This document shows positions 1 through 64,000 of a stretch of 64,000 nucleotides of DNA, one piece after another. Under the pieces are notes generated by a model that saw nothing but the letters and a program-made list of their open reading frames with translations, had not been told where the DNA came from and ran no database searches. Positions within the stretch are counted from its first letter, which is position 1, and each line of letters starts with the position of its first letter. The DNA is from an uncultured Candidatus Saccharibacteria bacterium (lineage in GTDB: Bacteria > Patescibacteriota > Minisyncoccia > Phycocordibacterales > EsbW-18), in NCBI GenBank assembly GCA_964520295.1, contig CAZFMQ010000003.1, forward strand, positions 1,060-65,059, written 5' to 3'. The position numbers were made by a program, and so were the translations under genes.

Positions 1-873
1 GTTCGCCGCTGTCAAAATTGTTTGCGTAGAGCGATAGTTTTCTTCCAAGGTCACCGTTGTGGTGTTTTTAAAATCTTCTTCAAAGCGAGAGAGATTGCGC
101 ATGTCAGCACTGCGCCATGTGTAAATACATTGGTCATGATCACCGACCACACAAATGTTGCTATGCGCGCCCGCAAGTAATCGCGTCAGTTCGTACTGCA
201 CCGTGTTGGTGTCTTGATACTCATCCACATGAATGTGCGACCAATGATGCTGATAGTATTGCAAAACATCTGCATTATTTTTTAACAACGAGAGTGTTAC
301 CAACAACAGATCGTCAAAATCAAATGCTTTTTCGCGTGCAAGTGCATCTGCATAGCGCTCCCACACAAGCACTGCACTCTGTTCAAAAGGAGAGCGGACG
401 TTCGTACGCACTTCATCAGGTGCACGCCCCTCATTTTTGTTGCGAGAAATAAATGAAAGAAATGACGATGGTGTGTATTGTTTTGGATCAACGCCAATAT
501 CCTTGAGAATGCGCTTGACGGTTGCGAGCGAATCGTCCCTGTCAAAAATAGAGAAGTGTCGCGGAATACGGAGGCGCTCATGATTATCACGCAAAATCTT
601 TACACCAAGTGCATGGAATGTGCCGATAAAAGGAGACGGTTGTCCAAACGGTAATATTTTTTCAAGGCGTTCACGCATTTCACCTGCCGCTTTGTTCGTA
701 AAGGTGATAGCCAAAATTTTCTCCGGCAGTATGCCCGCATCAATAAGATTGGCAATGCGGCGCGTAATAACACGGGTTTTTCCGGTACCTGCGCCTGCGA
801 TGATAAGTAGGGGACCATCATGATGGGATACGGCGCGCTGCTGTGCGGGATTGAGATCATTGAGTGAAGACAT
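1..873 (-). CDS. pcrA: UvrD/PcrA-family ATP-dependent DNA helicase, N-terminal about 290 aa; the gene runs off the window edge
   Basis: Reverse-strand translation from ATG at 873 gives MSSLNDLNPAQQRAVSHHDGPLLIIAGAGTGKTRVITRRIANLI... It contains Walker A GAGTGKT, motif II DEYQDTN and motif III VGDHDQCIYTWR. This ORF is absent from the track because it has no in-window stop. The track ORFs 600..953(-) and 620..823(+) are out-of-frame overlaps of it. Confidence 0.8.
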   Translation of the reverse strand, partial: MSSLNDLNPAQQRAVSHHDGPLLIIAGAGTGKTRVITRRIANLIDAGILPEKILAITFTNKAAGEMRERLEKILPFGQPSPFIGTFHALGVKILRDNHERLRIPRHFSIFDRDDSLATVKRILKDIGVDPKQYTPSSFLSFISRNKNEGRAPDEVRTNVRSPFEQSAVLVWERYADALAREKAFDFDDLLLVTLSLLKNNADVLQYYQHHWSHIHVDEYQDTNTVQYELTRLLAGAHSNICVVGDHDQCIYTWRSADMRNLSRFEEDFKNTTTVTLEENYRSTQTILTAAN

Positions 874-943
874 CGTGCGTGCATCATACCACGCTTAGTA
901 ACCGAACCACTCGATACACTGCACGGTCTGGTATGATTGCCGT

Positions 944-1741
944 ATGTCTGCAAAAAAACACCTCGGACAAAATTTTCTCAAATCAAAAGCCGCCATTGCA
1001 CGTATGGTTGAAGCTGGTGCGGTACATGCCAACGATATCGTGCTTGAAATAGGTCCGGGGAAGGGCGCGCTGACAAAAGCACTGTTAGCTACAGGAGCAC
1101 ACGTTGTTGCTGTTGAAAAAGATGTCGATCTCATACCGCTTTTGCAAGAAAAGTTTGCACACGAAATTGCCACACAACAACTAGAACTTATTGAAGGTGA
1201 TGTACTCTCGTTTGATCCTGCACGGCACGCAACAACCACACACGGCTACAAACTCATTGCAAACATTCCGTACTACATCACTGGGGAACTTTTGGAATAC
1301 TTTTTAGCACACACCCACCAACCAGAGCGTGCTGTGCTCTTAGTACAAAAAGAAGTTGCCCAACGCATTGTCGCACGCGATGAGCGCGAAAGTATTCTCT
1401 CATTGTCGGTGAAAGTATTTGGCACACCCAAACTCGTTATGACGGTGTCAAAAAAATATTTCTCTCCTGCGCCTAAAGTCGATTCTGCAATTTTATGCAT
1501 CACCGATATATCACGAGAAAATTTTGCACACATACACGAACGTGATTTTTTCACGATTGTAAAAGCGGGATTTGCACACAAACGAAAAGTGCTCTCCTCA
1601 AATCTCTCACACCTTTTCACAAAAGAAGCATTGGAACACTTTTTAAAAACGCACGGACACGATGTACGTGTCCGTGCGGAAGAACTTTCACTTTCAGATT
1701 GGCTCGCACTTAGTACAATGTTGAACCAACATTCAAAATAG
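944..1741 (+). CDS. rsmA: 16S rRNA (adenine1518/1519-N6)-dimethyltransferase RsmA/KsgA
   Basis: Begins MSAKKHLGQNFL with a SAM-binding LEIGPGKGALT motif. Length 265 aa is typical for the family. Confidence 0.9.
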   Translation: MSAKKHLGQNFLKSKAAIARMVEAGAVHANDIVLEIGPGKGALTKALLATGAHVVAVEKDVDLIPLLQEKFAHEIATQQLELIEGDVLSFDPARHATTTHGYKLIANIPYYITGELLEYFLAHTHQPERAVLLVQKEVAQRIVARDERESILSLSVKVFGTPKLVMTVSKKYFSPAPKVDSAILCITDISRENFAHIHERDFFTIVKAGFAHKRKVLSSNLSHLFTKEALEHFLKTHGHDVRVRAEELSLSDWLALSTMLNQHSK

Positions 1742-2183
1742 CTCCTTGTGCCTGACCATAATAAGTGCATGGTGGAGTCCCTGTAAATGCCCAACAAGGA
1801 TAGCCGCCCGGAAAATAATTTCCCAACAAGGTGTGCTCACCCGTCCAAAATACTCCACACCACAAATATGCAGTAGGTACCGGCACCTCTTCAGGTAAAA
1901 ATTCAGACAACAAGTCGGCGGCCCACACATACAACAGATTCATCTCTTGTTGTCCCTGTCGGCGCATTGCTGGTGTCGGTGATATCGTCACCATAATAGA
2001 ACCTGAGCATACACAGTTATATACAATATATGTTGGATATCCCGCAAAGGGAATAAATAACTGCGCGTTAGATTCTTTAGGTTGTACAAACCACACAGAA
2101 GCTGCGACCGCCACCCCCGCACACATCACCAACATTGCAACCGCTCCCTCTTTGTATTTTTTTATGAATGTATGTACAAACAT
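1710..2183 (-). CDS. hypothetical small exported or membrane protein
   Basis: Has an N-terminal hydrophobic segment VAMLVMCAGVAVAASVWFV. It lies downstream of the PG-binding gene on the same strand and overlaps the 3' end of rsmA convergently. No homology recognised. Confidence 0.3.
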   Translation of the reverse strand: MFVHTFIKKYKEGAVAMLVMCAGVAVAASVWFVQPKESNAQLFIPFAGYPTYIVYNCVCSGSIMVTISPTPAMRRQGQQEMNLLYVWAADLLSEFLPEEVPVPTAYLWCGVFWTGEHTLLGNYFPGGYPCWAFTGTPPCTYYGQAQGAILNVGSTLY

Positions 2184-2189
2184 TTGATT

Positions 2190-2981
2190 CTAAAAGATAT
2201 CACCGCTGAATAAGAGATCGAACAAAATATCTATACAACCACCACCGCCATCACCACTACTACCACCAGAACTTTGTTGTTTGCGAGTTTTACACTCGTA
2301 ATCGTCATCCGCACACGCACCTGTTCCGGGACCATTTGGATTATCACCATCTGGGTCTTGTTCTTGTGGATTTTGTTCCCGCTGAGCTGGTTGATACTCC
2401 ATTCCTTGGCTGGCAAACATCATTGTACGAGAAAATTCCTCAATGACATCTTCGGTAATCTGCCCGCCCCCCGCAAAATCCTTCAATTGTTCAACGAGTT
2501 CTGTCCTTGTAGAGGGGATTATATCTTTTATTGGCTCTGCTGAGGCGTATTTTGATTCTTGAGCTTTTTGAAAATCATCGAGATTTTCATCTACACCTTC
2601 AGGATCATTAGAAATCACTGTGGTTAAGCCGTGTACAGCACTTTTTGCCATCATAAAGCCCCTTGTGCCCGCTCCAAAGAAGCCGGTACCCATAAAAAGC
2701 CCTAATGGAGTCAGTATTTCGGCACGGTAGAGCTCTTGATACCGTCGTACTGCATCAGCGGTAAGTGCACCATAGTATGTGGTCTCAAAACCGCTTGCGC
2801 CGTCACCTGCAACGGCAACGCGCGTACGTGTGTCAGCGTTGAGCACCTTTTGCAGCTCACGCACATCCTCGCCCACAGAACCAACGGAAAGGTCGCGTGA
2901 AAATGAATATGCAAAAACTGAAGAAACACACACAAACGAAAGAAAAGATATACACAGAAATCTGAAAAAAGAAGTGCGCAT
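2190..2981 (-). CDS. secreted protein with a peptidoglycan-binding (PG_binding_1-like) domain and a G/D-rich acidic C-terminus
   Basis: Signal peptide MRTSFFRFLCISFLSFVCVSSVFA. The likely start is the ATG at 2981 rather than the track start at 3056. Carries a PG-binding-like motif GSVGEDVRELQKVLNADTRTRVAVAGDGASGFETTYYGALTADAVRRYQ. Confidence 0.55.
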   Translation of the reverse strand: MRTSFFRFLCISFLSFVCVSSVFAYSFSRDLSVGSVGEDVRELQKVLNADTRTRVAVAGDGASGFETTYYGALTADAVRRYQELYRAEILTPLGLFMGTGFFGAGTRGFMMAKSAVHGLTTVISNDPEGVDENLDDFQKAQESKYASAEPIKDIIPSTRTELVEQLKDFAGGGQITEDVIEEFSRTMMFASQGMEYQPAQREQNPQEQDPDGDNPNGPGTGACADDDYECKTRKQQSSGGSSGDGGGGCIDILFDLLFSGDIF

Positions 2982-3041
2982 GTATACAGTATAACGTAAA
3001 ATGGAAGCAACGTATTCTGCACCTGTGCAGAACGGGGTTGT

Positions 3042-4019
3042 ATGGATTTCACTCACGTTAAACCAAGCAAGAAAATCGTCGCACTCGGCATCATTGTGGG
3101 GGCAATTGTCATCGCAGTACTAGTCGGCAAGATTCAGTCCACACACATGGGCACTACACCGGTATTTACCGCCACTGCTCGTGAGCAGGTAGAAGAAACG
3201 GACACTGATGGTGATGGTTTGCCCGACTGGCAAGAAAAGTTGTGGGGGATGAGCGCTCACAATGCCGATTCAGATGGTGATGGGATCAATGATGCTGAAG
3301 AAGTAGCACGCACCCAGCAACAACAAATTGCCGACCGACAAACATTTGCCGACATCATTGATCCAACAACCAATCCTGAATGGAATTCAATGTCATACAC
3401 CGGACAAGTGAGCGGTTTAGTACTTTCTGACTACCTCACACTCAAACAGAGTGGAAAAACAATAACAGAGAATGACGTCATCGCGCTCATTGAAAATCTC
3501 CCGAGCTACGAGCAACCGGAGCGACCGCAGGCACGCCTCTATACGCGTGCAGACATCACCACCACAAATGAAACGGGTGATGGGGCATTGCGTGCGTACG
3601 GCAATAGTGTTGGCGCTGCACTCAAGCAAGGTGGTACTGCAAAAAATGAACTCTCTGTACTTGTTGCATTTATGGACAATGGGAATGACGCACAATTTGC
3701 ACAAGATGTACAAACAATCATTGCCCAATACACAAGCACCATACAAGCACTTCTTGTAGTACCGACCCCTCAAGATGTTGTAGAAGAGCACCTTGCAATC
3801 ATAAACGCACTCTCATTGCTCGTCAGCGATTTTCAATCATTTAATAGTTTCGGGAAAGATCCGTTCCTCGCGCTCTCAGTATTTCAATCATACAACAACG
3901 ACACTGCGGGACGCGGAACAGCATTTGATGCATTACGCACTGTTTTACGAAACGCCGACATCCAATACACGCAGACCGACCCGGGATTCATTTTATTTGA
4001 TACCATAACAACATCATGA
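3042..4019 (+). CDS. membrane-anchored protein with thrombospondin-type-3-like Ca-binding repeats
   Basis: N-terminal TM segment IVALGIIVGAIVIAVLV. Two DxDxDG repeats: DTDGDGLPDWQE and DSDGDGINDAEE. Confidence 0.5.
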   Translation: MDFTHVKPSKKIVALGIIVGAIVIAVLVGKIQSTHMGTTPVFTATAREQVEETDTDGDGLPDWQEKLWGMSAHNADSDGDGINDAEEVARTQQQQIADRQTFADIIDPTTNPEWNSMSYTGQVSGLVLSDYLTLKQSGKTITENDVIALIENLPSYEQPERPQARLYTRADITTTNETGDGALRAYGNSVGAALKQGGTAKNELSVLVAFMDNGNDAQFAQDVQTIIAQYTSTIQALLVVPTPQDVVEEHLAIINALSLLVSDFQSFNSFGKDPFLALSVFQSYNNDTAGRGTAFDALRTVLRNADIQYTQTDPGFILFDTITTS

Positions 4020-5791
4020 TTTTTGGTGCCCCAACAACAGTACGCAAGACACTCACCACACTGCTACTCAGTGTAGTCCTGGGTGGTGTCTTCCTGATGG
4101 TTAGTCCGACACCTCTCTATGCACAAACCGCAGAAACGCAAGATCCCTACTACGATGGACCGTCGTTTGATGAATTATTTGAAAAATATGCTGAACGCTG
4201 TGCAAAAGAGGTATTGATTGAGTTAATCATAAGCGCCATTGCATCTATGGCATCGGGCTCAGTGCCCACAAACGATTGGGCGACCAACATGAAAGAGGCG
4301 ATTGGTGACTGTTTTGTATCTGCAACTAAAAACGCACTCCTTGAATTAATTACGGGGCAAGCGGTGGGGTGGGCGCAAAAAGGGTATGGTGGTAATCCAG
4401 GATGGGTATCAAACATTGGTCAGTTTCTCGCCAATGTTGCAGACCAAGCCGCGGGTGCGTACATTGACCAGACAACCGCGGGGGATTTTCTGTGTTCACC
4501 ATTCAGATTGGACATTCAGTTAGCGCTTACGCAATATCACCGCGCAAGCTCTGGGAGAGGATTCGGTGTCGGTCAACAATCAAGCTGTACACTCTCAGGT
4601 ATTACCGACAATATCCAAGGGTTCTTGGATGGGGATTTCTATGCAGGTGGTTGGGATGCATGGATTGAAATGTCTGCAAATCCATACAACACACCATATG
4701 GTTCATACTTAGCACTTTCAGGTGGGTTAGAGCAAGCGGTTAAGGCAAAAAAAAGTGAGGCGGGCACAAAACTCGGTTTTGCTAGTGGCTATCTCAGCAA
4801 AGAAGTTCAACAGTGTTATGGCTATGATGCATCGGGCAACCGCACACCTATTGATGACTCCGAAATTGGGGGTGGTGAATATGAATCTTACGAATGTGAC
4901 GAACCACAGACAGTAACGCCGGGTGCGACCATCAAAGCAAACCTTGAAAGAACATTCGGAGCAAAGCTAGACAGCATCATAGAAGCAGATGAGATTAACG
5001 AAATCATTGATTTAGTGGCAGCATACTTATTGACTGAAGCACTAACGGATGAGGGAGGTCTTTCGGGTTATGATTACGCAGCACAGTTTGACCAGCCACT
5101 TCTTGATGACACGTGGGGAGATACTATTGATGATTTGCCACAAGGTGGAGGGGGTGGCCAGTGTACGCCAACAAGCCCTACACCTGGACGATCTGGTTCA
5201 CCTATCACCCACACACCAAATCCAGTTACAACGGTATTGGGTGCCAACATACCACTTCCATCAGGGAAACAGTGGGGCGCTTATGAAAGTGTTACTGCCA
5301 CGTTTGATGTAACCATTGGCGATTGGGGTAATGAAGGTGATCAATACAATATTTTCTGGCTCAACCGTGGAGGCGAGGCGTGGGGTGGTGGTGCAAACCG
5401 CGTTATAGAGCTAACAGCAGTACGTCGGGGCAACAACAATGTAAATCTCCGTGCAACAACACAAGTAGATAGCTGTGACAAAGGTCAAAAATCAGCAGAA
5501 ATTCCCCTTCAAACTGGGCAGACCTATAGTTTCACCGTTGACTATGAACCAAATGAGGGGCGCGTTACCATCACCGTACATCAAGCAAATGGCAATCAAA
5601 TATTCCGCACAGTACTTGTACCACCTGGGGTGCAGGAAAACCCACCAATAACCTTCCTCTCAAGTACGAATGCAGACAATCAAACAGGCTACTACTTACA
5701 ACTGGGGGCTGCGGGAAGTGTGCAGGGTAATGAGGGGCGCACCGAAGGATGGAGATGGAGTAAAATCAATATTTGGTTCAATCCATTATGA
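4016..5791 (+). CDS. large secreted hypothetical protein (591 aa)
   Basis: Signal peptide with ...LYAQTAE cleavage region. Long ORF with no recognisable catalytic motifs. Overlaps its neighbours by 4 nt, so it is operonic. Confidence 0.55.
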   Translation: MIFGAPTTVRKTLTTLLLSVVLGGVFLMVSPTPLYAQTAETQDPYYDGPSFDELFEKYAERCAKEVLIELIISAIASMASGSVPTNDWATNMKEAIGDCFVSATKNALLELITGQAVGWAQKGYGGNPGWVSNIGQFLANVADQAAGAYIDQTTAGDFLCSPFRLDIQLALTQYHRASSGRGFGVGQQSSCTLSGITDNIQGFLDGDFYAGGWDAWIEMSANPYNTPYGSYLALSGGLEQAVKAKKSEAGTKLGFASGYLSKEVQQCYGYDASGNRTPIDDSEIGGGEYESYECDEPQTVTPGATIKANLERTFGAKLDSIIEADEINEIIDLVAAYLLTEALTDEGGLSGYDYAAQFDQPLLDDTWGDTIDDLPQGGGGGQCTPTSPTPGRSGSPITHTPNPVTTVLGANIPLPSGKQWGAYESVTATFDVTIGDWGNEGDQYNIFWLNRGGEAWGGGANRVIELTAVRRGNNNVNLRATTQVDSCDKGQKSAEIPLQTGQTYSFTVDYEPNEGRVTITVHQANGNQIFRTVLVPPGVQENPPITFLSSTNADNQTGYYLQLGAAGSVQGNEGRTEGWRWSKINIWFNPL

Positions 5792-7869
5792 TCACATGGC
5801 TTAAAAAAAACCTGAAGTACATCATTCCAACAGTGTTTGTGGTGTTGTGTTTTGTGGTGCCACAATATACGGAAGCTGCCTGTTTTTGGCCAACAAAAGA
5901 ATGTATTCAGGGTTCTTTTGAGGAAGGTTTTATAACACTCTTGAATGGTTTTTTATATGTTTTTGGACTCCTACTCTCACTAGCAGGTCTTCTTCTTGAG
6001 GGTGTTATACAACTCACGATTGTAAATGCACGCAATATTATTATGGGGGATGGAACACTTCCAGGGCTCCAATCAATCGATCTCGCATGGCGCACTATTC
6101 GCGACGTCATCAACATCCTCTTTGTGTTTGTATTGCTCTATATCTCCATCAATATCATCCTTGATTCCTGGGGCAATAGTAGCTACAACAAATCACTTAT
6201 TCCAAAAGTGATTATCGCCGCACTCCTCATCAACTTCAGTTTATTTTTCACCAAAGTGGTATTTGATATCTCAAACGTCATCACATTTGAGTTTTATAAA
6301 ACAGCAGCAACACTGCATTCTGCACCAGCAGATCCAACTGATCCAAATTCAATACAGGTGCCCTTGACGGGCATCTCGGCGGCAATAATGGATGGGTTAC
6401 GCATGAGCGAGATTGTAAATGACGAGGGCAAAACAACGGAAACTGCGAAGGGGGTGTCGGGTACGTATGCTCTATTTGCGACCGTTTTGGGCATAATCAC
6501 TATTCTTGTTGCGACGTCTATTTTTATAGTCATGGCGGTCATGCTCCTTGCTCGCTTTATTGTATTTATTGCGTTGATGATTACATCGCCAATCGCATTT
6601 TTAGGCCCATTATTCCCCGCATTAAAGTCACACGCAGATCAATGGCAAAAAGCACTTATTAGTCAAGCAACCTTTGCACCGATCTTTTTCATAATGATAC
6701 TTGTGGTTGTCCTTATTATTTCAGATCCCAGTTTTGAAACAGCGCTACAAGTACAGACAGGCACCGGTGGTACAACTGCCGCAGGATATCTGGGGGGGTT
6801 ACTTAATGTTATCGTTCAATATGCAATCGTTGTTGGTTTATTGATTATCGCATTGGTTGTCTCGAAACAAACCGCAAACCAAACAGGCGATGCATTCAAA
6901 AACCTTGTGGGCAAGATTTCAGGTGGTGCCGCATTTGTGGGACGCAATACTGTTGGTCGCGCAGCAAACCGCGTCGTAAACTCTGCCGCAGTTGGCAACC
7001 TCACCAACAGCAATAATGCCCTGGCAAAAGGGGTGGGGCGCAGTTTGGTCTTTACGGGAGACAAAGTTCGCAGGTCTTCATTTAATGCACTGGGTGGTAA
7101 TCGCGTCGCAAATACACTGGGTGTGGAAACAAAGGAGTACGGTAAGGTAGGCACGCCTGGTGGTTTTGTACAGGCACGTGAGACATGGAATAAGAACCGT
7201 ACAGAGGAGGCCAAAAAGCGTGGTGGGTTGTACGCAGACACTAAAGCTCGAGCTACGCTACGCGATCAAATCAAGAATGCAAAAGATCAGGATGAGAAAC
7301 GAAGGGCACAAGATGCGCTTGCTTTGATGGATGGAAAATTAACACAGGCACAGAAAGATCTCTTAGAATCAAGTAAAAAACTTGACGCGACGCAGCGTGC
7401 AGAAGCTGAAGCAAAACAAAAAGCCATTGATGTTCAAAAGAAACAGACGGAGGAATTGGAGCGTGATATACAATTGGAAACAAATGATGAAAAACGAAAA
7501 CTTCTTGAGAGAAAGAAAGTGATTCTCGAGCGAGAAATCCAACTGGCTGAATCCGATGAAAACCTCAGTGCAGATCAAAAAGATTATCTCAAAAAGAAGA
7601 GTGGGGTTTCTGACATACGAAAAACAATGGAAGGTGCGAATAATCAGGCGGGTCGCGCAATTGGAGAAGAATTTGTAACTAGCCAGTTCCGTGGCAATCG
7701 TGCCGCCGCAGAAGAACTTTTGAAAGGAAAGGATCGGACTGATAAGGAAATAGCGGAGGAGGTGCGACGAGAAATGAAGAAACTTAACCGCAAAGCACGG
7801 ACACAAATAGAAAATGAAGAGCGACTCACAAACCCAAACCAGCCACCTAAACCAAATTTGCCTCAATAA
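5773..7869 (+). CDS. polytopic membrane protein with long charged coiled-coil C-terminus; VirB6/TrbL/PrgH-like by topology only
   Basis: N-terminal signal or TM segment followed by at least 6 hydrophobic helices over about 370 aa. The C-terminal 300 aa are a K/E/R/Q-rich coiled-coil. Sits in a cluster with VirB4 and PrgI-like genes. Confidence 0.45.
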   Translation: MVQSIMITWLKKNLKYIIPTVFVVLCFVVPQYTEAACFWPTKECIQGSFEEGFITLLNGFLYVFGLLLSLAGLLLEGVIQLTIVNARNIIMGDGTLPGLQSIDLAWRTIRDVINILFVFVLLYISINIILDSWGNSSYNKSLIPKVIIAALLINFSLFFTKVVFDISNVITFEFYKTAATLHSAPADPTDPNSIQVPLTGISAAIMDGLRMSEIVNDEGKTTETAKGVSGTYALFATVLGIITILVATSIFIVMAVMLLARFIVFIALMITSPIAFLGPLFPALKSHADQWQKALISQATFAPIFFIMILVVVLIISDPSFETALQVQTGTGGTTAAGYLGGLLNVIVQYAIVVGLLIIALVVSKQTANQTGDAFKNLVGKISGGAAFVGRNTVGRAANRVVNSAAVGNLTNSNNALAKGVGRSLVFTGDKVRRSSFNALGGNRVANTLGVETKEYGKVGTPGGFVQARETWNKNRTEEAKKRGGLYADTKARATLRDQIKNAKDQDEKRRAQDALALMDGKLTQAQKDLLESSKKLDATQRAEAEAKQKAIDVQKKQTEELERDIQLETNDEKRKLLERKKVILEREIQLAESDENLSADQKDYLKKKSGVSDIRKTMEGANNQAGRAIGEEFVTSQFRGNRAAAEELLKGKDRTDKEIAEEVRREMKKLNRKARTQIENEERLTNPNQPPKPNLPQ

Positions 7870-7881
7870 AAAATTTATATC

Positions 7882-8571
7882 ATGCTTTCTGATTCATCAA
7901 AACAAGTAATTCGGGATCGGGTTGCAGCAATGCCTGAGCGCGTGCGCGAGGCATTGGAGCACATTGATACAGCGAAGTATCTCTCGGTTCTCGCAAGCAA
8001 ATACAATCTTCGCACCGATGAGGCACAAACTCTTGAAAATGAAATAATGATTGTGATGCTTGGTTTGGAAAAACCCGAAGCATTTATTCACCACCTCACA
8101 AAAGCGGGTATTTCAAAAGAAACCGCTGCAGGACTTGTGGCGGACGTGAATCGTGATGTGTTTGAAAAAATCAGACATGATTTGATGGAGTTTTTGCAAA
8201 AAACTGGTGCAGGCACTGATGAAGACATTGATATGAGTGAGTCGCCAATCTCTAAACTTGAACGTGAGGAGGCGGAGCAAGAAAAAGCGGAATCGTCTGA
8301 ACCAGCACCTGCAGTCATCATGCCGAAGGTGGAAGAAATCACACCAACGCATACAGAGGCGACACCTCCCGTTGAAAGCGTGGCTCCCACAGAACAAAGT
8401 GCACCAGCATCTGCTTCTGTAGCTTCTACACCCACACAGAACCAATCTCAAACAACGCCAGCACCAACACTTGCAAACGATTTTGCAAAAACACGCATGG
8501 AACAAACAGTACACATGCCCGACGCTAAAAAATATTCTGGCGTAGATCCGTATAGGGAACCAATACAGTAA
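7882..8571 (+). CDS. hypothetical protein with low-complexity P/T/S/A-rich C-terminus
   Basis: 229-aa ORF immediately after the VirB6-like gene. No motif recognised. Confidence 0.45.
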   Translation: MLSDSSKQVIRDRVAAMPERVREALEHIDTAKYLSVLASKYNLRTDEAQTLENEIMIVMLGLEKPEAFIHHLTKAGISKETAAGLVADVNRDVFEKIRHDLMEFLQKTGAGTDEDIDMSESPISKLEREEAEQEKAESSEPAPAVIMPKVEEITPTHTEATPPVESVAPTEQSAPASASVASTPTQNQSQTTPAPTLANDFAKTRMEQTVHMPDAKKYSGVDPYREPIQ

Positions 8572-8645
8572 AGGGGGTGGGGGAAGCGCCAATAGCGCTT
8601 CGGGCGCTCATGCTACATGCTATGTGATTTCTGGTATGTGAACCA

Positions 8646-9101
8646 CTACTGTTGCTGTTCTGAATACAATGAGTCGTGCACATCCAAACTCCACGCGAGA
8701 TCACGAAGCTTACTGTCAGAAAGACGTGGCACCGTCACTGCCGTAGCCGCACCAGTCGTTTCCTGAGCACTACTTGTTGCTTTGCGAGGTTCCTTTTTCC
8801 AAATATACAGTTTCTTAGAGAGGAAAAATTTTAGTGCCGTTTCAAGAAAGCCCACGAACGGGCGGTCGTTTACCTTATAGAAGGCGAGCGCAAAACCGAG
8901 GCCCGCAACACCTGCAATCAGAAGAACGGCAAGTATTTTTGGAATAAAAAACCAAATAACAACAGACAAACCTGCCGCACCCGCAAGATAGATAAACTGT
9001 TTGAACGTCAGCGGTCCAAATACCTTGTCCTCTATATCAATGAATTGTGGTACTTCAAATTTCACGGTAGTAAAAGGTATATACATCATAGCACGTAGCA
9101 C
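8646..9101 (-). CDS. PrgI/VirB3-like small T4SS membrane protein
   Basis: EVPQFIDIEDKVFGPLTFKQFIYLAGAAGLSVVIWFF followed by a second TM, which is the PrgI-family pattern. The call is from memory of the family, not from a search. Confidence 0.55.
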   Translation of the reverse strand: MLRAMMYIPFTTVKFEVPQFIDIEDKVFGPLTFKQFIYLAGAAGLSVVIWFFIPKILAVLLIAGVAGLGFALAFYKVNDRPFVGFLETALKFFLSKKLYIWKKEPRKATSSAQETTGAATAVTVPRLSDSKLRDLAWSLDVHDSLYSEQQQ

Positions 9102-9228
9102 ATAGCAAAAAACACTTAGGGTTCAAACCTTGAATGCTTTAGAGACCGAATCCCCAATTGGGGATTCGGTCTCTTTGTTACACAGTACACGCTACACACT
9201 ATATGTTCCGTGATACAATATACGCTGT

Positions 9229-9888
9229 ATGGCAGCGCCTAAGGCACAAAGTACACAAGCATTTGTTCCTATTAAAGAAATCCGCAGCGGCATCGTCATT
9301 CTCAAAGACGGTTCTATGCGCTCGGTACTCTTGTGCTCCTCACTAAACTTCGCACTCAAATCAGAAGATGAACAGCAGGCAATCATTATGCAGTTCCAAA
9401 ACCTGCTGAACTCGGTGGAATTTCCTATACAAATCATGATTCAGTCGCGCGAGCTGGACATCCGCCCCTACATCGCGCTCCTTGAAGCACAAATAAAAGA
9501 GCAAACCCTTGAACTCATTAAAATACAAACGCGCGAATACATTGAGTTTGTGCGCGGATTTACCGAACAACAGAACATCATGTCTAAGAACTTTTTTGTA
9601 GTAGTACCGTATTCACCCGCGGTTATTTCTGCTGCACAGGGTGGTGTCAAAGGCGCCCTCGGCAACATACTTCCTGGAAAACAAAAAGATAATCCTGAAC
9701 AAAAAATAATTGCATTTGAAGAACACCGCAGCCAGTTAGAACAACGCATCGGCATCGTGTCGCAGAACCTTGCGCGAACCGGTATTCGTGCGGTGCAGTT
9801 GCAAACAGAGGAGTTGGTGGAGTTATACTATAAATTATTCAACCCGGGTGATTCTGAAAAACCAATTGCACTCTCTGCCATCAAATAA
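9229..9888 (+). CDS. VirB4/TrbE-family N-terminal domain fragment; first half of a split VirB4
   Basis: VPIKEIRSGIVILKDGSMRSVLLCSSLNFALKSEDEQQAIIMQFQNLLNSVEFPIQIMIQSR matches the conserved N-terminus of Gram-positive-type VirB4 (TrsE/PrgJ/TcpF). Ends at TAA 9886-9888, 7 nt before the ATG of the next ORF, which is in a different frame. Confidence 0.65.
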   Translation: MAAPKAQSTQAFVPIKEIRSGIVILKDGSMRSVLLCSSLNFALKSEDEQQAIIMQFQNLLNSVEFPIQIMIQSRELDIRPYIALLEAQIKEQTLELIKIQTREYIEFVRGFTEQQNIMSKNFFVVVPYSPAVISAAQGGVKGALGNILPGKQKDNPEQKIIAFEEHRSQLEQRIGIVSQNLARTGIRAVQLQTEELVELYYKLFNPGDSEKPIALSAIK

Positions 9889-9895
9889 CGAACGT

Positions 9896-11845
9896 ATGGG
9901 TATTCTTGATTTTATCAGAGGAAAAAAGAGTAGCGAGGCACCAGAGATTTCTCCTGTGCTTCCAAAAGATATTTACGAAGCAGGCGTCCTTGAACTGCAA
10001 GATATTATTGCGCCATCGGCACTCAAAGTAACGCCGCGCGCACTCAATCTTGGTGATAAAGTGGTACGTACATTCTTTGCTATTTCGTATCCACGCTTTC
10101 TGCCCGACAACTGGCTCTCTCCTATTATCAATATGGATAAGGTGTTTGATATTTCTATCTCCATCATTCCTGTAGATACTGCGCAAGTGCTCAAAGAGTT
10201 TCGTAAGCGTGTAGCGGAAGTACAAAGCCAAATCAATATCCGTGAACAACGTGGTTTAGTACGTGATCCAATGCTGGATTCTGCCTACCAAAACCTTGAA
10301 AACCTTCGTGACCAACTTCAGCAGGCAACAGAAAAGCTCTTTGATGTGGGACTCTATATCACCATTTATGCCAGCCAGGAGGAGGAGCTCAATAAAATTG
10401 AAAGTGAGATTCGCTCTGTGCTTGAAAGTCGCCTCATCTACATCAAACCAGCACTCTTTCAACAAGAGCAGGGGTTCCGCAGTGTACTGCCAATACAACA
10501 AGATGAGCTTGGTGTGCACAGCAAACTCAACACCTCGCCACTTTCATCATTTTTCCCGTTTGTATCGTTTGACCTCACCTCCACACAGGGTATTTTGTAC
10601 GGTATCAACCGCCACAACTCTGGCCTCATCATCTTTGACCGATTCTCTATGCCGAACTACAACTCGGTGATGTTTGCTACCTCCGGTTCGGGTAAATCAT
10701 TTGCAACAAAGCTAGAAATTATACGCACGCTCATGTTTGATACCGAAGTTATTGTTATTGACCCAGAGCGTGAGTACGAACGCTTGGCAGAAGCAATGGG
10801 CGGACGTTACTTCAATATCTCACTCACATCAGAACACCACATCAACCCATTTGAGCTCCCACCTATTCGTGAAGATGAAACACCCGCAAACGTATTGCGC
10901 TCACAGATTGTGACACTTGTGGGGCTGTTCCGCATTATGTTTGGTGGTCTCACCCCCGAAGAAGATGCCATCATTGACCGTGCCATCACCGAAACATACG
11001 CACTCAAAGATATCACGGGCGACCATGACTTCACCGGCATTGAACCACCACTGCTTGCCGACTTTGAATTGGTACTCACCGGTATGGAAGGAGGGGAGTC
11101 ACTGGTACAACGCTTAACAAAGTACACGAAGGGTACATGGTCTGGGTTTATCAACCGACCAACAAACGTAGACATCAATAAAAAGTTTGTGGTGTTCTCG
11201 GTACGTGACATGGAAGATGAACTCAAACCGGTTGCCATGTATCTCATCACCAACTACATTTGGGGCACTATTCGCCGCACACTCAAAAAACGATTGCTCG
11301 TGGTGGATGAGGCGTGGTGGATGATGAAAGCAGAGGATACCGCATCGTTGCTCTTCGGCCTGGCGAAGCGCGGACGCAAGTACTACCTTGGTATTGCAAC
11401 GATTACACAAGACGTGAACGACTTCTTGCGCTCACCATATGGATTGCCAATTATCACCAACTCATCCATTCAATTACTCTTGAAGCAGTCGCCGTCAACA
11501 ATTGACTTGGTGCAACAAACATTCAATCTTACCGACGAAGAAAAGTATCTTTTGCTGGAGTCGGGGTTGGGAGAGGGAATCTTCTTTGCAGGTCTCAAGC
11601 ACGTTGCCGTCAAAGTGTATGCTTCATACACCGAAGAACAGCTCATTACCTCTGACCCATCACAACTTATAGCGCTCAAAAAGGCAAAACAGGAGCTCAA
11701 AGACGCCCAAGATCAAGGTGATGCATCAGGTTTGCAGGAAAAAATCTACTCAAAAAGCCCGATAGGGGGTGATTCCGTAGCATCTCAGCAATCCCCACAA
11801 AATAGCGGAATTGCAGGAAATGTTGAAATGAAAAATGTACAATAG
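9896..11845 (+). CDS. virB4: VirB4-family type IV secretion ATPase: CagE/TrbE domain plus ATPase domain
   Basis: Walker A FATSGSGKSFATK and Walker B LLVVDEAWWMM. Upstream CagE_TrbE_VirB-like segment ...RTFFAISYPRFLPDNWLSPII.... The start is taken at ATG 9896 (MGILDFIRG). The track start at 9770 is an upstream in-frame extension. Confidence 0.85.
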   Translation: MGILDFIRGKKSSEAPEISPVLPKDIYEAGVLELQDIIAPSALKVTPRALNLGDKVVRTFFAISYPRFLPDNWLSPIINMDKVFDISISIIPVDTAQVLKEFRKRVAEVQSQINIREQRGLVRDPMLDSAYQNLENLRDQLQQATEKLFDVGLYITIYASQEEELNKIESEIRSVLESRLIYIKPALFQQEQGFRSVLPIQQDELGVHSKLNTSPLSSFFPFVSFDLTSTQGILYGINRHNSGLIIFDRFSMPNYNSVMFATSGSGKSFATKLEIIRTLMFDTEVIVIDPEREYERLAEAMGGRYFNISLTSEHHINPFELPPIREDETPANVLRSQIVTLVGLFRIMFGGLTPEEDAIIDRAITETYALKDITGDHDFTGIEPPLLADFELVLTGMEGGESLVQRLTKYTKGTWSGFINRPTNVDINKKFVVFSVRDMEDELKPVAMYLITNYIWGTIRRTLKKRLLVVDEAWWMMKAEDTASLLFGLAKRGRKYYLGIATITQDVNDFLRSPYGLPIITNSSIQLLLKQSPSTIDLVQQTFNLTDEEKYLLLESGLGEGIFFAGLKHVAVKVYASYTEEQLITSDPSQLIALKKAKQELKDAQDQGDASGLQEKIYSKSPIGGDSVASQQSPQNSGIAGNVEMKNVQ

Positions 11846-11850
11846 AGTAC

Positions 11851-12342
11851 ATGGATGAACAGAATCCAGGTACAGGAATGCAAAACGTGGAGGGTTTTGC
11901 AAATGACATTGATGCGGCAGGGCAGGGTGGTGATAGTGCACCAAAAGAACTTATCTCTAATACCCAAAAAGTATTTTTAGTGGGAACCGCCATTCTTTTT
12001 GACCTCTTGAGCATTGTACTACCCGCAGTAATGTCTATTGTTGCCGCTGTTGTTTTTGGTATTTGGTTTTTGATACTTAAATTGCCACTTTTAAGCCCGA
12101 AAAAACTAGTAACACAGGCCCTTGCCCTGTTTGGAGAAAGCGTACCTGCTATATCCATACTGCCGTTTATTACGATAGGTGTTATGCTTATGATTAGTAT
12201 GGAGAAAATAAAAGAAAAAACCGGTGTTGATGCCTTCGCACTTGTATCAAAGGGCAGACCATCTGCATCGGGCACTGCAAGTACGGCAGCAAAACAAGCG
12301 GTACGACCATCGATGAACGACATGCTTCCCTCAACATCGTAA
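11851..12342 (+). CDS. small multi-TM membrane protein
   Basis: 3-4 hydrophobic helices, for example LVGTAILFDLLSIVLPAVMSIVAAVVFGIWFLIL. The overlapping minus-strand ORF 11697..12323 looks like an antisense artefact. Confidence 0.4.
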   Translation: MDEQNPGTGMQNVEGFANDIDAAGQGGDSAPKELISNTQKVFLVGTAILFDLLSIVLPAVMSIVAAVVFGIWFLILKLPLLSPKKLVTQALALFGESVPAISILPFITIGVMLMISMEKIKEKTGVDAFALVSKGRPSASGTASTAAKQAVRPSMNDMLPSTS

Positions 12343-12344
12343 GT

Positions 12345-13055
12345 ATGAAGAAAGTACTCATTACAGCATTCTTTTTCTCTCTTTTTGTTCCGCTGTATTC
12401 ATATGCGCAAATAAATGTGGCGACACAAAATGTTACCGCAACCGTAGAACTCATGTGGGAGTCACATGCGTATATACCACCATTCTATACAGGACGTGCG
12501 CTCTACCCCGTTGGTGCTGAAGTAACGATGTATGCACTCCCGCCCGCAGATCTTGGTGCACCGAACACACTAACCTACACATGGAAAAAAGACAGTGTCG
12601 TGCAAGGATCACTCTCGGGTATTGGCAAACGCTCGTACACATTCTCGGGCTCACAGTTCGGTGATTCACCACTTATTGCCGTTGAAGTATCCAACGGCAC
12701 ACAAACAGCCGTGGGTGCCGTGCGCCTCGCACAAGCAGACCCTGTCATACGACAGTACCCCAACACACCACTGGGTGGTATTCTTTTTGATCACGCACTT
12801 CCCAATGCCCTTACCACACAAGAAGAAACATTTGGTGTAGAGGCATATCCGTACTTTTTTTCAGCCTCATCACGAACCGATATTCCACTTCGCTACACGT
12901 GGAATATCGGGGGATCGACAGTCGCTGATGCAACAGGACCTTCCATTGCCATTACATCAGAACAACCGACACGCATCAATGCACAGCTAACCATCAACAA
13001 CACGGCGCAGATATTGCAACGTGCCACAAAAGCACTGACCATCACCTTTGAATAA
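12345..13055 (+). CDS. secreted hypothetical protein
   Basis: Signal peptide MKKVLITAFFFSLFVPLYSYAQ. Operonic with the VirB4 gene. Confidence 0.5.
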   Translation: MKKVLITAFFFSLFVPLYSYAQINVATQNVTATVELMWESHAYIPPFYTGRALYPVGAEVTMYALPPADLGAPNTLTYTWKKDSVVQGSLSGIGKRSYTFSGSQFGDSPLIAVEVSNGTQTAVGAVRLAQADPVIRQYPNTPLGGILFDHALPNALTTQEETFGVEAYPYFFSASSRTDIPLRYTWNIGGSTVADATGPSIAITSEQPTRINAQLTINNTAQILQRATKALTITFE

Positions 13056-13056
13056 T

Positions 13057-13989
13057 ATGAAACGCGCTCTCTTATTTTCAACTATTATTGTTCTCACACT
13101 CGTTGTATTGCCATTATTTGTAGAGGCGCAAACATACGAGTTTCTTGTAAAGGATTTACCATTTATTACAGAAGCTGAAGATGAGGGTCTTCCAGGACTT
13201 TTGAATGCGTTCTTTAAGTTTGGATTGGCGATTGCCGTAACACTCTCGGTGGTGATGTTTACCTACAACGGCGTGCAGTACATGGTATCTGACGTGGTAA
13301 AAAATAAAAGTAAGGCAGTTGGTGGTATGCAAGCGTCTATATGGGGACTGGTGATGGCATTTGCGGCATGGCTTGTATTGCGCACCATCAATCCCGCGCT
13401 TGTTGATTTTCAATTGTTTAAAACAATCCAAGAAGTGCGGGATCGTTTGAACACAAACATTGAAGAGCAGACCACCCCTGGACCGACTGCAACCACCACA
13501 CCAGGAGAAATGCCTGAGTCGGAGCGTGCTGCCAGAGAAAAATTAAAAGCTTTAGGAATTGGGGTCAATAGAGAAAATCATTGTGAAACAGCAACGAGTA
13601 GGAACTGTACAAATGTTGCTAATATGCCAGCAGCAATGGTTAGTTTATTGAGTAGAATGACGCAATTTGGCAAATGTCCAGAGAGCGGCCCATTCACTAA
13701 TTGTCCCATAACAATTACAGGGGGAACGGAGATGTTCCCACACAGAACACATGGTCCGGGCAAACCAGTGGTCGACCTCAGAAAAAATATTGCGGTTGAA
13801 AAATGGTTGCAGGCATATGCAACAAAATGTCCCGCACAATACGATGGTGGTGATGTGTGGATTGTAAAGAACGCATTGCAACAATATTTTTGGGATGAAC
13901 AAGGTGGAGATCCTCACTGGCATGCATGTATGGGTAGCACATTTTGTGGCAACATTGGTTCAGTATGCGAAACCGTTCATGAAAACTAA
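13057..13989 (+). CDS. pilin-like two-TM N-terminal domain (VirB2/TrbC-like topology) fused to a Cys-rich C-terminal domain
   Basis: Signal peptide, then two hydrophobic helices (LLNAFFKFGLAIAVTLSVVMFTY and ASIWGLVMAFAAWLVLRTINPAL). C-terminal domain carries 9 Cys and several His. ATG at 13057 is preferred over TTG at 13048. Confidence 0.45.
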   Translation: MKRALLFSTIIVLTLVVLPLFVEAQTYEFLVKDLPFITEAEDEGLPGLLNAFFKFGLAIAVTLSVVMFTYNGVQYMVSDVVKNKSKAVGGMQASIWGLVMAFAAWLVLRTINPALVDFQLFKTIQEVRDRLNTNIEEQTTPGPTATTTPGEMPESERAAREKLKALGIGVNRENHCETATSRNCTNVANMPAAMVSLLSRMTQFGKCPESGPFTNCPITITGGTEMFPHRTHGPGKPVVDLRKNIAVEKWLQAYATKCPAQYDGGDVWIVKNALQQYFWDEQGGDPHWHACMGSTFCGNIGSVCETVHEN

Positions 13990-13991
13990 CT

Positions 13992-15263
13992 ATGCGTAGA
14001 ACACTTACCATTCTCACAATCATTATTGGTATCATCGCTGTCATTGCGACAGTGTGGTGGTTTGTGGCACACCGCACATCTGAAATACCATTAGACGTTA
14101 CCACTACTCCTGATCGCACATTCAACCCATTCGGATTGTTTAGTGGAGACGACACTACCACTACAACCGGCACAGGCACGGACACGCCGTTATTCCCTGA
14201 TGTACCAATGACAGTGGAACGCCCGTCACTTTTCAAAATCACCGAAGGTCCTGTTGCGGGTGTAACCACCTATGCGACAACCAACGGCACCACAACAGAA
14301 CACTTCGTCCGCTACGTAGAGCGTAATTCCGGCAACATCTACGACTACTCGCTTTCAACAGGACGTGAAGTACGTGTATCCAACACCACCATTCCACGTG
14401 TGCATGAAGCACTCTTTGGTAACAGTGGGGCAACGGTTGTATATCGTCGCCTACAAGACGATGGAGAAACTGTTGAAACCTATCTCGGCTCAATTTCATC
14501 GGCAACCACCACTGAAACTCGACTCTCGGGTTCATTCCTTCCTGAAAATATTCTCACTATCGCACTACACCCAGACGATAACCGCGTATTTTATACACTA
14601 CGTTCAGGAGAAAATGGTGCCATCGGCTATGTGGTATCGGGTAGCGCAACAACAAATGTATTTTCACATCCATTCTACCAGTGGCAGGCACACTGGAGCG
14701 GTAACACCGTACTTCTTTCTACCGCACCATCATACGGAGTAGGGGGTAGCGCATTCACACTCAACACAAACACGGGCGCACTCGCACGCTTTGCGACAGG
14801 ACCAGGATTGACCGTACTACCAAGTGGCAGTGTCAATACACACCTTGTCGGTACTGCAAATAACAACCGATTAAATCTTTCAACGTACTCTGCAACAACG
14901 AACGCCTTCACTAATTTGTCTATGAGTGCACTCCCTGAAAAATGTGTGTGGGCAAGCGGTACAACGCTGTACTGTGCTGTTCCTTCAAACCCAGCGACCG
15001 ACATGCCTGATATTTGGTACCAAGGTGCAATCGCGCTTGCCGACACGTTGTGGAAAATTGACACCACCTCAGGAATAACTGAATACATCGTTGACCCCAA
15101 CCGAACAATCTCTATTGGTGTTGATATGATTGACCTTGCGCTTTCGCAAGACAGCAACAATCTAGTATTCATCAACAAGCGTGATCGCTCTCTGTGGGTT
15201 GCTGACCTTGCACTACTTACCCTTGAAAACAACCAATCAAATACCGTTGAGGGGGCCTTCTAG
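13992..15263 (+). CDS. membrane-anchored beta-rich protein, possibly a beta-propeller
   Basis: N-terminal TM LTILTIIIGIIAVIATVWWFV. T/S/G-rich repetitive beta-strand-like sequence. Last gene of the plus-strand cluster. Confidence 0.45.
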   Translation: MRRTLTILTIIIGIIAVIATVWWFVAHRTSEIPLDVTTTPDRTFNPFGLFSGDDTTTTTGTGTDTPLFPDVPMTVERPSLFKITEGPVAGVTTYATTNGTTTEHFVRYVERNSGNIYDYSLSTGREVRVSNTTIPRVHEALFGNSGATVVYRRLQDDGETVETYLGSISSATTTETRLSGSFLPENILTIALHPDDNRVFYTLRSGENGAIGYVVSGSATTNVFSHPFYQWQAHWSGNTVLLSTAPSYGVGGSAFTLNTNTGALARFATGPGLTVLPSGSVNTHLVGTANNNRLNLSTYSATTNAFTNLSMSALPEKCVWASGTTLYCAVPSNPATDMPDIWYQGAIALADTLWKIDTTSGITEYIVDPNRTISIGVDMIDLALSQDSNNLVFINKRDRSLWVADLALLTLENNQSNTVEGAF

Positions 15264-15979
15264 TGTTCCTCGCGATGCTTACGCAAAAACGCTTCTTGTG
15301 CAATAGAGAAGAGGTTGCTTGTTGTCCAATACAAACCCGCAGATGCAGGAAGTGCTGCAGCAATAACAACAATAATCACAGGAAATACGTATTTCATTTG
15401 GAATGACATACTTTTCTGGAATGACGCACCGAACGAATCAGTGTTACCTGATGGTTGTGGCATACGCATAAGGTACGCTTGGAAAAATTGTGACACTCCT
15501 GCAAGAACCGCGATAGGTAAACTTTTTTGTGCCACATCAATAAAACCCATAAAAATAGTGCTTATTTCGGGAGGTACTGATACAAAAGAGTATAGAAAAT
15601 CGGGATTTATGACCGGAAATCCATCGCGTACGAGTGTGAAGTACAATCCAAAAATAATAGGGATCTGTACAAACATAAAGGCAATGCTTGCGAACGGATT
15701 TATTTTATATTCACGATACAACGCCAACATTTTTTGTGCCTGTTGTTGACGATCGTTTTTAAACTTTTCACGAATCTCTTCCATTTTTGGTTGTACCTGT
15801 TGCATCACCATTTGGGTTTTCAATGCACGCTGTGCAAGAGGAAAGAGCACGAGACGAACCAATATAGTAAACGCAATAACAATAATACCGAGATCCGCCC
15901 ATGGCAGAAGGTGCATGAGACCAACAACGCCGTTGTAGAGTGGCTGTGTAACAAGTGTAAAGAAAATTCCGTGTGACAT
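15260..15979 (-). CDS. yidC: membrane protein insertase YidC/Oxa1, short form
   Basis: Multi-TM protein directly downstream of rnpA. The start is taken at MSHGIFF (15979). The track start at 16018 would overlap rnpA. Confidence 0.8.
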   Translation of the reverse strand: MSHGIFFTLVTQPLYNGVVGLMHLLPWADLGIIVIAFTILVRLVLFPLAQRALKTQMVMQQVQPKMEEIREKFKNDRQQQAQKMLALYREYKINPFASIAFMFVQIPIIFGLYFTLVRDGFPVINPDFLYSFVSVPPEISTIFMGFIDVAQKSLPIAVLAGVSQFFQAYLMRMPQPSGNTDSFGASFQKSMSFQMKYVFPVIIVVIAAALPASAGLYWTTSNLFSIAQEAFLRKHREEH

Positions 15980-15986
15980 ATGAACG

Positions 15987-16334
15987 TTATTGTATATCTG
16001 TCTGTCTATCCTCGCCACTAGACAGTAGTGTTTTAATTTCTTCTTTCAAGATATCACTAGGCGGGAGCGTTTTTTGTAACATAATAAAAATAAAGGTGCC
16101 GTGTATGTTTTTTTCTTTATTATATATTTCTCCAATAGCTGTATATACTTTTCGACGTAATGTATTACGTGCAACCGCGCTCGGTGCGACTTTTTTACTT
16201 ACCGTTACCGCACATCGAAAATGGGTGGTTGAGGGGATACTACGTACAATAAAGTGTTTTGAGCGCAAAACAACGCCGTCTTTAAAAACGGCGTTGAACT
16301 GTGTTGTGGTGATGCGGTGTTTTTTAGGAAGCAT
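15987..16334 (-). CDS. rnpA: ribonuclease P protein component
   Basis: 115-aa basic protein, MLPKKHRITTTQFNAVFKDG..., in the canonical rpmH-rnpA-yidC context. Confidence 0.85.
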   Translation of the reverse strand: MLPKKHRITTTQFNAVFKDGVVLRSKHFIVRSIPSTTHFRCAVTVSKKVAPSAVARNTLRRKVYTAIGEIYNKEKNIHGTFIFIMLQKTLPPSDILKEEIKTLLSSGEDRQTDIQ

Positions 16335-16350
16335 TACACAATGCTCTTAT

Positions 16351-16485
16351 TTACACAGCAAGGCGTGCGCGGCCTTTTGAGCGGCGGCGCTTAATCATCT
16401 TGCGCCCCCCTGCGGTTTTGGTACGAACGAGAAAACCGTGTGTTTTTGCTCGTTTTCGCTTCTTTGGCTGGTTTGTTCGCTTCAT
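16351..16485 (-). CDS. rpmH: 50S ribosomal protein L34
   Basis: Hand translation gives [44 protein letters not shown] (44 aa). Too short for the 60-aa ORF track. Confidence 0.9.
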
Positions 16486-16604
16486 ATAATTTGACTTTTT
16501 TAACGGTTTGTTATGTGTTGTTAGATTGCACCATCCGTTGTCCCCACATTATAAACATAGTTTTCTCCTTTTCTCAAGGTTGTACCTTTTCAAATACGTT
16601 TATA

Positions 16605-18005
16605 ATGAGCAGACAAACTTCCTTCACCATGTCCACCACCACAGCCCAAACACCAACAGATACAAAAGATTTATGGATGCAGGTATTAGGTGCTGTTGAA
16701 CTTCTTGTTTCTAAGGCAATCTTTAAGACGTGGTTTAAAGATACTCATATTGTAAAAGTAGAGGACGGTGTGGTGTTTGTGGGTGTTCCAAATGTTTTTA
16801 CAAAGGATTTGATCACGGAAAAGTACCATAAAATGGTGTTAAAGGCGCTCCGTGATATTTCATATACCATCAGATCGGTTGAATACATGATTTCTACAAA
16901 ACCGCCTTCTGATACAAAAATCCTTTCATATCAATCAACTCATCAACACGATGGTGGGGAAGAACTACCACTTCGTGATTTATATATCAATAAAAGCGAT
17001 AATTTGAACCCTCGGTATACGTTTGATTCTTTTGTGGTTGGTTCATTTAATGAGCTGGCGTACGCAGCAGCACAAGCGATTTTAGAGCGTCCGGGTGCAC
17101 GTTATAATCCATTCTTTGTGTATGGACAAACAGGGCATGGAAAAACACACCTTATCCAAGCAATTGGTAATGAAGTAAAAAAGAAGTTTCCTGATAAAAA
17201 GGTTTTTTATGTTACATCAGAACGGTTTGCTCAAGATCTTGTGAATTCTATTCAAACGAATGCAGTTAATAATTTTAAAGAACGTTATCGAAAATATGAT
17301 GTACTCATTATGGATGATGTACAGTTCCTTTCTAATAAAGAAAAAACACAAGAAGAGTTGTTTCATCTTTTTAATGAAATTTTTGATAGAAATGGACAAA
17401 TTATCTTTTCATCAGATAGACATCCAAATTACATCCAAAGCTTAGCAGATCGCCTAAAATCGCGTTTTAACGCTGGTATGACGGTGGATATTCCTCCTCC
17501 TGACTTTGAATCACGACTCGCAATCGTCAAATCAAAAACAAATGAGAATAATGTAGTACTCTCAGAGGAAATACTTTCATATATAGCAAATAGTATTGAA
17601 GGTAATATTCGTGAAATTGAAGGTGCATTAAATTCTATTTTGTGCCAAATCCAACTTAAAAAACGTGATCTTAATCTTAATGAGGTGCGGGATATTATAA
17701 AAAACAGCATCAAACCTAAAAAAATGGTTTCAGTAAAAGATGTTGTTAAGATTGTTGCTGATTTTTATAACTTAGATGAAGAAAATATCTATAAAAAGAG
17801 TCGTAAAAAAGAGGTAGTGAAGCCACGACAGGTTATTATGTACATCCTTAGAGAAGATTTTGCATTACCTTATCCAACAATTGGTCAAAAACTTGGTGGT
17901 CGTGATCACACAACAGTTATTCACTCATACGAAAAAATAAAAGAGGATTTAAAAAATGATCATCAATTAGAACAAGAATTAACTCAAGTACGTGCATTAC
18001 TATAG
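16605..18005 (+). CDS. dnaA: chromosomal replication initiator DnaA
   Basis: AAA+ motifs GQTGHGKTHL and LIMDDVQFL, and a C-terminal HTH. The start is taken at ATG 16605 (MSRQTSF). The track start at 16440 overlaps rpmH. Confidence 0.95.
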   Translation: MSRQTSFTMSTTTAQTPTDTKDLWMQVLGAVELLVSKAIFKTWFKDTHIVKVEDGVVFVGVPNVFTKDLITEKYHKMVLKALRDISYTIRSVEYMISTKPPSDTKILSYQSTHQHDGGEELPLRDLYINKSDNLNPRYTFDSFVVGSFNELAYAAAQAILERPGARYNPFFVYGQTGHGKTHLIQAIGNEVKKKFPDKKVFYVTSERFAQDLVNSIQTNAVNNFKERYRKYDVLIMDDVQFLSNKEKTQEELFHLFNEIFDRNGQIIFSSDRHPNYIQSLADRLKSRFNAGMTVDIPPPDFESRLAIVKSKTNENNVVLSEEILSYIANSIEGNIREIEGALNSILCQIQLKKRDLNLNEVRDIIKNSIKPKKMVSVKDVVKIVADFYNLDEENIYKKSRKKEVVKPRQVIMYILREDFALPYPTIGQKLGGRDHTTVIHSYEKIKEDLKNDHQLEQELTQVRALL

Positions 18006-18229
18006 TAATAAGTATGTGTATAACAGTTGTATAAAAATATAAGTATCTGTGTATGAAATGTATATAAATCAAGATTATAAGAAAAGAATCTAAAAATACA
18101 CAATTTTATATTCTCTTCATACGAATGTTATACACTTCCATCATTCTAAAAAGAGCTTACAGAACACTATAAAATCAACTTATACACTCATCCACTGCAC
18201 TAATAGTAATAATAAATTTATTTATATAT
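18006..18229. promoter_or_regulatory. candidate oriC: DnaA boxes plus an AT-rich unwinding element between dnaA and dnaN
   Basis: Matches to TTATNCACA: TGTGTATAA (18015-18023, reverse orientation, perfect), TGTGTATGA (18048-18056), and TTATACACT at 18128-18136 and 18180-18188. An AT-run, aataataaatttatttatatata, lies just before dnaN. Confidence 0.5.
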
Positions 18230-19330
18230 ATGAAATTCACTGTTCAGAAAGAACAACTACACACTGCAATCAACAGTGTTGAACGAGTTACAGGACGTAA
18301 CCTGTCACTTCCTGTATTACGTTGTGTGCTACTTACTGCGGAAGGGAAGTCAGTAGTGGTTCGTGCAACAAATCTTGATATTGGTATAGAAGTTACTATT
18401 CCGGCAGATGTTGTTGAGTCCGGTGTCGTTGCAGTTCCTGCAGATACTTTTAATCAAATGTTATCCACACTTTCATTTTCAGGACCACTCACCGTTTCGC
18501 AAAATGATTCAAAAATTATTATTACTACACCTAAAAGTGAGACGTCAGTTTCTATATTTTCTTCAGAAGATTTTCCATCACTCCCTAAACTGTCAGATAA
18601 AAAACTATTTTCAATTTCTTCAACAGCACTTTCAGAGAGTTTAAAAAGTGTGTGGTGGAGTGCTTCTATTGGAAGTATTAAACCAGAGTTGAGTTCAGTG
18701 TACCTCTATCATCAAGATGGGTATCTCGTTACTGTTGCAACAGACTCATTTCGACTTGCAGAAAAGAAAGTAAAAATTGGAACATTATATGATTTTGAAA
18801 CATTACTTATTCCCTTAAAAAATGTTTCAGAAATGATACGTCATCTAGATACTTTTAAAGGTGATGTAGAAGTAACTGGAGATGTACACCAAATAGGGTT
18901 TGTAATGGGAAATATATATATTACCTCCCGTGCTGTGGATGGGGTATTTCCTGATTATAAACAAATTATTCCAAAAGAATTTGTGACAACTATTACACTC
19001 TTAAAACAAGATTGTATTGATGCACTAAAACATGTACGAGTATTTTCTGATCAATTTAATAAACTTTCATTTTCAGTAGATAAAAAGAAAAAGCAGTGCA
19101 GTGTAAAAACAGTAAATTCAGAAACAGGAGAGAGTGTTATAGAGTTGGATGCTGCTATAGAAGGAGAAGATATTGAAATGAATTTTAATTACGCCTATAT
19201 TTTGGATGGTGTGCAGACAATTACATCAGATAGTGTTGTTATACAGTGTGCAGGTGTAGGAAAACCAACATGTATTCAACCAATAGGAGATAAATCATTT
19301 TTGTATATTGTGATGCCAATGAATAGATAA
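18230..19330 (+). CDS. dnaN: DNA polymerase III beta sliding clamp
   Basis: MKFTVQKEQLHTAINSVERV..., 366 aa, directly after dnaA. Confidence 0.95.
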   Translation: MKFTVQKEQLHTAINSVERVTGRNLSLPVLRCVLLTAEGKSVVVRATNLDIGIEVTIPADVVESGVVAVPADTFNQMLSTLSFSGPLTVSQNDSKIIITTPKSETSVSIFSSEDFPSLPKLSDKKLFSISSTALSESLKSVWWSASIGSIKPELSSVYLYHQDGYLVTVATDSFRLAEKKVKIGTLYDFETLLIPLKNVSEMIRHLDTFKGDVEVTGDVHQIGFVMGNIYITSRAVDGVFPDYKQIIPKEFVTTITLLKQDCIDALKHVRVFSDQFNKLSFSVDKKKKQCSVKTVNSETGESVIELDAAIEGEDIEMNFNYAYILDGVQTITSDSVVIQCAGVGKPTCIQPIGDKSFLYIVMPMNR

Positions 19331-19335
19331 GAGAT

Positions 19336-19593
19336 ATGTACAATATAGGAGATTTTCTTTCAAAATATATACGATTTACACCACCAGATATGGTGGTGCG
19401 TAAAAAACTATCAAAAATTATTTCTCAAGAAACTAATAAAACCATTTCAGAGAGTGATATTCGTATTATAGGACCAATCGCATACTGCACGTTTGATAGT
19501 ATGTTTAAAAATATTGTGTTTATGAAGAAAAACACAATATTACAACAATTAACGCAAGAATTAGGAAAGTCCACTATTCGTGATATTCAATAA
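19336..19593 (+). CDS. DUF721-like small protein commonly found downstream of dnaN
   Basis: 85 aa with a GPIAYCTFDS...NTILQQLTQELG pattern resembling DUF721. Sits in the post-dnaN position. Confidence 0.45.
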   Translation: MYNIGDFLSKYIRFTPPDMVVRKKLSKIISQETNKTISESDIRIIGPIAYCTFDSMFKNIVFMKKNTILQQLTQELGKSTIRDIQ

Positions 19594-22080
19594 CTAGCGA
19601 ATAGAAAATTGAGAAGAAAGTATTTGTGTTCGTCCATCCTCTGTATATGCAGTAACAGTAAGAGTGTTTACTTCAGGAAGTGTGGTAAGGGTTTCAAGAG
19701 GAATAGAAATACGTCCAGTTCCTGTTTTATTTTTCAAGATGGTGTTATTGAGTTTTATTTCAGCATATTCAAAATCATCATCAAGGGCACGTATAGTGAA
19801 TGAAAGAGTGTCATCGTCATCATAACGACTTCTCAAACCACTTACTCTAATAATAGTAGATGTAGTTTTAATCTCATCTTCAACTTCACCATCAACTGTT
19901 TCTTTTAGAGGAATGGCGACTGTAATAGTGCCACCTGATGTGTGGCCGTTTGCAACAGCCCATACCTGCACAGGATATTCCCAATATTTATATTGAGGAT
20001 CACTATTTGGATTAGTGGGGGCAGACCCACGTACATCAGCACGAGATATCCAATGTAAAATATCATGTACGTTTTGTCGTACTGTTGTTGAAGTATTGTT
20101 TGTTCGCACAACTTCACCACCTTGCCAAATACCCGCAAGTACAGGTTTTGATACAGATTCTTGTGATGGATTAATGAAGTATTCAGTAGGGCGGTTAGGA
20201 AGTGTTGCATCCATAAAACGTCTCCACACAGGAGCAATTACAAAACCAGCAACCGACTTATCAATAGGAGTATTATCGTTGTTACCTGCCCACATACCAA
20301 CAGCTAGGTTTGGTGTGTAGCCCACAATCCATACGTCGCGATAATCATTGGTAGTACCTGTTTTTGCTGCTACGTCGCGATTAGCAAAATAGAGTGCGGA
20401 GTTTGCACCATATGATGGTGTTCGTGCAACGTTATCGGAGAGTACATCTGAAATTTGTCGTGCAACATTTTCATCAAGGACGCGTGTTTGAGTTGGTGTT
20501 GATTCCTCTAAAATAGTACCATCAGGTTTTTCAATACGTACAATAGGTGTTGCAGGATTACGTAAACCATCATTAGCGAACACACCATACGCAGAAGTAA
20601 TTTCCAAAAGTGTTACTTCACCACCACCAAGCACTAATGTGAGACCGTATCGCGCTGCATCAGCAAGTGTACTGATTCCCATATTACGTGCAGTGCGAAT
20701 AGAATCACTTATACCAGCAATATAAAGTGCTTTGACAGCAGGAATATTGATGGATTGTGCAAGAGCACTACGTAGAGTCATTGGACCACGAAACTGTCCA
20801 TCGTAGTTTTCAGGGTAGTAGCACGGTGATTGTGTTTTTTTGTCAGAGGGCTGACATGCAGTTGAAAATTGTGTAGGGAGATCAAAGACAACAGTCTCAG
20901 GCGTCAGTCCTTTCATGAACGCAGTTGCATACACAAATGGTTTGAATGAGGATCCCGGCTGTCGTTTTGCGGTGGCAATGTTTACCTGTCCATCAATTTC
21001 TTCATCAAAATAATCTCGAGAGCCCACCATTGCCAATATCTCGCCTGTTTTTGGGTCAACAGCAACTAACCCCATATTCTCGGCCTTGAATTTTTCTGCA
21101 TTTTCCATAGCACCCTCGTGCACAATATCTTCGGCCTTTTGTTGTATGTCGTAGTCAAGAGATGTAATAACTTTTAAACCAGCTGTCTCAAGAGTATCTG
21201 TACCATATTTTTGTTGTAAATACTCCCGCACGTAAAATACAAAATGGGGGGCTAAAATACCTTTTTCCGGTCTTTCGTTGAATGTAACAACTTCTGCTTG
21301 TGCTGTTTCCATTTCTTCTTTTGTAATGTAGTTGTTTTCATACATTTGTTCTAGCACAAGATTTTTACGTTCATCTAAACGATCGGTGTTATTTCCGTAC
21401 GGAGAATAAAACGTCGGTGCCTGCGGAATTGCAGCAATGTACGCTGCTTCTGCAAGGGTAACGTCAGATGCGTCTTTCCCGAAAAAAAGATGTGTTGCTT
21501 CCTGTACGCCATACATATTGCCACCGTATGGACTTTCGTTGAGGTAGAGTGCAAGAATTTCATCTTTTGAAAGAGTTTGTTCCAATTTTACCGCCAACAC
21601 CCACTCTTTTATTTTTCTTGAAATAAGCTTTTCTTTTGTGAGTAGTGCATTTTTTACAACCTGTTGTGTGATGGTAGAACCACCTTGTGAGTAACTAAAT
21701 GAAAGTAAGTTTGCAAAAACGGCGCGAATAAACGAGAGAGGGCGAATACCGTTGTGTTCATAAAAACGGGCATCTTCAATAGAGACCGTAGCGTCTTTGA
21801 TATATTGGGAAATATTTTCAAACGGAAGAACAGTACGGCGCACATCTTCATGGAGGTCATAGAGTAGTACTTCTCCTGTACGGTCATAGATTTTTGTTGA
21901 CTGTCGCACAACACGGTCTGCCATGATGTCAAAATCTGGCAAACGAAGTGACCCTGCCCATAAGAGGATACCTCCTGCAACAATGGCCATAACACCTGTG
22001 GCAAGCAGAGCGATGGTGTGATGTGGATGTGGATGTTTTCTTGATTTTTTCATAGTGATATATGCTTTTGAGTATAGCAA
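19594..22080 (-). CDS. class A penicillin-binding protein 1A (glycosyltransferase plus transpeptidase) with a C-terminal extension
   Basis: GT51 motifs EDARFYEHNGI and GGSTITQQVVKN. Transpeptidase motifs SSFKP (SxxK), SIN and KTGT. Confidence 0.9.
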   Translation of the reverse strand: MLYSKAYITMKKSRKHPHPHHTIALLATGVMAIVAGGILLWAGSLRLPDFDIMADRVVRQSTKIYDRTGEVLLYDLHEDVRRTVLPFENISQYIKDATVSIEDARFYEHNGIRPLSFIRAVFANLLSFSYSQGGSTITQQVVKNALLTKEKLISRKIKEWVLAVKLEQTLSKDEILALYLNESPYGGNMYGVQEATHLFFGKDASDVTLAEAAYIAAIPQAPTFYSPYGNNTDRLDERKNLVLEQMYENNYITKEEMETAQAEVVTFNERPEKGILAPHFVFYVREYLQQKYGTDTLETAGLKVITSLDYDIQQKAEDIVHEGAMENAEKFKAENMGLVAVDPKTGEILAMVGSRDYFDEEIDGQVNIATAKRQPGSSFKPFVYATAFMKGLTPETVVFDLPTQFSTACQPSDKKTQSPCYYPENYDGQFRGPMTLRSALAQSINIPAVKALYIAGISDSIRTARNMGISTLADAARYGLTLVLGGGEVTLLEITSAYGVFANDGLRNPATPIVRIEKPDGTILEESTPTQTRVLDENVARQISDVLSDNVARTPSYGANSALYFANRDVAAKTGTTNDYRDVWIVGYTPNLAVGMWAGNNDNTPIDKSVAGFVIAPVWRRFMDATLPNRPTEYFINPSQESVSKPVLAGIWQGGEVVRTNNTSTTVRQNVHDILHWISRADVRGSAPTNPNSDPQYKYWEYPVQVWAVANGHTSGGTITVAIPLKETVDGEVEDEIKTTSTIIRVSGLRSRYDDDDTLSFTIRALDDDFEYAEIKLNNTILKNKTGTGRISIPLETLTTLPEVNTLTVTAYTEDGRTQILSSQFSIR

Positions 22081-22124
22081 AATAGCACACCTAAAAACGG
22101 TGTCTATATGCTACACTGGCACGT

Positions 22125-23336
22125 ATGGTGAGTACAGAAAAAAAGAAATGGACGCAATCAGAGGCAGAGGAGTTGATATTGCGTGGCACACAGGAACTTA
22201 TTTCAAAGGAACACCTGCTTTCTCAAGTACACTCGGGCAAGAAATTACGTGTAAAGCTCGGTATCGATCCCACAGGTACACATTTGCATATTGGACACGC
22301 GGTGTTGTTGCTGAAACTGCGTGATTTTCAAGCGTTGGGACACACCGCGGTGTTGGTGATTGGTGATGCAACAGGACAGGTAGGTGACACATCAGATAAG
22401 GATTCAGAGCGACCACTACTTTCTAAAGAAGAAATCGCACGCAATGAAAAAACGTACCTCAAACAAATCGGTACACTTATCAATCTCAAAAAGGCAGAGG
22501 TACACCACAACTCAAAGTGGCTCAAAAAACTTTCATTTGAAGAATTGAGCACGCAGGCAGACCAGTTTTCTGTTGCCGACTTCATCGCGCGCGATAACAT
22601 TAAGCGCCGCCTCACTGCCGGATCGCGCGTTTCATTGCGAGAAGTGCTCTATCCACTGATGCAGGGATATGATTCCGTTGCGGTAAAGGCCGACATTGAA
22701 CTAGGAGGCACTGACCAGCGCTTCAACTTGCTTGCGGGACGTACGCTACAAGAACACTACAAACAAGCGCCACAGGATATTCTCATGATGCCGCTGTTGC
22801 TCGGTACTGATGGTAAAAAAATGAGCAAGACGTTGGGTAATACTATCAACGTGACGGACACACCAGAGGATATGTATGCAGGTGTCATGCGTATTGCAGA
22901 TGAACTTATTGCGCATTACTTTGAATTGTGTACGCGCGTGCCAAAATCCGAAGTGTCTACAGCACTAGCACTACCGCCACGTGAAGCAAAAATGCGTTTG
23001 GCACGCGAGATTGTAACGCTATACCACTCAGAAAAAGAAGCTGTCATAGCGGAAGAAGAGTTTGTGCGGGTAGTGTCTCACAAAGAACTGCCGACAGAGG
23101 TACAGGAAGCAAACGCAAATGAAGGCACAACACTAGAAGACATCCTTATTCGTGAAGGTATGGCGCCGTCTAAATCAGAAATACGACGCTTGGTTGAGGG
23201 TGGGGGACTAAAAAACGCGGAGACAGGAGAAAAGATACATGATGCCAAGATGGTCGTATCCAAACCAATCATCCTAAAAGTAGGAAAAAAGAAATTCCTA
23301 AAAATAATTCTACGTTTTAAGAAGAAAGGTGAATAA
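22125..23336 (+). CDS. tyrS: tyrosyl-tRNA synthetase
   Basis: HIGH motif (THLHIGHAV), KMSKT motif (KMSKTLGN) and a C-terminal S4-like domain. Confidence 0.9.
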   Translation: MVSTEKKKWTQSEAEELILRGTQELISKEHLLSQVHSGKKLRVKLGIDPTGTHLHIGHAVLLLKLRDFQALGHTAVLVIGDATGQVGDTSDKDSERPLLSKEEIARNEKTYLKQIGTLINLKKAEVHHNSKWLKKLSFEELSTQADQFSVADFIARDNIKRRLTAGSRVSLREVLYPLMQGYDSVAVKADIELGGTDQRFNLLAGRTLQEHYKQAPQDILMMPLLLGTDGKKMSKTLGNTINVTDTPEDMYAGVMRIADELIAHYFELCTRVPKSEVSTALALPPREAKMRLAREIVTLYHSEKEAVIAEEEFVRVVSHKELPTEVQEANANEGTTLEDILIREGMAPSKSEIRRLVEGGGLKNAETGEKIHDAKMVVSKPIILKVGKKKFLKIILRFKKKGE

Positions 23337-23340
23337 TAAA

Positions 23341-23366
23341 AAACGCCCCAATGTGGGGCGTTTTTG
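23341..23366. terminator. rho-independent terminator, probably bidirectional
   Basis: acgcccca-a-tggggcgt hairpin followed by ttttgtgtt, with an A-run before it. Lies between the convergent tyrS and the 23369(-) ORF. Confidence 0.7.
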
Positions 23367-23368
23367 TG

Positions 23369-23584
23369 TTAGCTGTAATCCTCGTCATCATCATCACCAT
23401 CTTCTTGTATGTCGTATTCTCCGTCTTCGCCTAGCTCGCTATCGTCGCCACCCTCCTCATCTCCTTCATCATCTAATGCGGGGTGTGCGCCAGGAAGCAA
23501 GTCCTCATCTTCTTCTAATACAAATGGTTCAAATATGTCGGCAACCATAGGTGTATAGTTATTGATTAAAAAATATGTTTGCAC
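23369..23584 (-). CDS. small highly acidic (D/E-rich) hypothetical protein
   Basis: 71 aa, ...DEDLLPGAHPALDDEGDEEGGDDSELGEDGEYDIQEDGDDDDEDYS. Last ORF of the ruvB-yebC-ruvC strand. It is a low-complexity ORF and could be spurious. Confidence 0.3.
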   Translation of the reverse strand: MQTYFLINNYTPMVADIFEPFVLEEDEDLLPGAHPALDDEGDEEGGDDSELGEDGEYDIQEDGDDDDEDYS

Positions 23585-23676
23585 AAACGTCTAAAGGTGT
23601 GCAGAACGCACTCTGTTGTAACAAATACACCGAAACCGTCAAGGGTGTGCAAGGTACTTCTGTGGACAAACCACTA

Positions 23677-24147
23677 TTATGGCCAACTGACAAGACAGGT
23701 GAGGGCCACGGCAATCGCATCATATTCATCGTCCAACATTTTTTTCTTAGGAATGGTCAGTAGGCGGTTGAGCATAGAGGCGACATCGTCTTTGCTCCCA
23801 CGACCATTGCCGGCGACGGCAACTTTTACCTCTTGTGGCGCAAACTGGCGTACCGGAAGTCCTGTATCACCTGCAACCACCAAGAGGGCACCGCGTGTTT
23901 CGGCAACATGCATCGCGGTTTTCTGGTTTTTACTGAAAAAAAGTGTTTCCAGTGCTATACACTCAGGCGCATGTGTGTGCACCAATTGTCGCACGTACTG
24001 CACCACTTCATGCAAACGCACCTCAAAAGTATCGTGCTGATCTGTTTCAAAACAACCAGAAAAGAGTAGTGTCTGCTGTTGGCGATTACCTTCCAGTATT
24101 GCTACACCAAGTCGTCCATATCCAGGATCTAAACCAAGTACACGCAT
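23677..24147 (-). CDS. ruvC: crossover junction endodeoxyribonuclease RuvC
   Basis: Starts MRVLGLDPGYGRLGVAIL. 156 aa. Confidence 0.9.
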   Translation of the reverse strand: MRVLGLDPGYGRLGVAILEGNRQQQTLLFSGCFETDQHDTFEVRLHEVVQYVRQLVHTHAPECIALETLFFSKNQKTAMHVAETRGALLVVAGDTGLPVRQFAPQEVKVAVAGNGRGSKDDVASMLNRLLTIPKKKMLDDEYDAIAVALTCLVSWP

Positions 24148-24149
24148 AC

Positions 24150-24674
24150 CTATACTGCGTTAGTGTATACACTCTGTATATCTTCGTGTTCTTCAAGTAG
24201 CGAGAGCAGGTCTGATAGTTTCTCTCCGTCGTCGCTGCTCAATGGTACCGTTGTGGTCGCCACCCACTCTCCATCGGGTGATTTTGTAAAAGCCCATGTT
24301 GCAGAACCCGGAGCAGCGAGTGCGTAGCCATTTTTTGAGAGTAAGTGTTTGATTTCTTGCGACGTTCTGTTTCGCGAGTCCGTCAATCCTTCAATAATCA
24401 ATGCACAACCACCTGGTCCGTATGCTTCGTATGTTACTTTTTCATCTGCAGTTGTTTCTGCAGAGGAGATGGCGCGCTCAATGTTTTCTTTCGGCATGTT
24501 AGCGGCACGCGCTTTTTCAATGGCGGCTTTTAGTGTCGGTGCATTGAGATCACCGTGCATTATTTTTGCCTCCGTCTTGATAAGTTTGACGAGCTTGGTG
24601 AACAGCGCACTCCGTTTTGCATCCGCGGCACCTTTTTTCTCCTTTATTTGTGACCATTTATTGTGTCCCGACAT
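24150..24674 (-). CDS. yebC: YebC/PmpR-family probable transcriptional regulator, short form
   Basis: MSGHNKWSQIKEKKGAADAKRSALF, the N-terminal YebC signature. Lies between ruvC and ruvB as in many bacteria. Confidence 0.8.
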   Translation of the reverse strand: MSGHNKWSQIKEKKGAADAKRSALFTKLVKLIKTEAKIMHGDLNAPTLKAAIEKARAANMPKENIERAISSAETTADEKVTYEAYGPGGCALIIEGLTDSRNRTSQEIKHLLSKNGYALAAPGSATWAFTKSPDGEWVATTTVPLSSDDGEKLSDLLSLLEEHEDIQSVYTNAV

Positions 24675-24731
24675 GTCTTTGTAGTATACCAAAGCCCAAA
24701 AACCACCGTGGGGTGGTGGTTTTTGATAGTA

Positions 24732-25736
24732 CTAAAATAATTCATTCGTCTCCTGTCCGTTGATGTGCGCTCGTCCGCGCTGTGTGATGGTGCGACCGCG
24801 AGGCGTGCGTTCAATGAATCCTAATTGCATGAGATAGGGTTCGTACACTTCTTCAATGGTGGCGCTTTCTTCTGAAAGCGCTGCAGCAAGCGTGGAGAGA
24901 CCAACAGGACCTCCACCAAATGTATCGGCGATAGTGGCAAGTAGCTTTGTGTCGGTTGGTGTGAGTCCGCGTTCATCAATGCCGAGCAACGTCAGTGCTT
25001 TGAGTGCAACAGGGAGCGTAACATCGTGTTCGTGCACCTGCGCGTAATCACGCACGCGTTTCAAAAGATAGTTTGCGGTGCGGGGTGTTGCACGGCTTCG
25101 TTTTGCAATTTCATACAGCGCATCATCATCAGCAGACACACCGAGTAATGCCGCTGAACGTTTGAGTATGCCGAAAATTTCATCTTCAGAATAAAACTCC
25201 AAACGGAATGTACCACCAGAAAAACGAGAGCGCAGTGGTGATGAGAGCATTGCCATGCGTGTGGTAGCGGCGACAAGAGTGAAAGGAGGCAGTTCTAATT
25301 GCACGGTGCGTGCAGACGGTCCTTTACCGATGATGATGTCTAAACGCCCCGACTCCATAGCAGGGTAGAGCACCTCTTCAATGGCATGATTGAGACGATG
25401 AATCTCATCAATAAATAAAATGTCGCCGTGACTAAGGTTGGTAAGTATTGAAGCAAGATCACCAACACGTTCAATGGCAGGTCCCGATGTAATTTTGATA
25501 GCGCCACCAAGTTCTCGTGCAATGAGATGCGCAAGTGTTGTTTTTCCAAGACCTGCAGGGCCGTAAAAAAGAATGTGTTCAGGTGCGTGACCGCGCTGTT
25601 GTGCGGCTGCAAGGAGAATTCGGAGATTTTCTTTCGTTTGTGGTTGTCCCACATACTCATCCCAGAGGGCAGGGCGCAAAGAAGCATCCAAAAATGCATC
25701 AGAGGACTCGTGTTGGGGGGTACTTGACATATTCAA
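24732..25736 (-). CDS. ruvB: Holliday junction branch migration ATPase RuvB
   Basis: Walker [15 protein letters not shown], Walker [11 protein letters not shown]. 334 aa. Confidence 0.95.
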
Positions 25737-26021
25737 ATGGTCGTGCTAGGATATGTACGCTCTTTGAGAATATCGCACACACACAGGCAGAGGCGCAAAA
25801 GCACCCCCGCCTGATTTATTTTTGGAAAAATAGAAACACACGGAGGCGAGAGGCCTCTAAGTAAGCGTCGTGGTCCTCACGCATAAGGTAGGTGAGGACC
25901 TATTGGTTGTCCCGATTATGTCGAGGCAACGAACAGTATCCTTAACAAACCTCATGGACTTACTTAGAGACCTCTCTTCTTTTGCAACTATTCCCAATTT
26001 TACGGTTTTTTCAGAACTTTG

Positions 26022-26056
26022 AAACCCCCGCTTCACACTGGAGCGGGGGTTTTGTG
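26022..26056 (+). terminator. plus-strand rho-independent terminator with no upstream plus-strand gene
   Basis: aacccccgc-ttcacactgga-gcgggggtt hairpin followed by ttgtgtt. The complementary strand has no U-tract. Confidence 0.5.
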
Positions 26057-26074
26057 TTCTGGCAAATGTGTGTT

Positions 26075-27043
26075 CTAGAGTATACGAGTACGCAAACCAG
26101 CGTTGATAATACCATCAAGCATTTTTGGAAAACTAATACCGGCAGCGTGTGCCGCTTGTGGTAATAAGCTCGTTTCCGTCATTCCGGGAATAGTATTTGT
26201 TTCAAGAATGTAAAATGTTGATCCTTTTAGAATAAAATCAGAGCGCGACATACCACTGCAACCGAGTGCGCTATGTGCGATTTGTGCCAAGTTCTGAATT
26301 TTTTTCGTTAATACTTTTGAAAGTTTTGCGGGAGTAATTTCAACAGTACGGCCAGGTATATATTTCGCCGTATAATCAAAAAAATGAGACGATTGTGGAA
26401 TAATTTCGGTTGGCGGAAGAGCAAAAGGAGCGCCTTTAGCATCTTCCAATACGCCACAAGTGATCTCACGTCCTGTGATACGTGTTTGCACAAGCACACG
26501 ATCACTTTCTTTAAAGGCGTGAGTAAGCGAGGCACGTAACTCCGCAGTATTTTTTGCAACAGAAATACCAATACTTGAACCACCACATACTGGTTTTACG
26601 ACGACGGGGAATGTGCTGACGGTAGGGAATTGATTTTTGGTTACCACTGTATATGTTGGGACGGGAATACCATGATGTTCATATACATAATTAGACAGCA
26701 CCTTGTCCATTGCTGTTGCAGAAGCCACAACGCCCGATCCTGTGTAGGGAATGTTAAGTAGTGTAAGGAGTGCTTGAATGCGGCCATCTTCTCCGAATGC
26801 TCCATGCATCGCAATGAACACGATATCAGGTCGCATCTTCAGTAATCGCTGCATTGCAGCAACCAACGAAATTGGTCGTGTACGCGCACTAAAACGCCAC
26901 GTGCCATTTTTTTCTACACACACCAAAGATGCGCTATATTTTTTCTTATCTAAATACTCAAAGATTTTTCCACCTGTTTTTAAAGAGACCGCATGCTCTG
27001 ATGAGGGACCACCTACGAGAACAATTACCTTTTTCTTTTTCAT
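26075..27043 (-). CDS. ddl: D-alanine--D-alanine ligase
   Basis: MKKKKVIVLVGGPSSEHAVSLKTG... and ATP-grasp motifs. 322 aa. Confidence 0.9.
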   Translation of the reverse strand: MKKKKVIVLVGGPSSEHAVSLKTGGKIFEYLDKKKYSASLVCVEKNGTWRFSARTRPISLVAAMQRLLKMRPDIVFIAMHGAFGEDGRIQALLTLLNIPYTGSGVVASATAMDKVLSNYVYEHHGIPVPTYTVVTKNQFPTVSTFPVVVKPVCGGSSIGISVAKNTAELRASLTHAFKESDRVLVQTRITGREITCGVLEDAKGAPFALPPTEIIPQSSHFFDYTAKYIPGRTVEITPAKLSKVLTKKIQNLAQIAHSALGCSGMSRSDFILKGSTFYILETNTIPGMTETSLLPQAAHAAGISFPKMLDGIINAGLRTRIL

Positions 27044-27055
27044 GTCCTAATTATT

Positions 27056-27802
27056 TTATGAGATTATGCGCGACTCTCTTTTTGACTCTAGGTTTTTCTC
27101 CATATTGGTAATAAATAAACGAATATCATCTAATCTTTGAAGTGTAGAGCCAACTAAATTTTGAGTAATTGTTTTCAACTCTTCTTTTGGGATAGATGAC
27201 TCAATTGGAAAATAGGGGAGTAGTAGCCAATGAATATTATAATCTTTACCGCGTGATTCATCTGCGTATCCAGTACCACGTAAATGGTAGGGTACACCAG
27301 ATTCCTTAACTGGCGGGAAGACTTCAAAGTTTTCTTCGGCCCCAGCATTCTTGATTAAGAAATTTATATCAAAATCAGATAAAAATTGTCCAGATTTTCT
27401 CGGTCCGACTATGGACGAACCAGTAAGGGCAATAAGTTGTATTTTCTCCTTTACTTCAGATGGAATACTGAGAAGAAGTTCAGGTAAATCTTTTTTAACC
27501 ATTTTTATAATTTCTGAAAATCGTTCTTTGCGTTCACCGCCCCTTAAAAAACTTTCTTGAAACATTTCCCAATCATCATCCTGTTGCTCTTTTGTGAAGG
27601 CAGGATACCGAGTAAATTTACCCACCCGCTGTTTATTTTCAAAATCATTTTTTCTGGCGTGTAAAAAATGTCGCCTTGCTTTATAAAAATCATATTCTAA
27701 TCGTCTAATTTCAGGCGGGACTGTTTCCAGCCATGTGCGTAAACGCTTAGCATCTAATTCATCAGGGTACGATTCAGTGTTTTTTGGTAGTTCAAAATGC
27801 AT
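27056..27802 (-). CDS. hypothetical protein with a possible Pol-beta-type nucleotidyltransferase-fold motif
   Basis: LIALTGSSIVGPRKSGQFLSDFDINFL fits G[SG]-x(9-13)-D-x-D. No other homology recognised. Confidence 0.35.
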   Translation of the reverse strand: MHFELPKNTESYPDELDAKRLRTWLETVPPEIRRLEYDFYKARRHFLHARKNDFENKQRVGKFTRYPAFTKEQQDDDWEMFQESFLRGGERKERFSEIIKMVKKDLPELLLSIPSEVKEKIQLIALTGSSIVGPRKSGQFLSDFDINFLIKNAGAEENFEVFPPVKESGVPYHLRGTGYADESRGKDYNIHWLLLPYFPIESSIPKEELKTITQNLVGSTLQRLDDIRLFITNMEKNLESKRESRIIS

Positions 27803-27810
27803 GATTTAAA

Positions 27811-29505
27811 TTAGAGTTCGCTGAGATCAACCACGCGAGAGACCTCTTCAATGGTCGTTTTGCCTTGCAACACTTTTATCACCGCATCTTGTGAGAGAGT
27901 AAGAATACCCTGTGGAAGCGCCGCTTTCTTGATGTCGCGTTCTGACGGTGCTGTTTCTACAACGTGCTCCATTGCAGAGTCCATAATAATGCCTTCGTGA
28001 ATACCAATACGTCCTTTGTAGCCAATATGATTACATGCATCACAACCACCTTCTTTTGCATGCCACACTTTTTCTTTTTGCACATTCGCAATGCTGTTTT
28101 TATCAAACACAGTTTCCAGCACACGTTCAATAATGGTGCGCTCTTCTCCTTCCAGCACCACCTCCTGCTTGCACTCTTGGCAGAGTGTACGTACGAGGCG
28201 TTGTGCGAGCGCCAGTGCGAGCGCAGAGCCGAGAATGCGCGGATTAATGCCGATATCAATGAGGCGCGTAAATGCTCCTGATGCAGAGTTGGTGTGCAGG
28301 GTGGAGAATACCAAGTGTCCTGTGAGTGCGGCGTGCACGGCAATCTCGGCGGTTTCTTTGTCACGAATTTCACCCACCATAATGATGTCAGGGTCTTGAC
28401 GGAGCGATGCGCGCAATCCTGATGCAAACGTATAATTTTTTTCAGAATCCACCTGTGTTTGCACAATACCCTTGAGGTGATATTCAACAGGGTCTTCAAT
28501 GGTGATGATTTTCACATCAGGTGTGTGCACTGATCTCAAGAATGCGTACAGTGTCGTTGTTTTACCCGAACCAGTTGGACCAGTGGTGAGAATCATACCC
28601 GTTGGTTTGCCAATGGCACGTTGCACGACAGTAAAGAGGCCCTCATTCATACCAAGCGATGTGATATCTACCTGGATGGATGCGGGGTTGAGAATACGCA
28701 TTACGATTGATTCACCATAGTTGCCCGGTAGGATAGAGGTACGGATTTCAATATCTGCCTCTTTAAAGTGGATAGAGAAGCGTCCATCCTGTGCTTCATT
28801 GGCAACGTTGAGTTTGAGACCTGAGAGCAGTTTGATGCGCGAGAGCACCAAACGGTACGTATCTGCTTTCAGATGCGCCACATCCTGAAGCACACCGTCT
28901 AAACGCATGCGTACGCGCACATCGGTTTCTTCTGGTTCAATGTGGATGTCGGATGATTTTGTTGCCAGACCACATCCCAACATAACTTCCACAATACGTG
29001 ATGTTTGTCGTGCACGATTCAAAGAAAGTGTATCTTCAATTGCTTTTTGCACATCTTCCAGCGTGCGGACATTTTCTACGAGGGCGGATATGTCCTCGCT
29101 TCCTGCGTCAAGCAAACCTTTTGTGCTACCACTTGTGTATGACAGGTCAGTGTAACGCTCCCACGCAAACTCCAAACTTTTGGTGGATGCAAGGTGCAGT
29201 ATAGGGTCAAATCCAGCCTCACTCATTTTTTTCAATGCTGCGCGTGTCTCATCTCTCTCAGGAGCGTGCACGGCGACAAGTACCTTTTTGTTTTGTCTAC
29301 CGAATGCGGCAAGCTTACCTGCGCGCGCGTCCTCCTCTTTTATGGTGATGAGTGCGTCAGGTGCAATTGCGGTGATAGTGAGATCAACGTAGGGAATGCC
29401 ATACTTGTTGGAAAGCATTTGCATGGACTCCTCCTCTTCTTGTTCACGGAGTTGTTTATATTTTAGGAGCTGTTTTTCCTCGCGCTCTGCATCAAAGTGA
29501 ATCAT
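27811..29505 (-). CDS. pilB: type IV pilus assembly ATPase PilB / GspE family
   Basis: Walker A GPTGSGKTTTLYA, Asp box, His box and a C-terminal Cys cluster. N-terminal GspE_N-like domain. 564 aa. Confidence 0.9.
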   Translation of the reverse strand: MIHFDAEREEKQLLKYKQLREQEEEESMQMLSNKYGIPYVDLTITAIAPDALITIKEEDARAGKLAAFGRQNKKVLVAVHAPERDETRAALKKMSEAGFDPILHLASTKSLEFAWERYTDLSYTSGSTKGLLDAGSEDISALVENVRTLEDVQKAIEDTLSLNRARQTSRIVEVMLGCGLATKSSDIHIEPEETDVRVRMRLDGVLQDVAHLKADTYRLVLSRIKLLSGLKLNVANEAQDGRFSIHFKEADIEIRTSILPGNYGESIVMRILNPASIQVDITSLGMNEGLFTVVQRAIGKPTGMILTTGPTGSGKTTTLYAFLRSVHTPDVKIITIEDPVEYHLKGIVQTQVDSEKNYTFASGLRASLRQDPDIIMVGEIRDKETAEIAVHAALTGHLVFSTLHTNSASGAFTRLIDIGINPRILGSALALALAQRLVRTLCQECKQEVVLEGEERTIIERVLETVFDKNSIANVQKEKVWHAKEGGCDACNHIGYKGRIGIHEGIIMDSAMEHVVETAPSERDIKKAALPQGILTLSQDAVIKVLQGKTTIEEVSRVVDLSEL

Positions 29506-29624
29506 ATCTGTAGTGTAGCGTGTCGGAAATGGGAAATACAGCGACGTATGTGGGCAAAAAGGGTGTAGGGGCGCCGTGGCGACGTGTCGCCGCGGCGCCT
29601 TCAGTACGGTGGTACAATGATGCT

Positions 29625-30080
29625 ATGCAAGAGATACGGTGCAACTCACTTGAAGAACTCGGCGCATGCGCACTGCGAGTAGTACAGTGCGTGCCGGCAT
29701 ACAACGATCATGCCACCGTCCTTGGGCTTTCGGGAGATTTGGGCGCAGGCAAAACCGCGTTTACAAAACTACTTGCTGAGCACCTCGGTGTTACCGAGCA
29801 CGTCACGAGTCCGACGTTTGTCATTCAAAAAAACTACGCAACTACTGATACACGCTTTACAACACTCGTGCACATTGATGCGTACCGTCTTGCTAGTGGG
29901 CAAGAATTAGCGCCACTACGCTGGCAAGAAACGTGTGCAACACCCAACACACTCATTATCATTGAGTGGCCAGAACAGGTGCGTGATGCATTACCCGATG
30001 ACACCATCACATTGTCATTTGCGGTCACAGGAGACACTGAACGCACCATAACACTACCAGACAACCTACAGTGCGTATGA
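29625..30080 (+). CDS. tsaE: tRNA threonylcarbamoyladenosine biosynthesis ATPase TsaE
   Basis: P-loop GDLGAGKTAFTK followed by SPTFV. The start is taken at ATG 29625. The track start at 29520 is an N-terminal extension. Confidence 0.75.
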   Translation: MQEIRCNSLEELGACALRVVQCVPAYNDHATVLGLSGDLGAGKTAFTKLLAEHLGVTEHVTSPTFVIQKNYATTDTRFTTLVHIDAYRLASGQELAPLRWQETCATPNTLIIIEWPEQVRDALPDDTITLSFAVTGDTERTITLPDNLQCV

Positions 30081-32443
30081 GTCCAACAAAGAACAAAAAA
30101 CGTCTCGTGGTATTGGATGCGCACGCTATTATTCACCGCGCCTATCACGCACTGCCTGATTTCACGTCTGCAACGGGCGAGCCAACAGGCGCGCTCTATG
30201 GTCTGTCGGCAATGCTTTTGAAGTTTATTGGTGATTTGAAGCCCGATTACATTGTTGCGGCATACGATTTGCCAAAACCCACCTATCGCCACGACGCATT
30301 TGATGCATACAAAGCGGGCAGAGCAAAAACAGATGATGCGCTCGTTGCACAAATAGAGCGTAGTCGTGAAATTATGTCTGCATTTGCCATCCCTATATAT
30401 CAAAAAGAAGGATTTGAAGCAGACGATATCATCGGCACTATTGTAGAGAAAACAAAACACAACAAAGAGGTAGAGGTCGTCATTGCATCGGGCGACACCG
30501 ACACACTGCAGTTGGTGGAAAATAATCGCGTGAAAGTATTTACCCTACGCAAAGGTATTCAAGATACTGTGCTGTATGACGAAGATGATGTGCGCACGCG
30601 TTTTGGTTTTGATGCGGACTTTTTGCCCGACTACAAAGGATTGCGCGGTGATCCATCCGACAACATTCCTGGCATTGCGGGCATTGGAGAGAAAACAGCC
30701 ACACTACTCATCACCACCTTCGGCAGTATTGAGCAGATGTATAAAAAACTTGCAAAAGATGAAGGTGCATTTGAAAAAGCAGGCATCACAAAACGCATCA
30801 TCGGTCTCTTGAAGGAGGGGAAGGAGGATGCAGAGTTTTCAAAAATGCTCGGCACTATTCGTCGCGACGCACCAATTGATTTTGTGATTCCAGACATTGC
30901 ATGGCGCGATGCAGTACCCGTGCAGAAAATGCTTGCATTGTTTGATACGCTCGGTTTTCGCTCGCTTGCGGCGCGTGCACGAACACAATTTAAGGTTGCC
31001 GAAACACTGTTTGCTGACGCTGACACGCCCGAGGACACGCTCTCAGGTGCAGAATTAGAGGAAACAAAGGTAGCGGTGTGGATTCTCAACTCTGAACTTA
31101 CTACACCGTCTGAACAAGATATTCTCTCGTATACGAAAGCGCGTTCTCTGGTGGATGCTCGCGCCAAGGCGCTCGCACGCATCAAGGAAGAAAATCTTGT
31201 GGACGTATTTGAGCACATAGAAAAACCCCTCATACCACTACTGGCAAAAATGAAAGAAACAGGCGTTGCGCTTGATACCGCATATCTCAAAACCTTGTCG
31301 GTTGATTATCACCGCGAGCTCTCGGTGTTGGAGAAAAAGATATGGAAACGTGCCGGTGGCGAATTCAACATCAATTCGCCAAAACAGCTCGGCGAGGTGT
31401 TATTTGAGAAGTTGGGATTGAAGGGTGGCAAAAAAACATCCACAGGGCAACGCTCAACGCGTGAATCAGAATTGCAAAAGCTTGCTGACGAGCATCCAAT
31501 TGTGCACGAAATACTTGCATATCGTGAACTACAAAAATTATTGTCCACCTACATTGATACGCTACCGAAGCAGGTGGGGCAGGACGGCCGATTGCACGCA
31601 ACATTTGTACAAACGGGTACGACCACAGGACGATTGTCATCACAGAATCCCAATGTGCAAAATATTCCTATTCGCACCGACTTGGGTCGCGCGGTGCGCG
31701 GTGGCTTTGTTGCGGAAAAAGGATTCGCACTTGTAGCGATGGATTACTCACAAATTGAATTGCGCCTAGCGGCTATCGTGTCGGGTGATGAGCGCTTTGT
31801 GGAAACATTTCGTGCGGGTGGCGACATTCACACCTCGGTGGCATCAGAAATTTTTGACGTTACGCCGGAAGAGGTAACAGCGGATATGCGCCGTACTGCA
31901 AAAGTCATTAACTTCGGGATTATTTATGGTATGGGTGCTAACGCACTTGCGGCAACGGCGGAAATGCCTCGCGCTGACGCACAAAAGTATTTGGCTGAAT
32001 TTGAGCGCACGTACACAGGCATTGCACGGTACATTGCCGATACCAAAAAACAAGTTCGTGCACGTGGGTATGTAGAAACGCTGTTTGGTCGTCGTCGATA
32101 TCTACCGGGCATCACATCATCGTTGCCATATATTCGCGCAGAAGCAGAACGACAAGCAATCAATGCGCCGTTGCAAGGTACCTCTGCCGACATTATTAAG
32201 ATTGCGATGGTGGAAGCAGAAAAATATATTGTTGAAAAGGGATTGTCTGAGCGGGTGCGTTTGGTGTTGCAGATTCACGACGAGTTGATTTATGAAATTG
32301 CTGAAGACATGGTGGAGCAGGTGACGCCTGTGTTGCGCAGTATTATGGAGAAAGCGTTACCTGATGAGATGCGCCATGATGTGCCGATTGTGGTGGAGGC
32401 ATCCACAGGGCGACGGTGGGGTGAGCTCAAGAAACTCAAATAG
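30071..32443 (+). CDS. polA: DNA polymerase I: 5'-3' exonuclease plus polymerase domains, apparently without a full 3'-5' exonuclease domain
   Basis: N-terminal FEN-like domain and motif A (DYSQIELR). Motif B (RRTAKVINFGIIYGMGANALA) and motif C (QIHDELIYE). Only about 85 aa separate the two domains. Confidence 0.95.
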   Translation: MRMSPTKNKKRLVVLDAHAIIHRAYHALPDFTSATGEPTGALYGLSAMLLKFIGDLKPDYIVAAYDLPKPTYRHDAFDAYKAGRAKTDDALVAQIERSREIMSAFAIPIYQKEGFEADDIIGTIVEKTKHNKEVEVVIASGDTDTLQLVENNRVKVFTLRKGIQDTVLYDEDDVRTRFGFDADFLPDYKGLRGDPSDNIPGIAGIGEKTATLLITTFGSIEQMYKKLAKDEGAFEKAGITKRIIGLLKEGKEDAEFSKMLGTIRRDAPIDFVIPDIAWRDAVPVQKMLALFDTLGFRSLAARARTQFKVAETLFADADTPEDTLSGAELEETKVAVWILNSELTTPSEQDILSYTKARSLVDARAKALARIKEENLVDVFEHIEKPLIPLLAKMKETGVALDTAYLKTLSVDYHRELSVLEKKIWKRAGGEFNINSPKQLGEVLFEKLGLKGGKKTSTGQRSTRESELQKLADEHPIVHEILAYRELQKLLSTYIDTLPKQVGQDGRLHATFVQTGTTTGRLSSQNPNVQNIPIRTDLGRAVRGGFVAEKGFALVAMDYSQIELRLAAIVSGDERFVETFRAGGDIHTSVASEIFDVTPEEVTADMRRTAKVINFGIIYGMGANALAATAEMPRADAQKYLAEFERTYTGIARYIADTKKQVRARGYVETLFGRRRYLPGITSSLPYIRAEAERQAINAPLQGTSADIIKIAMVEAEKYIVEKGLSERVRLVLQIHDELIYEIAEDMVEQVTPVLRSIMEKALPDEMRHDVPIVVEASTGRRWGELKKLK

Positions 32444-32445
32444 AT

Positions 32446-33147
32446 ATGCTGTACGTTTTTACGGGAACTGATAGAGACAAAATATATCGCGAGACGAATG
32501 CGATGCTTGCGGCACTTGCTAAAAAGCGTCCGAATGCAGAAGTATTTCGCATGAGTGATAGTGCAGATATTCTGCGTTTACCCGATTTGATAGAGGGTAC
32601 AGGATTATTTGAAGAGAAGCATATCGTGGTATTGCAGGGAATATTGGATACAGAAGAGGCGCGCGCGCTTGCGAGCGCGCGCGCCAAAGACATCGCCGCA
32701 TCCGAGCACATTTTTATTGTCATTGAACATGCGCTCACTGCAGATATAAAAAAGACGCTGAAAAAACATGCACATGCATTTTCTGAATACGACGTTACAA
32801 AAGAAAAACCAAAAACTATAAATGTATTTGCACTCACTGATGCCATTGCGCGGCGTGACAAAAAACAAGCATGGGTTATTTTGCAACGCGTACTCCGCGA
32901 GGGAACACCTGCAGAAGAAATACACGGCATTGTGTGGTGGCAGATAAAAACACTCCTGCTTGTGCTTCGTGGTGACACGGCAGACATCAAACCATTTACT
33001 ATTTCAAAAGCAAAAAGCGCACTACCGCATTTTAGTGAAGCAGAATTGTCTACATACGCACGGCAACTTGTGACGATGTACCACGATTCTCGTGCGCAAG
33101 GTCCTTCGTTGGACATTGCACTGGAGCAGTTTGTATTAGGGTTATAG
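32446..33147 (+). CDS. holA: DNA polymerase III delta subunit-like, short form
   Basis: LYVFTGTD N-terminus and an ...EIHGIVWWQIKTLLLVL... segment resembling HolA. Medium confidence. Confidence 0.5.
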   Translation: MLYVFTGTDRDKIYRETNAMLAALAKKRPNAEVFRMSDSADILRLPDLIEGTGLFEEKHIVVLQGILDTEEARALASARAKDIAASEHIFIVIEHALTADIKKTLKKHAHAFSEYDVTKEKPKTINVFALTDAIARRDKKQAWVILQRVLREGTPAEEIHGIVWWQIKTLLLVLRGDTADIKPFTISKAKSALPHFSEAELSTYARQLVTMYHDSRAQGPSLDIALEQFVLGL

Positions 33148-33209
33148 AAACATTGTCACTAAGCCATTTTTATTGTAGGATACACGGTGTTGTTTCTTAT
33201 TTTCAATAT

Positions 33210-33283
33210 CCGCCCATAGCTCAGCCTGGTAGAGCACCTGCCTTTTAAGCAGAGGGTCGTTGGTTCGATTCCAACTGGGCGGA
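33210..33283 (+). tRNA. tRNA-Lys (anticodon TTT)
   Basis: Cloverleaf folded by hand: acceptor CCGCCCA/TGGGCGG, D-arm GCTC/GAGC, anticodon loop CTTTTAA, T-arm GTTGG-TTCGATT-CCAAC. Confidence 0.85.
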
Positions 33284-33294
33284 CAACGTGATAC

Positions 33295-33762
33295 ATGCTT
33301 TCCGTTATCCTAGACAATGTACGAAGTGTGCATAATGTCGGTTCTCTATTTCGTACCTGTGATGGTGCGGGTGTTGCAACACTCTACCTCTGCGGTGTAA
33401 CGCCCACACCATTGGACCGTTTTGGTCGTGTCCGCAAAGATATGGCAAAAGTTGCACTGGGCACTGAACACACAACACCATGGGAACATTATGAAAGTAC
33501 GCTGGCATGTATCACACAACTCAAAAAAGACGGCGTGCATGTGGTGGCAGTTGAACAAGATGATCGCGCACAAACGTATACCGACGTTGTTACAGATGTA
33601 CCCACCGCATTTGTATTTGGAGAAGAGACGAAAGGATTGTCGCGCGACATACTCGATGCGTGCGATGCCGTCATCGAAATCCCTATGCATGGAAAAAAAG
33701 AATCACTCAATGTATCAGTGAGTGCAGGGATTGTGTTATTTCATGCGCGTAGTCGCACGTAG
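33295..33762 (+). CDS. SpoU/TrmH-family RNA 2'-O-methyltransferase
   Basis: NVGSLFRT motif. SPOUT knot region ...GEETKGLSRDILDACDAVIEIPMHGKKESLNVSVSAGIVL. Confidence 0.85.
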   Translation: MLSVILDNVRSVHNVGSLFRTCDGAGVATLYLCGVTPTPLDRFGRVRKDMAKVALGTEHTTPWEHYESTLACITQLKKDGVHVVAVEQDDRAQTYTDVVTDVPTAFVFGEETKGLSRDILDACDAVIEIPMHGKKESLNVSVSAGIVLFHARSRT

Positions 33763-33764
33763 TG

Positions 33765-34778
33765 TTATCGGTACTCCAACACATCCACGAGTAACCCATT
33801 ATTATCACGGAGAATAATTGCTTCCCGTTCATCGCGCCACATGTTGCGACGATCTAAGAAAAGTCGCCACTCATCACCAAAGAAATTAGGATCTGTTTTG
33901 TGCAAATCCACACACCCGCTGTACGTTGCATATTCATCAATAAAATCAGCACACTCTTCAAGCTCATCAATACGCGTATTTAAATTTGGATCGTACTCAC
34001 GACACATTGGCACACGCTCAATTTCATGCCAACACGCGTCAAAATCATCATCGTCCTCAAAGAAATCAGCAGTAAAGGTGCGCAGTGCCAACGGCTCATT
34101 TTTGAGTGTGGGGCAACTGTAACCTAATCCTGGGTGCACTGTATACGTTGAGGACAAATAGCCCGTGCACATGTTGGTCAAAAAACTAGTATTGATGCCG
34201 TCGGGATATTCGCTGGCAACAATGGCGCGTTCTCCGGGAAGTAGAAAAACATTTTTATTTGAACGACGCTGGCGTGGTGATTCCAATACCTGTGCACCTG
34301 CAGGGAGTGTAGCGCGATTACCCGACACCGCACTTTCTAGTCGCCAGCCTGTTATGAAAATAGGTGTGTTGTTTTGTGCACGTGAACGAATGACGACATA
34401 TTCGCGCTGTGGGTCGGAGGTACGTGTGTTGCCGTGTTCAAGAGTGATGATGTCGTAGTAGGGAGAGCGGTTCTGTTCAGCTTCTATTTGTGCGATTGCG
34501 TGTTCCAATTCTGCAATCTCATTTTCAATGCGGTCAAGTTCGCCACGGCGGTACTCATCTGCATCAACGAACCCATCACCATTGGTGTCGTATGAGCGAG
34601 AATATGAAGGAGAGGTAATCGTTTGCGATGCGGGTGATGATTGCGAGGATGAGTATCCCGAGCGTCCCCCAATGCTGTCGGGAATACTGTTATTGCCAAG
34701 AATACCTTCATCTTGCAATAAGGACACCAAAAAAATACCTGCGATAACAAAGAATGCGACTTTTACCAAATCAGACAT
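33765..34778 (-). CDS. membrane-anchored hypothetical protein with a lamin-tail-domain-like region
   Basis: The start is taken at MSDLVKVAFFVIAGIFLVSLL (34778). Contains EYVVIRSRAQNNTPIFITGWRLESAVSGNRATLPAGAQVLESP, an LTD-like pattern. The C-terminal half is Cys-rich. Confidence 0.45.
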   Translation of the reverse strand: MSDLVKVAFFVIAGIFLVSLLQDEGILGNNSIPDSIGGRSGYSSSQSSPASQTITSPSYSRSYDTNGDGFVDADEYRRGELDRIENEIAELEHAIAQIEAEQNRSPYYDIITLEHGNTRTSDPQREYVVIRSRAQNNTPIFITGWRLESAVSGNRATLPAGAQVLESPRQRRSNKNVFLLPGERAIVASEYPDGINTSFLTNMCTGYLSSTYTVHPGLGYSCPTLKNEPLALRTFTADFFEDDDDFDACWHEIERVPMCREYDPNLNTRIDELEECADFIDEYATYSGCVDLHKTDPNFFGDEWRLFLDRRNMWRDEREAIILRDNNGLLVDVLEYR

Positions 34779-34786
34779 ACAAATAA

Positions 34787-36079
34787 TTATTGCACAAGTT
34801 TCTCTAATTCCTCGCGCACAACAGTGGCATCGTCCCACGGTATTTTTTGTCCGTGTGCGCCCATGATGTACGGATCCGTGCCCTTGCCCGTAATAAGAAC
34901 TGCGACCTGTCCGTGTTCGCCACGTGCGGAGAGTTCACGCGCTTGTTGGAGTGCGGTGTGTAGTGCTTCACGGCGGTCCAGGATAATCTGTAACTTGTTT
35001 TTGTTTTTGATACCTTCCGCCATCTGTTCAAGAATGGCGTGCGGATCTTCATCATAGGGGTCTTCGTTGGTGAGAATGACCTGTTCACAGTGTGATTCTG
35101 CAATGGCTGCCATTTTCGGGCGTTTCCATGTGTCGCGTCCACCGCCTGTGTTACCAAGTACACAAATGTTGGTTGTTTTTTCAAATGCGCCGTACAGTGC
35201 CATGAGTGAATCGGGCGTGTGCGCATAATCCACAACCACATCAAACTTCTGCCCCGCATGTACGAACTCTGCGCGACCACGGATTTTTTTGACGCGCGCG
35301 ATACCGCGCGCGGTAGTTTCAAGCGGAATATTTTGACTTTCACCAAAGGTGATAGCGGCGAGTGCATTGTACACGTTGAACTCACCGGCAAGCGCAACCT
35401 CAAACGGTATTTTTTTGTACGTGAACGATGAGCCGTGTGTGCTCGTGCGTAGTACGTGTGCATCCGCAAGCGTGTAGGGAAGTGCGTAGGTTGTACCAAC
35501 TGCGAGGAACGCCTCACTCTCTCGGTCATCTGCGTTGGCAACGATGACCGTGCCCGCTTTGCGCGAGTGCGCGAGCGCTCGCGCAATAGAAAGCTTCGCG
35601 TCTTTGTATTTTTCAAATGAACCGTGTGATTCTATGTGCTCGGGTGCAAGGTTAGTGAACACGAGCGCGTCCATATCAATCCACTTGTGACGAAACTGTT
35701 TCGCGCCTTCCGATGTCATCTCAATCACTGCCCACTGACAACCTGCCGATACTGCGCGGCGCAAAAAACGCTGCACAAAGAAGCGACCCGGAATAGTCAT
35801 TTTGTAGAGGTTGCGTTCTTCATGGTCGCCAATTTTAAAACGAATGGTGCCCAAGACAGCGGTGGTGTATCCCGCTTCTTCCAATACGGCGTTGATGAGT
35901 TCAGTCACTGACGATTTTCCTTTCGTGCCCGTCACCGCAACAACCTTCAGTGAACGTGCGGGGAAGCGGTAGACGAGCGCTGATATGAGTGCAAGTGTCC
36001 AGTGATACGCCGGTTGTATAAGGCGATACAGTTTTTTTGGTACAAGACGTTCAATAGCGCGCAAGATTTTGTTGAGCAT
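34787..36079 (-). CDS. murE: Mur ligase family protein, MurE-like
   Basis: P-loop VTGTKGKSS and DYAHTPDSL (the MurE-type DYAHTPDAL). 430 aa. The N-terminal domain is shorter than in E. coli MurE. Confidence 0.7.
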   Translation of the reverse strand: MLNKILRAIERLVPKKLYRLIQPAYHWTLALISALVYRFPARSLKVVAVTGTKGKSSVTELINAVLEEAGYTTAVLGTIRFKIGDHEERNLYKMTIPGRFFVQRFLRRAVSAGCQWAVIEMTSEGAKQFRHKWIDMDALVFTNLAPEHIESHGSFEKYKDAKLSIARALAHSRKAGTVIVANADDRESEAFLAVGTTYALPYTLADAHVLRTSTHGSSFTYKKIPFEVALAGEFNVYNALAAITFGESQNIPLETTARGIARVKKIRGRAEFVHAGQKFDVVVDYAHTPDSLMALYGAFEKTTNICVLGNTGGGRDTWKRPKMAAIAESHCEQVILTNEDPYDEDPHAILEQMAEGIKNKNKLQIILDRREALHTALQQARELSARGEHGQVAVLITGKGTDPYIMGAHGQKIPWDDATVVREELEKLVQ

Positions 36080-36088
36080 AGCGGTGTA

Positions 36089-36652
36089 TTAGTTTTTGCC
36101 GAGTATTTTGAGTGCTTCTTTGGTGCGTTCCGATGTGCCGATCACATCTGCATCTAGTTTCTGCACCGCTTTTCGCGCCTCTGTTTGTGAATAGCCCAAC
36201 GATACAAGTACTTCCATAACGTCAGCATCGCCATCAAGTGCACTGCCACCTGTTTCACCCAATTTGTCTTTAAGTGTCAGCACAATGCGCTCGGCGGTTT
36301 TTTTGCCGATGCCGGATACTTTGGTGAGGTAGGTCACATTTTCTTCCGCAACGGCTTTTTTGAGAATGTCAGGTGTTGCCAATGAGAGCACGGCGAGCGC
36401 AGAGCGCGGGCCGATAGAAGGCACAGACAGCAAGAGTTCAAAAAGTGCGAGTTCATCACGGTCAGCAAAGCCAAAGAGTTCAGAAGCATTCTCACGCACT
36501 GCGTGGTACGTCCATAGTGACACCGGCGCATTGAGTTTCATTTGTGTGGCAGTGTCGCGCGCGGTGTGTACGGCATAGCCGACACCACCAACGCCAATAA
36601 TGACCAACCCCGGCTCAAGGTGTAGTACAGTTCCTGATAGGTGTGCAATCAT
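36089..36652 (-). CDS. ruvA: Holliday junction DNA helicase RuvA
   Basis: MIAHLSGTVLHLEPGLVIIGVGGVGYAVHT, 187 aa. Confidence 0.9.
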   Translation of the reverse strand: MIAHLSGTVLHLEPGLVIIGVGGVGYAVHTARDTATQMKLNAPVSLWTYHAVRENASELFGFADRDELALFELLLSVPSIGPRSALAVLSLATPDILKKAVAEENVTYLTKVSGIGKKTAERIVLTLKDKLGETGGSALDGDADVMEVLVSLGYSQTEARKAVQKLDADVIGTSERTKEALKILGKN

Positions 36653-36742
36653 GCATGTAGTATAGCGTGAGAAGGGGAACAGAGCACAGAGGATAGGGTG
36701 AGGGGTTGACGTTGCCGCCCGTTCTGGTATTCTGTCTCCGTT

Positions 36743-37009
36743 ATGCCAATTCTCGATAATGCAAAGAAAGCAATGCGTTCAAGCGCTCGTAAGCGCGTGT
36801 TCAACTTGCGCCGTACCCGTGCCATGAAAGCGGTGGTGAAGGATGTGCGCGATTTGGTTGCCGATGGTAAGGGCAAAGATGCAAGCGCAAAACTTGCCGA
36901 AGCATACAAGGCAATTGATAAGGCGGCAAAACGCGGTGTCATCAAGAAAAACACTGCATCACGCAAGAAGGCACGCCTCTCGGCTCTCCTCAAAAAAGCA
37001 ACAAGCTAA
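36743..37009 (+). CDS. rpsT: 30S ribosomal protein S20
   Basis: 88-aa basic protein, MPILDNAKKAMRSSARKRVFNLRRTRAMK. Confidence 0.9.
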   Translation: MPILDNAKKAMRSSARKRVFNLRRTRAMKAVVKDVRDLVADGKGKDASAKLAEAYKAIDKAAKRGVIKKNTASRKKARLSALLKKATS

Positions 37010-37038
37010 ATACCAGCCCTATGAGGACTGGTATTTTT
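37010..37038 (+). terminator. rho-independent terminator of rpsT
   Basis: ataccag-ccctatgagga-ctggtat hairpin followed by ttttg. Confidence 0.6.
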
Positions 37039-37071
37039 GTATAGGCGGTGGTACGCTCTCAAGTAGATTGA

Positions 37072-37467
37072 TTGTTCCACGTAGGTAGCAACCACAAGGG
37101 GGTGGTCATGTTCCAAAACGCAGTACACGTCACACGGTGGTTCGTGCACCCGGAATCTGGAATCACGTCTGAAGTCATCGGACGTGAGGTTGGGGAAGAG
37201 AACACCCATCACGCTGTGCCGTGTTCTGACGGAACACGACGCGACCTCTATGAGGTCTCGCCGTACTTCCTCAAGAAGTTGCGTGCACATGGGAAGCCAT
37301 TGCGCTTCTCGGTGTGGTGCTCCAACGATGGAGAGTTGCCACATCCCTTCGTGCAGAAGGCGCGGCACCAGCGCACGCCCGATCCGGAAGTGCGCAAGAT
37401 GTTCCGTGCGCTGCTCAAGCTCCACAGAGAGCGGGAGATGCGAGCGCGGGGCATCCATCTGAGCTGA
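37072..37467 (+). CDS. hypothetical protein in a GC-rich island
   Basis: 131-aa ORF in a segment clearly more GC-rich than its surroundings. Followed by two tandem plus-strand hairpin terminators (about 37482-37518 and 37528-37563). No homology recognised. Confidence 0.35.
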   Translation: MFHVGSNHKGVVMFQNAVHVTRWFVHPESGITSEVIGREVGEENTHHAVPCSDGTRRDLYEVSPYFLKKLRAHGKPLRFSVWCSNDGELPHPFVQKARHQRTPDPEVRKMFRALLKLHREREMRARGIHLS

Positions 37468-37564
37468 TGAAGTTCAGAATCATAATCGAGCGACGGTATC
37501 ACCACCGTCGCTCTTCTCTTTTTCAAAGGAGCCGAATGCTAACGCACCCGGCTCCTTTGTTTTG

Positions 37565-37636
37565 TGCTCTCGGCAGGAATCGAACCTGCATTACAAGCTC
37601 CGCAAGCTTGCGTCCTATCCGTTGAACGACGAGAGC
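37565..37636 (-). tRNA. tRNA-Arg (anticodon reads GCG)
   Basis: Hand-folded cloverleaf of 72 nt: acceptor GCTCTCG/CGAGAGC, D-stem GTTC/GGAC, anticodon stem CAAGC/GCTTG with loop TTGCGGA, T-arm GCAGG-TTCGATT-CCTGC. Confidence 0.7.
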
Positions 37637-37733
37637 GGACATGTTCCCCGATTGACCTCTTGTATCGTATTCAATACAAGAGCCAGCACTTCATGAAGTG
37701 CGTCGCTACTGTAGCAGAAAAAGCGGAGGATTT

Positions 37734-38225
37734 CTAGAACCCAAAACGATTGAGGGTGAGATCAAAGAATGTGCGGTGCACTTCAACTTCTCGCAAAAAT
37801 CGTTTCAATATTTCACGCACCTCTTCTGCAGTTACCGTTTCTAATTGCACCGTGATGTATGGCACTGCCATTTTGCGCGATGTGAGCACTAATTGTTGTG
37901 GGTCAGTGTCTTCGTGAATCCAAAATGATTGTAGTGTCGCATACGGAAAGAGTGTCGTGCCAATCAATACGCCGCGTTCGGTGATTTCACAATGCAAAGG
38001 ACGTGGATGGCGCAATGCGTGCAACGAAAGTGCCACAACACCGATGGCAATGACCAAGCCAAAGAGTAAATTGCCAAAAATAATTGAGAGCACGACACCA
38101 CCGACTGCTAAAATACCAAGCCCCCAAAACCAATCGGTGCTTCGTTGTTGATACACGTATTCAGACGTGTCCCATGCCAGATGTGTCTGCATGCACATAG
38201 CGTAGCATGTCTGCCAGTTGCTCAA
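37734..38225 (-). CDS. hypothetical membrane protein with 2 TM segments
   Basis: Hydrophobic segments WFWGLGILAVGGVVLSIIFGNLLFGLVIAIGVVALSL. No homology recognised. Confidence 0.4.
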   Translation of the reverse strand: MSNWQTCYAMCMQTHLAWDTSEYVYQQRSTDWFWGLGILAVGGVVLSIIFGNLLFGLVIAIGVVALSLHALRHPRPLHCEITERGVLIGTTLFPYATLQSFWIHEDTDPQQLVLTSRKMAVPYITVQLETVTAEEVREILKRFLREVEVHRTFFDLTLNRFGF

Positions 38226-38269
38226 AACACTTTTTGTTAGTATTGTGCACGTGTTGAAAGCACAATATT

Positions 38270-38356
38270 GGTGGGGTGGCAGAGTGGTCTAATGCACCTG
38301 TCTTGAAAACAGGAGTCTCTTCACGGGGACCGTGAGTTCGAATCTCACCCCCACCG
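38270..38356 (+). tRNA. tRNA-Ser (anticodon TGA)
   Basis: Type II tRNA: acceptor GGTGGGG/CCCCACC, anticodon loop CTTGAAA, long variable arm, T-arm GTGAG-TTCGAAT-CTCAC. It ends 4 nt before the ruvX start. Confidence 0.85.
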
Positions 38357-38359
38357 CAC

Positions 38360-38746
38360 ATGATTCTCGGTATTGATTATGGCACCAAGCGAGTGGGCGT
38401 CGCACTCTCTGATCAAGGTGAGACGCTTGCGTTTCCGCACACGGTTCTACAAAATACAAAAACACTCACCGAAGATATTGCGACAATAGTACAAAAAGAA
38501 AACGTGCATCTTATCGTGCTCGGCTACTCCTCTGATTTGCAAGGCAACGACAATCCGCTTATGGAACGCATTCATGAGTTCAAAAAAGAATTGGAAACAC
38601 AGGTTGCAGTACCTATCGTATTTGAGCAGGAGTGGCTGTCTTCGCAGGAGGCATCGCGTTTTATGGGGGCGGGGGATATGCTAGATGCATCAGCAGCAGC
38701 TATCATTTTGCAAAGATTTTTAGATAAAAAAAGATTTCAACAATAA
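38360..38746 (+). CDS. ruvX: Holliday-junction-resolvase-like / pre-16S rRNA nuclease YqgF (RuvX)
   Basis: MILGIDYGTKRVGVALSD signature. 128 aa. Confidence 0.85.
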   Translation: MILGIDYGTKRVGVALSDQGETLAFPHTVLQNTKTLTEDIATIVQKENVHLIVLGYSSDLQGNDNPLMERIHEFKKELETQVAVPIVFEQEWLSSQEASRFMGAGDMLDASAAAIILQRFLDKKRFQQ

Positions 38747-38751
38747 ACATT

Positions 38752-39096
38752 ATGGAACACATCTCATACGACGACTTTAAAAAAGTAGACATTCGCATCG
38801 GCAAGATTCTTTCCGTTGAGGTTGTGCCTGAAACAGATAAGCTCTTGCGTTTGGAAGTTGATTTCAATGAAGGTGCACCCCGCCAGATTATCTCAGGTAT
38901 CAAAGAGTACGTTGATGATATGCAGTCGCTCGTGGGAAAGAAAACAACATTTGTGTGCAATCTTGAACCGCGCACCATCAAGGGTTTGGAAAGCAATGGT
39001 ATGTTGTTCGCCGCATCAGTGGGCGAAGGAGATGAAAAACAGTTCTCATTCATTATCCCCGAATCTGATATGCCAGAAGGTACGCGCTTGGGGTAA
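38752..39096 (+). CDS. tRNA-binding domain protein (CsaA/Trbp111-like OB fold)
   Basis: FKKVDIRIGKILSVEVVPETDKLLRLEVDFNEG...FVCNLEPRTIKGLESNGMLFAAS. 114 aa. Confidence 0.8.
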   Translation: MEHISYDDFKKVDIRIGKILSVEVVPETDKLLRLEVDFNEGAPRQIISGIKEYVDDMQSLVGKKTTFVCNLEPRTIKGLESNGMLFAASVGEGDEKQFSFIIPESDMPEGTRLG

Positions 39097-39105
39097 TATG
39101 AGTGC

Positions 39106-40200
39106 ATGAGTTTTGCCTCAAAAGTACTTTCAATTTTCCCTACACTGCCATACTTGCTACTTCCTGCTGCGGGCTTGGATATTTCTGACCAATCGGTGAA
39201 GTGTGTGGAGTTTACAAAATCGCGACAGCGCGGACGACGCGTGAAGCGTTTTGCGTCTATGGCTATTCCGCGTGGTGTGGTGGAGCAGGGGCGCGTGATT
39301 GATAAACAAAAACTGATTGCCATCTTGTCGGAGTTTGCGCGCGTCAATAAAATTCATTATGTGCGCGCATCATTGCCGGAGGAAGCAGGATACATTTTCC
39401 CTGCACACATACCTGAACACCTGACGCACGATGAAACGCGAGAAGCACTCAAGTTTAAAATAGAAGAGAATGTGCCCATCGCACTGTCAGATGCGATTAT
39501 CGATTACGAAGTTGTGCCGGACGTACCAACAGCGGGTGGTCAACGCATGGTGTCAGTATCTGTATATCCAAAAAAAGTTGCCGAGGAGTATGTAGAATTA
39601 CTTTCAGCTGCCGGGTTTGAAGTCTTGTCGCTTGAAATAGAGGCACAGGCCATTGCGCGCGCGGTTGTACCGAAAAAACTGAACGATGTGTCTATGGTCG
39701 TTGATCTGGGGCGCGCTCGATCAGGTATTGCTATTGTGCAGGGTCAAGCAGTGCGCTTTACAGCAACGGTCTCTGTTGGTGGCGATGAAGTCGATGATGT
39801 GTTGATGCGCTCACTCCCCGATGCGTCACACGATGACATTACACACATAAAAAATGAGCAAGGACTGTCGTATGAGGGGGAAGGGTCAGATGCGTTCAAG
39901 ACATTTGCACAGCGACTGAGCAAAGAAGTGGAGCGATACATGGTGTATTGGCAAACACACAAAGAAAAACGAAATACACCGAATGCGCAACAGGCGGTTG
40001 TGCGTATCATTGTGACGGGAGGTAATGCAAACATTGCAGGTCTTCCAGAATATCTTGAACGTACACTCCGCATTCCAGTATTGAAAGGCAACGCATGGGA
40101 AAATGCCTTTTCGCTCGATGCGTATATTCCTGATATAGCAGCACAAGAATCATTGGGATACACACCTGCTATTGGTTTGGCATTACACGAAGATGAATAG
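39106..40200 (+). CDS. pilM: type IV pilus assembly protein PilM (actin-like)
   Basis: N-terminal ...GLDISDQSVKCVEF... ATPase-fold start. 364 aa. Followed by PilN- and PilO-like genes. Confidence 0.75.
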   Translation: MSFASKVLSIFPTLPYLLLPAAGLDISDQSVKCVEFTKSRQRGRRVKRFASMAIPRGVVEQGRVIDKQKLIAILSEFARVNKIHYVRASLPEEAGYIFPAHIPEHLTHDETREALKFKIEENVPIALSDAIIDYEVVPDVPTAGGQRMVSVSVYPKKVAEEYVELLSAAGFEVLSLEIEAQAIARAVVPKKLNDVSMVVDLGRARSGIAIVQGQAVRFTATVSVGGDEVDDVLMRSLPDASHDDITHIKNEQGLSYEGEGSDAFKTFAQRLSKEVERYMVYWQTHKEKRNTPNAQQAVVRIIVTGGNANIAGLPEYLERTLRIPVLKGNAWENAFSLDAYIPDIAAQESLGYTPAIGLALHEDE

Positions 40201-40245
40201 TGCACATAGTGGTGCGCAGTACAGCAGTGCTCTTCACAGTGCGCG

Positions 40246-40950
40246 TTGTTCCCCTTATTTTTTCTGCGCTACAATAGGTGTGTGGTAAATCTGCTTCCTG
40301 TACAAACATATAAGCGCGTGAGGTGGGAGCGCCGTCGTCGTATTACGATTGTAGCGCTGGTGTTTATGTCATGCGCACTTGTGATGGCACTTTTGTTTGC
40401 ACTCCCGTCAATTATTGTGACGTGGTTCGGTGTAAAAGGATTCGATACGCAGTTGGAAACAACAAAAACGTTGGTGGATGTACAGCGCAAACAGGGACGT
40501 GGCGACATGCTCTCCGATTTGTCTGAGCGCGCTGCACTGTTAGAGCAAGCACTCTCAGTACGTACACCCACATCGGTTTTGGAAGACATTGTGCCGCGTA
40601 TTCCTGAGGGCGTACGTATTCGTCAGTTTACCTATACATTGTCAGGTGATGCGGTATCAGTGGCAGTGCTTGGTACTGCAGACACACGTGCATCACTCAT
40701 CGCGTTTGGTAACGCGTTGCGCCAGTCGCCACTTTTCTCGCGGGTAGACGTGCCTGTATCTAGTTTGGCAAAGAGCGAAGACATTGATTTTTCTTTGGCG
40801 CTCGCACTTGCAGCACCTGTGGATGTAACACTACCTCCAGCAACGGCACCTATTGAGGAGGCTACAACAACAGATACAGAAACAGCACCAGAAACAATTT
40901 CAGAAACAGATACACGCGAACCACAGCTATCTGATCCAAACGCTATATGA
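40246..40950 (+). CDS. pilN: PilN-like pilus assembly protein
   Basis: VNLLP motif near the N-terminus, a single TM, then a periplasmic coiled-coil domain. Confidence 0.6.
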   Translation: MFPLFFLRYNRCVVNLLPVQTYKRVRWERRRRITIVALVFMSCALVMALLFALPSIIVTWFGVKGFDTQLETTKTLVDVQRKQGRGDMLSDLSERAALLEQALSVRTPTSVLEDIVPRIPEGVRIRQFTYTLSGDAVSVAVLGTADTRASLIAFGNALRQSPLFSRVDVPVSSLAKSEDIDFSLALALAAPVDVTLPPATAPIEEATTTDTETAPETISETDTREPQLSDPNAI

Positions 40951-41495
40951 GTGCAAAGAAAAAACTAACCATCAGGCATACTGTGCTGTACACCATGATC
41001 GCAATTGTGACAGTACTTGTGGGCGTCTATGTTTTTGTCATGGTGCGTACACAGCGCTCATACGATCACATCATGTTTGTACAAGAAGAATTACTCATAC
41101 AGACACAGCTGGAGCGTCGCGCGCGCGATACATCAGGCACCTTGGCGCAACTTTCAAATAGTCATACGTTTGCGCAACGGTATTTCAGGACACCCGATGA
41201 CGTTATCGCTGTTATTGAAGAGCTGGAGGGTTTTGGAACAGTGATCGGCGCGCCGGTCACAGTGGCACAAGTACAGATACAAAACGAAAACACTGAGACG
41301 CATGAAGGCACACTCATCGTGCATGTTGCGGCATCGGGTACATGGCGTGCAATGTCGCAGTTACTCTCACTGTTGGACACCTTGCCGTACCACGCAACAG
41401 TGATGCAAGCTGGTTTAGAAACGACGCGCGCCAACGACAATGGTGTGCCGATATGGTCTCTGCGCGCAACGCTCGCTATACTTTTGAAACAATAA
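40947..41495 (+). CDS. pilO: PilO-like pilus assembly protein
   Basis: Single N-terminal TM plus periplasmic domain. 4-nt overlap with pilN. Confidence 0.55.
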   Translation: MSAKKKLTIRHTVLYTMIAIVTVLVGVYVFVMVRTQRSYDHIMFVQEELLIQTQLERRARDTSGTLAQLSNSHTFAQRYFRTPDDVIAVIEELEGFGTVIGAPVTVAQVQIQNENTETHEGTLIVHVAASGTWRAMSQLLSLLDTLPYHATVMQAGLETTRANDNGVPIWSLRATLAILLKQ

Positions 41496-41496
41496 T

Positions 41497-41817
41497 ATGG
41501 CAGTACTTTCACTCAATCGTATACAGTCGTGGTTGAAACAAGTCTTTGTTGCAGAGACCAATGCGGGTGCGTGGTTACGCCTTTTGTTGTTGTTCGTGCT
41601 CGTGAGCGCCGGACTCATTACACTCTCGCTCTCACAGTTCTTTACCGTGCATGATGTGGGTAGTCGCGTCATAACATCTACACGTTCAGTGCCTGATGCA
41701 CAAACAGTAGACGAGGCGCACATTCAACAGGTGCTTGGTGCATTCACACAACGCACGGCAACATTCAATGAACACTTGCAAAATCCCATTGTCATCAGTG
41801 ATCCATACAGACGATAA
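41497..41817 (+). CDS. small membrane protein, possibly a PilP-like accessory
   Basis: 106 aa with one TM (AWLRLLLLFVLVSAGLITLSL). Immediately follows pilO. Confidence 0.35.
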   Translation: MAVLSLNRIQSWLKQVFVAETNAGAWLRLLLLFVLVSAGLITLSLSQFFTVHDVGSRVITSTRSVPDAQTVDEAHIQQVLGAFTQRTATFNEHLQNPIVISDPYRR

Positions 41818-41881
41818 CGGGTTGTGGAGAGGGAAGGAGACAGGTGCACTAAAATAAAAAGTGCGATATACTAGCTCCGTT

Positions 41882-41954
41882 GGGCGCTTAGCTCAGTTGG
41901 TAGAGCAACTCTTTTACACAGAGAAGGTCGGGGGTTCAAGTCCCTCAGCGCCCA
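41882..41954 (+). tRNA. tRNA-Val (anticodon TAC)
   Basis: Acceptor GGGCGCT/AGCGCCC, D-arm GCTC..GAGC, anticodon loop TTTACAC, T-arm GGGGG-TTCAAGT-CCCTC. Confidence 0.85.
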
Positions 41955-41969
41955 CAGAACATAGCCATT

Positions 41970-42041
41970 CCTCCTGTAGTTTAATGGATAAAACGAGGGG
42001 CTTCTATCCCCTTGATGGGGGTTCGATTCCCTCCGGGAGGA
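41970..42041 (+). tRNA. tRNA-Arg (anticodon TCT)
   Basis: Acceptor CCTCCTG/CGGGAGG, anticodon stem AGGGG/CCCCT with loop CTTCTAT, T-arm GGGGG-TTCGATT-CCCTC. It lies 15 nt after tRNA-Val. Confidence 0.8.
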
Positions 42042-42053
42042 CATTCTCTCTAT

Positions 42054-42779
42054 ATGCAACTCCCCATCCTCTACGAAGATAATGATGTGGTATTCATCAA
42101 TAAGCCGTCAGGTATTTTGGTGCATGCTGATGGAAAATCAAACGATCCAACAATTGTGGATTGGGTACTACAACACTATCCCGAGAGTGCTTCGGTGGGG
42201 GAACCACAACTCCTTTCCAATGGCATGAGTGTTGAGCGCCCTGGCATTGTGCATCGTTTGGATGCCGACACGTCGGGTGTTTTGGTAATTGCAAAAAACG
42301 AAGACGCATTCGTGCACCTCAAAGCACTCTTTCAAGAACGACAGGTGCAAAAAACATATCGCGCATTTGTGTACGGTGTGGTGAAAAAAGAATACGACGT
42401 CATTAATCGTCCAATTGGCAAAAGCCGAACCGATCCGCGTTTGTGGTCGGCACAGCGCGGTGCCCGCGGTGCAATGCGCGATGCTATCACTGAATACAAA
42501 GTGTTGGCACGCGGTGATGCGCACTCCTATATTGAATTACATCCAAAGACGGGGCGTACGCACCAAATTCGCGTGCACCTCAAAGCAATCAATCACCCTG
42601 TGGTGTGCGATGGACTCTATGCACCAAAACAGCACCCTGCGCTCGGCTTTTCTCGCCTCGCACTGCATGCCTGCAAACTCGCGCTAATGTTGCCGTCGGG
42701 GGAGCGTGTGGTCGTGGAGGCGCCGTTGCCGCACGATTTCGTGGATGCGGAACGCCTTTTGGCACAGCACGAGGTCTAG
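42054..42779 (+). CDS. RluA-family pseudouridine synthase
   Basis: Catalytic motif HRLDADTSGVLVIAKN. The start is taken at ATG 42054 (MQLPILYEDND). The track TTG start at 42012 overlaps the tRNA-Arg. Confidence 0.85.
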   Translation: MQLPILYEDNDVVFINKPSGILVHADGKSNDPTIVDWVLQHYPESASVGEPQLLSNGMSVERPGIVHRLDADTSGVLVIAKNEDAFVHLKALFQERQVQKTYRAFVYGVVKKEYDVINRPIGKSRTDPRLWSAQRGARGAMRDAITEYKVLARGDAHSYIELHPKTGRTHQIRVHLKAINHPVVCDGLYAPKQHPALGFSRLALHACKLALMLPSGERVVVEAPLPHDFVDAERLLAQHEV

Positions 42780-42809
42780 CGTGGGTAATCTTGCCGTTTT
42801 TCTCGCCAC

Positions 42810-43295
42810 GTGCTAAAGTACGATGCCTATAAAGCTATGGTTCACACAGCAGTAAAAATTTCACCGGTAGACATGCAGGAGCGCAAAGAACTTCCAATGC
42901 GCGCCGGTGATACCGTTCGTGTATGGGTAAAGGTGGAAGAGCGCGGCAAAACCCGCCTTCAAGCATTTGAAGGTATTGTGATTGGCCGCAAGGGCGGTTC
43001 AACTGCAGGTGCAACCTTTACTGTTCGCCGTGTTGCAGACGGATACGGTGTTGAAAAGATTTTCCCATTGTACGCACCATCCATTGATAAGATTGAGGTG
43101 CTCCGTCGTGTAAAGACCCGTCGCTCAAAGCTGTACCACATTCGCGAGAAAGCAGCGCGCGAAATTCGCCGCCAGATGCGCCGCATGCAGTTCGTCAACA
43201 TCTCAACAGGCAACAAGAAAGAAGAAGTGCCCGCAGAAGCACCGGTTGCCGAAGTTGCAGATACTCCAGAAGCAACAACCGAATCAGCAGAGTAA
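42810..43295 (+). CDS. rplS: 50S ribosomal protein L19 with terminal extensions
   Basis: Core [70 protein letters not shown]. Confidence 0.85.
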
Positions 43296-43300
43296 ACATA

Positions 43301-43335
43301 AAACCCCGTTCCGGTATCGGAACGGGGTTTTGATT
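43301..43335 (+). terminator. rho-independent terminator of rplS
   Basis: Hairpin aaccccgttcc-ggtatc-ggaacggggtt followed by tttgatttg. The stem is built from the CCCCGTTCC motif and its complement. Confidence 0.7.
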
Positions 43336-43354
43336 TGTTGTGCGCAGGAGAGGA
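43334..43354. repeat. 21-nt direct repeat copy 1, duplicating the tRNA-Leu 3' end and flank
   Basis: tttgttgtgcgcaggagagga is identical to 43507-43527, which covers the 3' acceptor and T-stem of tRNA-Leu on the opposite strand. It is followed by a degenerate T-arm-like hairpin GGAGAGG-aatttttccttca-CCTCTCC. Confidence 0.6.
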
Positions 43355-43513
43355 ATTTTTCCTTCACCTCTCCGACGTGCCGTCGCACGTCGTCGGGTTA
43401 GGCACCGACTCCCTAGCTGTCACCGGTGTGACAGCTTTCGGTCCGTCGTTCAAATCCTCTCTTGCGTACAAACAAAATCACCGAATGCTCCGCATCCGGT
43501 TCTTTGTTTGTTG

Positions 43514-43597
43514 TGCGCAGGAGAGGATTTGAACCTCCATGCCCTTGCGGGCGCTACCACCTCAAGGTAGTGCGTCTACCAATTTCGCCACCTGCGC
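43514..43597 (-). tRNA. tRNA-Leu (anticodon GAG)
   Basis: Type II tRNA on the minus strand: acceptor GCGCAGG/CCTGCGC, anticodon stem CTACC/GGTAG with loop TTGAGGT, long variable arm CGCCCGCAAGGGCAT, T-arm GGAGG-TTCAAAT-CCTCT. Confidence 0.8.
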
Positions 43598-43655
43598 GTG
43601 CGGGCAGTATAAACCAAACTACGCATTCAGAAAAGCGCCACAGACTTTGCTATAG

Positions 43656-44747
43656 TTGATAGGTATGCGCGCACTTATCACTCGCACAAAGACATTCATT
43701 GAACAGCACGAACGAATACTATCGGCGGGCGCGCTGCTATCAGGATTTATTGTTGATTCACTCACACTGCGTCGCATTGATTTGCTCGCAGAAAACATCG
43801 CCATCACCAGTTATCTGTTGGTGGCGATGTTTTGTATCGTGGTGCTCGCATTGCGTGAACGCACAAAAGAGCACGGACGCGTACTGTCATGGGTACTGAC
43901 GGTTGCACCGCTGGTGTTGCAGATTGCATTTGGTGCGCTCTTCTCAGCATTTGTTATTTTCTATTCGCGCAGTGCATCACTTTCAGCAAGCTGGCCATTC
44001 ATGCTGTTTCTGTTGTTTATGCTTATTGGTAACGAGGCATTTCGTCCTCGTTATGAAAAATTAGTATTTCACGTCGGTGTTTGGTTCGTGGCACTGTTGT
44101 CATACTCCATCATGCTCGTGCCAACCGTACTTGGTTCAATCGGCACACCACAGTTTCTCTTGAGCATTGCACTGTCGCTCGCACTCGTTGCACTCTTTTT
44201 ACAACTACTGCAGCGCATTGCGCCACGCGAGGTGCACAATGCACGCGGCGCGCTCATCAGAACCATCGGCGGTATTGCGGCGCTCTGTTTCGGCGCATAC
44301 ATTACAGGGCTTATGCCACCTGCACCACTCGCACTCTCTGATTCGGTTATTGCACATTCCGTTACAAAAATTGAAGATGATTACACGCTTGCAGTGGAAC
44401 ATCGTTCATTCAGAGATGTGGTCTCATTTTCACGAACATTTCATCGTGCGCAAAATGAGCCGGTGTATGTGTGGACATCAGTATTTGCACCAACCAAACT
44501 TTCAACTTCTATTGTGCATGTGTGGCAACGCCAAGAGGGTAGTCGTTGGGTAGATGCAGGGCGCATTGCGTTTCCTATCACGGGTGGTCGTGGCGGTGGC
44601 TATCGTGGCTATTCAGTGAAAAATGCTATCGCACCCGGTGCGTGGCGCGTATCGGTGGAGACGAGTAACGGATTAGTTATTGGTCGCGTGCGTTTCAATG
44701 TCGCGGCGTCTGATCGTGTGCCAGAATTATTTGCCGTTGAGCGATAA
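43656..44747 (+). CDS. polytopic membrane protein with a C-terminal DUF2914-like beta domain
   Basis: About 7 TM helices, then ...ITGGRGGGYRGYSVKNAIAPGAWRVSVETSNGLVIGRVRFNV, a GYR..W pattern reminiscent of DUF2914. TTG start as given in the track. Confidence 0.45.
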   Translation: MIGMRALITRTKTFIEQHERILSAGALLSGFIVDSLTLRRIDLLAENIAITSYLLVAMFCIVVLALRERTKEHGRVLSWVLTVAPLVLQIAFGALFSAFVIFYSRSASLSASWPFMLFLLFMLIGNEAFRPRYEKLVFHVGVWFVALLSYSIMLVPTVLGSIGTPQFLLSIALSLALVALFLQLLQRIAPREVHNARGALIRTIGGIAALCFGAYITGLMPPAPLALSDSVIAHSVTKIEDDYTLAVEHRSFRDVVSFSRTFHRAQNEPVYVWTSVFAPTKLSTSIVHVWQRQEGSRWVDAGRIAFPITGGRGGGYRGYSVKNAIAPGAWRVSVETSNGLVIGRVRFNVAASDRVPELFAVER

Positions 44748-44789
44748 GTGGCTTCGTGCAGGGTTTTTTGCTAGAGTGTGTGCGTTTAT

Positions 44790-44865
44790 GGTGCCTATGG
44801 TGTAACGGTCAACACTGGAGCTTGTGGAGCTCTCAATCTGGGTTCGATTCCCAGTAGGCACCCCA
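44790..44865 (+). tRNA. tRNA-His (anticodon GTG) with G-1 and an encoded CCA
   Basis: Extra 5' G pairing with discriminator C73. Anticodon loop TTGTGGA, T-arm CTGGG-TTCGATT-CCCAG. CCA is encoded at 44863-44865. Confidence 0.85.
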
Positions 44866-44909
44866 ATTAGAGATAGGTTCTGGCGCTCGAAAAGGGTCGT
44901 TTCGATTGT

Positions 44910-45449
44910 ATGTCTGTAAACTTAAACATAAACAAATACTCTCTTATACCCTACGATCCAAGGTGGCCTCAGAGGTTTGATGAGCTTCGAGCTATGCTCA
45001 AAGATGTGTTTGAAGCCAAGGCGCTTCATATTGAACACGTCGGTAGCACGGCGATTCCTGGAATGATGGCAAAACCGATCATTGATGTTCTAGTGGAAGT
45101 GGAAACAGTAAAAAATCTTTCTCAAGAAATTGAAAAGATGGTGAACAAGGGGTACGAATGGAAAGAAAATTACATTGCTCCCGACACGCTCCTTTTCTTC
45201 AAGGTGGACGCAGACGGCGAGAAAACGGAGAATATTCATATCTGCGTGCATGACTCTCCAAAAGCAAAACAGTTCGTGGTCATGCGTGACTTTTTCAGGG
45301 CGTTTCCTGATAAAGCAAGTGCGTATATTGAATTGAAAAAGATAAATGCGAAGAAATATCCCGGTGACTATCCTGCGTATCGTGCAGCCAAGCAATCATT
45401 CTTGGCACAAATGGAAAAGGAAGCGTACGGGTGGGGGGATAGCAAATAA
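44910..45449 (+). CDS. grpB: GrpB-family protein (UPF0157)
   Basis: HVGSTAIPGMMAKPIIDVLV motif typical of GrpB. 179 aa. Confidence 0.75.
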   Translation: MSVNLNINKYSLIPYDPRWPQRFDELRAMLKDVFEAKALHIEHVGSTAIPGMMAKPIIDVLVEVETVKNLSQEIEKMVNKGYEWKENYIAPDTLLFFKVDADGEKTENIHICVHDSPKAKQFVVMRDFFRAFPDKASAYIELKKINAKKYPGDYPAYRAAKQSFLAQMEKEAYGWGDSK

Positions 45450-45503
45450 GACGAAAGCCCCGAACACCATTACTGGGTCGGGGCTGGAATCAGGCGATGC
45501 TCG

Positions 45504-45881
45504 TTACCATGTGATGCCGTGGTTGAGCAATCTCTTGGTGATCGCGTACGCGAGACAGAGCGAGACGAGATCGCGCAGGAACTCCTCGCAGTCACCGGAG
45601 AAGGTGACTTGGTTCGAGAGTTCCTCCTTGCTTGCGAGCACGTCGCCGATCTCGAAGGCGCACATGATCTTGCCGAGCGTCTCGGGGCGCATGGCCCGGA
45701 TGTCTCCGGCGCAGAGGTCGATCTTCACGTGCTTGCGGAACGCGGCTTCGCTCTCCATCTGGTGCGCGATGTCCAGGTAGCGGTTCTTCCTGATGAGGCT
45801 CATCACGAGATTGTGAATGTACAGATCGCTCATTTTTATCTCCTTTCGTGGAGATTCCTCGCTCCCAGTAATCTGGACCAC
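45504..45881 (-). CDS. hypothetical protein in a GC-rich island
   Basis: 125-aa ORF (possibly starting at the internal MSDLYIHN) in a roughly 450-bp stretch that is much more GC-rich than its flanks. No homology recognised. Confidence 0.35.
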   Translation of the reverse strand: MVQITGSEESPRKEIKMSDLYIHNLVMSLIRKNRYLDIAHQMESEAAFRKHVKIDLCAGDIRAMRPETLGKIMCAFEIGDVLASKEELSNQVTFSGDCEEFLRDLVSLCLAYAITKRLLNHGITW

Positions 45882-46275
45882 TCTCGCCGAAAGGTTCGAC
45901 GGGCATGTGGTGGGCGACAGAGCGGTCGCCCGGGCGATCCGATAAAACTAGGTTTTATCGATGGTTGCATTATATATATGTAATCTTGATATGTCAAATA
46001 TAAAGTGACACACCAATCCTCATTCCCGTGTCACCCCTGTCACTTTACGATGTGCACGAGAAGCATCGTTCGGATAGTGTAGAATGAGCTGAACCACCAA
46101 GCCTTGTATGACACCTACTAGTTCTAGCTCGAGATAGCACCCACGATACAAAAACAATCTATCCGTGTGATGGGTTGTTTTTAGTTTTTTGATTTTTCCT
46201 ATTCCCCAACACCTAGTCCCCGTTCCCTAGAGACTTTGCTATACTAAAAGCACATTAGTATTTTAATTTGTACCT

Positions 46276-47193
46276 ATGCACTACAAGCATTTCTCATATA
46301 TTGCACTTGTTGCAATACTCGCAACATCTCTCTTTATCGGCACTACCGCACGCGCAGAGGTGAGCTGTATTTTTGAACGCGATCTCGCACTCGGTGATCA
46401 AGGCGAAGATGTACGTTGTTTGCAAAAATATCTCAACAGCGCTGGCTTTACCGTAGCAGCAAGTGGCCCAGGTGCACCTGGTGGCGAGACCAGTTTGTAT
46501 CGCGAGAAAACAATGGAGGCAGTACAACAGTGGCAGCAAGCAAAGGGTGTAATGCCATCAACGGGCACATGGGGTCCGCTCTCGCGCCTCACATACACCA
46601 AAGCACTTGCAAGTGCATTGAATGCGCAAAAGCCAGTGGTGGTTACACCAACAGTTGCAAGCATCACCGCAGTACCTTCTGTATCGGATGCAGAAAAACG
46701 TGCGCGCGCAGCACTGCTCGCAGCAGTCAGTGCGCTTGAAGATGCACAAGATGAGTACGATGAAGCAGAAGATGATGATGAAGAAACAGGCGATGCAGAC
46801 GAATACATTGAGGATGCACGTAATGACCTCTTTGATGCCATTCGCGCATTCTTGAAGGGTGACTTTGATGAGGCAGATGATTACGCAAGCAGCGCACGCG
46901 ATGCTGCCGACGATGCATCTGATGAAATAGAGGGTGAGTCGCGCAATGATGAAGACCGTGCTGAAGAAGAATTGGATGAAGTAGAAGAAGAACTGGATGA
47001 AGCATGGGATGAAGTAGCAGACGCAGAAGATGATGATGATGAAGATGTTGATGAGGCAGAAGATTTGCTTGATGAGGCAGAAGATCTTTTGGAAGATGCA
47101 GAAGATGCATTTGATGACGAAGATTGGGACGACGTACTTGATTTGGTAGATGAAATTCGTGACCTTATTGATGAAGCACTCGATTCGCTCTAA
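46276..47193 (+). CDS. secreted protein with a peptidoglycan-binding-like domain and an extreme D/E-rich C-terminal tail of about 180 aa
   Basis: Signal peptide ...LFIGTTARAEV. PG_binding_1-like LALGDQGEDVRCLQKYLNSAGFTVAASGPGAPGGETSLYREKTMEAVQQWQ. The tail is almost entirely D/E/A/L with imperfect 21-nt tandem repeats (DEAEDLL units). Confidence 0.6.
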   Translation: MHYKHFSYIALVAILATSLFIGTTARAEVSCIFERDLALGDQGEDVRCLQKYLNSAGFTVAASGPGAPGGETSLYREKTMEAVQQWQQAKGVMPSTGTWGPLSRLTYTKALASALNAQKPVVVTPTVASITAVPSVSDAEKRARAALLAAVSALEDAQDEYDEAEDDDEETGDADEYIEDARNDLFDAIRAFLKGDFDEADDYASSARDAADDASDEIEGESRNDEDRAEEELDEVEEELDEAWDEVADAEDDDDEDVDEAEDLLDEAEDLLEDAEDAFDDEDWDDVLDLVDEIRDLIDEALDSL

Positions 47194-47219
47194 GTTCGCA
47201 CTGCATAATCGCACCGCAC

Positions 47220-47759
47220 ATGCCGCACACTGAATCAGACGAGATTTACATCCGCTTAGAACATTATGACGACATCTTTTCTGATTTTGATATGCGACCG
47301 TACTCCAAACGTTCGCTCTCGGTGGATTTTTTGGAGGAGATAAAGCGCGCAGCAAATGACAAACACACGGGCGCGATTGATTTAGTGTTGTACGTACCTG
47401 AAGGGCAGCGCAATGATACACACGACGAAACTATTAAAGAGCGACTTTCGGTGCACTTCAAGCGACATTTAGAATTACTTAAGAAAGAACGCCGCAGTGT
47501 GTTGATGCTCGGTATTGGTATGGTGCTCGGGGGAGTACTTGCAATGATTGGTGCAACACTCATTGCGTTTCGCGGCCACGATGACAGCGTCACGTTATCG
47601 TTTCTATTGGTGTTTTTGGAACCAGCAGCGTGGTTCTTGTTATGGGAGGGTATGGATCAAATTGTGTTTAATGCAAAGAGTGTGATGCCTGAGCTTGAGT
47701 TCTACCACAAAATGACACACATGCGCGGACATATACATTTCAGGGAATATAAAATCTAA
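47220..47759 (+). CDS. hypothetical membrane protein (cytoplasmic N-domain plus 2 TM)
   Basis: 179 aa. TM segments VLMLGIGMVLGGVLAMIGATLIAF and LSFLLVFLEPAAWFLLW. Confidence 0.45.
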   Translation: MPHTESDEIYIRLEHYDDIFSDFDMRPYSKRSLSVDFLEEIKRAANDKHTGAIDLVLYVPEGQRNDTHDETIKERLSVHFKRHLELLKKERRSVLMLGIGMVLGGVLAMIGATLIAFRGHDDSVTLSFLLVFLEPAAWFLLWEGMDQIVFNAKSVMPELEFYHKMTHMRGHIHFREYKI

Positions 47760-47919
47760 CGTGCACAACACGTAGTGTGCGACGGGGAACGGAAGGCGGG
47801 GAAGAAGAAAACAGAGTGCCTCCATCTGAGCAACTAAGCCACCCAGTCCCTGCCTTGTTCCGCATTTCTGTTCCCTAATAACTGTTCCCCGTTCCATGTC
47901 CTGTTATCCCCACCTTTAT

Positions 47920-47950
47920 TTGACAGGTGAACGAGCGTTCACCTATACTC
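47920..47950 (+). promoter_or_regulatory. sigma-70-type promoter (TTGACA-N18-TATACT) with an embedded LexA/SOS box (GAAC-N4-GTTC)
   Basis: TTGACA at 47920-47925 and TATACT at 47944-47949. A perfect 20-bp palindrome AGGTGAACGAGCGTTCACCT (47925-47944) sits in the spacer. This is the Gram-positive Cheo-box pattern. Confidence 0.65.
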
Positions 47951-47983
47951 AGGTTATTACACAAGGGGTAGTCGCACAATACT

Positions 47984-48178
47984 ATGAATCGCAAACAAGT
48001 AGCAGATCGTATCGAGCAGGAGCTCGAAACCCTCAACTGGGTTATTGATGAAAAAATCATTCACGGCATCTCATACCGCAGTGAATCAAAGCGCCACAAG
48101 GAGCTTCTGCGATGGGCGCGTCGCTTACGCCGCCCCTCATTCTTACGTCGTTTCTCTTCTGCGCTCGCACTCTTTTAA
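47984..48178 (+). CDS. small basic ORF (64 aa) immediately downstream of the LexA-box promoter
   Basis: MNRKQVADRIEQELETLNWVIDEKIIHGISYRSESKRHKELLRWARRLRRPSFLRRFSSALALF. It is the first ORF after the SOS promoter and ends 12 nt before the lexA GTG start. Confidence 0.3.
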   Translation: MNRKQVADRIEQELETLNWVIDEKIIHGISYRSESKRHKELLRWARRLRRPSFLRRFSSALALF

Positions 48179-48189
48179 TACGCACAAAC

Positions 48190-48759
48190 GTGGATTACCT
48201 CAGCACGCTCAATACATTCTACGCCCGCCACAAGCGCATGCCCACGTACGCTGAAATGGCAAAGCTCTTCGGCTTCAAATCAAAAAATGCTGTCGCAAAA
48301 GTAGTAGCGAAGCTTGTAGATGCAGGTGCTATTACCAAAGACCACCTCGGCCGTCTTATACCCAACACCCTTGCCGGTGAAGTGAAGATGCTCGGCTTTG
48401 TTGAAGCCGGTATTCCATCACCCGCCGAGCAATTTGTGTTCGATTCTGTCGCACTTGATGATTGGTTGCTCAATGACCGCGAAGAAACCTACATGCTCAA
48501 GGTAAAGGGGGACTCAATGATAGATGCAGGCATTATGGAAGGCGATTTCGTCATTGTGGAGCGTACCGAACACGCACGCGAGGGCGATATTGTGGTGGCA
48601 GAAGTAGATGGTTCGTGGACGCTCAAATATCTGCGTCGCGATGCGCAGGGAAGAATGTATCTCCAGCCCGGCAACAAGGCATATCACAACATATATCCCG
48701 AAGAAACGATGCGTGTGGGAGCGGTCGTTCGTTCAGTGGTGCGTCGCTACAAACACTAA
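48190..48759 (+). CDS. lexA: LexA repressor (S24 peptidase)
   Basis: wHTH FYARHKRMPTYAEMAKLFGFKSKNAVAKVVAKLVDAGAITKD. Cleavage site VEAG. Catalytic Ser in GDSMIDAGI, and catalytic Lys. A GTG start at 48190 gives a 189-aa protein. The track ATG at 48112 adds 26 aa and overlaps the upstream small ORF. Confidence 0.85.
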   Translation: MDYLSTLNTFYARHKRMPTYAEMAKLFGFKSKNAVAKVVAKLVDAGAITKDHLGRLIPNTLAGEVKMLGFVEAGIPSPAEQFVFDSVALDDWLLNDREETYMLKVKGDSMIDAGIMEGDFVIVERTEHAREGDIVVAEVDGSWTLKYLRRDAQGRMYLQPGNKAYHNIYPEETMRVGAVVRSVVRRYKH

Positions 48760-48785
48760 AACATCTTGTGGTATACTCTACCACT

Positions 48786-49325
48786 ATGGAAACACTTGGA
48801 TTCACACACACACTTATTGTGTGGGGCATACTCGCGATGCAAATCGCATCGCTCGCACTATTACTTGGTATCACCGGTGTCGTGCCCGCATTCAAAAAAA
48901 TAGTTGCACACGTATCTCGTCATGCAATTCTCATTTCATTTTTCGTTGTACTTATCAGCGTACTCGGCAGTTTGTATTATTCCGAGATTGCGGGCTTTGA
49001 GGCATGCACACTGTGCTGGGCACAGCGTTTCTTTGTCTACCCGCAAGTAGTGTTGTTTGCATTGGCACTCTATTGCAAGCGCCGTGATGTGCTCTTGTAC
49101 ACGAATGCACTCTCCATCATTGCATTGGGTGTTGCGGTGTATAACATCTATATCCAAACCGTTGGTGCCAACTCACTCTTTTGTGAGCCGGGGAGTATTG
49201 CTGCATCGTGTTTGGAGAAGTATGTAGAAGGCCTTGGCTATATCACCATTCCGGTGATGTCGGCAACGGCGCTGGTGTTCTTGTTGCTGACCGCGTGGGC
49301 GCACCACAGAACGCATAAAAATTAA
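48786..49325 (+). CDS. disulfide bond formation protein B-like (DsbB/BdbC family)
   Basis: 4-TM protein with CTLCWAQR in the first periplasmic loop and a second Cys pair (CEPGSIAASC). The start is taken at ATG 48786 (METLGF). Confidence 0.65.
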   Translation: METLGFTHTLIVWGILAMQIASLALLLGITGVVPAFKKIVAHVSRHAILISFFVVLISVLGSLYYSEIAGFEACTLCWAQRFFVYPQVVLFALALYCKRRDVLLYTNALSIIALGVAVYNIYIQTVGANSLFCEPGSIAASCLEKYVEGLGYITIPVMSATALVFLLLTAWAHHRTHKN

Positions 49326-49342
49326 AAAATAATTATATCAAT

Positions 49343-49999
49343 ATGAATAAATTTATCTTGGCAGTAGTGGTCGCAATGATACTCGGTGGTTGGTGGTACG
49401 CTTCAAAGAGCGACACACCTGCACCAGAGAACACAACAGAAACCGAAACAACAATGGGTTCAGTCAGCACATTGGAAGATGGTGTATACACACTTAACAC
49501 CACAGAGAGCAATGTTGCATGGACAGGACGCAAGACTCTTATTAAGGATTACTACGATCACGGCACCATCGCATTCAGCAGCGGTTCAGTTGTGGTAACA
49601 GATGGCGCACTTGTTGCAGGTTCGTTTGTGGTAGATATCAATTCAATTGCGGTATCTTCAACAGGAAAGGGTATGGGAACAGATATGCTCACCAATCACC
49701 TTAAGTCAGCTGACTTTTTTGACGCGGCAACGCACCCAACAGCAACCGTCGGACTCGTATCAGTTGATGCAGACGGTACCGTTACTGCAGATGTGACTAT
49801 CAAGGGCATCACACAGCGTGTCACATTTCCTGCAACGATTGCACAAGACGGCACTACTATTACAGGAACAGCAGACCTTACCATTGACCGTACCCTTTGG
49901 GATATTCGCTTTGGCTCGACTAAATTCTTCGGGGATCTCGGCGACAACACTGTTGGCGATGAAGTAGCACTTACGTTGACACTCGTAGCGCAGAAATAA
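49343..49999 (+). CDS. YceI-like domain protein
   Basis: N-terminal TM. C-terminal domain ...VAWTGRKTLIKDYYDHGTIAFSSGSVVV...TFPATI... resembling the YceI lipid or polyisoprenoid-binding fold. Confidence 0.65.
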   Translation: MNKFILAVVVAMILGGWWYASKSDTPAPENTTETETTMGSVSTLEDGVYTLNTTESNVAWTGRKTLIKDYYDHGTIAFSSGSVVVTDGALVAGSFVVDINSIAVSSTGKGMGTDMLTNHLKSADFFDAATHPTATVGLVSVDADGTVTADVTIKGITQRVTFPATIAQDGTTITGTADLTIDRTLWDIRFGSTKFFGDLGDNTVGDEVALTLTLVAQK

Positions 50000-50043
50000 C
50001 ACGCGCTCGTGTAACGTTTCCTACGCCGTGCTCCATTATCTAG

Positions 50044-50928
50044 GTGACAGTATTACAGAGTAATTATATACGTATGGAATCAAGTACAGTGCAACAGGCG
50101 GCGAAGTATCTTGGATGGTTGTGTATCGCGCTCATTGCGTTCGTGGCAATTCTGAGCTTCAACGCACTTAAAGAGTATCGCTATATTGGTGGCGGTGTTC
50201 CATCTACGAATGTTATCACCGTGTCAGGGCAGGGCGAGGCGTTTGCTGTGCCTGATATTGCGGAGTTTTCGTACACCGTATTTGCGGAAGCAACAACAGT
50301 AGCAGAAGCACAGGCACAAGCGGCAGAGAAGGGTAATGCAGTACTCGCATTTCTCAAGGGTGAAGGTATTGCTGAAAAAGATATTAAGACTACAAGCTAT
50401 AGCGCTAATCCAAAGTATGAATGGGTCAACGGTACCGTGCGTCCTATGATGGGTGCGGGCACGATGGGTTCCGTTGGCGCTACAGAGCCAGCAATTGCAG
50501 TTGATTACTACTATCCTGGCACACGCAATCAAGTCATCACAGGATATGAAGTTCGCCAAACGGTGTCAGTGAAGGTGCGCGATACTGAAGTGGTAGGTGC
50601 ATTGCTTGCGGGTGTAGGGGAGCGGGGAGCAACTGATATCTACGGTCCTAACTTCACTATTGATGATGAAGAAGTATTACAGCGCGATGCACGTCGCGAT
50701 GCTATCAAAGATGCAGAAGAGAAAGCTGAGCAATTAGCAGATGATTTGGGTGTTCGCTTGGTACGTGTCGTCTCATTCTCTGAGGGTGGTGGATACTATC
50801 CTCCATACTACTCACGCGATACGATGATGTCGGCAGGTATGGCTGTTGAAGAAAAAGCGATTCCCGAGATTCCACTCGGTGAAAACAAAATTACCGTCAA
50901 CGTCTCTATTACCTACGAGATTAGATAA
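50044..50928 (+). CDS. SIMPL-domain (DUF541) protein
   Basis: N-terminal TM. ...VSGQGEAFAVPDIAEFSYTV... and a C-terminal ...ITVNVSITYEI pattern typical of SIMPL. Confidence 0.7.
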   Translation: MTVLQSNYIRMESSTVQQAAKYLGWLCIALIAFVAILSFNALKEYRYIGGGVPSTNVITVSGQGEAFAVPDIAEFSYTVFAEATTVAEAQAQAAEKGNAVLAFLKGEGIAEKDIKTTSYSANPKYEWVNGTVRPMMGAGTMGSVGATEPAIAVDYYYPGTRNQVITGYEVRQTVSVKVRDTEVVGALLAGVGERGATDIYGPNFTIDDEEVLQRDARRDAIKDAEEKAEQLADDLGVRLVRVVSFSEGGGYYPPYYSRDTMMSAGMAVEEKAIPEIPLGENKITVNVSITYEIR

Positions 50929-50942
50929 CACGATAGGGAGCC

Positions 50943-50965
50943 CGCCCCGACATACTGTCGGGGCG
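50943..50965. repeat. 23-nt hairpin repeat copy 1; also a terminator of the SIMPL gene
   Basis: cgccccgacatactgtcggggcg is identical to 51743-51765. It forms the hairpin GCCCCGACA-TAC-TGTCGGGGC followed by cttcttttgttg. Confidence 0.7.
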
Positions 50966-51071
50966 CTTCTTTTGTTGACAGACATTCTCTGCATGTGTAT
51001 TGTGCCCACGTACAGTGTTCTTTTACAGTGCTACACACGTTCGTCAATGACGAACACGATAATCGGCACAT

Positions 51072-51728
51072 GTGCCGAAGAAAGGAGAAGGGGACATGTC
51101 CTCATTCTCGATTGGGCAAATGAATCAACTTGGCGACGCGCTTGAGCGCGCCGGCTTCATGCGGGAGCACATCACGATGCTCGGCCAGAACAAGGACGGT
51201 ATCCTCACCTCGGTCAAGGGACTCCTTGATGGTGTCTACAAGATCAAGACGAGAACGTTTCGCATCTGGAAAACCATTCCGATCGGCATCCACAAAGGTG
51301 CCGAAGGATATCTCAAGGCACTCCGCCGGAACCACAGCATGATCACGTGCACTGCCAGGGACATCTTGGAGAGGAAGCACTTCACGACGGCACCAGCTGT
51401 TGAGAACATCCAGCTCGTGAAAGTCACACCACATCATTTTGGATTTATCACGGAACCTCGCTTTGATGCGTTCTGCAGCCGTGGTCAGGAATTCGGACTT
51501 GAAATCTGCCCCGCAGAGGTCGGTCCGGCACTTGTCCTTGCATACGGCAAGCAGTCGTATAGCGAGCGTATTCAGGTCGCGATGGAGACCATTCCTGATA
51601 AGCAGCTTCTTCCCTCTGTGTGTGTGGTCGATATCGATCTCGGCCGCCGTGGCCTCTCGACCGTATTCTACTACCCTGACTCAAGGGTCGAGATTGATTC
51701 CAAATGGGTCTTTCGGACCCGCCGATAG
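51072..51728 (+). CDS. hypothetical protein in a GC-rich segment flanked by identical 23-nt hairpin repeats
   Basis: 218-aa ORF with GC content clearly above the window average. Bracketed by the identical hairpins at 50943-50965 and 51743-51765. No homology recognised. Confidence 0.4.
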   Translation: MPKKGEGDMSSFSIGQMNQLGDALERAGFMREHITMLGQNKDGILTSVKGLLDGVYKIKTRTFRIWKTIPIGIHKGAEGYLKALRRNHSMITCTARDILERKHFTTAPAVENIQLVKVTPHHFGFITEPRFDAFCSRGQEFGLEICPAEVGPALVLAYGKQSYSERIQVAMETIPDKQLLPSVCVVDIDLGRRGLSTVFYYPDSRVEIDSKWVFRTRR

Positions 51729-51742
51729 CATGAGTAGTAACT

Positions 51743-51765
51743 CGCCCCGACATACTGTCGGGGCG
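51743..51765. repeat. 23-nt hairpin repeat copy 2; also a terminator
   Basis: Identical to 50943-50965. Followed by ttgtcatttctg. Confidence 0.7.
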
Positions 51766-51852
51766 TTGTCATTTCTGAATGTACTTACGTGTTTCCATTT
51801 ATCACACGGTATGTGCTCTACGTCACATGGTACGTGTTACAATGGCTACAGC

Positions 51853-53607
51853 ATGCAATTTGATACCGAACAACTCATTCAATTTCTTGTAGACACAAAA
51901 ATGCTCTCGCTTTCTAAGGCGCAGGAACTGCAAGCATTGGCAGAAGAGCGTGATATGTCGTTTGAAGATATGGTGGTGTCTGAAGGTGCAATGACGGAGG
52001 ATGATATGCGACGCGCAAAAGCGCACGTTATCGGTATTCCATTTGTTGATCTCAAAGAAGAAAAAATTGAATATGATACGCTCGCACTTATTCCTGAGCC
52101 GATTGCGCGCGCCAACAATATTGTGGCGTACCGCAAGGTGAAAAATACACTGGAGGTTGCCATGTTGGATGTGCAGGATTTGCAGGCGATTGATTTCATC
52201 AAAAAGAAGACAGGGCTCACCATTTCACCGCGTCTGACCGATACCAACTCCATCAAGCGCGCGCTCATTCAGTACCAAAAAAGCTTGAAAGCGGAGTTTG
52301 GCGATATCCTGCAAGCAGATGCACTCGCCATCGGCTCGCTTGGAGAAGGGATTACGGACGATGCAAGCGGCGATGTACTCAAGAAAATAGCAGAAGATTT
52401 GCCGGTGGTGCGTATTGTTGAGACACTCGTGCGTCACGCCGTGGTTGGTGGCGCATCTGACATTCACATGGAGCCGATGGAGAAAGAATTGCTCGTGCGC
52501 TACCGCATCGATGGTTTGTTGCGTGATGCCATGACACTGCCAAAAGCCGCCGCCTCGGGCATTGTTGCGCGTATCAAAGTGCTTGCGAATCTCAAGTTGG
52601 ACGAAAAGCGTTTGCCACAAGATGGTCGTTTCAAAATGGATATTGATGGCGAGCGCGTCTCGTTTCGTGTATCCACACTACCAATTTATTTCGGCGAGAA
52701 GGTCGTGATGCGTATTCTCCACGAAGGCGCATCTGGTTTTACACTGGAGACACTCGGTTTTCACGGCGAAGCATTGGAAGCATTGCACTGGGCAACGAAG
52801 CAATCAACCGGCATGATTTTGGCAACAGGTCCAACGGGTTCTGGTAAGACCACGACGCTGTACACGATTTTGGATATCCTCAACACGCCCGACGTCAACA
52901 TTTCAACGATTGAAGACCCGATTGAGTATCAAATGCCTCGTGTCAATCAAACGCAGGTAAAGCCAGAAATAGGCATGACGTTCAGTAACGGACTGCGCGC
53001 ACTGGTGCGTCAGGATCCCGACATCATCATGGTGGGAGAAATTCGTGATGGTGAAACGGTCAATCTTGCTATCAATGCGGCGCTGACAGGACACTTAGTG
53101 CTCTCTACCATTCACACGAACTCTGCCGCAGGTGTCGTTGCGCGTATGCTTGATATGGGTGCGGAGCCATTCCTCATTGCGTCCACTATCAATGTGGTGG
53201 TTGGTCAGCGTTTGGTGCGCACGCTCACACAGCACAAAGAAAAATACACATTGTCTGCCGACGAACTCAAAACATTAGAACAATCTGTTGATTTGGAGCG
53301 TATGCTCGGTTTTCTCAAGCAGGAAGGTGTGGTGGAAAAAGATGCCACATGGAAGGATGTACCGTTCTATCGTCCCAAAAAGGTATCTGGTGATGACACC
53401 GATGGATACAAGGGACGTATTGGTATTCATGAAGTGTTCAAAGTGTCGTCAGCAACACGCGAATTGATTGTGCGCCGTGCGACCTCAGAGGAAATTGAAG
53501 AGCAGGCAAAGAAAGAGGGCATGATGACGATGCTGGAAGACGGTATTTTCAAAGCAGTACAAGGTGTTACCACTATTGAAGAAGTCCTGCGCGTGATTTC
53601 GGAATAA
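51853..53607 (+). CDS. second GspE/PilB-family type II/IV secretion ATPase
   Basis: GSPII_E N-terminal domain. Walker A GPTGSGKTTTLYT. Asp and His boxes. Start at ATG 51853 (MQFDTEQ). The track start at 51439 reads through the hairpin repeat. Confidence 0.9.
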   Translation: MQFDTEQLIQFLVDTKMLSLSKAQELQALAEERDMSFEDMVVSEGAMTEDDMRRAKAHVIGIPFVDLKEEKIEYDTLALIPEPIARANNIVAYRKVKNTLEVAMLDVQDLQAIDFIKKKTGLTISPRLTDTNSIKRALIQYQKSLKAEFGDILQADALAIGSLGEGITDDASGDVLKKIAEDLPVVRIVETLVRHAVVGGASDIHMEPMEKELLVRYRIDGLLRDAMTLPKAAASGIVARIKVLANLKLDEKRLPQDGRFKMDIDGERVSFRVSTLPIYFGEKVVMRILHEGASGFTLETLGFHGEALEALHWATKQSTGMILATGPTGSGKTTTLYTILDILNTPDVNISTIEDPIEYQMPRVNQTQVKPEIGMTFSNGLRALVRQDPDIIMVGEIRDGETVNLAINAALTGHLVLSTIHTNSAAGVVARMLDMGAEPFLIASTINVVVGQRLVRTLTQHKEKYTLSADELKTLEQSVDLERMLGFLKQEGVVEKDATWKDVPFYRPKKVSGDDTDGYKGRIGIHEVFKVSSATRELIVRRATSEEIEEQAKKEGMMTMLEDGIFKAVQGVTTIEEVLRVISE

Positions 53608-53680
53608 CACGAGGCACATACCACGCAACAGTTCACAGTGCACAGGAGAAAATACTACTGAATGTGCGATACTGTAGTAC

Positions 53681-54892
53681 ATGACGCGCTTTAAATACAA
53701 GGCGGTAACCGCGGCAGGCGACGTGTATGAGAAAGTAGGAGAAGCCGAGAGTGCAAAACAGCTTGCGCAAGATTTGTTGTCTCACAATGAGACACTGGTA
53801 TTTGCGCATCCGGTTACCGAAAAACGTTGGTATCAAAAACTCAATGTAGATTTTGGACGCATCAAGGTAACCGACCGTATTACGTTTGCAAAAAACCTTG
53901 CCGCAATGGTAGATGCGGGTCTGACGGTATCGCGCGGTGTCTCTATCATGGAGCATCAGACGGCGAGCAAGAAATTCAAAGACGTATTGGTGCAAATTGG
54001 TGCCGATATTCAAAAAGGCACGCCGTTTTCAATGGCATTGGCAAAATTCCCGCGCGTATTCTCCATGCTTTTTGTAGCGATGGTGCGTGCAGGTGAAGAG
54101 TCAGGGCGTTTAGGCGATGCGTTGCGCACCATCGCCGAGCAGATGGATAGAAGTTTTGCGCTCAAGCGCCGTATTCGCGGCGCACTCATGTATCCGTCAG
54201 TTATTTTGATACTCATGGTTATCATTGGTATTGCCATGATGATGTATGTGGTACCGACACTAACCGCGACGTTTGAAGAAATGGCAATTGATTTGCCTGC
54301 ATCAACGCGACTCATTATCGGGATATCAGAAGGACTTGCGGCACACCCTATTCTGTATATCGGTGGCATGCTTGGCGCAGTCGCACTCATTATTGCGGGT
54401 TTGCGTACGCGCGTGGGCAAGCGCGGGTTTGAGTGGTTTGTCATGCATACGCCGGTTATTCAAACAATTTCACAAGAAGCGAACTCAGCGCAGATGTCAC
54501 GCACGCTTGCATCACTCCTTTCATCGGGCGTGGATGTGGTGTCAGCGCTCTCCATTACGCGCGATGTGTTACAGAATTCATTTTACAAAGAAGTACTTGA
54601 TGAGGCGGGGGAGTACATTCAAAAAGGTTCGCAGATTTCTGATGTGTTCCGCAAACATCAAAAGATTTATCCGCCGATGGTGACGGAAATGGTGTCGGTG
54701 GGAGAAGAGACAGGAAAAATGCCTGACATGTTTATGCAGATAGCAACCTTCTTTGAAGGGGAAGTAGACCAGAAAACGAAGGATCTCTCAACGATTATTG
54801 AGCCGATACTCATGGTGGTGATTGGTGCGGCGGTCGGATTCTTCGCCGTATCAATGATTACACCGATTTATTCACTTTCATCGGGTATTTAG
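53681..54892 (+). CDS. pilC: type IV pilus inner-membrane platform protein PilC / GspF family
   Basis: Two GspF repeats. 403 aa. Directly after the ATPase. Confidence 0.9.
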   Translation: MTRFKYKAVTAAGDVYEKVGEAESAKQLAQDLLSHNETLVFAHPVTEKRWYQKLNVDFGRIKVTDRITFAKNLAAMVDAGLTVSRGVSIMEHQTASKKFKDVLVQIGADIQKGTPFSMALAKFPRVFSMLFVAMVRAGEESGRLGDALRTIAEQMDRSFALKRRIRGALMYPSVILILMVIIGIAMMMYVVPTLTATFEEMAIDLPASTRLIIGISEGLAAHPILYIGGMLGAVALIIAGLRTRVGKRGFEWFVMHTPVIQTISQEANSAQMSRTLASLLSSGVDVVSALSITRDVLQNSFYKEVLDEAGEYIQKGSQISDVFRKHQKIYPPMVTEMVSVGEETGKMPDMFMQIATFFEGEVDQKTKDLSTIIEPILMVVIGAAVGFFAVSMITPIYSLSSGI

Positions 54893-54897
54893 AAAAT

Positions 54898-56703
54898 GTG
54901 CGTATGTGCACTAAGTACACACAAAAGAACAGAGGTTTTACGCTCGCTGAAGTGGTTATTGCATCGGCGGTGTTCCTCATTATTGCAGTTGGTATTTACC
55001 AAGTGTATACATCACTCTTCCGCACTATTACCGCATCGCGCACCGTACTGCTGGCCTCAGCATTGGCGACAGAACAGTTTGAAATTGCGCGCAACATGCC
55101 ATACGACGATGTCGGTGTTGTCGGTAGTATTCCAAATGGTTTGATTCCAAACGCGCAAACACTGACGCGAGATGGCGTAGTATTCAATGCAACGACGACT
55201 ATTCGTAATGTGGACGATCCATTTGACGGTACCATTGGGGGATCGCCAAATGATACGTCGCCTGCTGATTATAAGTTGATGCAGATAGAGATTGATTGTA
55301 CGACATGTCGCACCTTTACACCTCTCACATTCACGACACGTGTGGCACCGAAGAATCTAGAATTTTCATCAGGCAACGGCGCACTCTTCGTGCGTGTGTT
55401 TGATGCCAATGGCCTGCCGGTGCAGGATGCAGATGTGCACGTAGAGTACACAGCAACAACATCGCCTGTGGTTATCAATGATGTGACCGATCAAAATGGG
55501 TTACTGCAACTTATTGATATTCCACCAGCAGAAACGGCGTACAGTGTTTCTGTAAGCAAATCTGGATATTCATCAGATCAAACGTATGCATACGGAAGTA
55601 TCGGTAGCTCTACGCCGTCGCTCCCGCACGCCACCGTATTGGCGGGCCAGGTTACGCAACTATCATTTACTATTGATGTATTGAGTTCATTGACGATTAC
55701 GAGCGTCACGAATACCTGTGAGCCCGTCGGTTCTGTTTCATTTGATCTTGAGGGAGCAAAGCTTATTGCCACCACGCCGGACGTGCGCAAATACGATCAA
55801 TCATTTTCTACAGACGCGAGCGGTAATCGTACCATCAATAATCTTGAGTGGGACACGTATGCGCTCGATATCACCGATGGTGCGTACGATTTGGCGGGAT
55901 TGATTCCACTGTTGCCACCAACACTAGCACCGGACTCGCACATGGATCTCTCGCTTGTGGTAACACCTTCAAACCCCGATGCGTTGTTGGTAACCGTCAA
56001 AGATGCGGCAACACAATTACCAATATCAGATGCCATCGTTACACTTGATGACGACGAAGAGCAGACAACAGGGCGTGGCTTTTTGACACAGACGGATTGG
56101 TCGGGGGGGTCTGGGCAAGAACTATACGAAGACGAAACAGAATATTGGGAAAGCGAAGATATAGAAACGAATGATCCCGATGGCGTGCTTACGTTGAATG
56201 CACTGGTGGGTTCCTATGATGCAGATGGCTGGTTGATTTCATCAATTTTTGATACTGGTTCTGCAAGTAATTTTTATCGCATTATGTGGCAACCGACCGA
56301 TCAGCCAACAAGCGTTGGTACAGATAGCGTGCGCTTTCAAATTGCCACAAATGATGAGTTGAATGCATCAACAACATGGTCGTATGTTGGTCCTGATAAC
56401 ACATCAGGAAGCTATTTTACAGTTGCAAATCAAAATATCGGTATTGAGCATACAGGGAAGCGCTACTTCCGCTATAAGATATTCTTGCGCACGGATGACA
56501 CTGATTTTACGCCAACGGTTTCAGATATTTCATTTGTATTTACATCAGCGTGCGTACCACCAGGGCAAGTGGTGTTTGGCAATGTCGGCAACGGTGCGCA
56601 CACGGTTGCTGTAGAACGTGATGGCTATCAGCCGTATGAGAGTTCACCATTTGCACTAACGGGATACTTTACGTCACATGAAGTATTATTGAATCCAGAA
56701 TAG
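54898..56703 (+). CDS. large (601 aa) prepilin-type protein with CarboxypepD_reg-like beta domains; candidate minor or tip pilin
   Basis: Class III signal ...KNRGFTLAEVVIASAVFLIIAVG (G|FTLxE). Beta-sandwich-like segments such as ALFVRVFDANGLPVQDADVHVEY. Confidence 0.6.
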   Translation: MRMCTKYTQKNRGFTLAEVVIASAVFLIIAVGIYQVYTSLFRTITASRTVLLASALATEQFEIARNMPYDDVGVVGSIPNGLIPNAQTLTRDGVVFNATTTIRNVDDPFDGTIGGSPNDTSPADYKLMQIEIDCTTCRTFTPLTFTTRVAPKNLEFSSGNGALFVRVFDANGLPVQDADVHVEYTATTSPVVINDVTDQNGLLQLIDIPPAETAYSVSVSKSGYSSDQTYAYGSIGSSTPSLPHATVLAGQVTQLSFTIDVLSSLTITSVTNTCEPVGSVSFDLEGAKLIATTPDVRKYDQSFSTDASGNRTINNLEWDTYALDITDGAYDLAGLIPLLPPTLAPDSHMDLSLVVTPSNPDALLVTVKDAATQLPISDAIVTLDDDEEQTTGRGFLTQTDWSGGSGQELYEDETEYWESEDIETNDPDGVLTLNALVGSYDADGWLISSIFDTGSASNFYRIMWQPTDQPTSVGTDSVRFQIATNDELNASTTWSYVGPDNTSGSYFTVANQNIGIEHTGKRYFRYKIFLRTDDTDFTPTVSDISFVFTSACVPPGQVVFGNVGNGAHTVAVERDGYQPYESSPFALTGYFTSHEVLLNPE

Positions 56704-56704
56704 T

Positions 56705-57325
56705 ATGCGTAGACCACCAGCACTACAACGCGGACTGACACTACCTGAAATACTTGTTTCGGCATTTATTGTATTGCTCATTGGCGGTGCGCTGTACGGC
56801 ATGTTTGGCGATAATTTCAAATTAGCGCGCCGCGCGTACCGTTCGCTCTCTGCACAACAGGATGTGCAGATTCTTTCACGGCGCTTTTTGGTGGAGACGC
56901 GCTCTGCCGTACCGTCTGAAGTCGGTGCGTATGCTATTCAAACAGCATCATCGGGCGAGTTTACGTTTTATACTGACGCAGATGATGACGGTATGATAGA
57001 GCGCGTGCGCTATTTTGTGTCCGGCACTGAACTACGAAAGGGGATTACCAATCCTATCGGCAATCCGCTTACGTACACGGGTGCAACAGAGCAGGTGCGC
57101 ACGGTGGTGCGTGATGTGGCGGCAACGACAACACCTGTGTTTACATATTATGGTGCAACATACAGTGGTGGGGCATCTTCAACACCACTCACTGTACCTG
57201 TTGATGTGTCGCAGGTTCGGTTGATTCAACTGACGATTACCGTTGATGCAGACGCGACACAGCCACCGGAGCCCGCTGTATTTTCTACGCAAGTTACTTT
57301 TAGAACGCTCAAAGACAATCTATGA
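56705..57325 (+). CDS. prepilin-type N-terminal cleavage/methylation domain protein (minor pilin)
   Basis: QRGLTLPEILVSAFIVLLIGG (G|LTLPE). 206 aa. Confidence 0.6.
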   Translation: MRRPPALQRGLTLPEILVSAFIVLLIGGALYGMFGDNFKLARRAYRSLSAQQDVQILSRRFLVETRSAVPSEVGAYAIQTASSGEFTFYTDADDDGMIERVRYFVSGTELRKGITNPIGNPLTYTGATEQVRTVVRDVAATTTPVFTYYGATYSGGASSTPLTVPVDVSQVRLIQLTITVDADATQPPEPAVFSTQVTFRTLKDNL

Positions 57326-58743
57326 TGCACGCACAGTACAAAAAAGGGCAGCTGCTATTTTCCGTATTACTTTTTTCTGTGGTGGCGTCACTGATGCTCG
57401 GCGGTTTGGTAGGGTGGGCAGGGGTCAATTTGCGCGCATTGCGTAGTGCGGGCGACAGGGAGCTCGCATTTCATATTGCCGAGGCAGGGATTGATTACTA
57501 TCGATGGCACTTGGCACATGCACCAGAAGATTATCAAGATGGCACAGGGGAGGAGGGTCCGTACGAACACGAATTTCTCAATGCGGCAGGTGATCGCATC
57601 GGCACGTTCACGTTGGATATTACACCACCTACTGTCGGCTCCACCATTGTGACCATCAAATCAACGGGGCGCGTGGATGCGGCACCGGACATTGCACGCG
57701 CCATACAAGTGCGTCTCGCCATTCCGTCATTTGCAAAGTTTGCATGGGTGCTCAATAGCTTTGTGAATTTCGGAGATACTTCAGAAGTATTCGGCCCCGT
57801 GCATTCCAATACAGGGTTGCGCTTTGACGGATTGGCGCACAATCTTGTAACCAGTGCAGTGGCAAACTTTAATGACCCCGACCACTCGGGAGGGAATGAG
57901 TTTGGTGTACACACGCACCGAAGCCCTACTGATCCACTACCGCCTGCATCCGTGCCGACACGTTCCGATATTTTCTTGGCGGGACGACAGTTTCCAGTGC
58001 CGGCAGTTGATTTTACAGGTATTATTTCCGATCTTTCTCAAATCAAATCAGACGCGCAAGCTGATGGATTGTATTTTGCGTCATCAGGTGCGCTTGGCTA
58101 CCACGCGGTACTGAAAACGAACGGCACAATGGACGTATATCGCGTAACCGCACTGCACTCGCAGGGCGGATGCTCATGTTCGGGTGATGGGTGCGGTACA
58201 TGGAGTATCAGGAGTAATAATGGACAAACCTTTTTAGGCAACTACGATTTTCCTGACAACGGCCTTATCTTTTTTGAAGATCATGTGTGGGTAGATGGCA
58301 TGATTGATGAGGCGCGCATTACTATTGCGGCGGCACGATTTCCTGATAACCCATCAACGCGCCGGCACATTATCGTGAATAACGATATCCGCTACACCAA
58401 CTACGATGGCACCGATACTATCGGCCTTCTTGCACAAGGTGATGTCACTATCGGACTTCGTAGTGAAGATAATTTACGTATTGACGCGGCAATGATTGCG
58501 CAGAACGGCCGTATTGGACGATATCACTACTCAGGTGGGTGCTCGCCGTATCATTTGCGTGATCAGCTGACGACGTACGGCATGCTTGGTACTAATGAGC
58601 GCTCGGGTGTGTACTACGGTAGTAGTGGATACGAGGCGCGTGATTATATCTATGATGCTAATTTGCTCTACGCACCGCCACCATCATTCCCATTGACGTC
58701 AGATCAGTACACGACTATTTCATGGGAGGAGGTAAAGCCATAA
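57322..58743 (+). CDS. PilX-like pilus-associated protein
   Basis: N-terminal KKGQLLFSVLLFSVVASLMLGGL resembles the PilX N-terminal domain. 473 aa. Confidence 0.45.
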   Translation: MMHAQYKKGQLLFSVLLFSVVASLMLGGLVGWAGVNLRALRSAGDRELAFHIAEAGIDYYRWHLAHAPEDYQDGTGEEGPYEHEFLNAAGDRIGTFTLDITPPTVGSTIVTIKSTGRVDAAPDIARAIQVRLAIPSFAKFAWVLNSFVNFGDTSEVFGPVHSNTGLRFDGLAHNLVTSAVANFNDPDHSGGNEFGVHTHRSPTDPLPPASVPTRSDIFLAGRQFPVPAVDFTGIISDLSQIKSDAQADGLYFASSGALGYHAVLKTNGTMDVYRVTALHSQGGCSCSGDGCGTWSIRSNNGQTFLGNYDFPDNGLIFFEDHVWVDGMIDEARITIAAARFPDNPSTRRHIIVNNDIRYTNYDGTDTIGLLAQGDVTIGLRSEDNLRIDAAMIAQNGRIGRYHYSGGCSPYHLRDQLTTYGMLGTNERSGVYYGSSGYEARDYIYDANLLYAPPPSFPLTSDQYTTISWEEVKP

Positions 58744-58805
58744 CACCTTGTTCGGTGGTAGTACTGTAGACATCTGCAGTGGAGCCCGTGGTACACTGAT
58801 GCTAT

Positions 58806-59570
58806 ATGGCAAAAACATTTCTTATTCTGAACTGGAAAATGCATCCGGGGAATACAAAGGAGGCGCAGGCACTGTGGGGTGCTACGAAGCGCGCGCTGGC
58901 GCGCGCGCGCAAAACAACGGCGATTGTCTGTGCACCGTTCGTGTATCTGCAACCATTGGCAAAAACACGCAGCACGACCGCACTGCTCGGTGCACAAGAC
59001 GTATCTGTGTATGAGGGTGGATCACACACCGGTGAAATCTCGGCACAGATGCTCAAAGAGTTCCGCATCCGCCACGTGATTGTCGGGCATTCTGAACGGC
59101 GCGAATTGGGTGAAACAGACGGCATGATTGCACGAAAGGTAAAACTGGCATTGCAGAGTGGATTGCAACCTATTGTGTGCATTGGAGAGCGTGAGCGTAG
59201 CCAACATGGTGAACACCTTGGGGAATTAGAAGATCAAATGACACGCTCGCTTGCGGGTGTGGGACGTGCACAGGCAAAGCAACTGTTCATTGCGTATGAA
59301 CCCCTCTGGGCAATCGGTAAAAGTTATAAATATGCAATGCAACCGCACGAAATTCACGAGACAAGTATTTTTATTAGGAAGATTTTGACCAAAATGTTTG
59401 GGCGTGCAGTGGCAAGCACTATTCCTGTACTGTATGGTGGCGCTGTTGAGGAGGCAAATATCGCACAGGTAGTGCGTCAGGGAGATGTCAGTGGTGTGCT
59501 CGTGGGTCGTGCAAGTTTAGATGGCAAGAGCGTATCGCACATGGTCAAAGCGCTTGAAGCAAAACAATAA
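58806..59570 (+). CDS. tpiA: triosephosphate isomerase
   Basis: NWKMH, VGHSERR and AYEPLWAIG motifs. Confidence 0.9.
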   Translation: MAKTFLILNWKMHPGNTKEAQALWGATKRALARARKTTAIVCAPFVYLQPLAKTRSTTALLGAQDVSVYEGGSHTGEISAQMLKEFRIRHVIVGHSERRELGETDGMIARKVKLALQSGLQPIVCIGERERSQHGEHLGELEDQMTRSLAGVGRAQAKQLFIAYEPLWAIGKSYKYAMQPHEIHETSIFIRKILTKMFGRAVASTIPVLYGGAVEEANIAQVVRQGDVSGVLVGRASLDGKSVSHMVKALEAKQ

Positions 59571-60694
59571 TGCTTTCATCTATTTCAGACAGTACCATTG
59601 CACCAGGGACGCGTGTACTACTCCGCGCTAATCTCAACGTGCCTCGTGTGGATGGTCGTATTGCCGACGATGCGCGTATTACATCTGCATTAGCTACCAT
59701 TACATGGTTGTGTGAGCACGGTGCGCGCACTATTATCATCGGGCACACATCAACAGACGGTGCCTCACTGGAACAAGTGTGTGCTGTACTGGCACAGCAT
59801 GTACCAGTGGTGTTTGTGACGGACGCACTCTCTGATGCGGGGCGTGCAACTATAGATGCTCTGAAAAACGGCGAGTGCGTACTTGTAGAAAATATCCGCA
59901 ATAACCCAGGAGAGGAACGTGCAACCGACTCATTCGCACAAGAGCTCGCAAGTTTGGCAGACATATTTGTGCAAGACGATTTTTCTGTTGCGCACCGCAC
60001 GCACGCATCGGTGGTGGGTGTACCGAAGTATCTGCCGAGCTACATGGGTATGCAGTTTGCGCGCGAGTATGAAGAATTGTCGCGCGCATTCAATCCGGAA
60101 CACCCCTCACTGCTTATTTTGGGCGGTGCAAAATCAGATACCAAAATGCCAATCGCTATTTCACTGGCCGATGTCATGGATGAGGTATTTATCACCGGTG
60201 TGTCAGGTAATACACTTTTGAAAGTGCAGGGGCGAAATGTAGGATCATCAGTTGTGGATGCCGTGCCACATAGTATATTGATGGACGTGGTGGCGAAAGA
60301 AAATGTGTTTTCATACAGCGACGTGTTGGCGGTAGACGCTGATGGTGATGAGTATGTCGCATCGTCGGCGCACGTAGATGGTGATAGTGCAATTATGGAT
60401 GCAGGACCAGAAACGACCGCGCATATCGTCCACGCGATTGCGAGTGCGCGTTTTGTGCTTTGGAATGGGCCACTTGGGTACTACGAAAAAGGATACACAA
60501 CAGCGACGCACGAAATTGCCCGCGCACTCGCACATTCGTCAGCAGTATCTATCATCGGGGGAGGTGACACGGTTGCGGCAATTTCTGCACTCGGACTTGA
60601 AAAAGAGTTCACCTTCATCTCAACGGCAGGTGGTGCGATGCTTGAGTTTTTGGCAAAGAAAACATTACCGGGTATTGAGGCACTCAAAAAATAA
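59570..60694 (+). CDS. pgk: phosphoglycerate kinase
   Basis: RANLNVP N-terminal motif and GGGDTVAA C-terminal motif. TAATG overlap with tpiA. Confidence 0.95.
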   Translation: MLSSISDSTIAPGTRVLLRANLNVPRVDGRIADDARITSALATITWLCEHGARTIIIGHTSTDGASLEQVCAVLAQHVPVVFVTDALSDAGRATIDALKNGECVLVENIRNNPGEERATDSFAQELASLADIFVQDDFSVAHRTHASVVGVPKYLPSYMGMQFAREYEELSRAFNPEHPSLLILGGAKSDTKMPIAISLADVMDEVFITGVSGNTLLKVQGRNVGSSVVDAVPHSILMDVVAKENVFSYSDVLAVDADGDEYVASSAHVDGDSAIMDAGPETTAHIVHAIASARFVLWNGPLGYYEKGYTTATHEIARALAHSSAVSIIGGGDTVAAISALGLEKEFTFISTAGGAMLEFLAKKTLPGIEALKK

Positions 60695-60762
60695 TTGATT
60701 GAAAGAAAACGCTCAATCTGGCATAGTGCTGTCGGAGTAGTACCAACCAACAAGGAGGACAC

Positions 60763-60951
60763 ATGACAGAGAAACCGTTGGCCTCGTTTCGCCAGCAGGA
60801 CAGAGCCGTCATTTTGCGTAGTGGTGGCTCGGCGACGCCTTTTGTGCTGGATCTCCAGCACGCCAAGCGTCTCCACGAAGAGCTAACTGCAATTCTGCAG
60901 GAGCACGAGTCCTGGGACTCGGAACGAGCCATCCACTATGATGAGCAATAA
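60763..60951 (+). CDS. small hypothetical protein, relatively GC-rich
   Basis: 62 aa, followed by a strong terminator. No homology recognised. Confidence 0.3.
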   Translation: MTEKPLASFRQQDRAVILRSGGSATPFVLDLQHAKRLHEELTAILQEHESWDSERAIHYDEQ

Positions 60952-60965
60952 TCACCAAGAAGCAA

Positions 60966-60997
60966 AGAGCCCCACATACGGGGCTCTGTTTTTTATA
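60966..60997. terminator. rho-independent terminator between convergent genes
   Basis: agagcccc-acatac-ggggctct hairpin followed by gttttttata. Confidence 0.6.
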
Positions 60998-61400
60998 GCA
61001 CTGCGCGAATGCGTTTAGCGGTTTCTTGCATGTGTGCATCATCGTCGTACTGCACGGTGGGTAATTGGGGAAATGCGTCATCTGTTGCGCGCGGAATGAT
61101 GTGGATGTGCGCATGAAAGACGATTTGACCGGCAACCGCTCCATTATTTGAAATGAGGTTTACACCCGCAACCTTTGTCTGTTGCAGGGCGCGTGCGATT
61201 TTCTGTGCGGTTGCATAGACGGGAGCGAGCACATCTGCGGGTGCATCAAAGACATTTTCTACGTGCTGTTTTGGAATAACGAGCGTGTGGCCGAGTGCGC
61301 TTGGGTTGATGTCTAAAAAGGCAAGCGTGTGCTCGTCTTCGTACACGGTTGTGGAGGGAATAGTTCCCGCCACGATTTTGCAAAAAATACAATCTGACAT
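60993..61400 (-). CDS. HIT-family (histidine triad) hydrolase
   Basis: HAHIHIIPR (HxHxHxx) motif. 135 aa. Confidence 0.85.
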   Translation of the reverse strand: MSDCIFCKIVAGTIPSTTVYEDEHTLAFLDINPSALGHTLVIPKQHVENVFDAPADVLAPVYATAQKIARALQQTKVAGVNLISNNGAVAGQIVFHAHIHIIPRATDDAFPQLPTVQYDDDAHMQETAKRIRAVL

Positions 61401-61430
61401 AGTTTCTATTGTAGCGGTATACTGCTGTGT

Positions 61431-63095
61431 ATGAAAGTATGGTCTGAATTGCCGGAATTAGTGCGTGGATTGCTAGAAAAGCGTGGTATTACCGAAGCAT
61501 CTGCCGATATTTTCCTTAATCCTGATTGGGAGCGTGATGTACACGATCCATTTTTACTCAAAGATATGGACAAAGCGACCGCACGCATTCTGCGCGCGGT
61601 AGATGCTGGTGAGCGCATCACTATTTTTTCTGATTTTGATGCTGACGGTATTCCTGGTGCGGTGTTGCTGTCAGATTTTTTCAAAAAAATTGGCCACGAG
61701 CAGGTGTCGGTTCGTATTCCGCATCGCAACACGGAAGGATTTGGTCTCAACGCACGCGCCATCGATGCGTGTAGTGCCGATGGCACAAAACTCCTCATCA
61801 CTGTTGATTGCGGTAGTGCCGATGTAACGCACACAGCGCGCGCGCAAGAGCATGGCATCGACGTTATCATTACCGATCACCACCAAGCGCACGGCACACC
61901 ACCTCCTGCATATGCGATGGTCAACCCGAATCAAGAAGGCGATACCTACCCGAACAAGTATCTCTGTGGTGCGGGTGTTGCGTTCAAAGTTGTACAAGCA
62001 CTTATTGCGACAAGGCCAGACATGGTGCCAACAGGTTGGGAGAAGTGGTTGCTGGATATGGTTGGTATTGCAACGCTCTCTGATATGGTGCCATTGCAGG
62101 GGGAAAATCGCGCACTCGCGCATTACGGGTTAATTGTGTTACGCAAATCTCCGCGCATCGGCTTGCGTACGTTATTACGCCGTCAGCGCGTGCGCCAGCA
62201 CGCGCTCTCCGAAGATGATGTGGTGTTTTCTATTACACCGCGTATCAATGCGGCATCACGCATGGATGCGCCAGAAATTGCGTTTGAATTATTGACGACA
62301 CACGACGAAGTGCGCGCCGAAGCATTGGCACGACAATTAGACACACTCAACAATGAACGAAAAGGTGCGGTGGCGCAGATGAGTAAAGAGATTCATGGAA
62401 AAATCGGCGACACACACGAGGGCGGTGTAGTTGTTGTCGGCAACACACACTGGCGTCCGGGGTTGCTTGGATTGGCGGCAACGCGTGCGGTTGAAGTGTA
62501 TGGCAAACCCGCATTTGTGTGGGGTCGTGGCGATGCCGAAGTCATCAAGGGTTCTGTGCGAGGTGATGGTCATACAGATATCGTGGCACTTATGCAGGAG
62601 GTGGCTGATCTGTTTTTAGAGTTCGGAGGTCATACACACTCGGGCGGGTTCTCCATCACGGTTGAAAATCTTATCAAGTTGCCCGACGCGCTCAATAGAG
62701 CGTATGAAAAATGCGCACAGCACGCCACAGTGCGTGCAGATGTAGCATCTGATGCTACACTCCCACTTACTGATGTGCATCCAGTATTTTTTCAAAACAT
62801 TTCGGTGCTCGCGCCATTTGGTATGGGAAATGAAAAACCAATTTTTGTATTTGAAAACAATACACTGGCGCGCGTAGAGTGGTTTGGCAAAGAAAAAAAT
62901 CATCTCAAACTTATATTGCATGGTGATGGCAGTGCGCGCGCAACCGCAATTCGTTTTTTTGCAAAAGGGAACACAGAGTTGGAATCGCTTGTAGAAGGGC
63001 AGATAGTAACTGTGCACGGCTCACTGGAGCGGGAACAATTCGGTGGCGCAAACAGCATCCGTATTCGGATTATTGAGATAGCACGTAGCATGTAA
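61431..63095 (+). CDS. recJ: single-stranded-DNA-specific exonuclease RecJ
   Basis: DHH family: FSDFDADGIPG, ITDHHQ and GGH motifs. 554 aa. Confidence 0.9.
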   Translation: MKVWSELPELVRGLLEKRGITEASADIFLNPDWERDVHDPFLLKDMDKATARILRAVDAGERITIFSDFDADGIPGAVLLSDFFKKIGHEQVSVRIPHRNTEGFGLNARAIDACSADGTKLLITVDCGSADVTHTARAQEHGIDVIITDHHQAHGTPPPAYAMVNPNQEGDTYPNKYLCGAGVAFKVVQALIATRPDMVPTGWEKWLLDMVGIATLSDMVPLQGENRALAHYGLIVLRKSPRIGLRTLLRRQRVRQHALSEDDVVFSITPRINAASRMDAPEIAFELLTTHDEVRAEALARQLDTLNNERKGAVAQMSKEIHGKIGDTHEGGVVVVGNTHWRPGLLGLAATRAVEVYGKPAFVWGRGDAEVIKGSVRGDGHTDIVALMQEVADLFLEFGGHTHSGGFSITVENLIKLPDALNRAYEKCAQHATVRADVASDATLPLTDVHPVFFQNISVLAPFGMGNEKPIFVFENNTLARVEWFGKEKNHLKLILHGDGSARATAIRFFAKGNTELESLVEGQIVTVHGSLEREQFGGANSIRIRIIEIARSM

Positions 63096-63222
63096 AGAAT
63101 AAGGGAACAGTTCACAGGGAACAGATAAGGACTAGAAGCGCCAGCGGGACTTTTCCTTCCTCCCCGTTTCCCAGTAATTGTGCCCCGTTCCCGTCTTTTG
63201 CTATGTGGTATATGATTACTGC

Positions 63223-63645
63223 ATGAAATATATCATCAACACAGATGGAGGGGCGAGAGGCAATCCAGGCCCTGCAGGTATCGGTTTTGTCATACGAGAT
63301 GAAAATGCGGTTCTCAAAGAAGTAGGCGAGTACATCGGCGTTGCTACCAACAATATCGCTGAATACGAAGCACTCATTCGTGCGCTCACGGCACTGAAAA
63401 AAATTATTCCCAAAACAATGCGCGACAGTGCAGATATTACGGTGCGCATGGACAGCGAGCTCGTGGTAAAACAGCTCAACGGGGTGTATCAAATCAAAGA
63501 CGAACCGCTCCAGCTACAATTCGTCAAAGTGTGGAATATGCGCGTGGCGGAGTTTCCACACATCACGTTTACGCACGTGAGGCGCGAAGAAAATAAAGAG
63601 GCGGATATGTTGTATAATAAGGCACTTGATGCACATCAAGCGTAA
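63223..63645 (+). CDS. rnhA: ribonuclease HI
   Basis: MKYIINTDGGARGNPGPAGIG...NNIAEYEALIRAL...VRREENKEAD. Start at ATG 63223. Confidence 0.8.
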   Translation: MKYIINTDGGARGNPGPAGIGFVIRDENAVLKEVGEYIGVATNNIAEYEALIRALTALKKIIPKTMRDSADITVRMDSELVVKQLNGVYQIKDEPLQLQFVKVWNMRVAEFPHITFTHVRREENKEADMLYNKALDAHQA

Positions 63646-63668
63646 TTAAAAAAACTAATATACACAGT

Positions 63669-63965
63669 ATGGTTTCTGGGTTCATTCAATTTGTCCGCGA
63701 GCAAGGTGTCGTCGGACTCGCAATCGGTTTCATTCTCGGTGGTGCAGTGTCAAAGGTGGTCGCATCACTTGTTACCGACATCATCAATCCAATTATCGGC
63801 GCCATTTTTGGTTCAACGGAAGGTCTTGCAAGCATGATGCTCGGTCCTGTTGCATTGGGTAGTTTCGTTGCGGTATTGCTTGATTTTTTGATTGTTGCCG
63901 CAGTCGTGTACTTCATTTTCAAGAAGCTCGGTTTTGACAGACTAGACGCACCAAAGCAGTCGTAA
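63669..63965 (+). CDS. mscL: large-conductance mechanosensitive channel MscL
   Basis: FIQFVREQGVVGLAIGFILGGAVSKVVASLVTDIINPIIG..., the classic MscL N-terminus. 98 aa. Confidence 0.85.
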   Translation: MVSGFIQFVREQGVVGLAIGFILGGAVSKVVASLVTDIINPIIGAIFGSTEGLASMMLGPVALGSFVAVLLDFLIVAAVVYFIFKKLGFDRLDAPKQS

Positions 63966-64000
63966 GCAGGGTTTATCTCCGCTTTATCAAAAATCTGGAT

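Follow-up and report, generated by a model that had tools for sequence, protein, structure and literature searches.

The VirB4 of this Paceibacteria-type (Campbellbacteria-like) Patescibacterium belongs to a chromosomal, origin-proximal T4SS cluster, with ksgA, yidC, dnaA and dnaN around it, and it is encoded by two intact reading frames, ORF1 and ORF2 (Table 1). We refer to the whole 64,000-nt stretch of DNA that was analysed, from contig CAZFMQ010000003.1 of an uncultured Candidatus Saccharibacteria bacterium, as the window. The initial annotation had described the two frames as parted by a TAA stop and 7 nt, with a +1 change of frame, and its coordinates were exact: division by 3 leaves a remainder of 1 for 9229 and of 2 for 9896, which puts ORF2 in the +1 frame. 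The two products add up to 868 aa, in agreement with the 870 aa or so that it had given.

Table 1. Features of the two-gene virB4 locus and its surroundings (positions in the window).
Feature	Position	Strand	Details
prgI (VirB3-like membrane protein)	8646..9101	-	Pfam PrgI, 48.8 bits (cut-off 27)
Extended -10-like box, TGaTACAAT	9211..9219	+	ends 9 nt before the ORF1 ATG
ORF1, TraC-like / TrsD-like stand-alone subunit	9229..9888	+	219 aa; ATG 9229, TAA 9886-9888; NCBIfam N-terminal VirB4 matches
Intergenic spacer, cgaacgt	9889..9895	+	7 nt; no Shine-Dalgarno-like motif
ORF2, VirB4 ATPase subunit (rest of N-terminal domain and C-terminal P-loop ATPase)	9896..11845	+	649 aa; ATG 9896, TAG 11843-11845
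ORF2 N-terminal conserved peptide, MGILDFIRGKK...	9896..9940	+	residue frequencies from 72 sequences
Walker A, ATSGSGKS	10676..10699	+	about ORF2 residues 261-268
Walker B, LLVVDE	11294..11311	+	ORF2 residues 467-472
T4SS_pilin domain	within 13048-13989		Pfam

Association with a T4SS is seen in the nearby PrgI and pilin genes and in synteny that is conserved across the related loci. PrgI is the expected membrane anchor partner of VirB4. The usual order is prgI-ORF1-ORF2, with prgI on the same strand and upstream of ORF1 in 77 of the 80 related loci; it is inverted in the window and in two relatives, L002 and L003 (3 of 81 sequences). The 698-aa product of 5773-7869, a tentative VirB6 candidate, had no family match. 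No relaxase was found among the window ORFs that we scanned.

The translation of ORF1 contains VPIKEIRSGIVILKDGS...LNFALKSEDEQ, and it matches N-terminal portions of VirB4 models: positions 100-233 of 894 in NCBIfam VirB4_plasma (E 1.9e-15), 2-119 of 752 in the CD1110 family model and 3-131 of 792 in TIGR00929. There were 7830 homologue matches, and the best 120 of these were all 209-228 aa long. In a library clustered at 50% identity we obtained 2485 matches; among the best 150, 149 were short proteins (146-443 aa) and one was fused. Precomputed annotations assign PF26593, a family named 'TraC-like', to a protein that is 100% identical to ORF1 (P0001) and to all 120 listed homologues. Our own hmmscan of the ORFs did not return PF26593, a model that may not be contained in the local Pfam copy. 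Against the NCBIfam TrsD model (NF041427) ORF1 scored 17.6 bits (E 0.0025) and did not reach the 200-bit cut-off, and hhalign of the ORF1 family with TrsD of pSK41 gave a probability of 1.9% (E 0.026), which is too weak for TrsD membership. By these scores ORF1 is, at best, a remote TrsD homologue that falls outside the NF041427 subfamily.

ORF2 exceeds the cut-off of the CD1110-family VirB4 equivalog NF045971 (367.5 bits against 325) and covers profile positions 185-732 of 752. Pfam P-loop_TraG, AAA_10 and DUF87 all match it, and the solved VirB4 C-terminal domain 4AG5 matches residues 230-586 (E 2e-42). On sequence grounds, ORF2 is a VirB4 P-loop ATPase (MPF_FATA, CD1110 family). We placed the numbering of Walker A by hand from an alignment in which GSGKS starts at residue 264; a motif regular expression had missed this site, where the first residue is A and not G. 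The NCBIfam and Pfam matches bear out the earlier assignment of ORF1 as the VirB4 N-terminus and of ORF2 as the ATPase with its Walker A and B motifs. The CagE/TrbE domain that had also been assigned to ORF2 is a sub-threshold match only, with Pfam CagE_TrbE_VirB at 17.3 bits and a cut-off of 21. Of 8000 homologue matches to ORF2, the best 120 are all between 599 and 703 aa. ORF2 does not carry a complete VirB4 N-terminal domain on its one polypeptide, and about the first 200 residues of that domain are missing from it.

The missing part is encoded by ORF1. In a sister group, Ca. Colwellbacteria and relatives, VirB4 is a colinear fused protein of about 790 aa. Residues 5-211 of ORF1 match residues 4-214 of one such protein (P0292), and ORF2 residues 29-168 match its residues 225-364. 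The AF2 model of P0292 superposes on full-length TrwK/VirB4 with a TM-score of 0.62 (E 5e-25), and the ATPase core aligns directly, with ORF2 residues 256-560 against TrwK 446-741. We conclude that the two products together are colinear with full-length VirB4 and that the N-terminal domain is complete only when both are combined. Fold and domain order are the same as in full-length VirB4, both R388 TrwK (PDB 7O43 and 8RTD) and the fused Colwellbacteria form, but there VirB4 is one polypeptide whereas in the window it is two. The junction in P0292 (residues 211-230) has a pLDDT of 55-59 and is flanked by confident blocks. Its linker is 10 aa long, whereas the unmatched stretch in the window consists of the 8 C-terminal residues of ORF1 and the 28 N-terminal residues of ORF2. 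We discarded a MAFFT alignment that mixed P0292 with separate ORF1-type and ORF2-type proteins because the ORF1-type rows were smeared over the full length, and used an alignment of the fused proteins instead. On whether the split is older than its arrival in Patescibacteria, and whether the Colwellbacteria fusion is secondary, a neighbour-joining tree built from clamped distances offers a hint only.

For ORF1 on its own, kinship to the solved VirB4 is visible by fold comparison only, and there on a predicted structure. The AF2 model of ORF1 is of moderate confidence (pLDDT 65.7), and its top 14 PDB matches are all R388 TrwK/VirB4, with TM-scores of about 0.45 and an rmsd of 7-10 A. A search of the PDB sequences with the ORF1-family profile returned chance coiled-coil matches only.

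We then come to the question of whether the break is real. In all 80 of the GTDB species-representative genomes that we fetched, ORF1 ends in a stop codon (TAA in 57, TAG in 13 and TGA in 10) and ORF2 follows with its own ATG. What varies is the length of the spacer and the relative frame. Six loci have a 4-nt ATGA overlap in place of a spacer; in the others the gap measures 1-9 nt (54 loci), 12-30 nt (6 loci) or 60-496 nt (14 loci). ORF2 lies in frame +1 relative to ORF1 in 33 loci, +2 in 29 and 0 in 18. In four genomes (L024, L041, L045 and L046) a gene for a 23S_rRNA_IVP four-helix bundle (PF05635) sits between the two halves, a match that we confirmed for the L041 and L045 copies, and a fifth (L070) has possible remnants of such a gene. 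The break point, the stop and the ATG are conserved, and the spacer and the frame are not.

Seen in the window only, a stop, a +1 frame change and two halves with the combined length of a normal VirB4 are also what one would expect of a frameshift pseudogene, or of an assembly or sequencing indel that broke a continuous virB4. We regard this as extremely improbable. The identical break, with its stop and ATG, recurs in every one of the 80 other species, whose assemblies are independent, and since frames and spacers differ from species to species, no single indel restores the fusion. The gene inserted between the halves in some species argues against it too, as does the conserved N-terminal peptide that ORF2 has of its own. 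In comparison with the closest relative (L001), dN is 0.095 for ORF1, with dS saturated, and 0.098 for ORF2, with dS above 1.7 or saturated across the two genes. These ratios, far below 1 for both halves, point to strong purifying selection on each, and a dN of about 0.1 together with a break that is universal in 80 species is not the pattern of a pseudogene. The 'aaaaa run' that had been proposed as the site of an indel is at 9924-9929, inside ORF2 and downstream of its ATG, and is irrelevant to the junction.

A programmed +1 ribosomal frameshift or read-through of the stop, giving a single VirB4 of about 870 aa, has two observations in its favor: the ORF2 frame in the window stays open over the 126 nt that precede its ATG (with a TTG at 9770), and L001 has both ORFs in one frame, parted by TAA and 3 nt only. 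Even so, we give it next to no chance. A relative frame that takes all three values does not fit a programmed shift, and in many loci the nearest in-frame stop of the ORF2 frame is within about 20 nt of the ATG, therefore neither an overlap zone nor a shifty site is conserved. The ORF2 ATG is kept in 80 of 80 genomes, and this mechanism could not bridge a spacer as long as 496 nt or an inserted gene. With a frame that varies, spacers that run from -4 to 496 nt and no overlap zone, the locus does not resemble prfB or dnaX. The initial annotation had listed a genuine two-gene split, a frameshift pseudogene, a programmed frameshift and an assembly indel as alternatives, and had suggested looking in orthologues for the same two ORFs with a conserved start; the 80 genomes were decisive for the first and against the other three.

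Expression of the pair was considered from 72 sequences (71 related loci and the window). A hexamer TA[TC]A[AC]T ends 2-12 nt before the ORF1 ATG in 25 of the 72, where the background frequency predicts 0.8, and in 24 of those 25 the distance is 6-9 nt. We read the box in the window as a putative promoter for a leaderless or near-leaderless ORF1-ORF2 mRNA. A consensus promoter and terminator scan of 8500-12400 detected more promoter-like sites in shuffled sequence than in the real one, and we left it out of the evidence; in that region it returned no convincing terminator between ORF1 and ORF2. A Shine-Dalgarno-like 4-mer upstream of ORF2 is present in 1 of the 72 sequences, and the 7-nt spacer is probably a site of termination-reinitiation coupling. 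Such coupling is not obligatory in the family, because termination-reinitiation is not available to loci in which 100-500 nt or an inserted gene parts the two ORFs. The same 72 sequences give the N-terminal peptide of ORF2 a family consensus of M-[GSA]-[ILF]-F-D-F-L-K-K-K. This peptide has no counterpart in P0292, the sole fused relative that we compared, where the local match starts at ORF2 residue 29.

Our explanation is that this is a stable two-gene VirB4, and we hold it, with its steps of assembly in trans, co-transcription and coupling, to be very likely. The products of ORF1 and ORF2 would assemble non-covalently into a VirB4-like protomer, in which ORF1 would supply the part that lies with VirB3 (here PrgI) at the membrane in the R388 structure entries and ORF2 would supply the motor. 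The two genes would be co-transcribed from the promoter that abuts the ORF1 ATG. With no Shine-Dalgarno and a start 7 nt past the ORF1 stop, ORF2 would depend on termination-reinitiation for its translation, and this would tend to favor matched amounts of both subunits.

It could instead be that ORF1 is an autonomous T4SS accessory derived from the VirB4 N-terminus, for example an adaptor or regulator with other partners, which stands outside the ATPase protomer. Quinonero-Coronel et al. 2025 (Microb Genom, PMC12102498) list TrsD as a component in its own right and assign no function to it, and the same paper reports that in Gracilibacteria the TrsD homologues are away from virB4. Some ORF1 homologues have long low-complexity C-terminal tails, reaching 296-443 aa in total, and a promoter of its own seems to precede ORF1 in many loci. 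Against this are the tight adjacency of the two genes, which in 60 of 80 loci overlap or lie no more than 9 nt apart, and their strict colinearity with both TrwK and the fused Colwellbacteria VirB4. A whole clade keeps both parts as one polypeptide, and ORF2 alone lacks the start of the domain. We think an autonomous ORF1 quite unlikely, and we keep to the two-subunit protomer.

A further reading takes the split to be functionally exploited and not neutral. The N-terminal subunit would be made from a leaderless transcript, would dock on the ATPase via the peptide M-G/S/A-I/L-F-D-F-L-K-K-K with which the split-form ATPase starts, and would link PrgI/VirB3 to the motor as a separable adaptor. 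In this way assembly or exchange could be regulated in a T4SS that is essential to epibiotic bacteria and is not conjugative, and the fused Colwellbacteria form would be a secondary re-fusion. We did not find this reading in the published literature that we searched. As a joint proposal it is tentative, and we consider it less probable than not by a good distance.

We recommend that both genes of the locus be annotated as real, one for a TraC-like/TrsD-like N-terminal subunit and the other for a VirB4 ATPase subunit, with no flag for a disrupted or frameshifted virB4. That the motor would consist of two polypeptides matters for structural and genetic studies of the Patescibacteria T4SS.

Split pairs of the ORF1/ORF2 type are found outside of Patescibacteria as well, on plasmids of Firmicutes. 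In pSK41, trsD (25886-26569, 227 aa) is followed after a 14-nt gap by the gene for the ATPase TrsE (26584-28602, 672 aa, DUF87/VirB4-like), and TrsE residue 36 aligns with ORF2 residue 36. The TrsD/TraD and TrsE/TraE pairs of the staphylococcal conjugative plasmids pSK41 and pGO1 (MPF_FATA, pGO1 subclass) have the same layout, with the PrgI-like TrsC first; the start of the ATPase is homologous and the break point is as in the window, so that ORF1 and ORF2 have the TrsD-type layout. TrsD of pSK41, however, has marginal sequence similarity to ORF1, and pSK41 is a conjugative plasmid with relaxases, while the cluster in the window is chromosomal.

Clearer sequence matches came from two other plasmids. 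A tblastn search with ORF1 found a Pontibacillus plasmid (E 1e-18) and C. botulinum pCBG (E 4e-8). In pCBG the order is PrgI, a TraC-family protein of 257 aa and an ATPase of 620 aa; taken with Pontibacillus sp. ALD_SL1, it is PrgI, an N-terminal-domain protein of 257-274 aa and a CD1110-family ATPase of about 620 aa, the start of its gene sharing 11 nt with the gene before. These pairs differ from ours in being plasmid-borne and in having an N-terminal protein that is 40-55 aa longer, with 24-29% identity to ORF1.

The closest comparison is with the Patescibacteria themselves, and the two-gene arrangement is real, ordinary and already known from the literature and the domain databases. The conserved arrangement is published in PMC12102498, and the Pfam family has a name. 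That paper reports that TrsD homologues, remotely homologous to the VirB4 N-terminus, adjoin virB4 in 1664 cases across Patescibacteria, that the cluster lies near dnaA, dnaN and ksgA, that essentiality is listed for the TrsD homologue of S. epibionticum ML1 and, with reference to Wang et al. 2023, that the T4SS is essential for epibiotic growth. The statement that TrsD resembles the VirB4 N-terminus rests on the paper's citation of Guglielmini et al. 2014, because the main text of the latter does not mention TrsD. A search of the literature returned no paper with the phrase 'split VirB4', and the parts of PMC12102498 that we drew on neither present the pair as a split VirB4 nor include the fused Colwellbacteria form. 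What we add is modest: Colwellbacteria have VirB4 in a naturally fused form, pSK41 shares the break point, and the break falls some 200 residues into the N-terminal domain, in a linker of lower confidence. As far as that paper's account of the system goes, the window has this gene pair within the same phylum, namely a TrsD homologue and an MPF_FATA-like VirB4, with PrgI/VirB3, putative VirB6-like and VirB2-like pilin genes nearby, a position close to dnaA, dnaN and ksgA, and no relaxase among the ORFs scanned; nothing substantive sets the two apart, and the inverted prgI is the unusual feature.

The VirB4 of the window is encoded by two adjacent genes, ORF1 and ORF2, and the initial annotation had both at exactly the right positions. 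In profile searches, ORF1 matched VirB4 models in their N-terminal part only: NCBIfam VirB4_plasma at profile positions 100-233 of 894 (E 1.9e-15), the CD1110 family profile at positions 2-119 of 752 and TIGR00929 at positions 3-131 of 792. Precomputed annotations also place Pfam PF26593 "TraC-like" on ORF1. ORF2 matched the CD1110-family VirB4 equivalog over positions 185-732 with 367.5 bits, above the curated cut-off of 325, and contains the Pfam domains P-loop_TraG, AAA_10 and DUF87, a Walker A motif (ATSGSGKS, about residues 261-268) and a Walker B motif (LLVVDE, residues 467-472). The Pfam CagE_TrbE_VirB match that had been reported earlier was below threshold.

Coordinates of the two VirB4 genes and of the features discussed with them
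Feature	Position	Strand	Remarks
ksgA (RrnaAD)	window 944-1741		
Long ORF	window 4016-5791		591 aa
Long ORF	window 5773-7869		698 aa
Imperfect inverted repeat	window 8618-8638 / 9087-9107		21 nt, 76% complementary
prgI (VirB3-like)	window 8646-9101	-	
Palindrome	window 9141-9174		34 nt, perfect, 0 bases between arms
-10-like box	window 9211-9219		TGaTACAAT, upstream of ORF1
ORF1	window ATG 9229 to TAA 9886-9888	+	219 aa
Spacer	window 9889-9895		cgaacgt, 7 nt
ORF2	window ATG 9896 to TAG 11843-11845	+	649 aa; +1 frame relative to ORF1
Pilin-domain protein	window 13048-13989		313 aa; T4SS_pilin at residues 46-113
yidC	window 15260-16018		
dnaA	window 16440-18005		
dnaN	window 18230-19330		
23S_rRNA_IVP-type gene	L001 (closest relative) 3523-3927		between prgI and ORF1
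ORF at the equivalent prgI-ORF1 site	L004 (related locus) 3525-3926	-	133 aa
Fused VirB4 gene	L084 (locus of the fused form) 544-2937		
Fused VirB4 proteins of the Ca. Colwellbacteria-named clade	P0292, P0391-P0509		

The break had been put down to a genuine two-gene split, a pseudogene, a programmed frameshift or an assembly indel. We located the ORF1-ORF2 junction in 80 GTDB species-representative genomes, labelled Campbellbacteria, Kaiserbacteria, Adlerbacteria, Taylorbacteria, Wolfebacteria, Zambryskibacteria and others. In all 80, ORF1 ends in a stop codon, and an ATG that matches the start of the ORF2 protein in the alignment comes next. Six loci have a 4-nt ATGA overlap; the others have spacers of 1-9 nt (54 loci), 12-30 nt (6) or 60-496 nt (14). 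The three possible relative frames occur in 33, 29 and 18 loci, and the ORF1 stop is TAA in 57, TAG in 13 and TGA in 10. A stop and a start that are kept, while frame and spacing are not, are the signature of two genes. Neither an assembly or sequencing indel, nor a pseudogene, nor a programmed frameshift is compatible with a conserved stop and start at variable frame and spacing, and only the genuine split survives. It is further supported by an unrelated gene found between the halves in some relatives, and by a dN of ~0.1 for both ORFs against the closest relative, at saturated synonymous sites. The split VirB4 is thus confirmed as a genuine two-gene arrangement.

The inserted gene encodes a 23S_rRNA_IVP four-helix bundle (PF05635). 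It lies between the ORF1 and ORF2 homologues in L024, L041, L045 and L046, and a degraded copy apparently does so in L070; only the L041 and L045 copies were confirmed as Pfam matches, and the other copies were assigned by sequence resemblance. The L001 gene between prgI and ORF1 was also assigned by resemblance, and L004 has a minus-strand ORF at the equivalent site. That 23S_rRNA_IVP genes turn up in different intergenic regions of this T4SS operon suggests a small family that repeatedly lands in this locus.

Each half of VirB4 is widespread as a separate protein. ORF1 has 7830 homologues in a database clustered at 90%, and the best 120 (62-100% identical) are all 209-228 aa long. ORF2 has at least 8000, and the best 120 are all 599-703 aa, with none near 870 aa. 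An exhaustive search of 50%-identity representatives gave 2485 ORF1 matches; one of the best 150 is fused (797 aa), and the other 149 are short proteins of 146-443 aa. Some stand-alone ORF1 homologues (P0260, P0297 and P0309, 356-443 aa) have long low-complexity C-terminal tails rich in Pro/Ala/Gln/Thr, which come after a conserved ...NPG/E..E(K/R) motif near the ORF1 C-terminal end.

In a related clade of Patescibacteria, which the records call Ca. Colwellbacteria, VirB4 is fused. For one of these proteins, P0292, 118 of the best 120 matches are 775-807 aa long and have both the TraC-like and the ATPase domains; the two matches of ~600 aa (P0409 and P0505) could be either split members or truncated gene calls. 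The gene order shows the same origin-proximal synteny, with prgI and virB4 followed by yidC, rnpA, dnaA and dnaN. Residues 5-211 of ORF1 align to P0292 4-214 and residues 29-168 of ORF2 to P0292 225-364, so the two window genes together run colinear with a single VirB4. A linker of 10 aa joins the parts in the fused form, and its split counterpart is 8 C-terminal residues of ORF1 plus 28 N-terminal residues of ORF2. In a rough neighbour-joining tree built from the ORF1 domain (146 sequences, 210 columns, split Firmicutes outgroups), the fused clade fell among split forms in 92 of 100 bootstraps, a hint that the Colwellbacteria fusion may be secondary.

The VirB4 of plasmid R388 is TrwK. ORF1 was modelled by AF2 at moderate confidence (pLDDT 65.7), and the best 14 PDB matches of the model are all R388 TrwK/VirB4 (probability 0.98-1.00); the next ones are unrelated structures with far worse E-values, of at least 0.23. 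Over residues 230-586, ORF2 aligns with 4AG5, the crystallised C-terminal domain of a VirB4 (E 2e-42). Since ORF2 residues 256-560 match TrwK 446-741, ORF2 starts at about TrwK residue 190. By these alignments, the break is inside the VirB4 N-terminal domain and not at the boundary between that domain and the ATPase. The P0292 model (pLDDT 72) superposes on full-length TrwK with a TM of 0.62 over about 830 alignment columns, and at the junction (residues 211-230) its pLDDT falls to 55-59, flanked by blocks of 83-93.

ORF1 and ORF2 are both intact and conserved, and purifying selection acts on both; jointly they are colinear with a full VirB4, and they adjoin prgI. We infer that their products would assemble in trans into a VirB4-like protomer, where ORF1 would supply the part that the R388 structure entries place together with VirB3 at the membrane, and ORF2 would supply the motor. 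PDB 8RTB lists TrwM/VirB3 and TrwK/VirB4 within one inner-membrane protomer. In the split form (window 9896-9940 and L001-L080), a hydrophobic-basic peptide, M-[GSA]-[ILF]-F-D-F-L-K-K-K, is conserved at the start of ORF2. The local match to fused P0292 starts at ORF2 residue 29 and leaves this peptide unmatched; the peptide may serve for docking or membrane binding.

Expression of the two genes looks coordinated, judging from the sequence. SD-like motifs precede ORF2 in 1 of 72 sequences and the genes overlap or are at most 9 nt apart in 60 of 80 loci, which fits termination-reinitiation coupling, although the relatives with long spacers or an inserted gene mean that coupling is not obligatory. 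Upstream of ORF1, SD-like motifs are rare (7/72). We looked for a -10-like hexamer, TA[TC]A[AC]T, in the 45-60 nt upstream of ORF1 in the window, L002-L046 and other loci. In 25 of the 72 sequences the hexamer ends 2-12 nt ahead of the ATG (6-9 nt in 24 of the 25), where chance would give 0.8. This enrichment suggests a leaderless or near-leaderless mRNA beginning at ORF1; together with the scarcity of SD-like motifs, it suggests that the TraC-like gene of these Patescibacteria is translated in a leaderless or near-leaderless way.

The prgI gene is upstream of ORF1 on the same strand in 77 of the 80 related loci; in the window, and likewise in L002 and L003, it is inverted relative to ORF1 and ORF2. 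The imperfect inverted repeat flanks prgI almost exactly and has a 9-nt perfect core (TGCTATGTG / CACATAGCA), although a 9-nt match is near chance for a 1100-nt region. The divergent prgI-ORF1 intergenic region also holds the perfect palindrome (AGAGACCGAATCCCCAA / TTGGGGATTCGGTCTCT), followed by TTGTT. It may represent an operator, a hairpin or a relic of the inversion; in L002 and L003, the 45 nt preceding ORF1 show no evident counterpart.

The T4SS cluster is on the chromosome, with ksgA on one side and yidC/dnaA/dnaN on the other, so it adjoins the replication origin. Among the window ORFs scanned, we recognised no relaxase and no VirD4-type coupling protein, and the 591-aa and 698-aa ORFs had no Pfam match. 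The pilin-domain protein is unusually long for a VirB2-like pilin; after the domain it has a Cys/His-rich C-terminal region of ~170 aa without family assignment. Quinonero-Coronel et al. 2025 (PMC12102498) describe TrsD homologues, remotely related to the VirB4 N-terminus, beside virB4 in 1664 cases across Patescibacteria. They report that the clusters are often near dnaA, dnaN, rnpA, ksgA and rpmH, and they list the TrsD copy of S. epibionticum ML1 as essential. The window follows the origin-proximal pattern that this paper describes for Paceibacteria, and because its gene order fits that description, the two-gene arrangement has already been described and is ordinary for the phylum. Where the paper discusses TrsD, it treats it as a separate component of unknown function and not as half of a split VirB4 (PMC12102498).

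Split pairs also occur on Firmicutes plasmids. ORF1 is not a member of the NCBIfam staphylococcal TrsD/TraD subfamily (17.6 bits against a cut-off of 200), and hhalign gave a probability of 1.9% for the ORF1 family with staphylococcal TrsD. On staphylococcal pSK41, a PrgI-like TrsC is followed by TrsD (227 aa) and, after a gap of 14 nt, by TrsE (672 aa). On C. botulinum pCBG and a Pontibacillus plasmid, PrgI is accompanied by an N-terminal-domain protein of 257-274 aa and an ATPase of ~620 aa. TrsE residue 36 aligned with ORF2 residue 36, so the ATPase subunits of the window and pSK41 start at the same homologous position. Beyond the literature, our analysis makes small additions: statistics on the junction, a clade with a natural fusion, the placing of the break in a lower-confidence linker, the conserved N-terminal peptide of split-form ORF2, the likely leaderless ORF1 start and the break point shared with pSK41 TrsD/TrsE.

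Follow-up and report, generated by a model that had tools for sequence, protein, structure and literature searches.

What controls the promoter in front of lexA in the Patescibacteria (Parcubacteria group), and what does the small protein do that is encoded between this promoter and lexA? Both questions are raised by a locus of a Campbellbacteria-like member of this group, in a stretch of DNA of 64,000 nucleotides, all of which was analysed here and which we call the window. Autoregulation of LexA via a box of the GAAC-N4-GTTC type is textbook knowledge; as for the Patescibacteria, an earlier analysis of their SOS network was reportedly made by Sánchez-Osuna et al. 2017, and a paper citing that work counts it among direct-repeat LexA motifs. 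The reading at which we arrive is that of an operon autoregulated by LexA and probably modulated by DnaA, whose first product would be a soluble effector of the SOS or replication-stress response; as a whole, we give this reading a probability of about 0.45.

The lexA-operon promoter and its operator

The best promoter-like site of the region is TTGACA-18-TATACT (47920-47949, 11/12 matches; Table 1), and the palindrome between its hexamers, AGGTGAACGAGCGTTCACCT, fills the -35/-10 spacer and extends by one base into each hexamer. Taken by itself, the core 12-mer GAAC-N4-GTTC (47929-47940) is at chance level, with 1 match in 64 kb against 1.16 expected and at least one occurrence in 66 of 100 shuffles of the window. 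The significance of the operator lies instead in its position and conservation, and these were decisive in rejecting a chance palindrome. In orthologs, GTGAACG-NN-CGTTCACCTATACT is invariant and only the two central bases and the flanks vary, with TTGAC(a/g) kept directly 5' of the operator and (c/t)TATA(c/a)T invariant directly 3' of it. The first-pass annotation had placed a LexA box within this promoter, which is borne out by the fit of the palindrome into the spacer and by its invariance; the same annotation regarded absence of the box from orthologous lexA loci as speaking against its reading, and the box is present there, with GTGAAC-N4-GTTCAC at the lexA-operon promoter in 44 of 49 related Patescibacteria loci and a GAAC-N4-GTTC variant in 4 further loci. 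In the 243 kb that the Patescibacteria loci comprise, GTGAAC-N4-GTTCAC with up to one mismatch occurs exactly once per locus and each time at the promoter of the lexA operon, the total expected by our own estimate being about 0.5; in metagenomic sequences, at least 94 of 120 operator matches sit on lexA operons.

Table 1. Features of the small gene-lexA locus, in window coordinates.
Feature	Position	Strand	Basis
DnaA-box-like 9-mer TTATCCCCA	47904-47912	+	one mismatch to TTATNCACA
-35 hexamer TTGACA	47920-47925	+	11/12 consensus matches for promoter, spacer 18
LexA operator (putative) AGGTGAACG-AG-CGTTCACCT	47925-47944	.	perfect 9-nt/2-nt/9-nt inverted repeat
-10 hexamer TATACT	47944-47949	+	promoter scan and ortholog conservation
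Gene for 64-aa basic (net +7) protein	47984-48178	+	ATG to TAA, homologs, dN/dS, structure model
Small gene-lexA junction	48176-48192	+	TAA 48176-48178, 11 nt, GTG 48190
lexA, 189-aa repressor	48190-48759	+	N-terminal winged-HTH region, S24 domain, Ala73-Gly74, Ser109, Lys146

The description of the box as Cheo-type holds in part. In B. subtilis and other Firmicutes and Actinobacteria, the consensus of this box is CGAAC-N4-GTTCG; the operator has the GAAC-N4-GTTC core, whereas its flanks, in the window as in the 44 related loci, read GTGAAC...GTTCAC rather than CGAAC...GTTCG. The nearest non-CPR relatives found belong to the Syntrophales and Betaproteobacteria and have the operators TAGAAC-N4-GTTCTA and CGAACG-N2-CGTTCG.

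In agreement with the first-pass annotation, a scan of the window at up to three mismatches finds no second intergenic operator, and none upstream of polA, recJ, dnaA or dnaN; the matches at 12625, 32001 and 32723 at this threshold all lie inside ORFs. Nor does the 64-kb window contain recA, uvrA, dinB or any other SOS gene. Beyond the window, the same operator is found at the promoters of a Y-family polymerase (metagenomic contig, L130) and a prophage terminase (L152), both being typical SOS targets; the polymerase lends indirect support to the wider regulon of Gram-positive type that the first-pass annotation had implied and that may exist here.

The lexA gene and its junction with the upstream ORF

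The repressor encoded by the second gene matches Peptidase_S24 (PF00717) with E=2.9e-26 and 91.9 bits against a cut-off of 23.3, and LexA_DNA_bind (PF01726) weakly, with 18.2 bits against 23.7; the TIGR00498 lexA model covers its full length at 108.9 bits, against a cut-off of 110.95. Residues A73-G74 (VEAGIP), S109 (GDSM) and K146 (TLKYL) are invariant among 6 orthologs, and the ortholog alignment begins at residue 1, which confirms GTG 48190 as the start codon favoured in the first-pass annotation. The system resembles lexA of the Firmicutes and Actinobacteria (the Gram-positive core SOS regulon is summarised in PMC7739468) in having a GAAC-N4-GTTC palindrome over the lexA promoter and an S24 domain with Ala-Gly, Ser and Lys, and differs from it in the flanks of the palindrome, in the exact fit of the operator into the -35/-10 spacer, in the position of lexA as second gene of an operon and in its short LexA, which scores just under curated cut-offs. 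Judged from the sequence, an operon that is autoregulated by its own LexA is very probable for these Patescibacteria.

The GTG of lexA has no obvious Shine-Dalgarno sequence in the window. Of 33 orthologous loci, 21 have a gap of -8 to +6 nt between the small gene and lexA, including TAATG and ATGA overlaps, with a TAATG overlap in the closest relatives of the window; this arrangement suggests that the junction is likely a site of termination-reinitiation, at which translation of lexA would be coupled to that of the small gene.

A conserved gene ahead of lexA

Directly downstream of the operator and co-directional with lexA lies an intact ORF of 64 codons (47984-48178) with an ATG start and a TAA stop, which supports the earlier assignment of this ORF as first gene of a small ORF-lexA operon. 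This ORF is a real gene, as seen from a dN/dS of 0.05-0.10 (with synonymous sites saturated), from a protein family of at least 282 clusters at 50% identity and from a confident hairpin model. Over 30 members, with 28-80% identity to the window protein, 7 residues are invariant and 5 near-invariant. The first-pass annotation had proposed to examine conservation of the ORF and its position in relatives and had taken absence of the ORF from orthologous lexA loci as a refutation; the outcome favours the annotation, with the gene present in 27 of 40 species-level genomes and in 66 of 94 metagenomic lexA operons. It adjoins lexA in all 9 close loci, and its linkage to lexA is also seen in the 27 species-level genomes, in 63 metagenomic operons and in 5 distant family members. 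The family always occurs upstream of lexA, and only there, as first gene of the operon; in some loci, it lies 65-214 nt from lexA or another gene stands between the two. In the LexA tree, the small gene is vertically inherited together with lexA and is absent from one Patescibacteria clade. A phage origin was rejected, with no tblastn match in 50,697 phage records.

The ORF could also be a translated leader only, which delivers ribosomes to a weak lexA start and whose peptide has no function, and to this would fit both the lack of a Shine-Dalgarno sequence at a GTG 11 nt past the stop and the overlapping stop and start codons that are common in orthologs. A functionless peptide is nevertheless difficult to reconcile with purifying selection on its amino acids, with the invariant residues and confident fold of the family, or with those loci in which the ORF is distant or separated from lexA, and we consider this explanation very improbable.

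Predicted structure of the small protein and comparison with known systems

The small protein is predicted to form a two-helix hairpin, with helices 3-27 and 32-49 at a pLDDT of about 90, followed by a disordered basic/aromatic C-terminal tail (residues 53-64, pLDDT below 50); a basic-aromatic, hydrophobic tail is kept as a type throughout the family, and net charges range from +5 to +12. Searches against Pfam, NCBIfam and PHROG, using single sequences as well as all 30 members, returned nothing consistent, the sub-threshold HisKA matches of 3 of the 30 members being expected for a generic hairpin. Neither of two profiles gave a sequence match in the PDB at E<=10, and Foldseek against the PDB returned generic hairpins only (E>=3.9) and no informative structural neighbour. 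None of 33 members has a transmembrane-grade segment: over 19 residues, the Kyte-Doolittle mean reaches 1.42 at most, and no more than 0.06 in the window protein. The small protein contains neither LysM nor any other Pfam domain.

These properties bear on the view of the first-pass annotation that the ORF has the usual form of an SOS division inhibitor. Published Gram-positive inhibitors of this kind are encoded divergently from lexA and have one transmembrane segment and often a LysM domain (PMC6851548), whereas the small protein is encoded co-directionally with lexA, is strongly basic and has neither the segment (33 members) nor the domain, so that this part of the annotation is not supported in the form in which it was put. 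What the protein shares with YneA, SosA, ChiZ, DivS and SidA is its small size, its not belonging to a conserved family, its linkage to lexA and its control by LexA, as judged from the operator; like them, it would accumulate only during LexA cleavage. It differs from them in being co-transcribed ahead of lexA and in being a predicted soluble, basic helical hairpin with an aromatic tail. A classical membrane-anchored inhibitor (YneA/SosA/ChiZ/DivS-like or SidA-like) that acts on the divisome from the periplasmic or extracytoplasmic side would be suggested by the very synteny heuristic that led to SosA, namely a small, LexA-controlled gene beside lexA (PMC6851548). Hydropathy leads us to reject a transmembrane inhibitor of the YneA/SosA/SidA type, as the protein has no transmembrane segment, and together with the soluble hairpin core, the lack of LysM or other Pfam domains and the co-directional position within the lexA operon this makes a classical inhibitor very improbable.

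A soluble alternative is compatible with the position of the gene. In Pseudomonas, a soluble division inhibitor, SulA, is co-transcribed with lexA in a lexA-sulA operon; SulA is a protein of ~160 aa with a defined Pfam family. A shared lexA transcript is hence compatible with a role as inhibitor, although the gene order is reversed in Pseudomonas (lexA first) and the Pfam search gave no SulA match in the small protein. Sda from B. subtilis is a helical hairpin of 46 aa whose transcription is activated by DnaA on replication stress and which blocks a cell-fate decision (PMC8203912). It resembles our protein in being a small hairpin of two helices whose C-terminal tail is flexible and in having a DnaA-box promoter, and conceptually it fits the idea of a checkpoint protein that responds to replication status; the PDB searches gave no match to Sda in sequence or structure, and the promoter described here also carries a LexA operator and the gene is joined to the lexA operon.

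Two features of the tail were considered individually. In the window protein it ends in ...SALALF, which is loosely like the QLxLF of clamp-binding tails; as the family tail consensus is unlike it and the Y-family polymerase under the same operator has a canonical QLDLF, we judged clamp binding to be unsupported. The tail sequence PSFLRR resembles the P-x-F-L-R-K motif of FtsZ tails, and mimicry of the FtsZ C-terminal peptide was considered as a possibility; the scan of window ORFs revealed neither ftsZ nor ftsA.

A DnaA-box-like element upstream of the promoter

In the window, TTATCCCCA lies upstream of the -35 hexamer and is separated from it by 7 nt, with its centre near -48 from the inferred transcription start, and its mismatch falls at a consensus position. 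Of 44 loci, 26 have the exact box TTATNCACA at a distance of 14-40 nt upstream of the operator, this distance being 22-25 nt in 22 of them; with up to one mismatch to TTATCCACA, 37 of 44 loci contain the element within 14-40 nt, against about 0.003 expected per locus. Elsewhere in these loci, DnaA boxes are not enriched (12 observed, 7.4 expected), and the 64-kb window has 3 exact copies against 3.3 expected, which indicates that the element is not a general promoter feature. Non-redundant metagenomic lexA promoters carry an element with up to one mismatch in 65 of 93 cases, made up of 59 of 65 promoters of small ORFs and 6 of 28 lexA-only promoters, a correlation that is confounded by shared ancestry.

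The oriC of the window organism uses the same type of DnaA box. Next to dnaA (16440-18005), six sites with up to one mismatch lie in 18001-18500, the densest bin of the window, five of them within the dnaA-dnaN spacer, near which the GC-skew minimum is also found. We found no paper that links a DnaA box to a lexA promoter. For E. coli, uvrB and recN are given as co-regulated by DnaA and LexA (Wurihan et al. 2018, as cited in PMC8203912), and in B. subtilis DnaA activates sda (PMC8203912). As at uvrB and recN, a single SOS promoter carries both a DnaA box and a LexA box; in our case the promoter with the two sites belongs to lexA itself, and it is kept throughout a large radiation.

The conserved TTATCCACA might instead be bound by another factor, for which the small protein is one possibility, or be a promoter element specific to the lineage. 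Such an explanation draws on the co-occurrence of the element with the small gene (59/65 vs 6/28) and on the very basic nature of the small protein. It has to contend with an exact match to the DnaA-box consensus, whose tolerated variants TTATACACA and TTATGCACA differ at the consensus N position, with a dnaA-dnaN origin spacer in the same genome that is packed with the same type of 9-mer, with the presence of the element at lexA promoters of loci without the small gene (L022, L028, L030, L046) and with the chance-level number of exact copies in the window. We therefore regard a target other than DnaA as rather doubtful and a DnaA input that modulates the lexA-operon promoter, putative as it is, as the better-supported and on balance probable reading of these sequences.

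Proposed mechanism and the role of the small protein

In the mechanism that we propose, a sigma-70-type promoter whose spacer is wholly occupied by the LexA operator would drive the small gene and then lexA, and, following established LexA biology, a LexA dimer at the operator would occlude RNA polymerase. RecA-ssDNA filaments would lead to self-cleavage of LexA at Ala73-Gly74 and hence to derepression of the operon; with damage persisting, fresh LexA would be destroyed whilst the small protein accumulated, its level thus reporting that the SOS response is on, and after repair LexA would re-accumulate and both genes would be turned off. Translation of LexA would probably be coupled to termination of the small ORF. 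The DnaA box, ~48 nt upstream of the transcription start, would add an input from replication status, as is suggested by its phylum-wide footprint, and the copy in the window may be weak. The least certain step is the last one, in which a soluble SOS/replication-stress effector without a transmembrane segment would delay division or replication, its hairpin binding a conserved cytoplasmic target and its basic-aromatic tail docking on the membrane or on a partner. Binding of LexA and DnaA, co-transcription, coupling and any phenotype are what we infer from the features described above.

That the small protein is a checkpoint effector is a tentative proposal. In its favour, small LexA-controlled genes beside lexA have repeatedly proved to encode division inhibitors (PMC6851548), and the basic-aromatic, hydrophobic tail is retained as a type by the family. 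Against it, the transmembrane segment common to all characterised SOS division inhibitors of Gram-positive bacteria and Caulobacter is missing from the protein, which matches no known inhibitor family; its hairpin fold is generic, one Patescibacteria clade manages without the gene, and a binding partner of LexA would show an equally tight coupling to lexA.

The last of these points leads to a different role, in which the small protein modulates the SOS switch itself, either by binding LexA as co-repressor or cleavage inhibitor or by binding RecA filaments or ssDNA, so that induction is subject to feedback from a protein made in step with LexA via coupling. DinI and RecX are known binders of RecA filaments or ssDNA. 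Small helical 1:1 binders of LexA-type repressors are documented as well (PMC4551915; PMC7273328): gp7 of phage GIL01 binds LexA 1:1, strengthens its DNA binding and blocks RecA-stimulated cleavage (PMC4551915), and DdrR of Acinetobacter is a co-repressor with UmuDAb (PMC7273328). These proteins of ~50-80 aa act by protein-protein contact and are, as is the small protein, encoded beside the gene of a LexA-type repressor. The obligate co-directional adjacency to lexA with start/stop overlap in 21 of 33 loci, the vertical co-evolution with LexA and a charge of +5 to +12, which suits DNA or acidic partners, all agree with such a modulator. A relationship to gp7 was rejected, there being no sequence or profile similarity (hhalign probability 0.3%), and gp7 is not basic; homologs are also lacking among the 50,697 phage records. 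In the clade without the gene, LexA is equally long and its operator and promoter are built alike, which indicates that LexA does not need the small protein. In addition, a hydrophobic aromatic C-terminal tail is unexpected for a DNA-bound co-repressor, and a DnaA input that goes along with the small gene makes better sense if the product is a cell-cycle effector. In our view such a modulator is hence rather unlikely, and a checkpoint effector remains the reading that we prefer for the small protein.

A more far-reaching and, taken in full, unlikely version of the checkpoint-effector reading would have the locus be a checkpoint cassette of the Parcubacteria group, in which one promoter integrates damage (LexA) and replication status (DnaA) and drives basic hairpins without transmembrane segments that arrest division or replication; these would be phylum-specific functional analogues of SulA and Sda, without homology to either, that are co-translated with their own repressor.

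Implications

Three aspects of this locus appear to be undescribed: a large family of small proteins, without a database family, that occurs only as first gene of the lexA operon; a stop codon of the small gene that often abuts or overlaps the start of lexA; and a consensus DnaA box whose spacing to the LexA operator is constant throughout the radiation. The promoter would represent a compact natural design with two inputs. Patescibacteria have minimal genomes and reduced divisomes and mostly resist cultivation, and for this reason a conserved protein of 64 aa that would be wired to sensors of both damage and replication is a concrete and testable candidate for coupling genome integrity to the cell cycle. 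Our findings point to the lexA operon of these tiny-genome Patescibacteria as a candidate for a compact damage/replication checkpoint module.

Promoter and putative operator of the lexA operon

The first-pass annotation described the sequence accurately: the promoter, the palindrome, the 64-codon ORF and lexA from GTG 48190 were all confirmed. The TTGACA/TATACT pair ranks first among the promoter-like sites of 47000-49500 in a consensus scan, agreeing with the consensus at 11 of 12 positions with its hexamers 18 nt apart; the sequence separating the hexamers (GGTGAACGAGCGTTCACC) is filled by a perfect inverted repeat (AGGTGAACG/CGTTCACCT; arms of 9 nt, centre of 2 nt), which shares one base with the -35 hexamer (its last) and one with the -10 hexamer (its first). 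The GAAC-N4-GTTC core alone is at chance level in the window (1 match against 1.16 expected; at least one in 66 of 100 shuffles) and is not significant, so that the case for an operator rests on comparison. Hits with up to three mismatches to the operator, at 12625, 32001 and 32723, all fall within ORFs and none lies in intergenic sequence of the window, bearing out the earlier remark that there is no second box; recA, uvrA, dinB and ftsZ are not among the window ORFs scanned.

Features of the window and their coordinates
Feature	Coordinates	Strand	Remarks
Pilus/secretion-like genes	9770-11845; 27811-29505; 39106-41495; 51439-56703		
dnaA	16440-18005
dnaA-dnaN spacer	18006-18229
dnaN	18230-19330
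PG_binding_1 gene	46276-47193		two genes upstream of the small ORF
Inverted match	47782-47790 with 47884-47892		ACGGGGAAC with GTTCCCCGT, perfect over 9 nt
TGTTCC copies	47856, 47869, 47883		13-14 nt apart
DnaA-box-like element	47904-47912		TTATCCCCA, one mismatch
-35 hexamer	47920-47925	+	TTGACA, consensus scan
Putative LexA operator	47925-47944		GTGAAC-N4-GTTCAC
-10 hexamer	47944-47949	+	TATACT, consensus scan
Small ORF	47984-48178	+	ATG to TAA, intact 64 codons
Small ORF-lexA junction	48176-48192		TAATA instead of TAATG
Stretch after lexA stop, with palindrome	48768-48788		GTGGTAtactcTACCAC
Extended -10-like motif	48769-48777		TGgTATACT
Start of DsbB-like gene	48786		ATG

When the upstream regions of six related loci are aligned, similarity is confined to the operator, the -35 hexamer and one further block, with GTGAACG-NN-CGTTCACCTATACT invariant and its centre variable. 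Exactly one GTGAAC-N4-GTTCAC (at most one mismatch) was found in 44 of 49 Patescibacteria loci (243 kb), always before the lexA operon; by our estimate about 0.5 sites would occur by chance in that length of sequence. The proposed box is thus conserved at orthologous lexA loci, and 4 of the 5 remaining loci carry a (T/C)AGAAC-N4-GTTCTA variant. Fractions from the genome collection and the metagenomes come from samples of loci that share phylogeny, and such counts overstate independence. An independent metagenome scan, with the operator plus the start of the -10 hexamer as query, yielded at least 120 loci: of the 120 listed, lexA operons account for at least 94, a further 10 are too short for classification, and 16 are of other kinds. 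Non-lexA loci with a real promoter context place the operator before a Y-family polymerase carrying the canonical QLDLF clamp motif (contig L130) and before a prophage terminase small subunit (L152); both kinds of gene are classic SOS targets. Two N6 DNA methylases (L102, L151) also lie behind the GTGAAC-N4-GTTCAC plus -10 design, and in L151 a type I-like methylase/specificity gene pair takes the place of lexA behind the full module of DnaA-box-like TTATCCACA, TTGACG and operator.

A TGTTCC cluster lies upstream of the promoter (region 47782-47900), consisting of the three TGTTCC copies and another GTTCC nearby; the same region holds a perfect inverted match (see table). GTTC is a LexA half-site. 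The cluster is not present in the relatives of the upstream-region alignment and may represent extra weak half-sites, RNA structure or chance.

LexA and its relatives

The closest named relatives of the source organism are Candidatus Campbellbacteria and 'Pacebacteria' (Patescibacteria/Parcubacteria group). Its 189-aa LexA matches Peptidase_S24 strongly (E=2.9e-26) and LexA_DNA_bind below threshold; the curated lexA model covers it over its full length, with a score just short of the cut-off (108.9 against 110.95 bits). Since Ala73-Gly74, Ser109 and Lys146 are invariant among orthologs in addition to the S24 domain, the protein should, by analogy with established LexA biochemistry, self-cleave in the normal RecA-dependent way. 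Among the matches listed, the nearest relatives outside Patescibacteria are short LexA proteins from Syntrophales and Betaproteobacteria. In the nearest matches outside Parcubacteria (loci L048-L089, from Syntrophales, Betaproteobacteria and Peribacteria) operators have the same core with lineage-specific flanks: TAGAAC-N4-GTTCTA in Syntrophales lexA promoters, two tandem boxes of CGAACG-N2-CGTTCG type 31 nt apart in many of those from Betaproteobacteria, and GTG(G/C)AC-type variants in several Peribacteria. The small ORF and the TTATCCACA element are absent from all of these loci.

A conserved small gene before lexA

Judged by its conservation, the small ORF is a real, so far unannotated gene. 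A word-indexed search gave six homologs, each of 64 aa (92-56% identity), and a profile (HMM) places the gene directly upstream of lexA in 27 of the 40 species-level Patescibacteria genomes listed. At a 50% identity level, an exhaustive profile search gave 282 clusters; of the 150 listed, almost all represent free-standing proteins some 50-100 aa long, and the three longer calls inspected (101-147 aa) contain the operator and are therefore over-extended. The dN/dS of 0.05-0.10, with synonymous sites near saturation, rules out a role as leader peptide only. In a 30-member alignment M1, N18, I21, D22, G28, Y31 and H38 are invariant and E13, K24, I25, E34 and K39 nearly so.

The S24/LexA ORF follows in a different frame, with GTG 48190 as the first start codon past the small-ORF stop and as the residue from which orthologous LexA proteins align. 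In every instance examined (9 close loci, 27 genomes, 5 deliberately chosen distant members and 63 metagenomic operons) the small gene lies on the same strand directly upstream of lexA, an adjacency kept despite differing flanking genes, and the small-gene stop lies -8 to +6 nt from the lexA start in 21 of 33 loci, TAATG and ATGA overlaps included. The closest relatives have the TAATG overlap (L001/L008, 3190-3200); in the window this ATG has been lost, LexA is two residues shorter and its GTG lies 11 nt downstream of the small-ORF stop, which looks like a recent start-codon shift. As this GTG has no Shine-Dalgarno sequence, LexA is likely translated by reinitiation after the small ORF.

On the LexA tree, small-ORF loci form coherent clades, with one Kaiser/Adlerbacteria-type clade lacking the ORF and one nested loss visible (L030); the small gene is therefore an ancient operon accessory inherited vertically with the operon. 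To judge from the clade without it, LexA does not require the small gene; loci lacking it have the operator 35-68 nt before lexA. The operon also varies: in L092 (2501-5402) the small gene and lexA are followed by genes for a 148-aa unknown, then a Y-family polymerase (IMS + DUF4113) and UDG, and in L090 (2501-5344) a 100-aa unknown stands between the small gene and lexA, with a Cho/UvrC-like RNase_T/UvrC_M/Cho_C nuclease after lexA; in L095 a gene of about 100 aa lies immediately 3' of the small gene. These 100-150-aa unknowns may be further SOS components.

A putative DnaA box in the lexA promoter

The third conserved block of the six-locus alignment, upstream of the -35 hexamer, reads TTAT(C/A/G)CACA, the DnaA-box consensus. 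Exact TTATNCACA occurs 14-40 nt upstream of the operator in 26 of 44 loci (22 of these at -22 to -25), and 37 of 44 match TTATCCACA with at most one mismatch, against about 0.003 expected per locus; elsewhere in the 243 kb the box is not enriched (12 observed, 7.4 expected). Among 93 non-redundant metagenomic promoters it is found (at most one mismatch) in 59 of 65 with the small gene versus 6 of 28 with lexA only, a difference confounded by phylogeny, and it also occurs in promoters without the small gene at L022, L028, L030 and L046. The variant in the window is shared with L011, L034 and L051.

The window's densest cluster of DnaA-box-like 9-mers falls for the most part in the AT-rich dnaA-dnaN spacer (TTATACACA, TCATACACA, TTATATACA and twice TTATACACT), close to the cumulative GC-skew minimum near 16 kb, which indicates that the organism uses canonical DnaA boxes; the chromosomal origin region falls within the window (16440-19330). 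At 0.33-0.36, the GC content of the 16-20 kb stretch is markedly lower than elsewhere in the window (0.45-0.51). Some 30 kb separate the lexA operon from the origin, and the operon has the orientation of dnaA. In E. coli, DnaA and LexA are known to co-regulate uvrB and recN, and in B. subtilis DnaA activates sda, a small hairpin checkpoint gene (PMC8203912); our literature search turned up no report that connects a DnaA box with the promoter of lexA.

Other features of the window

The palindrome after the lexA stop, containing the -10-like motif, ends 8 nt before the ATG of the DsbB-like gene, an arrangement that points to a promoter of its own and an almost leaderless mRNA for this gene; no intrinsic terminator was found after lexA on the + strand. 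The PG_binding_1 protein encoded two genes upstream of the small ORF has an extremely acidic, Asp/Glu-rich low-complexity C-terminal half (e.g. DEAEDDDEETGDADE...), and in L001-L003 this gene is the immediate upstream neighbour of the small gene. Type IV pilus/type II secretion-like genes are abundant (two PilB-like ATPases, PilC, PilM, PilN and a pilin-like protein whose N terminus carries a methylation motif), and a TraG-like P-loop ATPase is also present; none of these genes in the window carries the LexA operator.

Nature and role of the small protein

The AlphaFold2 model is a hairpin of helices 3-27 and 32-49 (pLDDT about 90) with a low-confidence tail (53-64). No match was found in Pfam, NCBIfam, PHROGs, PDB sequences or PDB folds, and no phage homolog; comparison with the LexA-binding protein gp7 of phage GIL01 showed no kinship. 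The only repeated Pfam signal is a weak, sub-threshold one to HisKA, the histidine-kinase phospho-acceptor hairpin, in 3 of 30 aligned members (best E=0.0035), probably generic hairpin similarity; the invariant His38 sits on helix 2. All members are strongly basic (net +5 to +12), and beyond the hairpin a stretch of basic residues leads into a variable tail with the pattern (S/G)-Φ-Φ-x-(R/K)...Φ-x-S-x-F-Φ-F (e.g. RPSFLRRFSSALALF, SGWFSKSFSLVSTFIF), which resembles a short linear docking motif or a helix lying at the membrane interface.

The first-pass annotation had seen here the usual form of an SOS cell-division inhibitor. The YneA/SosA/ChiZ/DivS/SidA class is defined by a TM segment and divergent transcription (PMC6851548), whereas no family member has a TM-grade hydrophobic stretch and the gene is not divergently transcribed; this claim therefore does not hold. 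The main rival reading, a protein that modulates LexA or RecA like gp7, the Acinetobacter co-repressor DdrR or DinI, is favoured by the tight coupling to lexA; we regard it as rather unlikely. Our tentative preference (probability roughly 0.4) is a soluble SOS/replication-stress effector that would delay division or replication, because small LexA-linked genes have repeatedly proved to be such effectors, because an input from DnaA would best suit an effector of the cell cycle and because the aromatic/basic tail hints at docking to the membrane or to a partner.

The sequence shows the architecture [DnaA box]-7 nt-[-35][LexA operator][-10]-about 34 nt-[small gene][lexA]; from it we infer how the operon, its DnaA input and the small protein would function. 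LexA in the promoter spacer would block RNA polymerase and so autoregulate the operon; upon damage, RecA-ssDNA filaments would induce LexA cleavage and transcription of both genes, with the small protein building up while LexA continues to be destroyed, and after repair the abundant transcript would allow LexA to be rebuilt quickly and the promoter closed. DnaA bound near -48 would tune the promoter to replication status. An operator with lexA autoregulation is of an already known kind; a 2017 study of the Patescibacteria SOS network is grouped, in a citing article, with direct-repeat LexA motifs, whereas the box here is palindromic. Three things look new: the small-protein family, its obligate, often overlapping place before lexA, and the conservation of a putative DnaA box in the promoter of the lexA operon.

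Follow-up and report, generated by a model that had tools for sequence, protein, structure and literature searches.

The window, that is, the whole 64-kb stretch of DNA that was analysed, comes from a Patescibacteria (Campbellbacteria-like) genome and contains a small gene lodged between the SIMPL gene and pilB, and a hairpin-forming 23-mer is found on either side of it. The features of the locus are listed in Table 1. The gene, together with its promoter, leader and terminator, will be called the cassette, and its product P0001.

Table 1. Features of the SIMPL-pilB region; positions are those of the window.
Feature	Position	Strand	Description
SIMPL (DUF541), upstream neighbour	50044..50928	+	Pfam PF04402, E = 1.2e-51
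Hairpin copy 1	50943..50965	+	CGCCCCGACA-TAC-TGTCGGGGCG, then CTTCTTTTG; at the SIMPL-terminator position of sister genomes
Sigma-70-type promoter of the cassette	50975..51003	+	TTGACA-17 nt-TATTGT; 10/12 matches (promoter scan)
5' leader, about 90 nt	51004..51095	+	RNA fold -39 kcal/mol, z = -3.0
Leader motif GTTCTTTTACAGTGCTAC	51017-51034	+	exact match in L005 and L021
Leader palindrome CGGCACATGTGCCG	51064-51077	+	conserved with compensatory changes
Shine-Dalgarno AAGGAG	51082-51087	+	in the cassette leader
P0001, 210-aa orphan DGR-type variable protein	51096..51728	+	family members are DGR targets
N-terminal three-helix module of P0001	51096-51230		aa 1-45
C-terminal domain of P0001	51249-51725		aa about 52-210
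Variable-region equivalent, last 45 codons	51594..51728	+	IMH-like end TGGGTCTTTCGGACCCGC
Hairpin copy 2	51743..51765	+	identical to copy 1; predicted cassette terminator; weak T-tail TTGTCATTTC
pilB-upstream spacer, native	51766..51852	+	GGTATGTGCT and a TACAAT -10-like box common to sisters
pilB, type IV pilus assembly ATPase, downstream neighbour	51853..53607	+	Pfam T2SSE, E = 4e-125; MshEN

The repeat, CGCCCCGACATACTGTCGGGGCG, is present in two exact copies (0 mismatches) on the forward strand, with a start-to-start distance of exactly 800 bp. Both had been reported by the initial annotation, and they are the only two in the window, where 100 dinucleotide shuffles give an expectation of 0. 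The borders of the 23-mer are those of a perfect palindrome (10+3+10) made of a 10-bp stem with 8 G-C pairs and the 3-nt loop TAC, or ATACT if the last pair is opened. Folded as ssDNA, the copies reach -13.4 and -13.7 kcal/mol (z = -4.2 and -7.6, respectively). Copy 1 starts 14 nt past the SIMPL stop codon, and copy 2 starts 14 nt past the stop codon of the cassette ORF. Today, copy 1 is predicted to terminate SIMPL, and copy 2 to terminate the cassette and insulate pilB; the T-rich tail is better after copy 1 than after copy 2. With alignment scores of 3-5, neither tail can be assigned to the ancestral sequence with confidence.

A longer repeat was considered and discarded. Leftward extension reaches 42 nt at 81% identity, a similarity that is not significant against shuffles: in Smith-Waterman comparisons, the match between the 60 nt upstream was equalled by 53 of 500 shuffles and that between the downstream tails by 35 of 500. 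The GATA[AG] common to the upstream sequences of both copies is merely an Arg codon followed by a stop codon, and the bases that abut the copies are unlike on both sides (C/T on the left, C/T on the right). Because the similarity upstream and downstream is not significant, the repeat consists of the 23-mer alone. Tandem duplication of an 800-bp unit is ruled out, as SIMPL and the insert have no similarity.

A generic or mobile repeat was likewise rejected: the window has no further copy, and in JGI metagenomes, a scan for the 23-mer found it in three long contigs that are unrelated, once in each, and twice it lay behind pgk. What recurs there is a simple hairpin, and the copies are not relatives. 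A hairpin at 60966-60987, AGAGCCCC-ACATAC-GGGGCTCT, had been proposed as kin of the 23-mer, but it has only CCCC and ACATAC in common with it. Since it sits between convergent genes and has T-runs on both strands, it is an ordinary bidirectional terminator.

Comparison with sister genomes bears out the suspicion that the DNA between the repeats was inserted. In three sister lineages (L023/24/25, L026 and L035-38), whose SIMPL is 67-69% identical to that of the window, the gene is absent and SIMPL is followed by one hairpin and then pilB, with a spacer of 79-117 bp. The 3' end of SIMPL (ACCTACGAGATT..TAA) aligns with the sister loci, and both this end and the 14-nt post-stop spacer are native; the alignment of the native spacer upstream of pilB took in L023, L026, L035 and L038. 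If 800 bp are subtracted, the window spacer has the sister layout, with the hairpin 14 nt past the stop codon and GGT(T)ATGTGCT a further 42 nt on (43 nt in sisters). Therefore, both flanks look native, and the 777 bp of inserted DNA have the hairpin at either end.

The sequence of the hairpin at the SIMPL-terminator position is different in each sister. This points to fast turnover of the terminator, and identity of the two window copies at 23 of 23 positions, loop included, thus implies a recent copy. A single copy of the same 23-mer at an empty site was not seen in any genome compared, all of the sisters being distant (SIMPL 67-72% identical). The insert is flanked by a direct repeat and by native-looking outer sequences; the empty sites come from distant relatives with other hairpin sequences. 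A fourth sister lineage (L021) harbors a complete DGR inside the SIMPL-pilB spacer (target, TR, bAvd and RT), and a fifth (L039) has a DGR directly after pilB. A SIMPL search of GTDB species genomes was uninformative, as it gave at best a match of 49% identity without synteny to pilB. On the loci compared here, the SIMPL-pilB spacer is a variable spot in this lineage.

As the genome is metagenome-derived, the repeat palindromic and the insert of different composition, one might suspect an assembly artefact, with a segment from a different population joined in at a palindromic k-mer that both have in common. Such an error is extremely unlikely. A separately built Logan contig (L001) is 100% identical over 7.5 kb, both hairpin junctions included, which argues against a mis-join; we take Logan contigs to be built with k = 31, longer than the 23-nt repeat. 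Furthermore, the position and architecture of the cassette match real loci in other genomes.

The cassette appears equipped for its own expression. Its promoter begins 9 nt past hairpin 1, and a consensus promoter is found at the equivalent place in related cassettes (L002, L005, L006, L030 and L032). The leader contains the stem-loop GTTCGTC-AAT-GACGAAC, and the motif GTTCTTTNNNAGTRCTAC is identical in the target genes of L021 and L005. A hairpin over the Shine-Dalgarno sequence and the start codon is conserved among relatives with compensatory changes. A scan of IMG/VR for the leader palindromes gave one match, in an unrelated phage-like contig. The ends of the insert (CTTCTTTTGTTGACA... and ...GCATGAGTAGTAACT) are not inverted repeats, and terminal inverted repeats were not found. 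Retrotransposition of the cassette's own mRNA is ruled out because the insert includes its own promoter.

The gene had been described as GC-rich, which is true: the excess is modest in total GC (0.542 versus a gene mean of 0.468) and clear at third codon positions, where GC3 is 0.659 compared with 0.429 in window genes (sd 0.076), about 3 sd above them. In composition, the cassette looks foreign. Two other GC-rich ORFs, 37108-37467 and 45504-45833 (reverse strand), each with its own promoter, had been grouped with it into a family of small cargo cassettes. This grouping is weak at best, as neither ORF has repeats, leader motif or protein similarity in common with the cassette.

The mechanical call of a 218-aa ORF from GTG 51072 can be made, but a 210-aa protein from ATG 51096 is better: this start has an AAGGAG Shine-Dalgarno sequence, and the resulting N-terminus is identical to that of relatives. 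The initial annotation deemed the product unrecognisable. This holds for databases, since searches of Pfam, PHROGs, NCBIfam, PADLOC and PDB sequences yielded no real match; it does not hold for an exhaustive protein search, in which 2,043 relatives were retrieved at E<=0.001. Matches of P0001 to alphaRep, designed repeat proteins of which 30 residues are spanned, are meaningless. The AlphaFold2 model of P0001 has a pLDDT of 90.8, and its best Foldseek matches are consistently C-type-lectin-like, at non-significant scores (E = 0.1-1). The C-terminal domain is probably C-type-lectin-like and may bind a ligand.

Some of these relatives are recognisable as DGR targets. P0012 has the same N-module and C-domain as P0001, with 36% identity over the full length, and adjoins bAvd and RVT_1; 20 of its 21 mismatches lie at TR adenines. 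The closest relative of the C-domain, P0005 (L039; 45% identity), is a DGR target located just 3' of pilB, and L042 carries two tandem family members together with a TR and Avd. In P0012, P0005 and the L042 genes, VR/TR pairs map to the homologous last 40-45 codons. The TR-VR mismatches are adenine-specific, lying at TR adenines in 20/21 cases in L032, 14/16 in L039, 11/11 in L021 and 27/28 in L006. The end of P0001 can be aligned with the VR and TR of L039 codon by codon without gaps, with a conserved end, and its mismatches to the L039 TR affect 69% of TR adenines as against 35-45% of other bases. DNA identity between the VR-equivalent segment and the nearest known TR is, however, only 51%. 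By sequence relationship, P0001 is a member of a DGR variable-protein family of more than 2,000 proteins that is absent from Pfam. Family features still present in the window gene are the promoter and leader, the N-terminal module, the C-terminal fold and an IMH-like 3' end.

The DGRs of Patescibacteria/CPR form 'clade 2' (Roux et al. 2021, PMC8144416), with a CPR subset treated by Wu et al. (2018, PMC5758913). The window gene resembles the CPR DGR targets that have been reported in having no recognisable Pfam domain, signal peptide or transmembrane segment, and in its modular architecture, in which N-terminal parts are fused to a C-terminal variable domain. A difference lies in the surroundings: Avd and RT adjoin the proven targets (P0012, P0005 and the L042 genes), whereas TR, Avd and RT are absent from the 64 kb of the window. 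Queries with the RTs and Avds of L021 and L032 gave no real tblastn match in the 64 kb; a match at 51834-51935 was dismissed because the L021 RT ORF call runs into pilB. No cognate TR was found in the window by blastn with 7-nt words and the last 230 nt of the gene (matches <=13 nt), and no TR-VR pair was detected in a repeat search. Because RT, Avd and TR are all absent within 64 kb, the gene is regarded as an orphan DGR-type target. The 210-aa protein is the only ORF of the cassette, and the view that the cassette lacks an integrase of its own stands: no integrase, transposase, RT, TnpA or TnpB was seen by eye in the translations read, which were those of ORFs of at least 140 aa between 1 and 30 kb, at least 105 aa between 30 and 48 kb, and the ORFs of 48-54 kb.

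Taken together, we favour, with moderate confidence, the interpretation that the cassette is a horizontally acquired orphan DGR target whose insertion at the SIMPL terminator duplicated the palindrome. A self-contained expression cassette, made of a sigma-70 promoter, a structured leader, the 210-aa gene and a hairpin terminator, would have arrived by horizontal transfer; its insertion at the intrinsic terminator of SIMPL would have left the 23-bp palindrome on both sides of 777 bp of new DNA. One conceivable route involves breaks at the two bases of the hairpin or cruciform, and subsequent fill-in would produce a target duplication. Another would be a single crossover within the palindrome. 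We know of no citable precedent for a target duplication of 23 bp. Duplication of the terminator was the second of two options raised by the initial annotation and is the one retained here, with the above routes as its possible mechanism. The flanking hairpins are probably a scar of insertion rather than an integron-like site.

Identical border repeats are absent from the eight related cassettes examined (L002, L005, L006, L021, L030, L032, L039 and L042), where repeats are limited to TR/VR pairs and, in L042, the tandem targets; likewise, among the DGR loci compared, a duplicated host terminator surrounds the gene in the window only. Therefore, duplication of the hairpin is not a trait of the family, and the mechanism rests on one locus. 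In different genomes, related cassettes lie directly behind the terminators of rplE, rpoD, rpoA, recO, SIMPL and pilB.

The hairpin that follows the gene admits other explanations, as DGR target sites have hairpins of their own. These have a GC-rich stem of 7-10 bp, lie 4-34 bp after the VR and show a 4-nt GRNA loop; in BPP-1, both the size and the sequence of the loop are critical (Guo et al. 2011, PMC3240598). The window hairpin is similar in its GC-rich 10-bp stem, its non-coding nature and its location 14 nt past the end of the VR equivalent, so that stem and distance agree with the published ranges (PMC3240598), but its loop departs from the 4-nt GRNA consensus. It also differs in that a copy is found behind SIMPL, which is not a target, and in its resemblance to a plain intrinsic terminator. 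Within the family, the post-VR stems of L039 and L042 are 8-10 bp long and carry 4-nt GTGA or GTAA loops. That of L039, GCCCCGCGTG-GTGA-CACGTGGGGC, starts with GCCCCG like the window hairpin, and those of L042 show compensatory changes.

One alternative is that the cassette is the relic of a full DGR that once occupied the SIMPL-pilB spacer and lost its TR, avd and RT; copy 2 would then be the post-VR hairpin of the cassette itself, and copy 1 would have been converted or copied later onto the SIMPL terminator. L021 makes this conceivable, with its full DGR in the identical spacer and the same leader motif in its target gene, and so do the GC-rich post-VR hairpins of family DGRs, that of L039 sharing its GCCCCG start, and the IMH-like end 14 nt before the hairpin, inside the 4-34 bp range of DGRs (PMC3240598). 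We nevertheless consider it unlikely. No trace of TR, avd or RT is left between copy 2 and pilB, where the 87 nt that remain can be aligned with the native leader of pilB; the target proteins of the window and L021 differ in both N-module and C-domain; the loop has 3 nt (TAC) rather than the 4-nt G..A of DGR hairpins; and nothing supports the step in which a hairpin is copied onto the terminator next to it.

A second alternative, compatible with the insertion model, is that the gene is an active remote target that would still be diversified by a DGR elsewhere in the genome, with the post-stop hairpin recruiting the retrohoming machinery. Remote, non-adjacent targets are documented in Treponema, Trichodesmium and others (PMC5758913, PMC8867640), and the window gene resembles them in being a target-type gene away from an RT. 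For true remote targets, a TR that matches has been identified within the genome concerned; the search made here covers 64 kb and found no TR there. The ORF is intact, its fold is predicted with confidence, and the IMH-like end is followed 14 nt downstream by a GC-rich 10-bp hairpin, all of which would suit an active target. On the other hand, CPR DGRs are reported usually to have one adjacent target, and remote ones for another lineage only (PMC5758913), the loop is off the GRNA consensus (PMC3240598), and the VR-equivalent segment shows no variation between the two assemblies that could be compared. On balance, this possibility also seems improbable.

The first option of the initial annotation, recombination at an attC-like folded site with an integrase encoded elsewhere, does not withstand comparison with integrons. 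The attC sites are imperfect palindromes of much greater length, in which R''/L''/L'/R' boxes and a GTTRRRY core occur together with extrahelical bases. A small gene without recombinase beside a hairpin-forming site, here between two such sites in direct orientation, is indeed reminiscent of an integron cassette. However, the window departs from integrons in the length, boxes, imperfections and identity of the sites, in the presence of a promoter within the cassette, and in the lack of intI and of an array. Specifically, the hairpin is perfect, 23 bp long and has no R-boxes or extrahelical bases; the adjacent GTTGACA and GTTGTCA fail the purine positions of GTTRRRY; integron recombination yields hybrid sites, not two identical ones; a promoter of its own is atypical for an integron cassette; no intI-like ORF was seen by eye in the translations read, and the site occurs only twice in the window; and no such site is seen in the related cassettes of six other genomes. 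An integron-like origin is thus very unlikely.

The same low probability is assigned to a transposable unit of 823 bp with hairpin ends, either of the IS200/IS605 type or another ssDNA element mobilised in trans. Identical sub-terminal hairpins in the same orientation at both ends, without terminal inverted repeats, would fit an element of this kind. Yet copy 1 occupies the native place of the SIMPL terminator, 14 nt after the stop codon, with no second hairpin upstream. Neither TnpA nor TnpB was seen in the ORF translations read, and the 23-mer has no further copy in the window, those in JGI metagenomes being single and in unrelated contigs.

Returning to insertion at the SIMPL terminator, a parallel is provided by group IIC introns (bacterial class C), whose insertion points lie immediately 3' of intrinsic terminator stem-loops (PMC3240598). 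In both cases new DNA lies directly after a GC-rich terminator stem, and the structure could be the landmark; in addition, the RTs of group II introns are kin of DGR RTs. The window differs in that the inserted DNA is no intron: it codes for a protein, has a promoter and is without an RT ORF. An Rfam search of 50800-51950 at a permissive threshold gave no match, and no intron RNA domains were found. We know of no group IIC insertion that duplicates the terminator. By analogy with these introns, and with the hairpin that the DGR machinery uses beside the VR, one may speculate that target cassettes, and perhaps whole DGRs, undergo structure-directed integration at extruded terminator hairpins or cruciforms in Patescibacteria, and that the duplicated palindrome at both borders is its footprint. 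Such a route would explain why cassettes are found behind the terminators of unrelated housekeeping genes and, repeatedly, in pilus-gene spacers of this lineage; we regard it as rather unlikely.

DGRs are abundant in Patescibacteria. To our knowledge, their target proteins are almost wholly uncharacterised, and we know of no account of how DGRs or their targets move between sites. The locus described here offers a before/after series at one spacer, which is empty in three lineages, holds a target-only cassette in the window and contains a full DGR in a fourth lineage. In addition, it allows a family of more than 2,000 proteins that is absent from Pfam to be identified as a DGR variable-protein scaffold, for which there is a confident structure model. 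A terminator palindrome in exact duplicate is a single, sharp junction signature that can be searched for systematically. If it does not recur, the gene would be no more than an ordinary orphan target, with a hairpin repeat that arose once as a by-product of illegitimate recombination; if it does, a terminator- or cruciform-directed mechanism of insertion would be indicated.

Two copies of the 23-mer CGCCCCGACATACTGTCGGGGCG, identical and exactly 800 bp apart, bracket the cassette gene as described in the initial annotation. No third copy is found in the 64 kb of the window, and no match is expected in shuffled sequence. The 23-mer is perfectly palindromic (10-bp stem, TAC loop), and single-stranded DNA folding of the two copies gives stable structures (−13.4 and −13.7 kcal/mol). 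Each copy is located 14 nt past a stop codon, that of the SIMPL (DUF541) gene for copy 1 and that of the enclosed ORF for copy 2, and both are picked up by a terminator scan. The boundaries of the repeat coincide exactly with those of the stem: the adjoining bases are unlike on either side, and the downstream tails show no similarity beyond that of shuffles. A longer, 42-nt repeat proposed by repeat search was discarded, as its leftward extension fails against shuffles.

The cassette neighbours are YceI, SIMPL, PilB and PilC, and the closest named relatives of the SIMPL protein belong to Candidatus Campbellbacteria and other Patescibacteria. A Logan contig (L001) shows 100% identity over 7.5 kb, both hairpins included. 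Empty sites were detected in three sister lineages with SIMPL proteins 67–69% identical to that of the window: P0160 (loci L023-25), P0159 (L026) and P0161 (L035-38; on 24 contigs). The gene order DsbB, YceI, small ORF, SIMPL, PilB, PilC is kept in all three, and their SIMPL–pilB spacers are just 79–117 bp long, with one terminator hairpin whose sequence is different in each lineage. Subtraction of 800 bp gives the window spacer the sister layout: the hairpin lies 14 nt past the stop codon, the conserved GGT(T)ATGTGCT comes 42 nt past the hairpin (43 nt in the sister spacers), and a TACAAT box follows before pilB. Therefore, the segment is an insertion, as previously proposed; its outer flanks look native on both sides, and the hairpin flanks 777 bp of new DNA. 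The same 23-mer as a single copy occurs in none of the sisters compared because all of them are distant.

Inside the cassette, a near-consensus promoter is followed by a leader of ~90 nt that folds better than shuffles (z = −3.0) and by the gene for a 210-aa protein, P0001. The gene had been described as GC-rich, which is clear in GC3 (0.659 versus 0.429 ± 0.076 in 58 ORFs of the window) but moderate in total GC (0.542 versus a gene mean of 0.468). It had also been considered unrecognisable. Searches of Pfam, PHROGs, NCBIfam and PADLOC indeed give no match, nor does an Rfam search of the cassette region; however, an exhaustive HMMER search yields 2,043 proteins related to the C-terminal 160 residues, several of which also carry the same N-terminal module. 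AlphaFold2 produces a confident model (72 homologues, pLDDT 90.8) whose top PDB and BFVD matches are nearly all C-type-lectin domains; as their scores are not significant (E = 0.1–1), such a predicted fold is suggestive only. Targets of diversity-generating retroelements (DGRs) in CPR bacteria are reported to be N-terminally modular, to lack recognisable domains in most cases and probably to conceal new C-type-lectin variants (PMC8144416).

The identity of the cargo is settled by the genomic context of its relatives. P0012 (locus L032) resembles P0001 in both N-terminal module and C-terminal domain (36% identity), and downstream of its gene come a 129-nt repeat of the 3' end and genes for bAvd and RVT_1; 20 of the 21 differences between repeats fall at adenines of the downstream copy. 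The closest C-domain relative, P0005 (45% identity; locus L039), has the same arrangement, with 14/16 differences at adenines, and the IMG/VR contig L042 harbors two tandem family members plus a template repeat (TR) and Avd. These loci are DGRs, which use the family of P0001 as one of their variable-protein scaffolds. Over its last 45 codons, the window gene aligns gap-free to the variable region (VR) and TR of L039 and keeps the conserved end TGGGTCTT(C/T)CGG(T/A)CCCGC; mismatches to the TR are commonest at its adenines (69%, versus 35–45% at other bases). Tandem doubling of the C-domain is observed in P0006, P0007, P0009, P0010, P0014 and P0129.

A word-indexed protein search returned an identical protein and three others sharing just the first ~30 residues (MSSFSIGQMNQLGDALERAGF..DIT.LGQ) and nothing more; the three have different C-termini and, on other Patescibacteria-like contigs, are encoded behind rplE, rpoD and rpoA. 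This short N-terminal helical module and a second one, L(T/S)xGQLNALVKKVGGE, are joined to several unrelated C-terminal domains, different DGR variable domains among them (compared in P0002-P0004, P0008, P0012, P0021, P0024, L021 7257-7829, P0019 and P0007). Such combinations suggest that modules may be shuffled among target genes.

When the window was searched by tblastn with reverse transcriptase (RT) and Avd proteins from two related DGRs, and by sensitive blastn with the 3' end of the gene, nothing was found. On reading the larger ORFs of the window, no integrase, transposase or RT was seen, in agreement with a cassette devoid of its own integrase. Over at least 64 kb, the cassette gene is therefore an orphan target of the DGR type. 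One tblastn match is spurious: the called RT ORF of the sister locus L021 overlaps the start of pilB by ~95 nt, in a different frame.

In L021 (72% SIMPL identity), a complete DGR, made of target, TR, bAvd and RT, occupies the same SIMPL–pilB spacer, with 11/11 mismatches at adenines. Its target protein is unlike P0001, and the leader motif GTTCTTTNNNAGTRCTAC is common to both. As a DGR also lies directly after pilB in L039, DGR material has landed repeatedly in spacers around pilB in this group. It thus clusters around type IV pilus genes, which may reflect either a function, such as that of a pilus-linked binding protein, or no more than permissive spacers.

The 23/23 identity of the hairpins, loop included, points to a recent copy rather than to two independent terminators, since terminator sequences at this position differ from sister to sister. 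The native-looking outer flanks fit a scenario in which the resident terminator was duplicated upon insertion. We infer two routes, indistinguishable here: breaks might occur at the two bases of the hairpin or cruciform, followed by fill-in, or a single crossover inside the palindrome might join the chromosome to a circular or linear donor. Identical border repeats are found in 0/8 related cassettes, which counts against a general mechanism. An integron-like origin at an attC-like site, initially proposed, is not supported: the hairpin is short and perfect, lacks core motifs and has identical copies, the cassette has a promoter, and no intI or cassette array is visible.

Hairpins of DGR target sites are defined by their stem, their distance from the VR and a 4-nt GRNA loop (PMC3240598); the cassette hairpin agrees with them in stem and distance but not in loop, and the copy at the cassette end may simply be a terminator. 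In L042, each tandem target unit ends in a GTAA-loop hairpin, and compensatory stem differences (GCCACACG/CGTGTGGC versus GCCGCACG/CGTGCGGC) provide good evidence that the post-VR hairpin of its DGR group is selected as a structure. In contrast with L042, the unit upstream of the window cassette is SIMPL, not a target gene.

Single copies of the 23-mer exist in three unrelated JGI metagenome contigs, two of them as a terminator-like hairpin directly behind a phosphoglycerate kinase gene. In very large databases, short perfect hairpins can turn up repeatedly by chance, and the best reading of these copies is that a simple hairpin has recurred.

Two ACATGT-based palindromes are common to genes with an MSSFS... 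N-terminus: GGCACATGTGCC precedes the Shine-Dalgarno sequence, and the second (GAGGACATGTCCTC, GAAGACATGTCTTC or GACGACATGTCGTC) extends across the start codon. In the consensus fold, the Shine-Dalgarno region is paired with codons 2–6, and one pair, between a 5'-UTR base and the codon-2 wobble base, shows compensatory changes (AU 3, GC 2, CG 1). This hairpin may act in translational control or as an operator, and may partly explain the strong conservation of the first codons. The motif GTTCTTTNNNAGTRCTAC, followed by a stem-loop with GTCAAT, is an arrangement common to DGR targets with different proteins in different genomes, and could represent a cis-element conserved in the DGR target transcripts of Patescibacteria. 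In contig L002, a cassette with the N-terminal module of P0001 separates rplE from rpsN within a ribosomal protein operon; a 16-bp-stem terminator precedes its promoter, and past the cassette terminator come a second TTGACA promoter, a ~240-nt leader and rpsN.

Kinship with other window features, also suggested initially, was not borne out. The hairpin between convergent genes is a bidirectional terminator that has nothing but CCCC and ACATAC in common with the repeat. The two small GC-rich ORFs lack flanking repeats and are not similar to the cassette, with no common repeat, leader motif or N-terminal module; both sit between terminators, beside tRNA or housekeeping genes. Elsewhere in the window, a low-GC region (0.30–0.37 versus ~0.47) containing dnaA and dnaN is presumably the replication origin region, and a 305-aa protein combines a peptidoglycan-binding-like N-terminus with a highly acidic (Asp/Glu-rich) C-terminal half made up of degenerate 21–30-nt repeats.

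Coordinates of the cassette, related loci and other features
Feature	Contig	Position	Strand	Remarks
Hairpin copies 1 and 2	window	50943-50965; 51743-51765
Promoter, TTGACA-17-TATTGT	window	9 bases past hairpin copy 1	+	promoter scan
AAGGAG, then ATG of 210-aa ORF	window	ATG at 51096	+	sequence and ORF reading
Spurious tblastn match	window; L021	51834-51935; 9680-9774
Single 23-mers (JGI)	L027; L029; L028	3396-3418; 3038-3060; 933-955
Complete DGRs	L021; L039	6868-9680; 3784-5700		SIMPL–pilB spacer; just after pilB
Leader motif GTTCTTTNNNAGTRCTAC	window; L005; L021	51017-51034; 3312-3329; 7087-7104		just past −10 box
ACATGT palindromes	window; L002; L005; L030; L041	51064-51110; 9990-10015; 3375-3407; 1010-1056; 225-268
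Cassette in ribosomal protein operon	L002	9830-11056
GTAA-loop hairpins	L042	2574-2632; 3486-3544
Small GC-rich ORF, 119 aa	window	37108-37467	+	no known domain (Pfam); own promoter
Small GC-rich ORF, 109 aa	window	45504-45833	-	no known domain (Pfam); own promoter, perfect TTGACA-17-TATAAT near 45990; long leader
Bidirectional terminator	window	60966-60987
Low-GC region	window	16400-20000
305-aa protein	window	46276-47193

The junction signature has been observed once and would matter only if it is recurrent. A real insertion has placed an orphan cassette for a DGR-type variable protein at a terminator, whose palindrome is neatly duplicated, and the cargo belongs to an already known kind of gene, the DGR variable protein.
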